Shown one piece after another: positions 1 to 32,000 of a stretch of 32,000 nt of DNA. Numbering within the stretch: the stretch's first letter is position 1; every line of letters starts with the position of its first letter. The stretch covers positions 1,830,001 through 1,862,000 of the forward strand of contig NZ_CP011304.1 in the NCBI RefSeq assembly GCF_000981785.2. Direction: 5' to 3'. The notes beneath the pieces are model-generated. The model worked only from the letters and a program-made list of their open reading frames with translations, did no database searches and was not told where the DNA came from. The DNA is from Microcystis aeruginosa NIES-2549 (GTDB lineage: Bacteria; Cyanobacteriota; Cyanobacteriia; Cyanobacteriales; Microcystaceae). A program made the position numbers and the translations under genes.

Positions 1-1167
1 CTGAAAGCCAAACCCAGCCGTAACTTTTTCCCCCCCTGTCAACAGGTGATTTTAGAAGGGGATGAAGTAGATTTAAAGAAAATTCCGATGATTCGCCCCT
101 ATTCCGGCGATGCAGGTCAGATTATCACCCTAGGGCTAGTAATTACTAAAGATTGCGAAACGGGAACCCCTAACGTCGGTGTCTATCGCTTACAACTACA
201 GTCTCACAATACCATGACCGTCCACTGGTTATCCGTGCGCGGTGGGGCGCGTCACCTGCGAAAAGCGGCACAGATGGGCAAAAAATTAGAAATAGCCATC
301 GCTTTAGGGGTTGATCCTCTAATTATCATGGCCGCCGCCACTCCTATCCCCGTAGATCTCTCAGAATGGCTGTTTGCGGGATTGTACGGTGGTTCTGGGG
401 TACAGTTAGCCAAGTGTAAAACCCTCGATTTAGAAGTGCCGGCCGACTCAGAAATCGTCCTCGAAGGAACAATTACTCCCGGAGAGGTATTGCCAGATGG
501 ACCCTTTGGTGATCACATGGGTTACTATGGCGGTGTGGAAGATTCACCCCTGATTCATTTCCACTGTATGACCCATCGTCGCGACCCCATTTATTTAACC
601 ACTTTTAGCGGTCGTCCTCCCAAGGAAGAGGCGATGATGGCTATCGCTCTTAATCGTATTTATACGCCGATTTTACGGCAACAGGTGTCGGAAATAAGAG
701 ATTTTTTCCTGCCCATGGAAGCTTTAAGCTATAAAGCGGCGATTATCTCCATTGATAAAGCTTATCCCGGACAAGCGCGGCGAGCGGCCTTAGCTTTTTG
801 GAGTGCCTTACCCCAGTTCACCTATACTAAATTTGTCATCGTCGTCGATAAGGAGATTAATATTCGCGACCCCCGGCAAGTGGTTTGGGCAATTAGTTCT
901 AAAGTGGATCCAGTTCGCGATGTGTTTATTCTCCCAGAAACCCCCTTTGATAGCCTCGATTTTGCCAGCGAAAAGGTCGGTTTGGGGGGGAGAATGGGAA
1001 TTGATGCCACCACTAAAATGTATCCCGAAACGGACCACGAATGGGGGGAACCGTTGGAGTCGGATCCGGCCATGGCGGTCAAGGTTTCCCAACGCTGGTC
1101 AGAATACGGTTTAATCGATATTAATTTACAAGAAGTAGATGCCAATAAATTTGGCTACGAAATGTAG
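1..1167 (+). CDS. ubiD: UbiD-family (de)carboxylase, 5'-truncated by the window edge
   Basis: Frame 1 is open from nt 1 (LKAKPSRNFFPPCQQ precedes the track start at 46), so the gene begins upstream of the window. Motifs GVYRLQ, GPFGDHMGYYG and RDPIYLTTFSGRPP fit 4-hydroxy-3-polyprenylbenzoate decarboxylases as I recall them. Confidence 0.9.
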   Translation: MKAKPSRNFFPPCQQVILEGDEVDLKKIPMIRPYSGDAGQIITLGLVITKDCETGTPNVGVYRLQLQSHNTMTVHWLSVRGGARHLRKAAQMGKKLEIAIALGVDPLIIMAAATPIPVDLSEWLFAGLYGGSGVQLAKCKTLDLEVPADSEIVLEGTITPGEVLPDGPFGDHMGYYGGVEDSPLIHFHCMTHRRDPIYLTTFSGRPPKEEAMMAIALNRIYTPILRQQVSEIRDFFLPMEALSYKAAIISIDKAYPGQARRAALAFWSALPQFTYTKFVIVVDKEINIRDPRQVVWAISSKVDPVRDVFILPETPFDSLDFASEKVGLGGRMGIDATTKMYPETDHEWGEPLESDPAMAVKVSQRWSEYGLIDINLQEVDANKFGYEM

Positions 1168-1243
1168 ATTTATTCGACTAGGCTGTTAGCTAAGACGCAT
1201 TTTAAAAGATTTAGAACCTTGTCTTCTGACAAAAGATTCCTAA

Positions 1244-1386
1244 ACTCCAAACAAAAATGATTCTACAGATAATGGTAAACCCAAACGTCAATGTAGAGAT
1301 TGTGGTGATCGGTGAGTGGGCAACCCTAACAATAAAATTATTTCGCCAGAGACTGAACCATAGACCTCTTGTAAAAATCAAAAATT
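1244..1386 (+). pseudogene. Decayed N-terminal fragment of an IS1-type (InsA-like zinc-finger) transposase
   Basis: One frame reads TPNKNDSTDNGKPKRQCRDCGDR*VGNPNNKIISPETEP*. The KN..T.NGK.R.QCRDCG.. pattern resembles the Zn-finger N-terminus of IS1-family transposases. It has in-frame stops at 1313-1315 and 1361-1363 and abuts the MITE at 1387. Confidence 0.35.
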
Positions 1387-1507
1387 GGCTCTTCTAGGTT
1401 CTGTGTGATCAGTTTAACTTACTCTATGATCGATCGATCTTTGTGTCCTTTGTGTCTTTGTGGTTCGTTCCACCCACTCGCCAGCAGCACTGTGTCTTAG
1501 AATACAT
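1387..1507 (+). mobile_element. MITE family A, copy 1 (right end truncated)
   Basis: Begins with the family terminal repeat GGCTCTTCTAGG. Shares about 120 nt with 21058-21199 and, inverted, with 10942-11097 and 22841-22975 (core GATCTTTGTGTCCTTTGTGTCTTTGTGGTTCGTTCCAC). Similarity stops after CTTAGAATACAT; there is no right terminal repeat or target duplication. Confidence 0.75.
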
Positions 1508-1514
1508 ATCGTGC

Positions 1515-1544
1515 TTGACATAAATCCCGCAATAGTGCTACAAT
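1515..1544 (+). promoter_or_regulatory. Sigma70-type promoter candidate for rplJ-rplL
   Basis: TTGACA (1515-1520), 18-nt spacer, TACAAT (1539-1544), about 210 nt upstream of rplJ. Confidence 0.5.
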
Positions 1545-1549
1545 GAAAA

Positions 1550-1757
1550 GCTGGCTTAAGCCAAAGACAGCAGGTGCCAAACAGCTTAAATACCCTGCCG
1601 AGGTCAAAGCGAGAAAACAGCAGCCAAAAAGACCAAAGAGAGATTTTTTCTGTCTCGGTCGTGACTGAACTGATTCTCTCCACTCAACCCCGGCGCTACA
1701 AGGGGTTATTTTTGTGCCTGTGGAACCGGTCCCCCGCATACAGGAGGTGAACAAGGG
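1550..1757 (+). promoter_or_regulatory. rplJ 5' leader with an attenuator-like hairpin (L10-leader-type autoregulatory region, by analogy)
   Basis: A roughly 200-nt untranslated leader lies between the promoter candidate and rplJ, with SD AGGAGG at 1741-1746. The internal terminator-like hairpin is listed separately. The analogy is to L10(L12)4-binding leaders known in other bacteria. Confidence 0.4.
1686..1714 (+). terminator. Intrinsic-terminator-like attenuator inside the rplJ leader
   Basis: AACCCC (1686-1691) pairs with GGGGTT (1702-1707), followed by ATTTTTG. Confidence 0.5.
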
Positions 1758-2306
1758 ATGGGGAGAAGCAGAGAAAGCAAGGGAGTAATTCTAGAAGAAT
1801 TAAAAACCTCCCTTAGCGAAGCTCAATTAACGATGGTCATCGACTATCAAGGTTTAACCGTCGCCGAAATCAGCAATCTACGCCGCAAATTGCGCCCCAC
1901 GGGAACGATTTGTAAAGTCACCAAAAATACTTTGATGGGATTGGCGATCGCTGAAGATAGTGGCTGGGAACCGATGAAAAGCCTTTTATCGGGAACATCC
2001 GCCTTTCTGCTCGTAAAAGAGGATATCGGTGGAGCTTTCAAGGCCTATCAAGAGTTCAAAAAAGAAAGCAAAAAAACCGAATTGCGTGGCGGTGTCCTCA
2101 AAGAAGGGACAAAAGGTCAACTGTTGACAGAAGATCAGATCAAAGCGATCGCTGATTTACCGTCGAAAGAACAGTTAATCGCTCAGGCTGCCGGAGCAAT
2201 CAACGCCATTGCCACCAAACTGGCCCGCAGCATCAACGAAGTTCCCGCATCTTTGGCCCGTGCCGTCGATGCCGTGGCCCGTCAAGAAGAAAAAGAAGCG
2301 GCTTAA
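1758..2306 (+). CDS. rplJ: 50S ribosomal protein L10
   Basis: 182 aa with typical L10 sequence (LTVAEISNLRRKLR, TKNTL), directly upstream of rplL. Confidence 0.97.
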   Translation: MGRSRESKGVILEELKTSLSEAQLTMVIDYQGLTVAEISNLRRKLRPTGTICKVTKNTLMGLAIAEDSGWEPMKSLLSGTSAFLLVKEDIGGAFKAYQEFKKESKKTELRGGVLKEGTKGQLLTEDQIKAIADLPSKEQLIAQAAGAINAIATKLARSINEVPASLARAVDAVARQEEKEAA

Positions 2307-2349
2307 TACCGCGCCAATCGATCACTTAAAACAATTAGGAGTCTAACCC

Positions 2350-2742
2350 ATGTCTGCTGTAGCTGAAATCTTAGAAAAACTCAAAACCCTGACCCTCTTA
2401 GAAGCTGCGGAATTAGTCAAAGGTATCGAAGAAACCTTCGGAGTTAGTGCCGCCGCTCCAACTGGTGGCATAATTATGGCCGCTCCCGGGGCTGCTCCGG
2501 CTGCCGCCGCTGAAGCTGTGGAAGAACAAACCGAATTTAACGTCGTTCTCGAAGAAGTTCCCGCCGACAAGAAAATTGCTATCCTCAAGGTAGTGCGCGA
2601 ATTGACCGGTTTAGGACTCAAAGAAGCGAAAGACCTAGTAGAAGCCGCTCCCAAAGCGGTTAAAGAAGGCACTAACAAAGACGAAGCCGCCGCCATCAAG
2701 AAAAAACTGGAAGATGCCGGGGCAAAAGTTAGCGTTAAATAG
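2350..2742 (+). CDS. rplL: 50S ribosomal protein L7/L12
   Basis: 130 aa with an Ala/Pro hinge and the C-terminal [24 protein letters not shown]...GAKVSVK signature. SD AGGAG lies upstream. Confidence 0.97.
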
Positions 2743-2755
2743 ATTGCCACTGATT

Positions 2756-2780
2756 CTGGGGATGTAGATTACATCCCCAG
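2756..2780 (+). terminator. Stem-loop after rplL (no U-tract)
   Basis: Perfect 10-bp stem CTGGGGATGT / ACATCCCCAG with a 5-nt loop, 14 nt after the rplL stop. It lacks a T-run, so terminator function is uncertain. Confidence 0.4.
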
Positions 2781-2846
2781 ACAAGCTGAAAAGCTCATTT
2801 CCTGATACTATAGGATTGTTATAGCAGTCTTGTAGGATGTCTAACC

Positions 2847-2942
2847 ATGGAAAGCGTCGCTTACATTTTAGTTTTAACTATGGCTTTGTCGGTAATTTTC
2901 TTCGCCATCGCCTTCCGGGAACCTCCCCGGATTCAAAAGTAA
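2847..2942 (+). CDS. psbT: Photosystem II reaction-centre protein T (31 aa), missed by the >=60-aa ORF track
   Basis: ATG at 2847 translates to MESVAYILVLTMALSVIFFAIAFREPPRIQK*. The FFAI.FREPPRI motif and length are diagnostic of PsbT. The track ORF 2837..3031 is in another frame. Confidence 0.9.
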   Translation: MESVAYILVLTMALSVIFFAIAFREPPRIQK

Positions 2943-2980
2943 ATTTCTTAACTCCGTTTAGGTTAATAATTTTCTTCCCT

Positions 2981-3029
2981 GAGCCGCCCGCTTGTCAAAA
3001 GCAGGTTAGCGGCTCTGGTTTTCGTATTT
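2981..3029 (+). terminator. Rho-independent terminator after psbT
   Basis: GAGCCGC (2981-2987) pairs with GCGGCTC (3009-3015), followed by TGGTTTTCGTATTT. Confidence 0.6.
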
Positions 3030-3069
3030 AAAGGCTTAAATTAAAGGTTCCCCTCACCGAGCGCCTCCT

Positions 3070-3585
3070 ATGCAATGCCCTAATTGTCAGCATACCGATA
3101 GTCGCGTTTTAGAGTCCCGTTCCTCCGAAAACGGTCAGAGCATTCGTCGTCGTCGTGAATGCTTACAATGTAAACATCGCTTCACCACCTACGAGCGCAT
3201 CGAATTCGTGCCGATCACGGTGATTAAAAAAGATGGTAAACGGGAATCCTTCGATCGCTGCAAACTGCTGCGCGGGATCGTCCGCGCTTGCGAAAAAACC
3301 GGCATTCCCCACTCAAGATTAGAGGCGATCGTCAATGATATCGAATCCCGTCTGCAGCAAGACTCAAAACGGGAGGTAACAAGTCAGGAGATCGGTCAAT
3401 TAGTCCTAGAATATCTCCGGCAAGAATCGGAAGTGGCCTATGTGCGCTTTGCTTCGGTTTACGGCAATTTTCAGGGAATTAGAGACTTTATCGCCGCTTT
3501 AGCTCTGCTGCAATCCTCCGAAATCGAACGCGCCTACCCTTCTTGGTCTCCAGTGGAAGAAGCCAGCGTAATCACCTCGTCTTAA
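3070..3585 (+). CDS. nrdR: Transcriptional repressor NrdR
   Basis: [17 protein letters not shown]...[20 protein letters not shown] zinc ribbon followed by an ATP-cone; 171 aa. Confidence 0.95.
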
Positions 3586-3817
3586 ATAGTTCCCGATTCA
3601 GTTATAATTAGGATCCCTTGTGCTATTTCAAGCCCAAGCTCTGGTTAGATTCTTAAAAGTCATTCTTGAGGCGGATTGCCTTCAAGAAAGCAGGATGCGG
3701 CAGTTCATCCCCTAGGCCCTGCCTAGAAACTAAATTGGGAGGCATCTCCTTTATTTAGAAACTGTACATCACATAGGAGGAAAAACCTACGGAACTTCCG
3801 AGGCCCAAACAACGTAC

Positions 3818-4810
3818 ATGACCACCCAAAAAACCGCAAACAAAAACATAGGCTTTACCCATGAAGATTTTGCCGCCCTTCTAGACAAATACGATTATCA
3901 TTTCAGTCCGGGAGATGTTGTCGCCGGGACTGTTTTCAGCATGGAACCCCGGGGAGCGCTCATCGATATCGGTGCTAAAACCGCCGCTTTTATCCCCGTG
4001 CAGGAGATGTCGATCAACCGCGTCGATAATCCCGAAGAAGTTTTACAACCCAACGAAACCAGGGAATTTTTCATTCTTACCGACGAGAATGAAGATGGAC
4101 AGCTAACCCTGTCGATCCGTCGCATCGAATATATGCGCGCTTGGGAACGGGTGCGTCAATTGCAAAAAGAAGATGCTACCGTGCGCTCGAATGTTTTCGC
4201 CACTAACCGTGGTGGGGCATTAGTCAGAATTGAAGGTCTCCGCGGCTTTATCCCCGGTTCTCACATTAGCACCAGAGAAGCGAAAGAGGATTTAGTCGGT
4301 CAGGAATTGCCCTTAAAGTTTTTAGAAGTGGACGAAGATCGCAACCGTCTGGTTTTAAGTCATCGTCGCGCTTTAGTGGAACGCAAGATGAACGGTTTAG
4401 CCGTGGGACAGGTGGTAATCGGTTCCGTGCGCGGAATCAAGCCCTACGGTGCTTTCATCGATATCGGTGGAGTCAGTGGTTTACTGCATATTTCCGAAAT
4501 TTCTCACGATCACATTGACACCCCCCACACGGTTTTCAATGTCAATGATGAGTTGAAAGTGATGATTATCGATCTCGATGCCGAAAGAGGTCGCATTTCC
4601 CTCTCGACTAAACAATTAGAACCCGAACCGGGAGATATGCTAAAAAATCGCCCGTTAGTGTTTGAAAAAGCCGAAGAAATGGCGATTAAATACCGAGAAA
4701 AACGTCTAGCGGAAGCGGAAGGCCGGACCGTCTCGGAAGTGGTCGAAGAAATCGAAGTTCCCCCCGCCTTGGAGGAGGAAGATTTAGTTCTCGCCGCCAC
4801 CGAGGAGTAG
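3818..4810 (+). CDS. rpsA: 30S ribosomal protein S1 (short cyanobacterial form with three S1 domains)
   Basis: 330 aa with repeated S1-domain motifs (GDVVAGTV, GFIPGSHIS, GQVVIGSVRGIKPYGAFIDIGGVSGLLHISEIS). Confidence 0.92.
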   Translation: MTTQKTANKNIGFTHEDFAALLDKYDYHFSPGDVVAGTVFSMEPRGALIDIGAKTAAFIPVQEMSINRVDNPEEVLQPNETREFFILTDENEDGQLTLSIRRIEYMRAWERVRQLQKEDATVRSNVFATNRGGALVRIEGLRGFIPGSHISTREAKEDLVGQELPLKFLEVDEDRNRLVLSHRRALVERKMNGLAVGQVVIGSVRGIKPYGAFIDIGGVSGLLHISEISHDHIDTPHTVFNVNDELKVMIIDLDAERGRISLSTKQLEPEPGDMLKNRPLVFEKAEEMAIKYREKRLAEAEGRTVSEVVEEIEVPPALEEEDLVLAATEE

Positions 4811-4812
4811 GT

Positions 4813-4857
4813 CAGCTATCAGTTATCAGTTATCAGTTATCAGTTATCAGTTATCAG
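4813..4857 (+). repeat. Heptanucleotide microsatellite (CAGTTAT), about 6.4 units
   Basis: The string cagctat cagttat cagttat cagttat cagttat cagttat cag is read directly, starting 3 nt after the rpsA stop. Confidence 0.95.
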
Positions 4858-4948
4858 ATTTGAGTTTTAAGTGTACAGTATTAAGTAGGGTCTGCGGCAA
4901 TCCCCCGTGAAATAGGAAGCTCTCAACGACCTTGAGAGTAGTTCACTT

Positions 4949-5983
4949 TCAATCTTCAAAACCGACACTGCCGACAACTCCTGTAATTCCGGTCATCTCC
5001 TCACTACTGTTGGCATCGAGGAAACGATCCAAGTCATCAAAAGTGGTTCCGTAGGTAATAGTGCTATCGTGGTATCCTTTCAGACTGACGGTATGTTGAG
5101 CAAAAACTTGCTGGAGATGGGGTAAACCGATGAGATAACCGTAGGTAGTAGCTCCGATGGCTAAATCCTTGCCCATTTCTTTAGTAGCCGACTCCAAACG
5201 AAAAGCGGCGTTGACTGTATCGCCGATCGCCGTATAATCTGGATGTTCACCGCTGCCAGTATTGCCGACCATGGCATAACCAGTATTCACCCCCGCACCG
5301 ATGCGTAATGGGAAAGGTAAGGGATATTGTGCACTTAAAGTGCAAGTCATGTTATGTAGTTGCGTAATTGCTCGGAAAATTTGCAGGATATCGTCTTGAT
5401 TGACTTCCTGTTGGCCGTGAAACCAGATGGCCATGATCGCATCACCAATATATTTATCTACCCAACAGCCGGAACTGCGGATAATATTCCCCGCATGGCG
5501 AAACCAATTGCCAATCAGAGAAGAAAGCACTTTTTCGTCTAATTGCCTGGTTAAAGCCGTAAAATTCCGCATATCTACCACCATCACCGATGTTAAGCGC
5601 CGTTCATGGAGGACGGAGGTGAGGGTATCCCATTCTAAATTGCGCGGTTGCTTGCTTACATTGGTGGGAGCAGGACGATAGAACTGCACCTCGGTTTTGC
5701 CAAAGGTGATCTGCTCTTTGCTATGGATAGTCACTGGAATGCCTACCCTTCTGCCATTGACAAAAGTTCCATTGCGACTACCGAGATCGATCAGATAAAA
5801 ATCCCCTGTTTCCGTGGATTGTAAAATAGCGTGATTACGAGAGATACAGTGATCTTTAATCACGATATCGTTATCTTTGCTCCGTCCGATTGTCCAGTAA
5901 GATCTCCCCACGAGAGGGAAAAAACGCTGGCCCTTCTCGGTATGGAGTAGTAAATAGGGATTTTGTCCTGGTAGTATATCCAC
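4949..5983 (-). CDS. FHA-domain class III adenylate/guanylate cyclase
   Basis: N-terminal FHA motifs (WTIGRSKDNDIVIKDHCISRNHA, GSRNGTFVNG). C-terminal cyclase motifs (VMVVDMRNFTALT, KYIGDAIMAIW, RIGAGVNTGYAMVGNTGS, YTAIGDTVNAAFRLE). The start is GTG at 5983 and there is no nearby in-frame ATG. Confidence 0.85.
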   Translation of the reverse strand: MDILPGQNPYLLLHTEKGQRFFPLVGRSYWTIGRSKDNDIVIKDHCISRNHAILQSTETGDFYLIDLGSRNGTFVNGRRVGIPVTIHSKEQITFGKTEVQFYRPAPTNVSKQPRNLEWDTLTSVLHERRLTSVMVVDMRNFTALTRQLDEKVLSSLIGNWFRHAGNIIRSSGCWVDKYIGDAIMAIWFHGQQEVNQDDILQIFRAITQLHNMTCTLSAQYPLPFPLRIGAGVNTGYAMVGNTGSGEHPDYTAIGDTVNAAFRLESATKEMGKDLAIGATTYGYLIGLPHLQQVFAQHTVSLKGYHDSTITYGTTFDDLDRFLDANSSEEMTGITGVVGSVGFED

Positions 5984-6034
5984 GGGTGCATAAGCGGCAA
6001 TAGATAGACTGCGTTAATTATATAGCCTATTGTC

Positions 6035-6736
6035 TTAGGCCAGAGAGGCGGTAATCCAAAATAAACCATCGACTAAAATTGTACTCAATACAGCCCCGCT
6101 AAATGCCCACCAATGACATACCCTTTTTTGCAAAGGATAAATACCGATCGCTAAGAGCAGGTTGAGCAGCACGATCGCCCAACTGATGCCCCAGGGGGTC
6201 TCAATTTGGGCCAAGGCGTTATGAAATATCGGCGATACTAGGTTGGGGTCTAGTTCCACGGTCATTAATTGTCGCCAGTAGGGGATTAGTCCCGTTAGAT
6301 AGAAATATACATCGGTGATGGCCGTTCCTAACAAAGAACCCAGATAGAAAAGATTGCCCACTTTGCCGCGACCTTTGTATAATCCCCAGAGAACAAAGGG
6401 CAGCCCGATCGCTTCCATGGGAATATGGATTAACGGTTCCCAACGCCACCAACCCCAGTACAGAGAACCTGCTAACCAACTCCAACTAAAGCCCAAAAGT
6501 AAATCCCCCCAAAGACTGATTTTTGCTTGTTTGAGCAGCCAAATCCCTAACCCCACCCAGAAAAAGGTTAAAACTAGGCTAACTTCGGGATAGTAGCGCA
6601 CTAGGGGCGCTTGCATGAACACGGGAACCGAGACCAGAAATGCTGCTGTCCAAAAGACGGATTGACATTTTTCCCAGTTGGGGACTAGGGGTTTCAGGCG
6701 ATCGGGATTGCTGGGAACTAGAGTAGAGTTGAGCAA
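6035..6736 (-). CDS. Conserved cyanobacterial multi-pass membrane protein (DUF3120-like, from memory)
   Basis: 233 aa, Trp-rich, several predicted TM helices. The track start is TTG, so the true start is uncertain. Confidence 0.55.
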   Translation of the reverse strand: MLNSTLVPSNPDRLKPLVPNWEKCQSVFWTAAFLVSVPVFMQAPLVRYYPEVSLVLTFFWVGLGIWLLKQAKISLWGDLLLGFSWSWLAGSLYWGWWRWEPLIHIPMEAIGLPFVLWGLYKGRGKVGNLFYLGSLLGTAITDVYFYLTGLIPYWRQLMTVELDPNLVSPIFHNALAQIETPWGISWAIVLLNLLLAIGIYPLQKRVCHWWAFSGAVLSTILVDGLFWITASLA

Positions 6737-6897
6737 AGGATTTCAGAATTGTTACGAAACTTTACTTATATTAAGATACATCATTTTCTCTCCACTATAT
6801 CCCCTCTAGAAGATTTTGATAAATTAAAAAGGAAAATTGAGGCAGTGCTATCCTGTTAGAATCGAAACGACAGCAGCGATCGAGGAGTGAAAAAAAT

Positions 6898-7566
6898 ATG
6901 CCGGCGGGCTATGAAGAAAATCCCAGAATGCCCTTAGATAAAGTTATTTTTGTCATTGCTTGCCTCTATCTAGGTTGGGTGGTGGCATGGCTAATCAGTC
7001 AAAAAAATGCCCCCATCTCTCAAAATAGCACGATTTCCCGAGAAGATCAAAAATTTATTGCCTATCTGCAATCATCCCTTGCTATTATTGATCGCCAAGG
7101 TCAAACTTCATCCCCCGATCCCAATCCTGCTGCCAAAAATAACCCTTCTCCAGTAGCCACAGTTCCACCACCACCCCCCGCTAATTTACCAGTTAATAAT
7201 ACTCCCCAGATCATAGAAAGAATTTACGTTCCCGTTTATCCCCAAACCCCTGAAACTACTGCCAAAATTGCCCCAGTTACACCCTCAAGTACCGACATTT
7301 CTGCACCACCATTACCAGCTGCTCCCCAAGGGAATCGACCAGTGGCAGCGGTTATTCCTACCAATAATCAGGTGAAAAATATTCTGGTGGGGGTGATGGA
7401 TTTAGGCGATCAATCTTCAGCTTTATTTGATAATAAGGGCATAACTACTCGTATTTCTCCGGGGGAATTTATCAATGGTTGGACTTTAGTGGAAGTTGGT
7501 AGTCAACAGGTTATTTTGTCTCGCAACGGTCAAACAAAAGTCTTAGAAGTGGGACAATCTTTTTAG
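6898..7566 (+). CDS. Membrane-anchored proline-rich hypothetical protein
   Basis: ATG is preceded by GAGGAG. It has an N-terminal TM helix (VIFVIACLYLGWVVAWLI), a long Pro/Ala/Thr-rich linker and a small C-terminal globular region. Confidence 0.6.
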   Translation: MPAGYEENPRMPLDKVIFVIACLYLGWVVAWLISQKNAPISQNSTISREDQKFIAYLQSSLAIIDRQGQTSSPDPNPAAKNNPSPVATVPPPPPANLPVNNTPQIIERIYVPVYPQTPETTAKIAPVTPSSTDISAPPLPAAPQGNRPVAAVIPTNNQVKNILVGVMDLGDQSSALFDNKGITTRISPGEFINGWTLVEVGSQQVILSRNGQTKVLEVGQSF

Positions 7567-7997
7567 GTTAAACGACGGATAAATTCTAGGGGTAAACCGT
7601 CTGTATCGGCAATAAAGGTGACTTCATAGACATGATCGCCGATCATCTGTTGTTGGGGGGGCAAAAGAATGTTTAAAGGTTGATATAAATCGGCATCCTC
7701 TTGATGGGCTTGCTGAAATTTATTTGTTAATTTTTCTAACCATTCTGGTAGATTGCTGACATTTTCTGTTAGGTCAAAAGACAAGTGATAATAACCGACA
7801 TAATGCTGATCGCTAAAGGCATCGGGGGCGGGTTTCGGTTCAGGAATTTGGATTAATTCGATGCGTCCGTTTAATCCTGTTAGCCAACAGGCCAAAGTAT
7901 AACCCGTGGTGAATCTTTCCTCTAGGTTAAAACCGAGAAGTTGGTAAAAAGCGATCGCCCGATGGATATTAGCGGTACGAATAGAAGCATGGTGCAT
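7563..7997 (-). CDS. VOC (glyoxalase/bleomycin-resistance/dioxygenase) family protein
   Basis: MHHASIRTANIHRAIAFYQLLGF, then HLSF and YEVTF beta-alpha-beta-beta-beta style motifs; 144 aa. Confidence 0.75.
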   Translation of the reverse strand: MHHASIRTANIHRAIAFYQLLGFNLEERFTTGYTLACWLTGLNGRIELIQIPEPKPAPDAFSDQHYVGYYHLSFDLTENVSNLPEWLEKLTNKFQQAHQEDADLYQPLNILLPPQQQMIGDHVYEVTFIADTDGLPLEFIRRLT

Positions 7998-8000
7998 TTT

Positions 8001-8018
8001 CAGTAATCAGTAATCAGT
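8001..8018 (+). repeat. Heptanucleotide repeat (CAGTAAT) x2.5
   Basis: The string cagtaatcagtaatcagt lies between two tandem minus-strand genes and overlaps the stop codon at 8014-8016. Confidence 0.8.
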
Positions 8019-8529
8019 CAAAAAGACGAAAATAGGGATAACGTTTGGGAACCCCCGGTTCTTTTTCCAGATCAAAGTTAATTACATCCCAACAGGGTTC
8101 ATCGGGGGCATCGGGACTAAATTCTACCGGTAAACCGTAGAGACGGGGAATAGTGGCTTCACCCGGTTCATTACCGCGCCAAGTGGTGTTACGTTCTAGG
8201 TAGGAACTAACTAGATCGCGATAACGGTTGGCAATAATCACTTTAGTCGCTTTAAATCCTTGAGTATAGAGGCGATCGAGTGCTTCGTGAATCTCAAAAC
8301 GAATACCATCCGGGTGGGTGTGTTGACGATACCACTCACCATTCCAGAGTCGCCAATGCCGTCCTGACTGCAAGTGAACCAACTCACCCGTTTTGGGATC
8401 GGCTTCAAAAGCCCCATGGCGCGGACACAAATAGGTATCCGTCAAAGTGAGGGCGGGGATTAGCTGCCGACAGTGAGGACAATGGATATCGGGGCCAAAA
8501 ACAGGGTATTGTAAACTTGCATTGATCAT
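8014..8529 (-). CDS. Conserved cyanobacterial hypothetical protein with an N-terminal Cys/His zinc-ribbon-like motif
   Basis: I start it at ATG 8529 (MINASLQYP...) rather than the track's TTG at 8595. It carries a CPHC...CPRH motif. The family is recalled as a cyanobacteria-restricted hypothetical, not verified. Confidence 0.65.
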   Translation of the reverse strand: MINASLQYPVFGPDIHCPHCRQLIPALTLTDTYLCPRHGAFEADPKTGELVHLQSGRHWRLWNGEWYRQHTHPDGIRFEIHEALDRLYTQGFKATKVIIANRYRDLVSSYLERNTTWRGNEPGEATIPRLYGLPVEFSPDAPDEPCWDVINFDLEKEPGVPKRYPYFRLFD

Positions 8530-8637
8530 GGAAGAACCTAAACTAAAAATTGCTATCTTTGTACCAATAAGCCTATATATATTATACCCAACCAAATTGG
8601 ACGGGTATTCTCTTTCGACTTTAGTGCAGATCCTCCC

Positions 8638-9189
8638 ATGTCTTTAGATAACTTAAGATCAACTTCTAATTTCTGGCCCCTTGTCGATGTCAGTCAAGCG
8701 GCTTTTATCGCCCCCAATGCCACGGTAATAGGCGATATTTCCCTAGCTGTGGGGGTGAGTGTTTGGTATGGGGCGGTATTGCGTGCCGACGTGGAACGCA
8801 TCGAAATTGGGGCCTATACTAATATCCAAGATGGGGCGATCCTACACGGAGATCCGGGCAAAATTACTATCCTTGAAGATTACGTTACCATCGGGCATCG
8901 GGCGGTAATTCACGCAGCCCATATTGAGCGCGGTTGTTTAATCGGCATTGGGGCAGTGATTCTCGATGGTGTGCGCGTCGGGGCGGGTAGTATTGTCGGG
9001 GCGGGTAGTATTGTGACAAAAGATATACCACCGCGATCTTTAGTGGTGGGCATTCCCGCTAAACGCGTCCGGGAAGTGTCGCCACAGGAGGCTCAAGAGT
9101 TGATCGAACACGCCGAGCGCTATGCTAAACTTGCCCTCGTTCATGGGGGAAAAGGTACTGATACTGGATTCCCAAAACGGGCGGATTAG
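8638..9189 (+). CDS. Gamma-carbonic-anhydrase-like left-handed beta-helix (hexapeptide repeat) protein
   Basis: Hexapeptide repeats throughout (IGDISLAVGVSVWYGAVLRAD, IQDGAILHGD, IGHRAVIHAA, GAGSIVGAGSIV); 183 aa. Confidence 0.85.
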   Translation: MSLDNLRSTSNFWPLVDVSQAAFIAPNATVIGDISLAVGVSVWYGAVLRADVERIEIGAYTNIQDGAILHGDPGKITILEDYVTIGHRAVIHAAHIERGCLIGIGAVILDGVRVGAGSIVGAGSIVTKDIPPRSLVVGIPAKRVREVSPQEAQELIEHAERYAKLALVHGGKGTDTGFPKRAD

Positions 9190-9254
9190 GGTATAAATAT
9201 AAAATGAGAATCAAGTAACAATCTTTTAAGCACTGACCGAGGAGAAGGAAATCT

Positions 9255-9374
9255 ATGGACTGGAGAGTGTTAATCGTTTTAACCCCTTTGCTTATTGCTG
9301 GTGGCTGGGCTGTCTTCAATATCGGCGCTGCCGCTATTAGACAAGCTCAACAGTTTCTCAGCAAACAAAGTTAA
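9255..9374 (+). CDS. psbY: Photosystem II protein Y (39 aa), missed by the ORF track
   Basis: ATG 9255, preceded by GGAGAAGGA, translates to [39 protein letters not shown]. The MDWRV...GWA..NI pattern matches cyanobacterial PsbY as I recall it. The track's antisense ORF 9125..9319 is spurious. Confidence 0.88.
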
Positions 9375-9396
9375 TAAAAGTTTATAATTCTTAGTA

Positions 9397-9430
9397 AAAC
9401 CGACCGCCTAGGCGATCGGTTTTTAATTTT
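9397..9430 (+). terminator. Rho-independent terminator after psbY
   Basis: AAACCGACCGCC TAG GCGATCGGTTT stem followed by TTTTAATTTTT. Confidence 0.75.
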
Positions 9431-9438
9431 TCCTTTTT

Positions 9439-9457
9439 GAATTATGAATTATGAATT
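9439..9457 (+). repeat. Heptanucleotide repeat (GAATTAT) x2.7
   Basis: The string gaattatgaattatgaatt is read directly. Confidence 0.85.
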
Positions 9458-9487
9458 GGGGTATGGGGAGAACAAATAAAAATAATC

Positions 9488-9529
9488 TCCTGACTCCTGA
9501 ATCCTGTCTCCTGAATCCTGACTCCTAAC
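9488..9529 (+). repeat. Heptanucleotide repeat (TCCTGAM) x6
   Basis: The string tcctgac tcctgaa tcctgtc tcctgaa tcctgac tcctaac is read directly. Confidence 0.9.
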
Positions 9530-9566
9530 CCCACCAATACACTTTTTCAGCAAACCCTACCTAACC

Positions 9567-10901
9567 ATGAAATCTAACTGTCAAAATCTCATTGAAGAAC
9601 TTTCCCATCTGGAAATTATCACCGATCCGGGGCAAGTGGCGAAACTTTCCTTAGATTATTATCATTTTAGTCCCATTTTAGAAGCACAACTGCAAGATAA
9701 ACGGGCTGATTTAGTCATTCGTCCCCACAATAGCCAAGAAGTTATTGACATCGCTAAAACCTGCGTTAAATACCAAATTCCTTTAACAGTTAGAGGTGCG
9801 GGGACAGGTAATTATGGTCAATGTGTTCCCTTACGGGGAGGAGTAATTTTAGACACAACCAAACTAACAAAAATTATCTCGATCGAACCGGGTACAGCAC
9901 GGGTAGAAGCGGGGGTAAAAATGGCATTTTTTGATAAACAAGCTCGCGCAATTGGGTGGGAATTAAGAATGGCTCCCTCTACCTATCGGACGGCGACAAT
10001 TGGCGGTTTTATCGGGGGTGGCAGTGTGGGCATGGGTTCAATTAATTATGGACAATTGAAGGATAGAGGCAATCTGCAAGCAGTGCAATTAGTCACCCTA
10101 GAAGCGGAACCAAAAATTATCGAACTACGGGGGGATGAGGTAGAAAAAGTCAATCATGCCTACGGAACAAATGGCATTATTACCGAGTTAGAAATAGCCC
10201 TCGCTCCCTGTTATCCTTGGGCAGAATTTATCGTTACTTTTGCCGATTTTATCACCGCCGCTAAATTCGGTCAAGCTCTCAGTGATAGTGATGGCATTGT
10301 CAAGAAAATGGTTAGTGTTCACTCTTGGCCAATTCCTGCTTATTTTACTGCTCTTAAGGATTATTTACCCACGGGAAAAGCGGCAGTTTTGTTAATAGTA
10401 TCGGACAGCGATCGAGTCGCATTAGAATCTTTAATTAAAGAATATAATGGTGAACTTACCTACTATAAAACGCCAGAAGAAACTCAAAAAGGCAACAGTA
10501 TCTTAGAATTTACTTGGAATCATACCACTCTCCATGCGCGTAGTTTTAACCCCAAGATAACTTATCTACAAGCTTTTTATTTTAATCTAGCCACGGTAGA
10601 GAAACTCTATAATTATTTTGGGGAGGAAATAATGATGCACCTAGAATTTTTGAGATTTCAAGGTAAAGTTATTCCCGCCGGTCTTCCCTTGCTAGAATTT
10701 ACCACAGAAACTCGATTAAATGAGATTATTGCTATCTATGAACAACAGGGGGCAGCTATTGCCAATCCTCACACTTATATCATGGAAGATGGCGGCAGCA
10801 GACAGATTAATCCGCTACAACTAGAATTTAAACAACTCGTCGATCCCTACGGATTGAACAATCCGGGTAAAATGCGAGCATGGGTTGAAGCAAGGGGGTA
10901 G
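9567..10901 (+). CDS. FAD-binding (PCMH-type, FAD_binding_4-like) oxidoreductase
   Basis: RPHNSQEVIDIAKTCVKYQIPLTVRGAGTGNYGQ and the following GGVILDTTKL are typical of the FAD-linked oxidase N-terminal domain; 444 aa. Confidence 0.8.
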   Translation: MKSNCQNLIEELSHLEIITDPGQVAKLSLDYYHFSPILEAQLQDKRADLVIRPHNSQEVIDIAKTCVKYQIPLTVRGAGTGNYGQCVPLRGGVILDTTKLTKIISIEPGTARVEAGVKMAFFDKQARAIGWELRMAPSTYRTATIGGFIGGGSVGMGSINYGQLKDRGNLQAVQLVTLEAEPKIIELRGDEVEKVNHAYGTNGIITELEIALAPCYPWAEFIVTFADFITAAKFGQALSDSDGIVKKMVSVHSWPIPAYFTALKDYLPTGKAAVLLIVSDSDRVALESLIKEYNGELTYYKTPEETQKGNSILEFTWNHTTLHARSFNPKITYLQAFYFNLATVEKLYNYFGEEIMMHLEFLRFQGKVIPAGLPLLEFTTETRLNEIIAIYEQQGAAIANPHTYIMEDGGSRQINPLQLEFKQLVDPYGLNNPGKMRAWVEARG

Positions 10902-10941
10902 GGGTTCGATTCAGGCTAAATTAAACAAGATAGTTCACCGC

Positions 10942-11097
10942 GGCTCTCTTGGATTTGGTGGGTAAAATGTATTCTAAGATATAATCCTCCTAGAGAGGGG
11001 GTGGAACGAACCACAAAGACACAAAGGACACAAAGATCAATCAATCATATTGTAAGTTAAACTTATCACACACAACCTAGAAGAGCCTCACCGCTAC
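10942..11097 (-). mobile_element. MITE family A, copy 2 (complete)
   Basis: Terminal inverted repeats GGCTCTCTTGG (left) and CCTAGAAGAGCC (right). It is flanked by the 7-bp direct repeat TCACCGC (10935-10941 and 11098-11104). Confidence 0.85.
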
Positions 11098-11217
11098 TAC
11101 CGAATCACTAACCGGAAAGAAGGGAGTGGGGAAAACAAAACTCCCCGCTGCCCCCTGCCTATTCCCAGACTTACCCCGATCCGATACAATTAAACGGTTG
11201 TCTTGGAATAATTAATA

Positions 11218-12513
11218 GTGATCGAGCGTTATACTCTCCCTGCGATGGGGAATTTGTGGACGGATAGATATAAATATCAAACATGGCTAGAGGTAGAGAT
11301 AGCCGTCTGTGAAGCGCAGGCAGAATTAGGCTATATTCCCGCGGATGCAGTGGAAGAAATTAAGGCAAAAGCTAATTTTGATCCCGATCGCATTTTAGAA
11401 ATAGAAGCAGAAGTGCGCCACGATGTCATCGCCTTTTTAACAAATGTTAACGAATATGTGGGCGAGCCGGGGCGTTATATTCATTTGGGTTTAACCAGTT
11501 CTGATGTACTAGATACCGCCCTGTCCTTACAATTAGTCGCCAGTTTAAACCTGATTTTAGAACAATTAGAAGATTTTATTCAAGCCCTGCGTTATCGCGC
11601 CCAAGAACACCGTTATACAGTCATGGTGGGACGTTCCCACGGCATTCACGCCGAACCGATCACCTTTGGCTTTAAACTAGCGGGATGGTTAGCGGAAGTG
11701 CTGCGAGGACGCGATCGTTTAATTCGCTTGCGCCAAGACATCGCCATCGGTAAAATATCCGGTGCAGTGGGAACATATTCCAATATTGATCCCAAAATTG
11801 AGGCGTTAACCTGTCAGAAGTTAGGATTAGAACCGGATACCGCTTCCACTCAAGTGATCTCCCGCGATCGACACGCCGATTATGTGCAACAATTAGCTTT
11901 ATTGGCGGCTTCGATCGAACGTTTTGCCGTGGAGATTCGCAACCTGCAAAGAACCGATGTCCTAGAAGTGGAAGAATACTTTTCCAAAGGACAAAAAGGC
12001 TCCTCCGCTATGCCCCATAAACGTAATCCCATCCGTTCAGAACGCTTAACGGGAATGGCGAGAATTATCCGTAGTCATAGCGTTTCCGCTTTAGAAAATA
12101 TCGCCCTCTGGCACGAAAGAGATATTTCCCATAGTTCCGTAGAACGGGTGATGCTGCCGGATGTTTGCATTTTAACCCACTTTATGCTCAAGGAAATCAC
12201 CGATTTAGTCAAAAATCTGCTGGTGTATCCCGAAAACATGAAGCGAAATATGAATGTTTACGGTGGCGTGATTTTCAGTCAAAGAGTTCTTTTAACTTTG
12301 GTGAGTAAGGGAATTAGCCGGGAATCTGCCTATAAAATCGTCCAAGAAAACGCCCATCGCGCTTGGAACACCGATAACGGCAATTTTAAAGCTTTTATCA
12401 GTCAAGATGAACGAGTTACCGGCATTTTATCCCCCGACGAGATCGAAAGTTGCTTTGATCCCCAGCAGCACCTAAATCATCTTAATAGCATCTACCAAAG
12501 GTTAGATATTTAG
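11218..12513 (+). CDS. purB: Adenylosuccinate lyase
   Basis: GTG start; MIERYTLPAMGNLWTD..., GLTSSDVLDT, SSAMPHKRNP signature; 431 aa. Confidence 0.97.
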   Translation: MIERYTLPAMGNLWTDRYKYQTWLEVEIAVCEAQAELGYIPADAVEEIKAKANFDPDRILEIEAEVRHDVIAFLTNVNEYVGEPGRYIHLGLTSSDVLDTALSLQLVASLNLILEQLEDFIQALRYRAQEHRYTVMVGRSHGIHAEPITFGFKLAGWLAEVLRGRDRLIRLRQDIAIGKISGAVGTYSNIDPKIEALTCQKLGLEPDTASTQVISRDRHADYVQQLALLAASIERFAVEIRNLQRTDVLEVEEYFSKGQKGSSAMPHKRNPIRSERLTGMARIIRSHSVSALENIALWHERDISHSSVERVMLPDVCILTHFMLKEITDLVKNLLVYPENMKRNMNVYGGVIFSQRVLLTLVSKGISRESAYKIVQENAHRAWNTDNGNFKAFISQDERVTGILSPDEIESCFDPQQHLNHLNSIYQRLDI

Positions 12514-12585
12514 GGAGCTTTCAGTTATCAGCTATCGGCCACGTTTTTGAGATCGGCAATTTGAAACCTTGGGAGTAACAATGTC

Positions 12586-12918
12586 ATGACCATTACTGCG
12601 AGCGACCTACCGATGGAAAAAATTGCCCAGTTTTGCGATCGCTGGCAAGTGACCGAATTCGCTCTATTCGGCTCCGTCCTGCGCGAAGACTTCCGCCCCG
12701 ACAGCGACATTGATGTTATGGTGGAATTTCATCCAGAGGCTCATCCCACATTCAGCACCCTAGACCAAATGGAAGCAGAGCTAAAAACCATTTTCCATCG
12801 AGATGTTGACCTGATTACCCGCCAAGGCATTGCCACCAGTCGCAACTACCTACGCCGTAATCAAATCCTTTCTTCGGCTCAAGTGATTTATGCAACGGGA
12901 TCCCCAATTCCTGCTTGA
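12586..12918 (+). CDS. MNT-type nucleotidyltransferase (antitoxin of MNT/HepT type VII TA pairs)
   Basis: LFGSVLREDFRPDSDIDVMVEF is the GS..R...DSDID nucleotidyltransferase motif; 110 aa. Confidence 0.85.
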   Translation: MTITASDLPMEKIAQFCDRWQVTEFALFGSVLREDFRPDSDIDVMVEFHPEAHPTFSTLDQMEAELKTIFHRDVDLITRQGIATSRNYLRRNQILSSAQVIYATGSPIPA

Positions 12919-13006
12919 TATGCTGCAATCCGCAGATTTTGTCAGGTGCGTTTCTTGCTGCGACGACAGGGAACGCACCTTACCGATTATCGAAAATTTG
13001 GGTTAA
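12890..13006 (+). pseudogene. hepT (DUF86) toxin remnant, with only about 15 N-terminal codons retained
   Basis: ATG 12890 overlaps the MNT 3' end, as in intact MNT-HepT operons. MQRDPQFLLDMLQSA resembles HepT N-termini. From 12935 the frame runs into hairpin repeat copy A and stops at 13004-13006. Confidence 0.5.
12935..12987 (+). repeat. Hairpin repeat family H, copy A
   Basis: GATTTTGTCAGGTGCGTTTCTTG CTGCGACGA CAGGGAACGCACC TTACCGAT. The two arm differences from copy B are C->T changes opposite G, so they remain G-U compatible. Confidence 0.85.
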
Positions 13007-13340
13007 AACCCCGTCCTTTTAGGACGGCTTTAAGCTAGAATAAAAAAGCGATAACCAAGCTAAAAACTGAACCTTGACAACAGATAGTAGGGGGTTTTGT
13101 TCAGAAAAGAATTCAAATTCGGCCTTGAACGAGTAAAACTTTCTAGGAAATAAGGTTGAACATTAGATTTTTTCGACTTGTTCAAAGTGGCCGGAGGGCA
13201 TTCGGACACTCAAAACGGACGTGGAGAAAGAGTCAGACTTAAGCAATTAAGCGTTTTTCGGTGAAGCGTCAACCCCATTCAGCGACCACCCTAAAAAAGT
13301 GGCGTGGTGAGGAATCGCCGTCCGTTTTACGGCGGCGAGG

Positions 13341-14036
13341 ATGTCAAGATACAATCGCGGCATATACTTCTCGCTTGCGACAACCGCGATGAATGTTTTC
13401 TGGCGCTATTTCCCCTTGGCATTTGTTGTTATGCTTTCTAATGGTTTCACCCCACACGCGATGAATGTTTTCTGGCGCTATTTCCCCTTGGCATTTGTTG
13501 TTATGCTTTCTAATGGTTTCACCCCACAACAAGGGCGAACGGAATCACCCAAAGTTACCTGTCAAATAGAAAGCTATCCCTCCACAAAGCAAAAAGTTCC
13601 CACGACAATGATCCAGAACGGAACGGGAAATTTAGTACCATTTATTTATTGGGTAGAGGAAGTTGCGGGGGAAAAGCCACTAGAGCGGTGCAAGGAAGTT
13701 TCTGAGATTATTCAAGCAAGATATGACGATAAAACCTGGAGTCGTTCTTTTTTACGGACGGGAAAATCGAGTGATAATTATCCGATCATTTGTTTTGTCA
13801 AGGAACCCAAAGATAAAGCTTGCGATACCGAAAGAGAACTTATCGTTAAATTAAAGCGAGGGGAAAACGCGGAAAGAGTTTTAGATAAGATGTTAGCCCT
13901 TCGCTATCGGTTAATAAGAAGAAACTTTCTTACATTCACGGATAATTTTATTTTTTATTCTGGGGGAGCCAACCTTTATATTGATGTTGATAAGTTTCTC
14001 GAAGAAGTGGAGCGATCAAGGACTGAAAGACAATGA
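13341..14036 (+). CDS. COP23-domain (circadian oscillating protein 23-like) protein; start codon uncertain
   Basis: FIYW, PLERCKEVSEIIQARYD, NYPIICF, ACD..RELIVKLKRGENAERVLDKML fit the COP23 pattern as I recall it. The 5' end contains a 72-bp tandem duplication providing alternative ATGs at 13389 and 13461. Confidence 0.65.
   Translation: MSRYNRGIYFSLATTAMNVFWRYFPLAFVVMLSNGFTPHAMNVFWRYFPLAFVVMLSNGFTPQQGRTESPKVTCQIESYPSTKQKVPTTMIQNGTGNLVPFIYWVEEVAGEKPLERCKEVSEIIQARYDDKTWSRSFLRTGKSSDNYPIICFVKEPKDKACDTERELIVKLKRGENAERVLDKMLALRYRLIRRNFLTFTDNFIFYSGGANLYIDVDKFLEEVERSRTERQ
13386..13529 (+). repeat. Tandem duplication, 2 x 72 bp (71/72 identical)
   Basis: Units 13386-13457 and 13458-13529 differ only at the last base. 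The duplication is in frame (24 codons, AMNVFWRYFPLAFVVMLSNGFTPH/Q twice). Confidence 0.95.
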
Positions 14037-15480
14037 TAAAAAGATGGTTCGCTTGGTTGGGTATTGTCTCGATATTGATACCTTTTCCTGTGGCAATCGC
14101 TCAGTTGGATCAATCACAATTAAAGGAGATTACCGTCAGAATTGATGTAGAAGGAAGCTATAAAGAGGATGGGGGTTCTGGGGTAATCGTTCGCCAGCAA
14201 GGACAATTCTACACGATTCTAACAGCATATCATGTGGTGCAAGAAAAGAGAAACTATAAAGTTTTAATTTTTAATCCTTCTAATCGGCAAATAATCGGTA
14301 GCCACATCATTAATGAGAAAAATATGGTTCTTCGGTTTGTGTTATGCGATGGATGGGGTTACAAGGGATGAAAACCTTATATAGAAAGACATTCGGAGAT
14401 TTATGTCAATTGTTTTCGATCTAGAACTAACTAATCAATTAAGTCTCTTGCCAGATAAGGATTTGGTCGATTTATGCCCCCCGATCAAACCATACCAAGT
14501 AACGAAGAACCAAAAATATTAAGCAAATTGACGATTACGATCTAGCGGAGATTACCATACAAAGTTCTGCTAAATATCGAACGGCGAATATAGGAGATAG
14601 CCAGCAATTACAACCCACCGATGATTTAACCGTTTCTGGCTATCCGCTTCCTTCCTCTCTGATTACAGAAAGGCTATCTACTTCCACCCTTAGACTGGGT
14701 AAATTTACTGATAGATTACCTCCTGATGCGCTACTAAAAAGACAAAAGGGGGCAACGCTGAAGATAGATGTAACAACGGAAGTCGGAATGAGTGGCGGCG
14801 CGGTTGTTAATAAAAATGGTGAATTAGTCGGAATATTAGTCGAAGCAGATAAAGACGCTTCTGGGAATAAATCATCATCTTTAGCGATTCCTATTAATTT
14901 ATATCCTCAGTGGCAAGCGATTCGGAATTCTCAAAGATTATCTTCCCCTCTTCCCTCTCCCAATCAAACTTTGGAGCAATTACTAGCAGCTAAAAAATGG
15001 GGACAAGCGAATGATAAAACTTGGGAGATTTTACTAAGTAAAGGCGATTCAGATAAGTCAGGCGATTTAGATAGCAATGAATTGCTATCTTTAAACTGTA
15101 AAACTCTAGCAGATCTAGATCTAGCGTGGCGTAAAGCATCTAATGGAAGATATGGATTTCGGTTACAAAGAAGCATTTATAATAAGTATCATTATACTTT
15201 GCCGCCTAGAGAGTCTCGGCTTTATCTTTATACAGAATTCGCTAAAGAGCTAGGTTGGTTTAACGATATTCAACAAGTATCAACTCTCTCAATTTCAAGT
15301 TTATACAATCAAAAAAATCCCAATCTCGGCTTTTACCCAATTTGGTTTGTTGACCGAGGACAATTAGGACAGTATCCTTTTGGTTTACCTTCCGATGATA
15401 ATCTATTGCGCGATCCTGGTTCAATTTGGGAAAGTAGGGGAACGATCTTGAGCGATATGTTAAAACGATGTTCGATATAA
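14033..15480 (+). pseudogene. Trypsin-like serine protease with a C-terminal GUN4-like domain, interrupted by a MITE
   Basis: Catalytic His (GSGVIV...YTILTAYHVV) lies in 14033..14371; Asp (DLAEI) and Ser (GMSGGAVV) lie downstream of the insert. The C-terminus (KKWGQANDKTWEIL...LNCKTLADLDLAWRKASNGRYGFRLQRSIY) fits the GUN4 pattern. Removing 14326-14519 gives one uninterrupted 1254-nt ORF (417 aa). ATG 14033 overlaps the COP23 stop (ATGA). Confidence 0.8.
14326..14511. mobile_element. MITE family B (186 bp) inserted in the protease gene
   Basis: Ends are GGTTCTTCG... and ...CGAAGAACC (imperfect roughly 30-bp inverted repeats). It is flanked by a perfect 8-bp direct repeat AAAAATAT (14318-14325 and 14512-14519). 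Confidence 0.85.
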
Positions 15481-15543
15481 TTTTTATCGCGGAAACCAGA
15501 TACAAAATCAATCAAAAACTGTAGATATAACTGAACAAACTTA

Positions 15544-16071
15544 TCAAGAAATTTTGACATTCGGAAATCTTAGAAAACTAGAATTGCCACGAATGTCAGT
15601 ATGTAATTCAAAAGTGTCAAATTCACGGATTTGAGAAGGAATATTATTAAACGTTAATGTTACCTTGACTGGAGCTCCCTGCGGAAACCTTGAGCTAATC
15701 CTCCCTTCTTCTTTGCGATTACCAATTTGAATTTGACTACAAAGGTAAAGATTTCCAAATGCGTCATACAATTTAGTGACATCCCGATCCTGACATAATA
15801 TAGTGATATTGGTATCTTCTTTACTTCTAATAACCACCGAACATTTTACAGAGGAGCCGGAACGAGTGCAACTTTGTAAGACTCCTGAAAAATACTTATT
15901 TTCGCTGAAAATAGGTTGTTGTGCCAGTAGTTGTGTGTCCCTACGGCTATTGATTCCGTCGTTGACTTGGCTTTCTCTTACCCCTGTCATTCTCTGAGAT
16001 GCCGACACGCTAACCCCCGAAACCAATAAAGCCAAAGCGAGTAAACCAAAAGCCGATGTTCTGTAAACCAT
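15544..16071 (-). CDS. Secreted hypothetical protein (signal peptide plus Cys-containing beta-rich domain)
   Basis: I start it at ATG 16071, 9 nt after GAGGAG, giving MVYRTSAFGLLALALLVSGVSVSASQ, a signal-peptide-like N-terminus. I recognise no family. Confidence 0.6.
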   Translation of the reverse strand: MVYRTSAFGLLALALLVSGVSVSASQRMTGVRESQVNDGINSRRDTQLLAQQPIFSENKYFSGVLQSCTRSGSSVKCSVVIRSKEDTNITILCQDRDVTKLYDAFGNLYLCSQIQIGNRKEEGRISSRFPQGAPVKVTLTFNNIPSQIREFDTFELHTDIRGNSSFLRFPNVKIS

Positions 16072-16197
16072 ATCAGGTGACTCCTCACACAATAAAGAAA
16101 ACCGAATCATGCTATTATAGCCGAGATCGTAGCACAGATCATTATATTTGAAGCATTGTCCAGTAAATCCTATTATTTTGATGATAATTTAATCAAT

Positions 16198-16506
16198 TTA
16201 TAGAGAAGAAATAGATTGATAGGGAATGATTTCTTCTAGCTTATTGCCTAGATTTTCTCTGGCTACATCCAATTCATAAGCCTTTTGTAAATTCATCCAC
16301 AATTCTGCACCAGTATTAAAGAAACGTCCTAATTTTAAAGCAATATCTCCCGTGGGATTCGCGTCTCCTTGTAGGATGTGATAGAGAGTTTCTGACGATA
16401 CATAAATTTTTTGGGCAAGCTGAGAGATAGTAAGATCAATTTCTTCTAATTCATCCGCGAGAATTTCACCGGGGTTAATGGAGCTTTTCCAATCATTCAT
16501 CATCAA
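16198..16506 (-). CDS. higA: HigA-family (XRE HTH) antitoxin
   Basis: INPGEILADELEE..LTISQLAQKIYVS..TLYHILQG....TGDIALKLGRFFNTGAELWMNLQKAYEL matches the HigA/VapI consensus; 102 aa. Confidence 0.85.
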   Translation of the reverse strand: MMMNDWKSSINPGEILADELEEIDLTISQLAQKIYVSSETLYHILQGDANPTGDIALKLGRFFNTGAELWMNLQKAYELDVARENLGNKLEEIIPYQSISSL

Positions 16507-16512
16507 CCTCCT

Positions 16513-16575
16513 TTAATGATAATCAACAATTTCAACATGACAGGGTTTCTGTGTCTTGACAGCGAAAACTTTTAA
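16513..16575 (-). pseudogene. higB toxin remnant (last 20 codons only)
   Basis: The minus-strand frame reads LKVFAVKTQKPCHVEIVDYH*, ending 6 nt before the higA ATG. ...V.IVDYH* is the typical C-terminus of HigB 'killer' proteins. The frame is closed by a stop at 16576-16578, next to the stop of the 271-aa gene. Confidence 0.45.
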
Positions 16576-16582
16576 TCATAGA

Positions 16583-17398
16583 CTATTTAGCTTCTTTAAC
16601 CGAATCTAACTCTAAAGAGTTGATTATCTCTCTCGCTTCCTTTTCATACTTATCAAAGTCTTGGGTACTGGCTTCATAACGAATCGTATATTGTTTTTTA
16701 CTGTATAAAAAACCAATATCTCTTCGTTTAATATTGTCTGCATCATAAACTAATTCATAGTTAGCTGAATTACCCTTGAATTGAAATTTTTTATTACCTA
16801 TAAAATAAGTATTGTTTTTGTTATCTATAGCAGTCATAGCTCTTTTCTGGTAAAATTTTTGCAAAGTAACATCGTTGTCATAAAGCTCTTCGACAATCAA
16901 GAGTATTTTAGGAGAATTGCTTTCATTACTAACAAAAGACTTGGGGATGATGGTAGCGTCAGGAACATCAGGAATTGCAACAGATTGACATCCAAGTTGT
17001 TGCCAATTCTGCGGGATTTGAACAGTGATCCCCTCGCAAGAGAAGGAAAGAGGTTTTGGGAATAACATAGTTAGCCAAAGTTGAACCTTATCGGGATTAG
17101 TGATAAAAGTAACCATAACCGAACCCAATACAGCTATCGGTAAATTTTTTTGCCCGAATTCCATTAGCCATGAAAGGATCGTGTTTTTTTTCTCTGGTTT
17201 GCTAGAATTTACAGAGGGCTGTTCGGATGGATGACTTTTTTTCTGATTGTTTGTCCAGAAAGGTAATAGTTGACCGATCCTTGTAATGATCGATTGTTTT
17301 GATTTTGTCTCTGGTTTGGTAGAATTTACAGAGGGCTGTTCGGATGGATGACTTTTTTTCTGATTGTTTTTCCTAGAAAAGGGTAGTTTAGGGATCAT
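16583..17398 (-). CDS. Hypothetical membrane-anchored protein with a duplicated N-terminal segment
   Basis: 271 aa. NNQKKSHPSEQPSVNS(T/S)KPE occurs twice, followed by a TM helix (LPIAVLGSVMVTFI). The roughly 170-aa C-terminal domain vaguely resembles PsbP/DcrB-like folds; this is a weak impression only. Confidence 0.55.
   Translation of the reverse strand: MIPKLPFSRKNNQKKSHPSEQPSVNSTKPETKSKQSIITRIGQLLPFWTNNQKKSHPSEQPSVNSSKPEKKNTILSWLMEFGQKNLPIAVLGSVMVTFITNPDKVQLWLTMLFPKPLSFSCEGITVQIPQNWQQLGCQSVAIPDVPDATIIPKSFVSNESNSPKILLIVEELYDNDVTLQKFYQKRAMTAIDNKNNTYFIGNKKFQFKGNSANYELVYDADNIKRRDIGFLYSKKQYTIRYEASTQDFDKYEKEAREIINSLELDSVKEAK
17191..17382 (-). repeat. Direct repeat inside the 271-aa gene (about 73-75 bp units, 117-bp period)
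   Basis: 17191-17263 and 17308-17382 share TCTCTGGTTTG(C/G)TAGAATTTACAGAGGGCTGTTCGGATGGATGACTTTTTTTCTGATTGTTT. The period is 39 codons. Confidence 0.9.
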
Positions 17399-17618
17399 TG
17401 GTTGAGGATGGTTGTTGATGGCATACAGCAGTTACTTTATTCCTCTGGTACAGCCAATTCCTTATTGGATAAACCTTTCAGGGTGGAGAATTTACCAGAA
17501 CAAACATGAATCCGCCGTAACGATATTATAACTACAGTGTAATCATTGATCTTATCGGATAAATTAGCCGTCAAGGAGAATAATAACGTTAGTGCGATAT
17601 CGATAATAATTATAATGA

Positions 17619-17664
17619 GATTTTGTCGGGTGCGTTCCCTGCTGCAACGACAGGGAACGCACCC
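17619..17664 (+). repeat. Hairpin repeat family H, copy B (perfect 14-bp stem)
   Basis: GATTTTGTC GGGTGCGTTCCCTG CTGCAACGA CAGGGAACGCACCC. Confidence 0.9.
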
Positions 17665-17792
17665 TATGCCATTTTTCTTTATTCGTGGCAGACATCTTAC
17701 TCCCATTTTCTTTTCTAGAATAGGGTTTGAGGTTGGAGGCAATTAACCATCTCTGCCATTACTTTAGAAAAATGGTATTAGCAAGGTCCTAT

Positions 17793-18494
17793 TCACGTTT
17801 CATCAGGATTATCTTCTATATTGTTGACTTTCGTTAATTGTGGAAAAATATCTCGTACTGACTTTTCAAATTTTTTGTAGGAAGATAAGGATTCTAATTT
17901 CGACAATGGGATTTTTGTACCAATCTGTGAATATAAATCGTCAATTTTTAGTTTATTTCGATAGCGTTTAGTAATACCTTCTCTGGCTTTATTGATGGCA
18001 TTTTTAATCGTTTCTTTCGGATTGCTAAAAGATTCGGGATCTTTATCGATTGCTAACTCACTATCACTTTTCTTTGTACACAATTCTTTTTTTAGTAATT
18101 CTTTGTCTGCTAATATCCAGGCTTCAGTCATTTGTATTGGAACGATAGCAACTAAATTTTTACATAAGTCTCGCTCGTCTGATTTAATAGCATTAAAAGC
18201 CGGATCAATTCTTTCCTTAAATGCGTTTTCATCTGTTTTATCATCTGCGTCTGCATGGAAGCACAAAACCATTGCTCCCTTCTCCACCGCTTGAATTGCG
18301 TATTTTTTAGCTTTTTCTCGGATATTTTCGCCAGAGATTTGTGGAAGACAAATTGGGTCAAAAATTTCTATTTCTTGTTCATCGTCAAAAGCAACTCTCT
18401 CGAAAGTGCGCTGAATAATATTCGTTAAAAATCTATGATCGGAACTGCCTTCTGTAGCTAAGGCAATAATTATTTGTTTGATTTTTTTTGCCAT
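17793..18494 (-). CDS. DUF4276-like / TOPRIM-like protein, partner of the upstream ABC ATPase
   Basis: 233 aa. It has acidic motifs spaced as in TOPRIM/DUF4276: IIIALATEGSSD, LCFHADADD, PIQMTEAWILAD. Its start lies 10 nt after the ATPase stop. Confidence 0.7.
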   Translation of the reverse strand: MAKKIKQIIIALATEGSSDHRFLTNIIQRTFERVAFDDEQEIEIFDPICLPQISGENIREKAKKYAIQAVEKGAMVLCFHADADDKTDENAFKERIDPAFNAIKSDERDLCKNLVAIVPIQMTEAWILADKELLKKELCTKKSDSELAIDKDPESFSNPKETIKNAINKAREGITKRYRNKLKIDDLYSQIGTKIPLSKLESLSSYKKFEKSVRDIFPQLTKVNNIEDNPDET

Positions 18495-18504
18495 CTTAAT
18501 TGAT

Positions 18505-19929
18505 TTACATTAATTGGTTTTGTTGATTTTTAATATTTTTAATCGCACTTTCAGCATCAGCAGTTTTTAGATATTCGACAACTTCCGAGAGAGTTAGCTT
18601 GGCCTCATTTTCGGATAAAAATAAGGTTAATTGCTTTTTATTATCTTTGATAACAGGGTGAAAATTACTGCTTTTCATCTTAATTCGCTTCCCTTCAATA
18701 GTGGATATTCGATTGGTAAGTTGAGAAAGCCAAATGCTGACATTTTTATCATCTTGCCAATTAATTAATTGACTCACCAGAACCGGAGAATGAGTGTTCA
18801 CTATTACTTGGCGTAAAGGCATTTCAGTATCTTCAAAATCGACAGTTAGCTCTTTTAATAATCTTGCCATTGCTTCAATACGAAAAGGATGAATGCCATT
18901 TTCTGGCTCTTCAAAACACAGTAATCCTGTGTGTTGTCGGTCGTATTGCAGGACACATAATGTTAATAAACGTAGGGTTCCTTCGGAAAGCACTCTTGAA
19001 GAAAACTCCCGACCATCATCACCTTTTACCTTGATAATAAATTGTCGATTTGCTTTGTCGTCATAAACATTAACTTCTGTAAGATTCGGTAGCAGATTAT
19101 TGAGATCACGGGAAATTGCTGTGAGGGTATATTCATCATCTTGTTTAATGCGAAATAAAGCAGCGGCTAAATTCTTTCCGCTTGCTGTTATTGTATCTCT
19201 GATGCCCATATCTTGACGAGTAGGTTCTCGCAAATCTTCGGGATTAAGCTGCATAAACTTCCAACTCAGCATTTCTTGTTTGGCGGCTAATATATGTTTA
19301 AAATCTATAGTATTAATGCTGCTTAAAACAGTTTGTGATGCGTTTTTTGCGGGAAATACTTTTTTATTTCCTTGTTGACCGTCTTGAGGTACAACAATGG
19401 TAGCAATACCATTAATATCTTCAGTCTTAATATAAGGAATGGCTCTCCTACCCGTTACTTTTGGTCGCCAAGTTTCCAATACTGTCTTAGGAATATAATT
19501 TTTTACCCAATTATCTTCATTGTGCTTTAAATTTTCTAAACGTTCATCAACAATATACAAGTTTTCAAAGCCACTTATATTAGACTCTCGTTTAATTTTT
19601 AATTGATACCGTAATCTTGTATATTTAAGATCGACTTCCCCACCCCAATTATCTTTTACTTTGCGATTGACTAACATTTCCACTATAAATTCCATTTCCG
19701 TGGCGTAGTCGTCCTCATCATATTGGGTAAAAAGTTCGCTAGGATGTCCTCGCTGCTCGCTAAAAGCCGTCTTCAGATCCACTTCTGCCAACCGCGTCAA
19801 CAATTGCAAAGCATCAAATAAATTACTCTTACCAGAAGCATTAACCCCAGCAACTACAGTAAGCGGCGTAAATTCCATTTCAAAATTATGAAAGGATTTA
19901 AAGCCATGAATTTTAATATAAGTAATCAT
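18505..19929 (-). CDS. ABC-type (AAA_15/AAA_21, OLD/RecF-like) ATPase
   Basis: Walker A GVNASGKSNLFDAL, signature-like LSEGTLRLLTL, Walker B LLCFEEPENGIHP, H-loop VIVNTHSP; 474 aa. Confidence 0.85.
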   Translation of the reverse strand: MITYIKIHGFKSFHNFEMEFTPLTVVAGVNASGKSNLFDALQLLTRLAEVDLKTAFSEQRGHPSELFTQYDEDDYATEMEFIVEMLVNRKVKDNWGGEVDLKYTRLRYQLKIKRESNISGFENLYIVDERLENLKHNEDNWVKNYIPKTVLETWRPKVTGRRAIPYIKTEDINGIATIVVPQDGQQGNKKVFPAKNASQTVLSSINTIDFKHILAAKQEMLSWKFMQLNPEDLREPTRQDMGIRDTITASGKNLAAALFRIKQDDEYTLTAISRDLNNLLPNLTEVNVYDDKANRQFIIKVKGDDGREFSSRVLSEGTLRLLTLCVLQYDRQHTGLLCFEEPENGIHPFRIEAMARLLKELTVDFEDTEMPLRQVIVNTHSPVLVSQLINWQDDKNVSIWLSQLTNRISTIEGKRIKMKSSNFHPVIKDNKKQLTLFLSENEAKLTLSEVVEYLKTADAESAIKNIKNQQNQLM

Positions 19930-20060
19930 AGTTTTAGGCGATAAGTAATATTAAAACATCAGCGCAATATTTAACCATACTGGAAAATCTTATCAACTTT
20001 CGCCTGATACTGTCCTACTATAATCTAGACATTGGCTTACAGGGGTAGTGCAATTACGCC

Positions 20061-20113
20061 GATTTTGTCGGGTGCGTTCCCTGCTGCAACGAGGGAGAAC
20101 GCACCTTACCGAT
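20061..20113 (+). repeat. Hairpin repeat family H, copy C
   Basis: GATTTTGTCGGGTGCGTTCCCTGCTGCAACGAGGGAGAACGCACCTTACCGAT. It shares the TTACCGAT tail with copy A, and its stem has one bulge. Confidence 0.85.
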
Positions 20114-20331
20114 CGATTCCTGAGAGTATAGGGTCTTAGTCTAACAAAACCCATAGACAACAGCTTATCTGGCTGACGGCCGACGGCTGACGACCAGAGG
20201 CTAAAAATTAACATTGCAAGAAAACTTAACAATTGGCCAAGAAACTCGATCGAGTAGGTAGAATAGCAAGTAAATCATTTTGTAAACTCCACCCGATTAA
20301 CTAACTAGAATAGAGATAACCCAGAACGCCT

Positions 20332-20862
20332 GTGATAGATAAAAGACGCACTACTCGCGATCTCCCCCAAATTAACGAAAGAATCCGCTTTCCCGAAATC
20401 CGCGTTATCGATAGCGACGGCTCTCAACTGGGAATTATTACTCCTGCCGAAGCTTTGCGCGTGGCCGAAGAAAAGGAACTTGATCTCGTCCTCGTCAGTG
20501 AAACGGCAATTCCTCCCGTTTGCCGGATTATGGACTATGGCAAATACAAGTTTGAACAGGAGAAAAAAGCGCGTGAAGCCAAGAAAAAACAGCATACAGC
20601 CGATATAAAAGAAGTTAAAATGCGCTATAAAATCGATGAGCATGACTACAACGTGCGAGTCAACCAAGCGCAACGTTTTTTAAAAGCGGGAGATAAGGTA
20701 AAAGCGACGATTACCTTCCGAGGTCGAGAAATTCAACACTCTAACCTAGCGGAAGAATTACTGGCTCGCATGGCCAAGGATTTAGAGGATGTAGCTGAGG
20801 TACAGCAAGCACCAAAAAAAGAAGGTCGTAACATGATGATGATGTTATCGCCGAAAAAATAA
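20332..20862 (+). CDS. infC: Translation initiation factor IF-3
   Basis: [32 protein letters not shown], and a C-terminal domain with ITFRGREI. Only non-ATG starts are available (GTG 20332 or ATA 20335) after the in-frame stop at 20317. This is consistent with the unusual infC start codons known elsewhere. Confidence 0.93.
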
Positions 20863-20874
20863 CTAACTAATCCG

Positions 20875-20901
20875 GAAAAAGGGGCTAAGTCCCCTTTTTT
20901 G
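20875..20901 (+). terminator. Rho-independent terminator after infC
   Basis: AAAAAGGGG CTAAGT CCCCTTTTTT. Confidence 0.7.
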
Positions 20902-21057
20902 TTCTTCGGAAATCCCGAAAGGAAACCAATAATCTAAAACAAATGTATTATCCGAGAATTAAGTCTCTGGATTGCAATCACAGGCACTCACAGGGGTTAA
21001 CCTAGGAGCAAAAGACTATTGTGAAGCATAGTCTAAAAATTGATGACCGAGTTTACT

Positions 21058-21199
21058 GGCTCTTCTAGGTTCTGTGTGATAAGTTTAACTCACAATATGA
21101 TCGATCTTTGTGTCCTTTGTGTCTTTGTGGTTCGTTCCACCCCCTCGCTAGGAGGAATGTATCTTAGAATACATTTTACCCACCAAGCCTGGGAGAGCC
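21058..21199 (+). mobile_element. MITE family A, copy 3 (complete)
   Basis: Terminal repeats GGCTCTTCTAGG and CCTGGGAGAGCC. The 7-bp direct repeat GTTTACT lies at 21051-21057 and 21200-21206. The right target duplication ends 1 nt before the stop codon (21208-21210) of the convergent ferredoxin-like gene. Confidence 0.88.
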
Positions 21200-21207
21200 G
21201 TTTACTG

Positions 21208-21501
21208 CTATTGAGCGTGAATGCGTGGATGGAGTAAACGCTCGACCGGTTGACCGTTTTTTAAATGTTCCTCGACAATCTGACTGACATCCTCTGGTTT
21301 AACACGACAGTACCAAGTTTCTTCGGGAATAATTCTCACCGTGGGGCTAGTGCTACACTGTCCTTGACAACCACTGGTCATAACGATGACATCTTCTGGG
21401 AGAGCTGCCGTTTGCCAAGCTAAAAGAAGCTCGGACGCACCCTGCACCGAACAGGAAGAATGCTGACAGACCATCACAAATCGCTTTTGGGGATAAGACA
21501 T
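21208..21501 (-). CDS. Thioredoxin-like [2Fe-2S] ferredoxin-domain protein
   Basis: I start it at ATG 21501 (MSYPQKRFVMVCQHSSC...SGCQGQC). The Cys pattern and length fit thioredoxin-fold 2Fe-2S ferredoxins. Confidence 0.75.
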   Translation of the reverse strand: MSYPQKRFVMVCQHSSCSVQGASELLLAWQTAALPEDVIVMTSGCQGQCSTSPTVRIIPEETWYCRVKPEDVSQIVEEHLKNGQPVERLLHPRIHAQ

Positions 21502-21686
21502 ATTATCAAAAAGTTGCAAAATTAGATAGTTCCCTGGGTATATTCTTGGGAGTCGCTTTGGGGAAGCATAGTTTTATTTTGCCCCGAATCCCCGATACTG
21601 GCAACACAAAAAAAAGGGGCTGAAAATTAACCATCAATCTTTAAAATAGAATTGGGAGAAAAATTTAGTCAATCAAGAGGGTAAAA

Positions 21687-22388
21687 GTGGCATTCGCTAG
21701 TCATTGGGTCATGTTAGGTTTATTACTGGGTTTTGCTGTTGCCCATAGCGGATTAGCCAGTTTACGAATGGGGGGAGAAGCTATCATCGGTGCGCGACTG
21801 TATCGGGTATTATTTGCCCTTGTGAGTATCCCTCTAGCAGTAATTTTAGTAGTTTATTTCTTCAATCATCGTTATGATGGTTGGCTTCTCTGGCAAGTAC
21901 AGGGAGTAACCGGAGTTAAAACCCTAGTTTGGATACTTTCGGCCATTTCTTTTTTCTTTCTCTATCCTGCCACCTTTAACCTGCTGGAGATCGCCGCTAT
22001 CCAAAAACCCCAGGTTCATCTCTACGAAACCGGCATTCTGCGCGTTACCCGTCATCCCCAGATGGTAGGACAGGTGATCTGGTGTATTGCCCATACCCTC
22101 TGGTTAGGGACAAGCTTTACCCTATTAACTTCCCTGGGTTTAATTGCTCATCATCTTTTTGCTGTCTGGCATGGCGATCGCCGGTTAGAAGACCGTTACG
22201 GAGAGGCATTTTTAAAGGTCAAAGAACGCACCTCAGTGGTTCCCTTTTTAGCGATTATCGATGGTCGGCAAAGTCTAAAATGGCAAGAATTCCTTCGTCC
22301 TGCCTATCTAGGAGTAACAGGGTTTATTCTACTCCTCTGGTGGGGTCATCCTTGGCTAATGCAAGCAACAAGTAAAATTTATTGGTGA
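21687..22388 (+). CDS. NnrU-family membrane protein (Z-ISO-related)
   Basis: GTG start, 233 aa, multi-TM. GILRVTRHPQMVGQVIWCIAH and HHLFAVWHGDRRLEDRYGEAF are NnrU-type motifs. Confidence 0.8.
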   Translation: MAFASHWVMLGLLLGFAVAHSGLASLRMGGEAIIGARLYRVLFALVSIPLAVILVVYFFNHRYDGWLLWQVQGVTGVKTLVWILSAISFFFLYPATFNLLEIAAIQKPQVHLYETGILRVTRHPQMVGQVIWCIAHTLWLGTSFTLLTSLGLIAHHLFAVWHGDRRLEDRYGEAFLKVKERTSVVPFLAIIDGRQSLKWQEFLRPAYLGVTGFILLLWWGHPWLMQATSKIYW

Positions 22389-22476
22389 TTTTGCTCCCAA
22401 CCCCTTTCCTATTGATCCCGATTGGTGTAGCATGGTTTACATATCAAAATAAAATTTTCATAAAATCCGTTTAGAC

Positions 22477-22818
22477 ATGATCCTATCTGTCAACGAAAAG
22501 AGCTTCCCTAAGCTAGTTTTAGAATCTTCTCGTCCGGTCCTCGTGCATTTTTGGGCTCCCTGGTGTGGTTTATGTCGTTTAATCCAACCCACCCTCTTGT
22601 CTTGGCAAAATGACTGTCAAGGTGCGATTCAATTAGTCGGTGTCAATGCCGATGATAATTTTAAATTAGCTAATAGTTTTCGTCTGCGTAGTCTGCCTAC
22701 TTTAATTCTCTTCGATCAAGGTGTTCCCGTTCATCGTCTGGAGGAAATTCACAGTCGCGAGGAATTGCATCAAACCCTGCGACTAATAGTCAAAAATCAA
22801 ATCCCGCGTTCAGCTTAA
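22477..22818 (+). CDS. Thioredoxin-family protein with a variant WCGLC active site
   Basis: VLVHFWAPWCGLCRLI...LPTLILF; 113 aa. The canonical motif would be WCGPC. Confidence 0.85.
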   Translation: MILSVNEKSFPKLVLESSRPVLVHFWAPWCGLCRLIQPTLLSWQNDCQGAIQLVGVNADDNFKLANSFRLRSLPTLILFDQGVPVHRLEEIHSREELHQTLRLIVKNQIPRSA

Positions 22819-22840
22819 GAGAAAGATACCTTTTCTGATG

Positions 22841-22975
22841 GGTTCTGTGGTTAAAATGTATTCTGAGATACGGTAACGCCGGTGGGCGAGTGGAACGAAC
22901 CACAGAGATACAAAGGACACAAAGATCGATCGCTCCTATATCAATTAAACTTATCACACAAAGAATAAGAGAGCC
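22841..22975 (-). mobile_element. MITE family A, copy 4 (one terminal repeat degenerate)
   Basis: It shares the family core in inverted orientation. It is flanked by the direct repeat TCTGATG(GG) at 22834-22840(42) and 22976-22982(84). The left end lacks the GGCTCT terminal repeat. Confidence 0.75.
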
Positions 22976-23081
22976 TCTGATGGGACTGGCAGAGATAATA
23001 TAATAGGGCAAAAAGTAGATAATCCCAATTCCTAAAACTCCCATAGTTCCCCCAGTTCAAAAAATTAGGAGGCTTAAAAAA

Positions 23082-23738
23082 ATGCCGATTGGTGTGGCTG
23101 AATTTGTCGAAAATCAGGAAAATCGCTGTCCTGTGGTACTACTACTAGATACCTCTGGTTCAATGCAAGGGGAACCGATTAAGGCTCTCAATGATGGCAT
23201 CAAAACCTTTCAGGAGGATGTGATGCGGGATACCCAAGCGACGTTGAGCGTAGAAACCGCCATTGTCACCTTTGGTAAGGGAGGGGTTAAAACCGTGCAA
23301 GATTTTGTCGGGATTGACCAATTTACGCCACCTACTTTAAGCGCAGGAGACTTAACCCCGATGGGAGAAGCGATTGAATTGGCCTTAGATTTAATCGAAG
23401 ATCGTAAAGCGATTTATAGAAATAATGGTATCCAATATTATCGCCCCTGGATATTTTTAATTACTGATGGTGCGCCTACGGATCAATGGAATCTGGCAGC
23501 GCAACGGGTAAAACAAGCAGAAGCAGAAAATCGGGTTTTATTTTTTTCTGTAGGTGTTCAGGGGGCCGATATGGAGAAGCTCAAACAGATTTCTAATAAA
23601 CCCCCTGTGTTACTCAATGGTTTAGATTTTCGGGAATTATTTCAGTGGTTAAGTAACTCAATGAAACGAGTTTCTGGTGGTAAAATTGGAGCGGCGATCG
23701 CTTTACCACCAGTGAATTGGGGACAAATTACCACCTAG
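23082..23738 (+). CDS. von Willebrand factor A (TerY-like) protein
   Basis: MIDAS motif VVLLLDTSGSMQG, a later LTPMGEAI, and WIFLITDGAPTD; 218 aa with no signal peptide. Confidence 0.85.
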   Translation: MPIGVAEFVENQENRCPVVLLLDTSGSMQGEPIKALNDGIKTFQEDVMRDTQATLSVETAIVTFGKGGVKTVQDFVGIDQFTPPTLSAGDLTPMGEAIELALDLIEDRKAIYRNNGIQYYRPWIFLITDGAPTDQWNLAAQRVKQAEAENRVLFFSVGVQGADMEKLKQISNKPPVLLNGLDFRELFQWLSNSMKRVSGGKIGAAIALPPVNWGQITT

Positions 23739-23748
23739 AGGAAAGTCA

Positions 23749-24510
23749 ATGATGTGGAGAACATTATGTCAGTCAGTGGTCGGTAGTTTTCACGTCCAAA
23801 CGGGATTACCCTGTCAAGATTACGGTGATTATAAATTATTGGGTCAGGATGTTTTGATTGGAGCCGTGGCCGATGGGGCCGGTAGTGCCAAACATTCGGA
23901 TTTAGGGGCGAAAATAACAGTTAAAGCAGCGCTGCAATTTTTAGAGTATAAGCTCAAAAAAACAGCATTAGCTGCCACTGGAACTGAAGCGGAATTAAAG
24001 GAAATATTCCGGCGACTGTTGGCTTATGTTCAGCAAATTCTCCAAGAAGAAGCCGAAAAAGAACAGTTAGACATTAATGATCTGGCGACAACTTTACTGG
24101 TTGTTTTGGTTACTTCAAAACGATTAGCGGCGATGCAGATAGGAGATGGTTTTATTGTGTTCAAACCTCTGGGAGGAAATTATCAGTTATTGTTTCAGCC
24201 TGACAAGGGTGAATACATCAATGAAACCACTTTTGTTACTTCTAGTAATGCTTTGGAGGATATGCAAATAAAAGTTTTAACCGAGCCAGTTGCCTTTATT
24301 TGTGTGGCGACGGATGGAGTGGAAAAGGTATCGATCGATTATAAAAATTGGCAGCCTTTTCCTCCTTTTTTTCAGCCATTAGAGGAATATTTACAACAGA
24401 CAGAAACGCCATTGCAAGAAGACCTCAAAGAATTTTTAAAGCGGGAGGATTTAAATAAGTTAACAACCGATGATAAAACCTTACTCCTAGCTTTTTGTTT
24501 AAGAAACTGA
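23749..24510 (+). CDS. PP2C-family (PP2C_2-like) protein phosphatase
   Basis: GSFHVQTGLPCQDYG...GAVADGAGSAKHSDLGA...MQIGDGFIV...VATDGV. The start is 10 nt after the vWA stop with AGGAAAG between them. Confidence 0.8.
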   Translation: MMWRTLCQSVVGSFHVQTGLPCQDYGDYKLLGQDVLIGAVADGAGSAKHSDLGAKITVKAALQFLEYKLKKTALAATGTEAELKEIFRRLLAYVQQILQEEAEKEQLDINDLATTLLVVLVTSKRLAAMQIGDGFIVFKPLGGNYQLLFQPDKGEYINETTFVTSSNALEDMQIKVLTEPVAFICVATDGVEKVSIDYKNWQPFPPFFQPLEEYLQQTETPLQEDLKEFLKREDLNKLTTDDKTLLLAFCLRN

Positions 24511-24518
24511 GGGGTTTA

Positions 24519-24551
24519 AGAAACCGGGTTTGTTTGACAAACCCGGTTTCT
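24519..24551 (+). terminator. Strong stem-loop after the PP2C gene
   Basis: Perfect 14-bp stem AGAAACCGGGTTTG / CAAACCCGGTTTCT with a 5-nt loop, 8 nt after the stop. There is no long U-tract. Confidence 0.55.
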
Positions 24552-24599
24552 GGCTCTGGTTCAACCCAACCTATGATAAGACTATGGACTAAGTAAATC

Positions 24600-24911
24600 A
24601 TGAAAATTGACGAATTACTCAAAAACAAACGAGAAAAAATTATTGCTATTGCGGCTAAACACGGCGCAAATAACGTGCGAATTTTTGGTTCTGTTGCACG
24701 GGGAGAAGCTGACGAAAAAAGCGATATTGATTTATTAATTGATTATTGTAGCGAACGTCGGAGTCCCTGGTTTCCCTTGCCGTTAATTCGAGAACTCGAA
24801 GCCTTGTTAGGCTGTAAAGTTGATATTGTTACCGAACAGGGACTTAAAGATAGAATCAGAGAGCGGGTACTAAAAGAAGCAATACCCATCGCTCTAATAA
24901 AACTCGTATAA
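24600..24911 (+). CDS. MNT-type nucleotidyltransferase (orphan; no HepT partner follows)
   Basis: RIFGSVARGEADEKSDIDLLIDY; 103 aa. Confidence 0.85.
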   Translation: MKIDELLKNKREKIIAIAAKHGANNVRIFGSVARGEADEKSDIDLLIDYCSERRSPWFPLPLIRELEALLGCKVDIVTEQGLKDRIRERVLKEAIPIALIKLV

Positions 24912-24935
24912 TCTCAATGAGAAAGGCAAACAATC

Positions 24936-25325
24936 GTGAGCAAAAAATCTATCAAAAGCTACTTGAAGAGAATTGATGCGATGACGGATGAGAATATCGA
25001 TTATTCTGATATTCCGCCATTAGGTGATGAATTCCTTACCCAAGAAACAGTATCTTTTTCGACATCAAAGCAGCAATTAACTATACAACCTATGGCAGAT
25101 TTAATCGTCCGCAATATCGATGAAGCCATCGTCAAAGCTCTCAAAAAGCGAGCCAGCCAACACGGGATCAGTGCCGAAGCCGAACACCGCCAAATCTTAG
25201 AAAAAGCCTTGCTGCAACCGCAACGAAAATCCCTAGCAGAGGTGCTACGCCAGATTCCCAACGTTGGCAACGATTCAGACTTTGATCGCGTTCAAGATGA
25301 CACAGCCAAACCAGTATTTGATTGA
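24936..25325 (+). CDS. Ribbon-helix-helix (FitA/VapB-like) antitoxin, possibly with a BrnA/DUF4415-like N-terminal extension
   Basis: The C-terminal 78 aa from ATG 25092 (MADLIVRNIDEAIVKALKKRASQHGISAEAEHRQILEKAL) look like a FitA/VapB-type RHH antitoxin. The upstream in-frame part from GTG 24936 contains MTDENIDYSDIPPLGDEF, which is reminiscent of BrnA/DUF4415. Which start is used is unclear. Confidence 0.6.
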   Translation: MSKKSIKSYLKRIDAMTDENIDYSDIPPLGDEFLTQETVSFSTSKQQLTIQPMADLIVRNIDEAIVKALKKRASQHGISAEAEHRQILEKALLQPQRKSLAEVLRQIPNVGNDSDFDRVQDDTAKPVFD

Positions 25326-25373
25326 TACTAAGTAGGTAGGCGTTAAAAATTATCAGACACCCCCGTTATCAAG

Positions 25374-25403
25374 GGTAGGGTTGATTCATGAATCAACCCT
25401 ACC
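25374..25403. repeat. Perfect 30-bp palindrome
   Basis: GGTAGGGTTGATTCA|TGAATCAACCCTACC was checked base by base. It is flanked by TTATCAAGG at 25366-25374 and 25404-25412. Confidence 0.95.
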
Positions 25404-25539
25404 TTATCAAGGGGGGATCAAGGGGGGATTAAAGGCAAAATCCATTTTTAATTTAATTATAACCAGCTACTTATATCTAACTTATTAGAAACGACTAGAT
25501 AAAATTTTCTGAACAGCACAAATACTCGGAGATTTTTTG

Positions 25540-27522
25540 ATGTCTTTAACTTATCGCTGTCAACTACAGAATCGCTGGATTACACTGACGCAAGAACTGG
25601 CCGACAGTGGCGAGGCGAAAGTATGGCACACTAACTTTAATGGGTACTTAGCGAAAATCTACCACAATCCCCATAATGAAAGGGTTGATAAATTACAGTT
25701 AATGGTGAGAAATCGTCCCAGTGATCCTAACGTTCATCTTAACCATATTTCCTTCGCTTGGCCCTATTCTATCTTGGAAGATAACCAGGGAAAAGTCGTT
25801 GGTTTTTTAATGCCAGAAGTGGTGGGTTCAGAAACATTATTAAAGCTTTGTACGCCCATAATGAGAAGAAAATACAAGTTAGAAACTAATTGGTATATTC
25901 TTCATGTAGTAGCGCGGAATATAGCCGCTATTATCGAAGCAATTCACCTTAAAGGTTATGTTTTGGGAGACATCAAGCTAGAAAATATCTTAGTGAATAA
26001 TCGGGCGTTGCCTACAATTATTGATACAGATTCATTTCAAGTATCAGATCCGGATAGCGGTAAAATATATCGGTGTTTAGTTGGCTCAGAAGGATTTACA
26101 CCGGCGGAATTAATCGGAGTGAATATAGCAGATGTAAATCAAACAGAAGTGCATGATCGCTTTCGATTAGGAGTTGTTATTTATTATCTATTATTTAGCG
26201 GGCCGCCGTTTCGGGGATTGTGGCAAGGAGGAGGGGATTCCCTGGAACAGTCGGAACTAATTCGACGGGGACTATGGCCTTTTTCTGGTGATAAATTGCT
26301 TGTACCTAGTAATACTACCATACCATTAAATATTTTACATCCCGACTTACACGCCTTATTTTTGCGCTGTTTTAATGAGGGACATAAATTCCCCCACAGA
26401 CGACCGACGGCTAAGGAATGGTGCGATACTTTGGAAGCTGCACGACAAGAGGTTATACCCTGTGGCAAAGTTGATAATCATTACTACAGTCGCCGTTACG
26501 GAAAGTGTTATTGGTGTGAGCGATTTAGTGATTTAAATCTTGATATTTTTCCGGGGAACAGTATCGCTACTGTGACACCTACACCGTCACCTAAAGTAGT
26601 GCCACCACCTCCCCCACGCATACCTCCTCCAAGATGGTCGCGTCGTAAAGTTTTAATAAATTTGGGTTTAGTTACAGTAGGGACAGTCGCTAGTAATATT
26701 TTCGCTCAGTTGTTTCGTCAGAATCCTACTCCTTCTCCTTCACCTCGTCCTTCAAGTTCTCCATCTCCTCCTTCACCTCGTCCTTTAGCTCCTCCATTTA
26801 CCGAAAAACTACCCAATCGAGTCACACTAGAGATGGTGAGCTTACCAGCAGGTGAGTTTCTCATGGGTTCTCCTGACAGTGATCCCAATGCTCGCGATAA
26901 TGAAAAGCCTCAACACCAAGTTAAAGTAAACAGTTTTGCTATTGGGAAATATCCAGTGACTCAGGCACAATATCAAGCGGTAATGGGAACCAATCCCTCT
27001 CGGTTTCAAAATAATCCCCAAAATCCGGTAGAAAAGGTTAGTTGGAATGACGCTCAAGCCTTTTGTCGGAAATTGAGTCAGATAACAGGGAAAACCTATC
27101 GTCTCCCCACAGAAGCGGAATGGGAATATGCCTGTCGTGCGGGGACAACTACTCGCTATTATTTCGGTGATGATGCCAATCAGTTAGGAGATTACGCTTG
27201 GTATAAAGGAAATTCTCAGGCTAAAACTCATCCTGTGGGCCAGAAAAGGGCCAATGCTTGGGGACTGTATGATATGAGTGGCAATGTTTGGGAGTGGTGC
27301 GAAGACGATTGGCACGATAACTATATCGGAGCGCCAAAGGATGGCAGTGCTTGGCTAAAAAATGGTAATGATAATCGTTCTCCATTGCGGGGCGGTTCTT
27401 GGTACATCGATCCTTATAGCTGCCGTTCTGCTTACCGCTACTACTTCATCCGCCGCGTCCTCTACGACTACCCCTACTTCAACGGTTTTCGGGTGGTGTG
27501 CGGTGCTGGGAGGACTCTGTAA
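25540..27522 (+). CDS. Transmembrane Ser/Thr protein kinase with a C-terminal FGE/SUMF1 (formylglycine-generating-enzyme-like) domain
   Basis: ATG 25540. Kinase motifs are YLAKIY (Lys), LGDIKLENILV (catalytic loop), IIDTDSF (DFG-like) and GSEGFTPAE. These are followed by a Cys cluster (CGKVDNHYYSRRYGKCYWC), a Pro-rich linker, a TM helix (VLINLGLVTVGTVASNIFAQLF) and a Pro/Ser linker. FGE-sulfatase motifs follow (FAIGKYPVTQAQY, VSWNDAQAFC, RLPTEAEWEYACRAG, NAWGLYDMSGNVWEWC, LRGGSW). Confidence 0.85.
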   Translation: MSLTYRCQLQNRWITLTQELADSGEAKVWHTNFNGYLAKIYHNPHNERVDKLQLMVRNRPSDPNVHLNHISFAWPYSILEDNQGKVVGFLMPEVVGSETLLKLCTPIMRRKYKLETNWYILHVVARNIAAIIEAIHLKGYVLGDIKLENILVNNRALPTIIDTDSFQVSDPDSGKIYRCLVGSEGFTPAELIGVNIADVNQTEVHDRFRLGVVIYYLLFSGPPFRGLWQGGGDSLEQSELIRRGLWPFSGDKLLVPSNTTIPLNILHPDLHALFLRCFNEGHKFPHRRPTAKEWCDTLEAARQEVIPCGKVDNHYYSRRYGKCYWCERFSDLNLDIFPGNSIATVTPTPSPKVVPPPPPRIPPPRWSRRKVLINLGLVTVGTVASNIFAQLFRQNPTPSPSPRPSSSPSPPSPRPLAPPFTEKLPNRVTLEMVSLPAGEFLMGSPDSDPNARDNEKPQHQVKVNSFAIGKYPVTQAQYQAVMGTNPSRFQNNPQNPVEKVSWNDAQAFCRKLSQITGKTYRLPTEAEWEYACRAGTTTRYYFGDDANQLGDYAWYKGNSQAKTHPVGQKRANAWGLYDMSGNVWEWCEDDWHDNYIGAPKDGSAWLKNGNDNRSPLRGGSWYIDPYSCRSAYRYYFIRRVLYDYPYFNGFRVVCGAGRTL

Positions 27523-27581
27523 CCCTTATTTTCTTTTTACCCTTTTTACCCTTTTTTACCCTTTTTTACTTTTTTCTTTTT

Positions 27582-27609
27582 CCCGCCTAGCGGCGGGTCG
27601 ATTTTTTTT
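27582..27609 (+). terminator. Rho-independent terminator after the kinase gene
   Basis: CCCGCC TAGC GGCGGG followed by TCGATTTTTTTT. Confidence 0.65.
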
Positions 27610-27630
27610 GAGATATTCTAGATCTCGTAG

Positions 27631-27694
27631 GGTGCGTGTTTGCGGCAATCAATTCGGTCAAAAAACTCAAATTAACAATCCGCCGTAACGCACC
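27631..27694 (+). repeat. Long-loop inverted repeat related in its arm ends to hairpin family H
   Basis: GGTGCGTGTTTGCGGC (27631-27646) pairs imperfectly with GCCGTAACGCACC (27682-27694). It shares the GGTGCGT...ACGCACC arm ends with family H. Confidence 0.5.
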
Positions 27695-27891
27695 ACCTTT
27701 ATCATTCGGGTTGCGTGTGTCTTTCTGTGATTAACCCTTTGCCCTCTAGTCTTTTTGCCCTTTGCTCTTCTGTCTTTCCCACCTAACGGCGGGTCAATTT
27801 TCAGCATTTTAGGTCTCTTTTTCGTTCTGGGTCTCTAGATTTAATCTATCTGCTCTTGTCAAAAAACTCCAGTTCTCTAACTGGTAGGGGT

Positions 27892-28644
27892 TTACTCACT
27901 GATAACTGATGCTAGGGCCTGACGGGCAATTTTTGTGACGTAGAGGGTGACGGCAACGGTAGCGATAAAACCGATAAGACGAATAGTCCATGATAAAACT
28001 GGGTTAGTGGCTGCCGAGGTTCCGATAGTGGCAAGATTGCCCGCTAAAGAGCCAATATAGACATACATTATCGTCCCCGGAATCATGCCCGCGCAACCTA
28101 GTAGATAATCTTTCAGGGAAACCCCGGTGACACCATAGGCATAATTGAGCAGAGTAAAGGGAAATATGGGAGATAAACGGGTTAAAAGCACTATTTTTAA
28201 GCCTTCTTTCCCCACAGCTTCATCGATAGCTTGAAATTTACTATTACCTTGAATTTTTTCCGCCACCCAACCCCTAGCCAGATAACGTCCCACCAGAAAA
28301 GCGGCAGTAGCGCCGATAGTTGCCCCGATAAAGACGTAAAAAGAGCCTAAAACCAAGCCAAAAACCACACCAGCCCCTAAAGTTAGGATTGAACCTGGAA
28401 AAAAGGCCACAGTAGCTAGAATATAGATAATTATAAACGCGATCGCTCCCACAGCCCCCAAACTATCCACCCAAGTTAAGGCATGGAAAAGAATAGTTTG
28501 AGGATTAAAAGCGGTGGAGGCACTGGATTCGAGGGCAAAAGCGGGGGGAGTAGTCAGGAAAAAAACAAGGCTGAATGTAGTTAATAACAGTAAATGCCTG
28601 ATAATCACAGTTTTTCCCAAGGGCAAAAACTTAGAAATAATCAT
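27892..28644 (-). CDS. TVP38/TMEM64 (DedA-related) family membrane protein
   Basis: 250 aa, multi-TM. LTRLSPIFPFTLLNYAYGVTGVSLKDYLLG...GMIPGTIMYVYIGS is typical of the family. Confidence 0.85.
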   Translation of the reverse strand: MIISKFLPLGKTVIIRHLLLLTTFSLVFFLTTPPAFALESSASTAFNPQTILFHALTWVDSLGAVGAIAFIIIYILATVAFFPGSILTLGAGVVFGLVLGSFYVFIGATIGATAAFLVGRYLARGWVAEKIQGNSKFQAIDEAVGKEGLKIVLLTRLSPIFPFTLLNYAYGVTGVSLKDYLLGCAGMIPGTIMYVYIGSLAGNLATIGTSAATNPVLSWTIRLIGFIATVAVTLYVTKIARQALASVISE

Positions 28645-28908
28645 AAAAAGTCCCTATAAGGAATGAAAAAAGAGAGATTGAACTATAAAAGCGAATTAAA
28701 TAGAACTGGTGGCTATTCTACCGCGATTATGATTGTTTAGACCAGAAAGTCAATCCTGAAAATTCCCAGAAAATCCCCCTCTCTGGGAGAAGATAGGACA
28801 AGCAACAGCCCGGTAATTTTTGCTGTTTACTTGATAAGACCTCTTGCCGTCTCTGGGGAAAAAATGTCACAATTAGAAATAATTAGCATTGGATATAGCA
28901 ATTAATCT

Positions 28909-30294
28909 ATGAAAATCCTCCCCAAGGTCAAAGCCCCCACCTTCGTGCAAATGGCACAATGGATCATTAATCCCGTGGGTTTTATGGAAAATGCCGCCCG
29001 CAAGCATGGCGATATTTTTAGCACAAAAGTGGGTTTAACTGTAGATAATTTTATCTTTGTCAGTAGTCCTGCGGCTCTACAACAGGTTTTAACTAATGAC
29101 CGGAAACAATTTTCGGCACCGGGGGAAGCTAATCGGATTATTGCCCCGATTATTGGTGATTATTCCGTCGTCATGTTAGACGGAGATATCCACAAAAAAC
29201 GTCGTCAGCTTTTATTGCCACCTTTTCACGGGGAAAGAATGCGTTTCTACGGCGATTTAATCCGCGATATTACCCTGAGAGTAATGGCAGAATTGCCCCA
29301 AAATCAACCTTTTAAAGCCCGTTCAGCGACCACAGCGATTGCTTTACAAGTAATTATGGAGGCAGTTTTTGGAATTAGTCAAGGGGAACGTTATCAAACC
29401 CTGAAAAAAATTCTGGCTGAAATGCTCGATATTTTTAACTCTCCGGTGATGGCTTCTTTGTTATTTTTTCCAATTTTGCGGGCTGATTTTGGTGCTTGGA
29501 GTCCCTGGGGAAAATACCAGCGTTTCCAAGAAAAAATTGATGATATTATCTATACAGAAATTGCCGAAAGAAAAGCTAATCCTAACCCCAATCGCACCGA
29601 TATTTTATCACTACTGATGTCAGCCTGGGATGAAGAAGGCAACCCGATGAGCGATAAGGAATTGCGCGATGAATTAATGACCTTATTATTCGCAGGTCAT
29701 GAAACCACCGCCACCGCTATGTCTTGGGCGCTCTACTGGACTCATCGCTATCCAGAAATTCAAGCAAAAATTCTGCAAGAAATAGCCACTTTAGGAGATA
29801 ATCCTAACCCCATTGACATAACTCGATTACCCTATCTTTCGGCAGTTTGTTCGGAAACTTTACGCATTCATCCCGTGGGAATGTTAACTTTCCCGCGAGT
29901 AGTGCAAGAACCGGTAGAACTAGATGGTTATCCTTTAGAAAAAGGGACAATTCTTATGGGTTGTATTTATCTGGCCCACCACCGCGAGCAAACTTTCCCC
30001 GATTCCCATACTTTTAAACCAGAACGCTTTTTAGAAAAACAATTCACCCCCTACGAATATATGCCTTTTGGTGGTGGAGCGCGTCGTTGTATCGGGGAAG
30101 TTTTAGCCATCTACGAGATGAAAATCGCTATCGCCACAATTTTGGCTAATTATCAGTTAACTCTAGTTAATAATACCCCCGAAAAACCCAGCCGTCGCGG
30201 TTTAACCCTTGCTCCCTCGCGAGGAGTTCCCATGGTCTTAAAAGGACGACGGGAACCTCTGGTGACTGCCCCCATGCTCGCCGAAATTTCTTAA
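28909..30294 (+). CDS. Cytochrome P450
   Basis: Heme-binding loop FGGGARRCIGEVLA, I-helix LLFAGHETTA, ETLR (K-helix); 461 aa. Confidence 0.92.
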   Translation: MKILPKVKAPTFVQMAQWIINPVGFMENAARKHGDIFSTKVGLTVDNFIFVSSPAALQQVLTNDRKQFSAPGEANRIIAPIIGDYSVVMLDGDIHKKRRQLLLPPFHGERMRFYGDLIRDITLRVMAELPQNQPFKARSATTAIALQVIMEAVFGISQGERYQTLKKILAEMLDIFNSPVMASLLFFPILRADFGAWSPWGKYQRFQEKIDDIIYTEIAERKANPNPNRTDILSLLMSAWDEEGNPMSDKELRDELMTLLFAGHETTATAMSWALYWTHRYPEIQAKILQEIATLGDNPNPIDITRLPYLSAVCSETLRIHPVGMLTFPRVVQEPVELDGYPLEKGTILMGCIYLAHHREQTFPDSHTFKPERFLEKQFTPYEYMPFGGGARRCIGEVLAIYEMKIAIATILANYQLTLVNNTPEKPSRRGLTLAPSRGVPMVLKGRREPLVTAPMLAEIS

Positions 30295-30319
30295 AAAAAC
30301 TGACAAAATATTGTACAAT

Positions 30320-30357
30320 CAGAGTTGTGGTATCCCATATCATAACTCTGCTTTTTT
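30320..30357 (+). terminator. Terminator-like hairpin after the P450 gene
   Basis: CAGAGTT (30320-30326) pairs with AACTCTG (30344-30350), followed by CTTTTTTG. The loop is long (17 nt). Confidence 0.45.
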
Positions 30358-30379
30358 GTAAATAAAATTGGGGATAATT

Positions 30380-31363
30380 ATGGTCTTAATTCGTTTAGCT
30401 AAATCTTGGCAAATTTCCGAAAATGAAGTTACTTCCGAAAGTGTTTATTTTAACCGTCGTCGCTTTTTACAGGGGTTAATCGGGGCAGGAATTGCGGGTA
30501 GTTCCCTATTATTAACTGCTTGTGGTAAATCCTCTTCCTCGGAAGCTTTAGAAAAAAGTTTGCAATTACCTAAAATTGCAGGGTTCAGCAAGAATCCGAA
30601 TTTTTTAACGGTAAATCGCCCCATAGTTGCCGAAACTGTAGCGGGGAGATATAACAATTTTTATGAGTTCGGGGGTGGCAAAAATATCTGGTTAAAAGCG
30701 CAGAAATTACCGACGAATCCCTGGACGGTAGAAGTGGGAGGATTGGTAAAAAATCCCCAGACCTACGATATAGATACTATTAAAAAAACCTTCCCTCTCG
30801 AAGAAAGAATCTATCGTTTTCGTTGTGTGGAAGCTTGGTCAATGGTGTTACCTTGGCTGGGTTTTCCCATGAGTGCTTTAATCGCAGCGGTGGAACCAAA
30901 ACCAGAAGCTAAATTCGTCCGTTTTACCTCCTTTTATGATCCCGAAATTACCAAAGGGCCAGGATTACATTTAGGAGCCTTACCCTGGCCCTATGCAGAA
31001 GGTTTAAGAATTGAAGAAATGGCCAATGAATTAGCTTTCTTTGCCGTGGGAATTTTCGGGCATGATTTACCCAAACAACACGGCGCACCCTTGCGAATGG
31101 TTATTCCTTGGAAATACGGTTTTAAAGGAGCAAAATCGATAGTAAAAATTGAATTTACCGCCAAACAACCCGCCACCTACTGGAACACAATTGACGCTCA
31201 CGAATACGATTTTGAGGCTAATGTTAACCCCAGTAAACCCCATCCCCGTTGGTCGCAAGCAACGGAGAAATTTATCGGCAGTAGAAGTGATTTATCTTGG
31301 GAAATTATCGAAACTCTGCCCTATAATGGCTACGGTGAATATGTGGCTAGTTTGTATAGTTAA
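30380..31363 (+). CDS. msrP: Protein-methionine-sulfoxide reductase catalytic subunit MsrP (YedY-type molybdoenzyme)
   Basis: I start it at ATG 30380. Twin-arginine signal FNRRRFLQGLIGAG. NNFYEFG, YRFRCVEAWSMVLPW, LRMVIPWKYGFKGAKSIVKIEF match MsrP/YedY. No msrQ follows. Confidence 0.87.
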   Translation: MVLIRLAKSWQISENEVTSESVYFNRRRFLQGLIGAGIAGSSLLLTACGKSSSSEALEKSLQLPKIAGFSKNPNFLTVNRPIVAETVAGRYNNFYEFGGGKNIWLKAQKLPTNPWTVEVGGLVKNPQTYDIDTIKKTFPLEERIYRFRCVEAWSMVLPWLGFPMSALIAAVEPKPEAKFVRFTSFYDPEITKGPGLHLGALPWPYAEGLRIEEMANELAFFAVGIFGHDLPKQHGAPLRMVIPWKYGFKGAKSIVKIEFTAKQPATYWNTIDAHEYDFEANVNPSKPHPRWSQATEKFIGSRSDLSWEIIETLPYNGYGEYVASLYS

Positions 31364-31406
31364 TTTTGATGATTATCCTCGTTTTATTCAGTTTAACTAA
31401 GTATCT

Positions 31407-31865
31407 ATGGACAATAAAACTCTGTACGAACAAGACTTTTATCTCTGGATTAGAACTACTATTAATCAACTGCAAGCGAGACAGTTTGAGCGGGTAGATT
31501 TAGAGAATTTACTAGAGGAGTTAGCAAGTATGGGAAGGAGTGAAAAGCGCAAAATCGAAAATCTTTTGATTCAATTGCTGGTACATTTGCTGAAACTAAC
31601 CTACTGGACAGGAGAAAAATCTAGAAATGAGGGTCACTGGAAAGGGGAAATTATCAACTTTCGCCGACAAATAATCGAAGAAATTAAAGATAGCCCTAGT
31701 TTAAAACCCTATATTCTGGAAATTTTTGAGGAATGCTATCAATTTGCTAGAAAAGAGGCTCAAGTTAGAACTCAATTACCCCTCGATACTTTCCCCCCTA
31801 TTCCCATTGGTTCCCTTGAACAAATTCTCGATGAAGATTGGTTTCCCACTAATAACCACGAGTAA
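31407..31865 (+). CDS. DUF29-family protein
   Basis: LYEQDFYLWI, DLENLLEELASMGRSEKR...LLVHLLKL.YW are typical DUF29 motifs; 152 aa. Confidence 0.85.
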   Translation: MDNKTLYEQDFYLWIRTTINQLQARQFERVDLENLLEELASMGRSEKRKIENLLIQLLVHLLKLTYWTGEKSRNEGHWKGEIINFRRQIIEEIKDSPSLKPYILEIFEECYQFARKEAQVRTQLPLDTFPPIPIGSLEQILDEDWFPTNNHE

Positions 31866-31881
31866 TATATAGAGGTAAATT

Positions 31882-32000
31882 ATGGATAATAAAACTCTGT
31901 ACGAACAAGATTTTTATCTCTGGATTAGAACTACTATTAATCAACTGCAAGCCAGACAGTTTGAGCGGGTAGATTTAGAGAATTTACTAGAGGAATTAGC
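31882..32000 (+). CDS. Second DUF29-family paralogue, 3'-truncated by the window edge
   Basis: ATG 31882. Its first 119 nt differ from 31407-31525 at only 4 positions, all of them third codon positions. Confidence 0.8.
   Translation, partial: MDNKTLYEQDFYLWIRTTINQLQARQFERVDLENLLEEL

What the first reader, a model, noticed from the sequence alone, without database searches (positions are those of the whole stretch)
17619..20113. ABC-ATPase + DUF4276/TOPRIM-like two-gene cassette bracketed by hairpin repeats: candidate conflict/defence module
Seen: a 474-aa ATPase with Walker A GVNASGKS, Walker B LLCFEEPENGIHP and H-loop NTHSP. Ten nucleotides later comes a 233-aa protein with acidic motifs (TEGSSD, HADADD, TEAWILAD) spaced as in TOPRIM/DUF4276 domains. 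The pair is AT-rich: a spot count of one 60-nt line gives about 30% GC, against about 53% in a purB line. It sits between purB and infC and is bracketed by same-orientation copies B (17619-17664) and C (20061-20113) of a 46-53-nt hairpin repeat. Established: split ABC-ATPase plus TOPRIM-type nuclease pairs (OLD, PARIS AriA/AriB, AbiL-type) are anti-phage systems. Inference: this is a member of that class. To my knowledge its DUF4276 effector has no described mechanism, trigger or target. I cannot tell from memory whether this exact family is already catalogued (for example as AbiL-like).
Basis: partly seen in the sequence, partly recalled or inferred. Interest (0 to 1): 0.75.

Follow-up and report, generated by a model that had tools for sequence, protein, structure and literature searches.

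The report
Catalogued candidate phage-defence gene pair, Microcystis
This is an intact two-gene candidate anti-phage module (an ATPase plus a small putative nuclease) of a family already listed in defence databases as HEC-01; it sits in a variable stretch of the Microcystis chromosome where different strains carry different defence genes, joined at copies of one 46-base hairpin.

Summary
A 474-aa ABC ATPase (18505-19929, minus strand) is followed 10 nt later by a 233-aa DUF4276 protein (17793-18494). Both are intact, with 35% GC against 43% for the window. Same-orientation hairpin copies lie at 17620-17665 and 20062-20107.

The family is not new. Both proteins match PADLOC's candidate system HEC-01 over their full length (E 1e-141 and 1e-48). 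HEC-01 is described in the literature as an ABC ATPase plus a TOPRIM-like protein. Phage tests were negative in one study and positive in another, and no mechanism is known.

My structure model places the ATPase with SMC, Rad50 and PtuA heads. I could not confirm the TOPRIM fold of the DUF4276 protein. Only the motif positions (E15, D82xD84, E124) and strand order fit it.

The organism is Microcystis. The pair is present in most strains and missing in four loci where a single hairpin remains. It is absent beside infC in 79 other cyanobacterial loci.

In other strains the purB-infC interval carries a type II restriction-modification pair, a PD-T4-4-like system, a STAND NTPase or MNT-HepT. These modules are joined exactly at the 46-nt hairpin, which I found only at this locus. 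That hairpin junction is the only possibly new element.

The parts
18505..19929 (-). HEC-01A-type ABC ATPase, 474 aa. Walker A GVNASGKS at residue 28, signature-like LSEGT at 314, Walker B/D-loop LLCFEEPENGIHP at 336, H-loop NTHSP at 378.
   Evidence: ORF. Pfam AAA_21 6.5e-32 and AAA_15 2.4e-21. PADLOC PDLC04184 HEC-01A 1.4e-141, residues 1-460 of 474. AF2 model pLDDT 85. Foldseek matches SMC head, Rad50 and PtuA at E about 1e-11. dN/dS 0.08-0.23.
17793..18494 (-). HEC-01B-type DUF4276 protein, 233 aa. Putative TOPRIM-like metal-dependent nuclease effector with conserved E15-G16, D19, H80-x-D82-x-D84, E124, W126 and D130.
   Evidence: Pfam DUF4276 35.8 bits against a cutoff of 30.2. PADLOC PDLC04212 HEC-01B 1.5e-48. 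Conserved columns. AF2 model pLDDT 90.5 with beta-alpha topology b1-a1-b2-a2-b3-a3-b4. dN/dS 0.45-0.7.
18495..18504 (-). 10-nt intergenic spacer between the two genes. In distant homologues the two genes overlap by 4-8 nt, which suggests a single operon.
19930..20061 (-). Upstream region of the ATPase gene. It travels with the cassette in all strains, so it presumably holds the promoter. No convincing consensus promoter was found.
   Evidence: Left-flank type 'L3' is conserved in every cassette-bearing locus. The promoter scan was no better than shuffled sequence.
20062..20107 (+). Hairpin element copy C (46 nt), the junction between the cassette and the infC side.
17620..17665 (+). Hairpin element copy B (46 nt, perfect 13-bp stem), the junction between the 4.7-kb module and the 3' side of the cassette.
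12936..12981 (+). Hairpin element copy A (46 nt), the junction between the truncated HepT gene and the 4.7-kb module.
12982..17619 (.). Variable 4.7-kb module (COP23, a MITE-disrupted trypsin-GUN4 gene, a 188-aa unknown, an HTH_3 protein and a 271-aa unknown). It is absent in L001, L003, L004, L096, L107 and L112.
12586..12935 (+). MNT nucleotidyltransferase antitoxin gene (12586-12918) plus the 5' remnant of its HepT toxin gene, cut off exactly at hairpin A.
   Evidence: Pfam NTP_transf_2. PADLOC PDC-S09. HepT is intact in L001, L003 and L004.

Best explanation
The two genes are an intact member of the HEC-01 family, a stand-alone operon of an SMC-type ABC ATPase and a DUF4276 protein.

I infer that the ATPase acts as the ATP-driven sensor or regulator. 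I infer that the DUF4276 protein is a metal-dependent TOPRIM-like nuclease, released or activated on infection to cut nucleic acid and abort or block it. This follows the logic of PARIS, OLD and Gabija. Family membership, gene integrity, purifying selection and the defence-hotspot context are shown. The nuclease activity, the trigger and the target are inferred.

In Microcystis the operon is an old resident of a variable interval next to infC. In that interval, alternative defence modules are joined end to end at copies of one 46-nt hairpin element. Recombination at that element most likely produced the observed loss and reshuffling of modules.
For: Family membership:
- Full-length PADLOC HEC-01A and HEC-01B hits, plus Pfam AAA_21, AAA_15 and DUF4276.
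- The ATPase model matches SMC, Rad50 and PtuA heads at Foldseek E about 1e-11, probability 1.0.
- All ABC motifs are present.

The DUF4276 partner:
- Near-invariant acidic residues E15, D82, D84 and E124 across 55 representatives with 26-59% identity to the window protein.
- E15 sits just after strand 1, D82xD84 just after strand 3 and E124 a few residues after strand 4 of a high-confidence beta-alpha model. This is the TOPRIM arrangement described for DUF4276 in PMC12065111 and for HEC-01B by Payne et al..

The pair as a unit:
- It stays adjacent and co-oriented in distant lineages, including one Desulfococcaceae genome. In one case it lies directly behind a type I restriction-modification operon and in another next to PIN toxin-antitoxin genes.

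Selection and age:
- ATPase dN/dS is 0.08-0.23. Cassette dS (0.02-0.07) overlaps that of purB and infC (0.035-0.115).

Hotspot context:
- Other strains carry a type II REase plus MTase, a PD-T4-4-like ATPase pair, a STAND/Avs-like NTPase, or MNT-HepT in the same interval.
- The cassette is absent in four loci, with a single hairpin left at the site.
- At least 8 left-flank types and 5 right-flank types are joined exactly at the hairpin edges.
- The L096 hairpin is a chimera of slot-1 and slot-2 types at the place where the middle module is missing.
Against: - The one HEC-01 representative tested by Payne et al. protected against none of their phages.
- No member has a demonstrated nuclease activity.
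- My Foldseek searches with the DUF4276 model found no match at E<=0.001 in PDB or BFVD. The top hits were generic Rossmann-like folds.
- Profile comparisons with P2 Old TOPRIM were insignificant, at probability below 1%.
- DUF4276 dN/dS is high (0.45-0.7, with one pair at 1.68 on few substitutions). This could mean relaxed constraint rather than arms-race diversification.
- Copies with a disrupted gene exist (L004, L107).
- Not all rearrangement breakpoints lie at hairpins (L008 and L108-L112).
- The empty site differs from a clean B-by-C recombinant: 18 nt lie to the left of the hairpin where the occupied form has 84 nt.
Confidence: 0.6

Rival explanations
1. The pair is a selfish addiction (toxin-antitoxin-like) module. 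It persists by post-segregational killing, and the ATPase restrains a toxic DUF4276 nuclease. On this reading it has no dedicated anti-phage role.
For: Pfam labels AAA_21 as 'putative AbiEii toxin, Type IV TA system'. The pair lies next to an MNT-HepT toxin-antitoxin pair and, in L089, next to PIN toxin-antitoxin genes. The HEC-01 representative of Payne et al. gave no phage protection.
Against: Disrupted single-gene copies exist (L004 with a broken DUF4276, L107 with a split ATPase). ATPase loss seems tolerated there, which argues against strict addiction. A second study reported protection. No hit was found in 72,556 plasmids, where addiction modules are usually common.
Confidence: 0.15
2. 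The pair is an accessory of a restriction-modification or methylation-linked system (MADS-like or RloA/RloB-like). On this reading it is an orphan here and inactive by itself.
For: The best NCBIfam hits are MADS Mad3 (148 bits) and Mad4 (16.5 bits). In L091 the pair directly follows hsdR-hsdM-hsdS. In L096 and L107 a type II restriction-modification pair is its neighbour.
Against: Both NCBIfam scores are far below the equivalog cutoffs of 420 and 160. No methyltransferase or other mad gene lies near it in the window. The pair occurs alone in several unrelated contexts. The ATPase remains under purifying selection.
Confidence: 0.1
3. The hairpin copies are ordinary intergenic elements, such as transcription terminators or a dispersed REP/MITE-type repeat. 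On this reading their position at module borders is incidental, and module differences arose by unrelated events.
For: Microcystis DNA in this window is full of other small repeats. Copy B is followed by a T-rich tract on the plus strand. No recombinase gene lies in the window. There are no compensatory changes in the stem, and some breakpoints are not at hairpins.
Against: All 15 metagenome stretches with the element map to this one interval. No copies were found elsewhere in the window or in the other Microcystis loci. The edges of the element coincide to the base with at least 8 different left and 5 different right flanks. A chimeric copy sits where a module is missing (L096). The terminator scan did not call the copies.
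Confidence: 0.25

Closest known systems
PADLOC HEC-01 (Hma-embedded candidate 01; Payne et al., bioRxiv 10.1101/2024.01.29.577857)
   Same: It has the same two-gene architecture, an ABC ATPase followed by a DUF4276/TOPRIM-like protein. Both proteins give full-length HMM matches.
   Different: HEC-01 was defined from copies embedded in Hachiman systems. Here the pair stands alone next to infC in a cyanobacterial chromosome, flanked by hairpin elements. The activity of this member is untested.
MADS Mad3-Mad4 (methylation-associated defence system)
   Same: An AAA_15/21-type ABC ATPase is paired with a DUF4276 protein. The PARIS paper lists MADS3-4 among ABC ATPase plus TOPRIM systems.
   Different: Scores are far below the NCBIfam equivalog cutoffs (148 against 420, and 16.5 against 160). 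None of the other mad genes is present, and there is no methyltransferase.
PARIS (AriA-AriB)
   Same: It is a split ABC ATPase plus a small acidic-motif effector. This is the best available mechanistic model: an ATPase scaffold senses a phage protein and releases a TOPRIM nuclease that cuts tRNA (PMC11464382).
   Different: The effector here is DUF4276, not DUF4435. Only one of 44 family members gave a DUF4435 hit, at E 0.11. The AriA hits come from generic AAA_21/AAA_15 models. The ATPase carries a beta-rich insert rather than the AriA architecture.
OLD-family nucleases and Gabija GajA
   Same: They combine an ABC ATPase with a TOPRIM catalytic logic (E ... DxD).
   Different: In OLD and GajA the two domains are fused in one polypeptide. 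No significant sequence, profile or fold match between DUF4276 and the OLD TOPRIM domain was obtained here.
Core defence hotspots (for example the cDHS of Pseudomonas aeruginosa, PMC10250203) and sedentary integron cassette arrays
   Same: An interval between conserved core genes holds different defence systems in different strains. Same-orientation hairpin-forming repeats sit at every module border, as attC sites do in integron arrays.
   Different: No integrase or other recombinase lies nearby. The element lacks the attC R''/R' consensus. The module order is fixed, which simple deletion between repeats can explain.

Membership tests
PADLOC HEC-01 | Protein A matches a HEC-01A model | tested here: met
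   PDLC04184, E 1.4e-141, residues 1-460 against profile positions 1-463 of 464.
PADLOC HEC-01 | Protein B matches a HEC-01B model | tested here: met
   PDLC04212, E 1.5e-48, residues 6-220 against profile positions 2-218 of 222.
PADLOC HEC-01 | The two genes are adjacent and co-oriented | tested here: met
   10-nt gap, both on the minus strand. The same arrangement is seen in distant homologues.
PADLOC HEC-01 | Embedded within a Hachiman (Hma) system. This is the discovery context, not required for detection. | tested here: not met
   The neighbours are infC, a 271-aa unknown, an HTH protein and others. The neighbours scanned gave no Hachiman hit.
PADLOC HEC-01 | Confers anti-phage protection | not testable with these tools
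   The literature is mixed: negative, positive for one representative.
Pfam DUF4276 (PF14103) | Score above the gathering threshold | tested here: met
   35.8 bits against 30.2. All 44 aligned homologues hit the family.
ABC ATPase, SMC/Rad50/PtuA type | Walker A, signature, Walker B and H-loop motifs, and the ABC head fold | tested here: met
   Motifs. Foldseek E about 1e-11 and probability 1.0 to SMC, Rad50 and PtuA heads.
TOPRIM superfamily (for the 233-aa protein) | Four-stranded beta-alpha core with a conserved Glu after strand 1 and DxD after strand 3 | tested here: inconclusive
   Secondary-structure order and conserved E15 and D82xD84 fit. Foldseek gave no TOPRIM match at E<=0.001; the nearest was an RloB-like protein at E 0.054. 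hhalign against P2 Old gave probability below 1%. The assignment rests on PMC12065111 and Payne et al.
PARIS (AriA/AriB) | The effector is a DUF4435-type TOPRIM protein (AriB) | tested here: not met
   No AriB or DUF4435 hit for the window protein. One of 44 family members hit DUF4435, at E 0.11.
MADS (Mad3/Mad4) | NCBIfam equivalog scores above the cutoffs, and presence of the other mad genes including the methyltransferase | tested here: not met
   MAD3 148 bits against 420, and MAD4 16.5 bits against 160. No methyltransferase or other mad hit in the neighbours.
Menshen (NsnABC) | NsnB ATPase together with NsnA and NsnC | tested here: not met
   The NsnB model gave only 1.8e-18, far weaker than HEC-01A. 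There are no NsnA or NsnC genes.
Integron cassette array (for the hairpins) | attC sites with R''/R' core consensus, and an IntI integrase (or a CALIN-type attC cluster) | tested here: not met
   No recombinase lies in the window. RYYYAAC and GTTRRRY are not found at the ends of the element when the copies are inspected. No attC model was run.

The most novel reading that the evidence does not exclude
The 46-nt hairpin would be a dedicated recombination site. It has inverted arms of 10-13 bp around an asymmetric spacer, is always in one orientation, and was found only in the purB-infC interval. On this reading a trans-encoded recombinase, or a hairpin-dependent single-strand mechanism, uses it to excise, insert and reshuffle defence modules. 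The locus would then be an integrase-less, integron-like cassette array for immune genes in a bloom-forming cyanobacterium, with HEC-01 as one of its cassettes.
Probability: 0.2. Interest if true: 0.75.

Novelty: new member of a known kind. Interest (0 to 1): 0.42.

Why it matters
HEC-01 is a widespread family: the DUF4276 profile recovers 1,537 clusters at 50% identity. Yet it has no known trigger, target or biochemistry, and the phage tests conflict.

An intact member under purifying selection, sitting in a natural presence/absence polymorphism in Microcystis, offers a tractable case. Natural strains with and without the cassette could be compared for phage susceptibility, which bears on bloom-phage ecology.

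Separately, the hairpin-joined modular hotspot suggests a concrete and testable route by which defence islands between core genes are assembled and pruned. For most 'core defence hotspots' no such mechanism is known.

Tried and rejected
1. Foldseek of the DUF4276 model against PDB and BFVD gave no significant match, so the fold test was inconclusive.
2. hhalign of the family alignments A1 and A3 against P2 Old (full length, then the TOPRIM region) was insignificant. The register did put TEG on VEG and DAD on DCD.
3. I spent the last homologue search on the P2 Old TOPRIM region to build a profile. It returned only 5 hits and was useless.
4. Sequence and profile searches of PDB returned nothing relevant for either protein.
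5. tblastn of the DUF4276 protein against plasmids gave none. Against phages it gave one 'UNVERIFIED' contig that carries RuvB and other cellular genes and is probably bacterial. There is therefore no evidence of carriage on mobile elements.
7. Rfam gave nothing for the hairpins at either the gathering threshold or E<=1.
8. Promoter and terminator consensus scans were no better than shuffled sequence.
9. I rejected the integron attC reading on motif grounds and for lack of an integrase.
10. I rejected a simple MITE insertion into HepT, because the sequence beyond hairpin A is not the rest of HepT.
Full report
**1. What is there**

The window holds two intact minus-strand ORFs. One runs 18505-19929 (474 aa) and the other 17793-18494 (233 aa), separated by 10 nt.

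The two ORFs have 35.0% GC. The window as a whole has 42.6%, purB 45.0% and infC 44.6%. The low-GC stretch begins near 13600, well to the left of the cassette.

The hairpin repeat has three same-orientation copies. The comparison defines it as a discrete 46-nt unit:

ATTTTGTC-GGTGCGTTCCCTG-CTGCAACGA-CAGGGAACGCACC-YT

The copies lie at 12936-12981 (A), 17620-17665 (B) and 20062-20107 (C). The 57-nt copies (core plus flanking bases) fold at -22 to -30 kcal/mol.

**2. Identity of the proteins**

The ATPase hits Pfam AAA_21 (6.5e-32) and AAA_15 (2.4e-21). The small protein hits DUF4276 at 35.8 bits, above the gathering score of 30.2.

Against PADLOC-DB both match one candidate system over their full length: HEC-01A PDLC04184 at 1.4e-141 and HEC-01B PDLC04212 at 1.5e-48.

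NCBIfam's nearest models are MADS Mad3 (148 bits, cutoff 420) and Mad4 (16.5 bits, cutoff 160). This is a relative of MADS, not a member.

*The ATPase.* An AlphaFold model built on 32 homologues has pLDDT 85. It matches SMC, Rad50 and PtuA (Septu/retron) heads at Foldseek E about 1e-11 and probability 1.0. It is therefore an SMC-type ABC ATPase, with a large beta-rich insert at roughly residues 69-193.

*The DUF4276 protein.* Its model has pLDDT 90.5. It shows a b1-a1-b2-a2-b3-a3-b4 core followed by a helical C-terminal half.
- Across 44 close homologues and 55 diverse ones with 26-59% identity to the window protein, E15-G16, D19, H80, D82, D84, E124, W126 and D130 are invariant or nearly so.
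- E15 sits just after strand 1, D82xD84 just after strand 3 and E124 a few residues after strand 4. This is the TOPRIM arrangement.
- My independent tests did not confirm TOPRIM. Foldseek against PDB and BFVD gave no match at E<=0.001.
- hhalign against P2 Old gave probabilities below 1%.
- PDB profile searches found nothing.
- The TOPRIM assignment therefore rests on the motif and topology fit and on two papers.

**3. What is known about the family**

Payne et al. (bioRxiv 10.1101/2024.01.29.577857) defined HEC-01 as an ABC ATPase plus a TOPRIM protein found embedded in Hachiman systems. They reported a conserved metal site when it is aligned to BpOLD. They saw no protection from their representative in E. 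coli.

A cold-seep study reported that one HEC-01 representative protected against at least one of T4, T5 and T7.

The Menshen analysis (PMC12065111) calls DUF4276 a new TOPRIM member and links it to Mad4. The PARIS paper groups MADS3-4 with ABC ATPase plus TOPRIM systems.

Only four papers in the library mention DUF4276 at all. None gives a trigger, target or enzymology. Its mechanism remains open.

**4. Organism and distribution**

Homologue names identify the source as Microcystis.

Across Microcystis copies the ATPase is 96-99% identical and the DUF4276 protein about 90-95% identical. The DUF4276 protein is 100% identical in M. panniformis FACHB-1757, locus L002.

Pairwise dN/dS is 0.08-0.23 for the ATPase. 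It is 0.45-0.7 for DUF4276, with one pair at 1.68 on few substitutions. Cassette dS (0.02-0.07) overlaps that of purB and infC (0.035-0.115). The cassette is therefore an old resident that has diverged together with the core genome, not a recent import.

Outside Microcystis, none of 79 cyanobacterial infC loci carries the pair within 10 kb.

Homologous pairs occur patchily in other cyanobacteria, Desulfobacterales, Calditrichaeota, Chloroflexi and others. They are always ATPase then DUF4276 with overlapping stop and start codons. Contexts vary:
- next to PIN toxin-antitoxin and Uma2 genes (L089);
- directly behind hsdR-hsdM-hsdS (L091);
- in a non-defence neighbourhood (L092).

The DUF4276 profile recovers 1,537 clusters at 50% identity. 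All of the best 150 listed are stand-alone proteins of roughly 100-240 aa, mostly about 220.

I found no copy on PLSDB plasmids. The single 'phage' hit is an unverified contig with RuvB and other cellular genes.

**5. The locus is a modular defence hotspot joined at hairpins**

Contigs carrying the identical infC protein, and the 15 metagenome stretches that contain the hairpin, all come from the same Microcystis interval. They show several architectures:
- (a) The window, L002, L105 and L106: purB, MNT with a truncated HepT, hairpin, 4.7-kb module, hairpin, DUF4276-ATPase, hairpin, infC.
- (b) L001, L003, L004 and L112 on the purB side: intact MNT-HepT, a degenerate half hairpin, the cassette, hairpin, with infC following (replaced by a ribD-side region in L112). 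The 4.7-kb module is absent.
- (c) L094, L095, L098 and L099: the 4.7-kb module, a single hairpin, then infC. The cassette is absent.
- (d) L096 and L107: purB, a type II REase (PDLC03406, 1.4e-66) plus an MTase, hairpin, the cassette, hairpin, infC.
- (e) L093, L102 and L104: purB, a PD-T4-4-like ATPase (PDLC04033, 7.5e-62) plus a 319-aa protein, hairpin, other genes.
- (f) L101: purB, hairpin, then a STAND/Avs-like NTPase and large proteins.

One search shows at least 8 distinct left flanks and 5 distinct right flanks joined combinatorially, and to the base, at the two edges of the 46-nt element. For example:
- The HepT 5' fragment is joined through a hairpin to the COP23 module (window), to a variant COP23 module (L105), or directly to the DUF4276 side (L097).
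- The infC side is joined either to the ATPase upstream region or to the 4.7-kb module.

In L096, where the middle module is missing, the hairpin is chimeric. It has the left arm and spacer of the slot-1 type (GTTTCTTG CTGCGACGA) and the right arm of the slot-2 type (GGGGGAACGCACCCT).

The element was found nowhere else in the window, in the other Microcystis loci fetched, in the 79 other cyanobacterial loci, or in IMG/VR. It matches no Rfam family.

**6. Limits of the hairpin story**

- The empty site is not a clean B-by-C recombinant. To the left of the hairpin it has 18 nt that duplicate the sequence to the hairpin's right, where the occupied form has 84 nt.
- Several rearrangements have breakpoints outside the hairpins. 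In L008 glnA lies next to infC, with the break 29 nt beyond hairpin C. In L108-L111 the cassette lies between a TnpB gene and an EF-G gene, with breaks at window positions 17723 and 20212. L112 is also rearranged.
- No recombinase gene is in the window.
- The stem shows no compensatory substitutions.
- The fixed order of the slots can be explained by deletions between direct repeats plus allelic replacement by homologous recombination.
- The metagenome pattern was strict, so diverged copies elsewhere could have been missed.

I therefore treat 'recombination junction' as the best-supported reading. A dedicated site-specific system is only the novel case, at about 0.2 probability.

**7. Mechanism**

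Shown:
- family membership;
- intact catalytic motifs;
- operon structure;
- purifying selection on the ATPase;
- presence/absence polymorphism;
- co-location with alternative defence systems.

Inferred by analogy with PARIS, OLD and Gabija, and from the conserved acidic residues:
- The ABC ATPase dimerises on ATP and senses a phage cue.
- It controls a TOPRIM-like DUF4276 nuclease that cuts DNA or RNA to stop infection.
- The faster evolution of DUF4276 could reflect an arms race or relaxed constraint.

Rival readings are an addiction module, an orphan accessory of a restriction-modification or MADS-type system, and incidental hairpins. They are listed with their tests in the rival explanations section.

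**8. Verdict**

The cassette is a new member of an already catalogued candidate family. Its biochemistry is unknown, which keeps some interest. The hairpin-joined modular hotspot is the only element that might be new.

Noticed in passing
window 14326-14511: An insertion of about 186 nt, relative to M. panniformis L002, splits a trypsin-GUN4 gene. That gene is a single 426-aa ORF in L002. A related small element is inserted just upstream of the ATPase gene (at window position 20031-20035) in L108-L111 and also occurs in L001. It looks like an active MITE.
   Followed up: partly
window 1387-1507, 10941-11087, 21057-21200, 22834-22977: Four copies, in both orientations, of another MITE-like repeat of about 120-145 nt in intergenic regions. 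They are 79-94% identical or complementary.
   Followed up: no
window 15074-15919: This stretch covers the C-terminal part of the GUN4 protein and a 188-aa unknown protein. Here protein identity to L002 drops to about 64-66%, while the flanks are 96-99% identical at the DNA level. Across strains the 188-aa protein ranges from 52% to 93% identity. It looks like a hypervariable or recombined patch.
   Followed up: no
window 13385-13528: A perfect 72-nt tandem duplication inside the COP23-family gene (13341-14036). It is in frame and adds 24 aa.
   Followed up: no
window 17186-17283 and 17303-17400: A 98-nt direct repeat (85% identity) inside the 5' part of the 271-aa unknown gene gives a repeated N-terminal peptide. 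In L112 a 297-nt piece of this region (17288-17584) is found displaced, directly upstream of the ATPase gene.
   Followed up: partly
window 24600-25325: A second MNT-HepT-type pair (103 aa plus 129 aa ORFs). It was identified only through the corresponding genes in L002, which hit NTP_transf_2 and HepT-like. The copy next to purB (12586-12918) has lost its HepT toxin gene to the hairpin junction.
   Followed up: partly
L096 and L107; L093, L102 and L104; L101 (other Microcystis strains, same purB-infC interval): Alternative cargo sits immediately downstream of purB: a type II REase plus MTase; a PD-T4-4-like ATPase plus a 319-aa protein with no family hit; and a STAND/Avs-like NTPase followed by 602-aa and 767-aa proteins (the 602-aa one had no family hit; the 767-aa one was not scanned). 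The unannotated partners may be untested defence components.
   Followed up: partly
window 1543-1659: Ribosomal protein L10 leader (Rfam RF00557, 48.5 bits). It is an ordinary feature.
   Followed up: no
window 31406-31525 and 31881-32000: A 120-nt direct repeat (97% identity) spaced 475 nt apart, at the start of a DUF29 gene and again at the window edge. This suggests tandem DUF29 paralogues.
   Followed up: no
L113 (GenBank MT836135, labelled 'UNVERIFIED: Bacteriophage sp.'): The contig carries RuvB, a DNA alkylation repair enzyme, MatE and DUF389 genes around a HEC-01-like pair. It is probably bacterial DNA rather than a phage.
   Followed up: partly

What the first reader, a model, noticed from the sequence alone, without database searches (positions are those of the whole stretch)
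23082..27522. vWA + PP2C + Ser/Thr kinase triad (TerY-P type) whose kinase is a membrane receptor with an FGE/SUMF1-like ectodomain
Seen: the vWA gene (MIDAS DTSGS) and the PP2C gene are translationally close (10-nt gap with an SD). A kinase gene lies on the same strand 1 kb downstream. Established: vWA(TerY)-PP2C-kinase triads were defined by comparative genomics as 'TerY-P triads'. As I recall, such a triad was reported to protect against phage in a large defence-system screen. Unusual here: the kinase carries a Cys cluster, a TM helix flanked by Pro-rich linkers, and a full FGE-sulfatase-like domain predicted to face outward. This implies an extracytoplasmic sensing input to a cytoplasmic vWA/phosphatase pair. 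This receptor-type variant has no known ligand or output.
Basis: partly seen in the sequence, partly recalled or inferred. Interest (0 to 1): 0.7.

Follow-up and report, generated by a model that had tools for sequence, protein, structure and literature searches.

The report
Hypervariable receptor kinase in vWA–PP2C triad
A Microcystis three-gene phospho-signalling cassette (metal-binding vWA protein, PP2C phosphatase, membrane kinase) is real and conserved, and the kinase's outward-facing "sulfatase-enzyme-like" domain is really a binding domain whose tip is rewritten by a diversity-generating retroelement.

Summary
The window (Microcystis aeruginosa NIES-2549) encodes a vWA protein (23082-23738), a PP2C (23749-24510) and, 1 kb downstream on the same strand, a kinase with a Cys/His module, one TM helix and an FGE-sulfatase/C-type-lectin (CLec) domain (25537-27522).

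The triad is homologous to E. coli YegL / PphC / YegI and recurs in Synechocystis and in metagenomic relatives, so it fits the TerY-P definition. No PADLOC model matched the vWA or PP2C proteins.

- The 1-kb gap is a mosaic of decayed toxin-antitoxin cassettes, and its content differs between strains.
- The last ~40 residues of the "FGE" domain are a diversity-generating-retroelement (DGR) variable region. I found 52 alleles in 75 orthologues, with 98% NNY-encodable residues. In the syntenic orthologue every mismatch to the template falls on a template adenine. The genome encodes the RT (AKE65309.1).

The kinase is AKE64189.1. A 2020 paper already lists it as a remote DGR target and as putatively non-cytoplasmic, but does not mention the vWA/PP2C partners.

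Caveat: the window's own allele does not match the one template I recovered. About a fifth of alleles lack the TM helix.

Verdict: a new variant of known kinds, of moderate interest.

The parts
23082..23738 (+). vWA (TerY/YegL-type) protein, 218 aa, with MIDAS DxSxS...T...D; = AKE64185.1
   Evidence: Pfam VWA 2.9e-13. 55% identical to E. coli YegL over 185 aa, E 7e-70. Accession; JGI names cluster members 'uncharacterized protein YegL'.
23749..24510 (+). PP2C-type Ser/Thr phosphatase, 253 aa, starting 10 nt after the vWA stop codon
   Evidence: Pfam PP2C_2 5.3e-62. 33% identical end to end to E. coli PphC/YegK, which is also 253 aa, E 6e-39. The VADGAGS motif containing the PphC catalytic Asp is conserved.
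24518..24551 (.). Perfect palindrome (AAACCGGGTTTG...CAAACCCGGTTT) just after the PP2C stop codon
   Evidence: Read. It appears as an inverted self-match in the junction comparison. The terminator scan did not call it, because there is no T-run.
24600..24911 (+). MntA-like nucleotidyltransferase antitoxin gene whose HepT partner is missing and whose 3' end has been replaced
   Evidence: NTP_transf_2 3e-12 and MntA NF047752 6e-11. Homology to the intact MntA-HepT pairs of L001/L052 stops at 24886.
24887..25508 (+). Strain-variable mosaic of decayed toxin-antitoxin cassettes. It holds a BrnT/BrnA remnant (24882-25089) fused to a FitA/VapB-like RHH (ORF 24936-25325, RHH core about 25095-25211). 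No toxin gene is present.
   Evidence: FitA-like_RHH 6.4e-16. 97.6% identity to the L049 BrnT/BrnA region. Other strains have different inserts at the same junction: MntA-HepT (L001, L052), MntA-HepT plus BrnT-BrnA (L049), and a YoeB pair (L036).
25537..27522 (+). YegI-type Ser/Thr kinase with Cys/His module, TM helix and CLec domain; = AKE64189.1 (annotated start is the ATG at 25540)
   Evidence: 100% identical to P0007; accession. 33% identical to E. coli YegI over 369 aa, E 3e-46.
25537..26451 (+). Hanks-type kinase catalytic domain (aa 1-305). K40, D145, N150 and D163 are invariant or nearly invariant across the family.
   Evidence: AF2 model with a deep alignment: pLDDT 95.6, pTM 0.92. 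Foldseek matches eukaryote-like kinases and PknB at E about 1e-10 to 1e-12.
26422..26526 (+). Cys/His module (C296, C309, H315, C324, C327; C-x5-H-x8-C-x2-C), in the position where TerY-P kinases carry a zinc ribbon
   Evidence: The motif is conserved in E. coli YegI and in 138 of the 150 nearest family representatives. C308, H314, C323 and C326 are invariant or nearly so. Confidently modelled. Zinc binding was not tested.
26650..26718 (+). Single predicted transmembrane helix (aa 372-394) between Pro-rich linkers
   Evidence: It is the only 19-residue window with Kyte-Doolittle mean >1.6 (value 1.77). The N-side flank has 5 K/R and the C-side flank has 1. It is present in 81 of 103 Microcystis kinase-CLec clusters and absent in 22.
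26830..27498 (+). C-type-lectin-fold (Pfam FGE-sulfatase) domain, aa 432-654
   Evidence: FGE-sulfatase 5.7e-56. PDB sequence matches are PvdO at 3e-35 and the DGR variable protein TvpA (2y3c) at 4e-29.
27386..27519 (+). DGR-type variable region. The variable codons run 27403-27483, all NNC/NNT, on the scaffold RGGSW-xxx-P-xx-CRSA-x-R-xxxx-RR-...-GFRVVCGAGRTL.
   Evidence: Entropy is 1.3-1.6 bits here against 0.02-0.56 over residues 1-600. There are 52 alleles among 75 orthologues, and 98.4% of residues at the 17 variable positions are NNY-encodable. The window and L032 differ at codon positions 1 and 2 only: 20 differences against 0 at position 3. Only the first 56 nt match the recovered NIES-2549-type template.
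27582..27597 (+). GC hairpin (CCCGCC-TAGC-GGCGGG) followed by a T-run, after a T-rich tract. It is terminator-like, and could also be the DGR target-recognition hairpin.
   Evidence: Terminator scan. It is repeated behind the relic tail at 27761-27801 (family D8).
27703..27800 (+). Relic of the 3' end of the other Microcystis variable-region family (TTCGGGTTGCGTGTGTCT...TAACCCTTTGCC...), with its own hairpin
   Evidence: Matches the tail of the 144-nt family and of the template. The stretch containing it is 97% conserved in L001.

Best explanation
This is a YegL/PphC/YegI-type (TerY-P-type) phospho-switch cassette whose kinase input domain has been replaced by a DGR-diversifiable C-type-lectin binding domain.

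Shown:
- The vWA, PP2C and kinase genes are homologues of the E. coli trio and travel together across genera.
- The kinase has a canonical, catalytically complete Hanks fold plus a conserved Cys/His module.
- It has one TM helix with positive-inside polarity.
- Its CLec domain ends in a variable region that has been rewritten many times in the Microcystis population by adenine-specific mutagenesis.
- The host genome encodes the Avd-RT-template cassette elsewhere.

Inferred mechanism:
1. The CLec tip, facing the periplasm (or the thylakoid lumen), binds a ligand whose identity depends on the current variable-region allele.
2. Binding promotes kinase oligomerisation and autophosphorylation in the cytoplasm. 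For YegI, activation follows second-order kinetics.
3. The kinase phosphorylates a partner. The co-conserved vWA/MIDAS protein is the most likely partner.
4. The PP2C resets the switch. PphC dephosphorylates YegI in vitro.

The output is unknown. The 1-kb gap is a hotspot where toxin-antitoxin cassettes insert and decay. Only 28 nt upstream of the kinase start codon is conserved between strains. One possible reading, which I did not test, is that the kinase is transcribed by read-through from upstream.

In this particular strain the variable-region allele does not match the one template I could recover. It may therefore be served by a second template, or be currently frozen.
For: - Domains.
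- Homology to YegL, PphC and YegI with the same gene order, and with an unrelated gene also inserted between the phosphatase and kinase genes in K-12.
- Synteny in sister strains and in Synechocystis. vWA-PP2C-kinase(TPR/PDZ) with no intervening gene and an abutting PP2C-kinase(FGE) pair in relatives.
- Kinase fold: pLDDT 95.6, Foldseek kinase matches, invariant K/D/N/D and C/H/C/C columns.
- Topology: plus the 'putative non-cytoplasmic' listing in PMC7517822 Table S3.
- Variable-region hypervariability.
- Adenine specificity: 190 of 384 mismatches at template A sites against 15 of 960 at non-A sites (Fisher p about 1e-101). The syntenic orthologue L001 scores 18/32 against 0/80.
- Repertoire: 98.4% NNY-encodable residues at the variable positions, with K/E/Q/M/W at 1.6% against 17.5% in the rest of the protein.
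- Recent turnover of window-type variable regions: pairs 99-99.7% identical over residues 1-600 but 44-46% identical in the variable region.
- Avd-RT-template cassette. AKE65309.1 of NIES-2549 belongs to that RT cluster, and contigs carrying that exact protein carry the same template.
- CLec domain similarity to TvpA.
Against: - The window's variable region is 9 nt longer than the recovered template. It has a different scaffold in its 3' half (CGC-CGC versus AGG...CCC) and a different 3' homing region (GTGGTGTGCGGTGCTGGG versus GTTGCGTGTGTCTCCCCAG).
- No template of the window type was found in the genome, metagenome or viral scans, or next to a second RT lineage.
- PMC7517822 Table S1 names only AKE65350.1 and AKE62606.1 as remote targets. 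The 'RVP' label for AKE64189.1 appears only in Table S3. The paper's Methods define remote VPs by >=50% nucleotide identity of the putative variable region to a cassette VP, which is a loose criterion.
- 22 of 103 alleles or paralogues lack the TM helix, so extracytoplasmic placement is not essential to the family.
- Phosphotransfer to the vWA protein has not been shown for any member of the family.
- Topology rests on hydropathy and charge only. No dedicated predictor was available.
Confidence: 0.62

Rival explanations
1. Frozen receptor. In NIES-2549 this variable region is a fossil. It arrived by recombination from a lineage served by a different template, and the resident DGR can no longer rewrite it. 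The kinase therefore works as a fixed-specificity receptor within the triad.
For: The only template recovered next to the exact NIES-2549 RT is the 144-nt type, and it matches the window's variable region only over 56 nt, with a non-matching 3' homing region. A relic of the matching tail lies 180 nt downstream. This implies that the original, template-compatible 3' end was displaced. Table S1 of PMC7517822 does not list this gene among the remote targets.
Against: Window-type variable regions are the majority form: about 66 of 75 orthologues have the GAGRTL tail. They show very recent turnover between otherwise 99.7%-identical genes, so a cognate template must exist somewhere in the population. 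I could not search the full NIES-2549 chromosome for a second template.
Confidence: 0.4
2. Anti-phage defence system. The triad is a TerY-P defence system in which the hypervariable CLec domain senses a phage component at the envelope, and the kinase triggers a protective or abortive response.
For: TerY-P-like triads protect against T7-like phages (Gao 2020, as summarised in PMC7699616 and PMC11090510). DGR-diversified CLec domains are proposed invader-binding modules in cyanobacterial conflict systems (PMC7159879). Defence-type neighbours are present: a HEC-01 pair 3 kb upstream and a toxin-antitoxin insertion hotspot inside the cassette.
Against: No PADLOC model matched the vWA protein, and the PP2C gave only a marginal unrelated match. 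I could not confirm that this library copy holds TerY-P models. The validated TerY-P variant has an OB-fold kinase rather than a membrane CLec kinase. The cassette sits among housekeeping genes (infC, thioredoxin, NnrU, a P450) in conserved synteny, not in a mobile island. No effector gene is evident. E. coli YegL/PphC/YegI has no reported defence phenotype in the papers I read.
Confidence: 0.2
3. Cytoplasmic binding domain. The hydrophobic segment is not a true membrane span, or the protein sits in the thylakoid membrane. The CLec domain then selects cytoplasmic or lumenal partners, for example by determining which proteins the kinase phosphorylates.
For: 22 of 103 related kinase-CLec proteins lack the segment altogether, including one at the same locus (L049) with tandem CLec domains. 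Vallota-Eastman 2020 report that most cyanobacterial DGR variable proteins are predicted cytosolic, and propose substrate selection as one model. The segment is only moderately hydrophobic (1.77) and contains Gly, Thr, Ser and Asn.
Against: The segment is 22-23 residues long, is the only such segment in the protein, and has a clear positive-inside charge bias. It is conserved in Synechocystis and metagenomic orthologues. About half of the nearest family members have exactly one such segment after the kinase. The published analysis lists this protein as putatively non-cytoplasmic.
Confidence: 0.15
4. Unrelated neighbours. The kinase is functionally independent of the vWA-PP2C pair, and they are adjacent only by history.
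For: 1 kb of unrelated, strain-variable DNA separates them. A palindrome follows the PP2C stop codon.
Against: The same three families are adjacent in E. coli, Synechocystis, Microcystis and metagenomic relatives whatever the kinase's C-terminal domain, and are contiguous in some. PphC acts on YegI in vitro.
Confidence: 0.07
5. Enzymatic domain. The C-terminal domain is an active FGE/PvdO/EgtB-type oxidase.
For: Strong Pfam FGE-sulfatase and NCBIfam PvdO matches. PvdO is the best PDB sequence match.
Against: All NCBIfam matches are far below the curated cut-offs: 142 bits against 500 for PvdO, and 90 against 360 for EgtB. From my own knowledge of human FGE, the catalytic Cys pair lies in the segment that aligns with the variable region, and here the position of the first Cys is one of the hypervariable sites. 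The variable-region scaffold is the one found in the DGR target TvpA.
Confidence: 0.03

Closest known systems
E. coli YegL - PphC (YegK) - YegI
   Same: All three proteins are homologous: 55%, 33% and 33% identity, with the vWA and PP2C proteins of near-identical length. The gene order vWA, PP2C, kinase is the same. K-12 also has an unrelated gene (yegJ) between the phosphatase and kinase genes. The kinase shares the atypical catalytic motifs and the C-x5-H-x8-C-x2-C module. YegI is an active membrane kinase, and PphC dephosphorylates it.
   Different: [quoted passage not shown] The Microcystis kinase has a single TM helix and a 230-aa CLec domain beyond it, with a DGR variable region.
TerY-P triad (Anantharaman et al. 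2012; Gao et al. 2020), as described in PMC11090510
   Same: A TerY-like vWA protein, a PP2C and an STK followed by a zinc-ribbon-like Cys/His module.
   Different: The defence-validated form has an OB-fold after the kinase. No PADLOC model matched the vWA protein, and the PP2C gave only a marginal unrelated match. Here the kinase continues into a TM helix and a CLec domain. The genes are interrupted by toxin-antitoxin debris. No tellurite-resistance, restriction or CoCoNuT genes are nearby.
Cyanobacterial DGR 'remote variable proteins' with STK + CLec architecture (Vallota-Eastman et al. 2020, PMC7517822)
   Same: This very protein, AKE64189.1, is listed there as 'CLec & Pkinase (RVP)' and as putatively non-cytoplasmic. 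The genome's RT is AKE65309.1.
   Different: A text search of that paper and its supplements found no mention of the vWA/PP2C neighbours, of YegI/TerY-P homology, or of the Cys/His module. 'PP2C' and 'phosphatase' are absent apart from one reference title. Its remote-target criterion is >=50% variable-region identity. Here I add population evidence of real diversification, and I also show that this allele does not fit the recovered template.
Treponema denticola TvpA (PDB 2y3c) and Bordetella phage Mtd
   Same: A C-type-lectin/FGE-like fold with a C-terminal DGR variable region. TvpA is the second-best PDB sequence match at 4e-29, and the GGSW scaffold aligns.
   Different: TvpA and Mtd are stand-alone surface or tail-fibre binding proteins. 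Here the domain is the C-terminal module of a transmembrane kinase.

Membership tests
TerY-P / YegL-PphC-YegI triad | TerY/YegL-type vWA protein with an intact MIDAS | tested here: met
   Pfam VWA 2.9e-13. 55% identity to YegL, with the DxSxS, TPMG and ITDGAPTD motifs aligned. JGI names cluster members YegL.
TerY-P / YegL-PphC-YegI triad | Adjacent PP2C phosphatase | tested here: met
   PP2C_2 5.3e-62, starting 10 nt downstream of the vWA gene. 33% identity over the full length of PphC.
TerY-P / YegL-PphC-YegI triad | Ser/Thr kinase fused at its C-terminus to a zinc ribbon | tested here: inconclusive
   The kinase fold is confident. A conserved C-x5-H-x8-C-x2-C module follows it in 138 of 150 relatives and in YegI. 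I did not examine the metal-site geometry, and zinc binding is untested.
TerY-P / YegL-PphC-YegI triad | Three genes co-oriented and conserved as a neighbourhood | tested here: met
   Same strand and order in Microcystis, Synechocystis, E. coli and metagenomic relatives. Here they are interrupted by 1 kb of toxin-antitoxin remnants.
TerY-P / YegL-PphC-YegI triad | Recognised by defence-system models (PADLOC) | tested here: inconclusive
   No family matched the vWA protein even at E<=10. The PP2C gave only PDC-M36B at E 0.043. The kinase matched only mad6, PD-T4-6 and MkoA weakly. I could not list the library's contents, so I do not know whether it holds TerY-P models.
TerY-P / YegL-PphC-YegI triad | Anti-phage or tellurite-related phenotype | not testable with these tools
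   This requires phage challenge or tellurite assays.
DGR variable (target) protein | C-terminal variable region on a CLec/FGE-like fold | tested here: met
   FGE-sulfatase 5.7e-56. TvpA match at 4e-29. Variability is confined to aa 618-655.
DGR variable (target) protein | Variation restricted to positions templated by adenines (AAC/AAT codons) | tested here: met
   In the orthologue group, 98.4% of residues at variable positions are NNY-encodable. All 27 variable-region codons of the window end in C or T, and the window and L032 differ only at codon positions 1 and 2. For the 144-nt family: 190/384 mismatches at A sites against 15/960 at non-A sites.
DGR variable (target) protein | A cognate template repeat differing from this variable region only at adenines, with a matching 3' homing region | tested here: not met
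   The recovered NIES-2549-type template matches only 27386-27441. The length, the 3' scaffold and the homing region all differ. No other template fitted. The syntenic orthologue L001 does meet this feature: 18/32 mismatches at A sites and 0/80 at non-A sites. The complete NIES-2549 genome could not be searched.
DGR variable (target) protein | Reverse transcriptase and Avd encoded in the same genome | tested here: met
   AKE65309.1 (MYAER_2969, NIES-2549) is a member of the Avd-RT-template cassette's RT cluster. Contigs carrying that exact protein carry Avd and the template. It is also listed in PMC7517822 Table S1. It is not in the window.
Formylglycine-generating enzyme / PvdO / EgtB enzymes | Scores above the curated family cut-offs, and a conserved catalytic site | tested here: not met
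   NCBIfam scores: PvdO 142 against a cut-off of 500, EgtB 90 against 360, SenA 81 against 420. The segment that aligns with the FGE catalytic Cys pair is the hypervariable region (the position of the catalytic pair is from my own knowledge).

The most novel reading that the evidence does not exclude
The cassette is a programmable surface sensor. A DGR rewrites the ligand-binding tip of a membrane kinase, and the kinase's cytoplasmic signal is read out by a dedicated vWA protein and reset by a PP2C. Microcystis populations would thereby carry a rapidly evolvable receptor repertoire, with 52 alleles in 75 genes, for variable biotic ligands such as cyanophage proteins or competitor and kin surface molecules. 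This would also give TerY-P-type triads their first identified input logic.
Probability: 0.2. Interest if true: 0.8.

Novelty: new variant of a known kind. Interest (0 to 1): 0.5.

Why it matters
Two poorly understood systems meet in this cassette:
- DGR-diversified kinases of cyanobacteria are catalogued, but no downstream partners are known for them.
- TerY-P/YegLKI triads have established biochemistry (an active kinase and a cognate phosphatase), and one variant has a defence phenotype, but their input signal is unknown.

If the link is functional, each system supplies what the other lacks. The triad offers a candidate substrate (the vWA protein) and a reset enzyme for a DGR-tuned receptor. 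The hypervariable CLec domain suggests that this triad senses a fast-changing ligand.

Natural alleles in this bloom-forming organism provide ready-made controls:
- with the TM helix (this window);
- without the TM helix (BLCCF108);
- disrupted by an IS element (NIES-2481);
- not diversified (Synechocystis PCC 7338).

The junction that repeatedly captures and loses toxin-antitoxin cassettes is also a tidy example of a TA insertion hotspot inside an operon-like cassette.

Tried and rejected
1. Template or RT inside the window: none. Repeat search and Pfam scans of the larger ORFs across the window.
2. Genome-collection scan with the variable-region scaffold pattern. It found templates only in other Microcystaceae and Tumidithrix, not in Microcystis species representatives.
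3. RT search seeded from the L017 RT. No Microcystis-named hit in the top 120, which was misleading. The Microcystis RT appeared only after I predicted the all-adenine template, found L035, and searched with its frameshift-repaired RT.
4. Window-type template: not found in viral contigs nor beside a second RT lineage, L056.
5. I guessed that P0106 (NIES-2481) was the DGR cassette protein. That was wrong. It is the same locus, with the kinase gene split by an IS element.
6. Full-length AlphaFold model: mean pLDDT 38, unusable, so no fold search was run on it. Only the kinase + Cys/His module gave a good model. There is therefore no structural view of the variable-region surface.
7. The GC hairpin at 27582-27597 as a DGR recognition cruciform. 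It cannot be told apart from an ordinary intrinsic terminator, so I make no claim.
8. The promoter scan found fewer sites than the shuffled controls (8 against a mean of 10), so it says nothing about transcription units.
9. Rfam: nothing in or near the cassette. The only match is the L10 leader at 1543-1659.
10. PADLOC: negative for the vWA and PP2C proteins even at loose thresholds.

Full report
**Source and observation.** The window comes from Microcystis aeruginosa NIES-2549. The kinase ORF is 100% identical to P0007 = AKE64189.1, and the vWA protein is AKE64185.1.
- a 218-aa vWA protein (23082-23738; Pfam VWA 2.9e-13; MIDAS DTSGS);
- a 253-aa PP2C (23749-24510; PP2C_2 5.3e-62), starting 10 nt after the vWA stop codon behind an AGGA motif;
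- a 661-aa ORF (25537-27522; the annotated ATG is at 25540) on the same strand, 1,026 nt further on, with Pkinase (1.6e-9) and FGE-sulfatase (5.7e-56) domains.

The kinase has Cys at 296, 309, 324 and 327. It has one hydrophobic segment (372-394), flanked by Pro-rich linkers.

**What lies in the 1-kb gap.** Comparison with sister strains shows this is a mosaic of decayed toxin-antitoxin cassettes:
- Homology to the intact MntA-HepT pair of other strains stops at 24886.
- 24882-25089 is 97.6% identical to part of an intact BrnT-BrnA pair in strain BLCCF108.
- Homology resumes only 28 nt before the kinase start codon.

The same junction carries MntA-HepT in L001, L002 and L052. It carries MntA-HepT plus BrnT-BrnA in L049, and a YoeB pair on the opposite strand in Synechocystis PCC 7338. 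E. coli K-12 also has an unrelated gene, yegJ, at this junction. According to the PphC preprint, the E. coli B strain has yegI immediately downstream of pphC.

**Is it a real triad?** Yes.
- The vWA protein is 55% identical to E. coli YegL (E 7e-70).
- The PP2C is 33% identical over the full 253 aa of PphC/YegK.
- The kinase is 33% identical to YegI over 369 aa, including a shared C-x5-H-x8-C-x2-C motif.
- The three genes keep the same order in Microcystis strains, and in Synechocystis PCC 7338 in a different neighbourhood.
- A relative whose kinase ends in TPR/PDZ domains has the three genes with no intervening gene (L051). A stromatolite-metagenome relative has PP2C directly abutting a kinase-FGE gene (L050).

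The literature defines TerY-P as a TerY-like vWA protein, a PP2C and an STK fused to a zinc ribbon (PMC11090510), and this cassette fits that description. However, no PADLOC model matched the vWA protein. The PP2C gave only a marginal unrelated match, and the kinase hit only generic kinase models. I could not confirm that this PADLOC copy holds TerY-P models. The phage-defence-validated form has an OB-fold after the kinase.

**The kinase module.** With a deep family alignment, residues 1-357 fold at pLDDT 95.6 and pTM 0.92. The model matches Hanks-type kinases, including PknB. The VAIK-type Lys, the catalytic Asp and Asn and the DFG-type Asp are invariant or nearly so, as are C308, H314, C323 and C326.

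The family is large: 2,366 clusters at E<=1e-30. Among the 150 nearest cluster representatives:
- 138 keep the Cys/His motif;
- 76 have exactly one TM segment after the kinase;
- only 2 carry a CLec domain.

In a 69-member subset, 13 carry TPR repeats and about 7 carry WD40. A membrane-anchored kinase with a swappable C-terminal domain is therefore the norm for this family. The CLec fusion is the unusual part.

YegI itself is an active kinase. [quoted passage not shown] PphC dephosphorylates it (10.1101/303594).

**Topology.** The single segment 372-394 has 5 K/R on its N-side flank and 1 on its C-side flank, and there is no signal peptide. The kinase needs ATP, so it must be cytoplasmic. That places the CLec domain outside, or in the thylakoid lumen; I cannot tell which. 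The published survey lists this protein as 'putative non-cytoplasmic'.

Against treating this as essential: 22 of 103 Microcystis kinase-CLec clusters lack the segment. One of these is an allele at the same locus in BLCCF108, which has two CLec domains.

**The 'FGE' domain is a DGR variable domain.** Among 75 Microcystis orthologues, column entropy is 0.02-0.56 bits over residues 1-600 but 1.3-1.6 bits in residues 621-660. An invariant scaffold, RGGSW...P..CRSA.R....RR...GFRVVC, is interleaved with positions sampling N/Y/D/S/F/L/G/V/I/H. The evidence:
- There are 52 distinct alleles.
- 98.4% of residues at 17 variable positions are encodable by NNY codons. K/E/Q/M/W make up 1.6% there, against 17.5% in the rest of the protein.
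- All 27 variable-region codons of the window end in C or T.
- The window and L032 differ 20 times at codon positions 1-2 and never at position 3.
- Gene pairs 99-99.7% identical over residues 1-600 share only 44-46% identity in the variable region.
- The domain's best PDB sequence matches are PvdO and TvpA, a solved DGR variable protein.
- All enzyme-family NCBIfam scores are far below their cut-offs.

**Finding the retroelement.** Neither a template nor an RT is in the window.
1. A scaffold-pattern scan of species-representative genomes found canonical cassettes (target, Avd, RT, template) in related Microcystaceae, but none in Microcystis.
2. From twelve 144-nt Microcystis variable regions I inferred the template and scanned metagenomes for the all-adenine version. 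The single hit, L035, is Avd-RT-template, and its template is almost exactly as predicted.
3. The intact RT (P0241) sits on short Logan contigs.
4. Its 90% cluster includes AKE65309.1 = MYAER_2969 of NIES-2549.
5. Contigs encoding that exact protein carry the same template.

Against this template, the twelve variable regions show 190 of 384 mismatches at adenine sites and 15 of 960 elsewhere (p about 1e-101). L001, the syntenic orthologue of the window's kinase, shows 18/32 against 0/80.

**Prior literature.** Vallota-Eastman et al. 2020 (PMC7517822) list NIES-2549 as a DGR genome, with RT AKE65309.1 and cassette VP AKE65307.1. Table S3 lists AKE64189.1 under 'CLec & Pkinase (RVP)' and under 'putative non-cytoplasmic paralogs'. 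Table S1 names only AKE65350.1 and AKE62606.1 as remote targets. A text search found no mention there of PP2C, of phosphatase partners, or of YegI/TerY-P. The DGR-target status of this gene is therefore not new. The link to the triad appears to be new within the library I searched.

**Limitation for this allele.** The window's variable region (153 nt, tail ...GFRVVCGAGRTL) matches the recovered template only over 27386-27441. Its 3' scaffold and homing region differ. A relic of the template-compatible tail lies at 27703-27800 and is conserved in L001, which suggests that the 3' end was replaced. No window-type template was found, and I could not search the whole NIES-2549 chromosome. The allele may be served by a second template or be frozen.

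The Synechocystis orthologue has a degenerate tail containing K, Q and M, so it looks undiversified. In NIES-2481 the kinase gene is split by an IS element.

**Mechanism and verdict.** The best-supported reading is a YegL/PphC/YegI-type phospho-switch whose kinase carries a DGR-diversifiable CLec sensor, most likely facing outward. The steps are inferred by analogy with YegI/PphC and are not shown here:
1. Ligand binding drives oligomerisation and autophosphorylation.
2. The vWA protein is the likely partner.
3. The PP2C resets the switch.

A defence role is possible but unsupported beyond family resemblance and neighbourhood hints, such as the HEC-01 pair upstream. I rate this a new variant of known kinds, with interest 0.5.

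Noticed in passing
window 17793-19929 (-): A strong match to the candidate defence pair HEC-01: a 474-aa AAA_15/AAA_21 ATPase (PADLOC HEC-01A, 1.4e-141) and a 233-aa DUF4276 protein (HEC-01B, 1.5e-48). It lies in a low-GC stretch (0.35-0.37 against 0.43-0.48 elsewhere), 3 kb upstream of the triad and separated from it by infC and redox genes.
   Followed up: partly
window 24887-25508; L001, L049, L052, L036: The PP2C-kinase junction is a toxin-antitoxin insertion hotspot. Across the strains examined it holds four different cassette types in different states of decay. In the window both antitoxin-like genes lack toxin partners, and the RHH ORF is a BrnA-RHH chimera.
   Followed up: yes
window 27703-27800 (and L001 about 13970-14100): Stacked relics of variable-region 3' ends, each a tail followed by a T-rich tract and a GC hairpin, lie downstream of the kinase gene. 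This implies repeated replacement of the gene's 3' end.
   Followed up: partly
L052 (M. aeruginosa NIES-2481), 6174-9956: At the syntenic locus the kinase gene is split by a DDE_Tnp_1 transposase into a 215-aa N-terminal fragment and a 651-aa remainder with tandem CLec domains. This is a natural knock-out allele.
   Followed up: partly
L049 (M. aeruginosa BLCCF108), 6708-7100 and 7001-9634: The first ~130 nt of the kinase gene, with its 28-nt leader, is duplicated upstream of the gene. The allele has no TM helix and two CLec domains. More FGE-domain genes lie 4-6 kb downstream.
   Followed up: no
window 12931-12987, 17615-17671, 20057-20113: Three copies of a 57-nt palindromic repeat (77-86% identity). 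One copy directly follows a second MntA-like nucleotidyltransferase gene (12586-12918).
   Followed up: no
window 13385-13528: A perfect 72-nt tandem duplication inside the COP23-like ORF (13341-14036). It is in frame and adds 24 residues.
   Followed up: no
window 1386-1507, 21057-21174; 11001-11050, 22890-22939: A MITE-like repeat family (88-92% identity). One copy sits about 140-190 nt upstream of the vWA start codon, overlapping a spurious 84-aa minus-strand ORF.
   Followed up: no
window 1543-1659 (+): Ribosomal protein L10 leader (Rfam RF00557, 48.5 bits) upstream of the L10 gene at 1758-2306. This was the only Rfam match in the window.
   Followed up: no
window 4949-5983 (-): A 344-aa FHA plus adenylate/guanylate cyclase protein. 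FHA domains bind phospho-threonine, so it is another Ser/Thr-phosphorylation-linked signalling gene in the window. It is unrelated to the triad by position.
   Followed up: no
L035 786-800: The metagenome copy of the Microcystis-type RT has a frameshift in an A8/A9 homopolymer, while the Logan copies (L039 and others) are intact. It is either a sequencing error or a phase-variable tract.
   Followed up: partly
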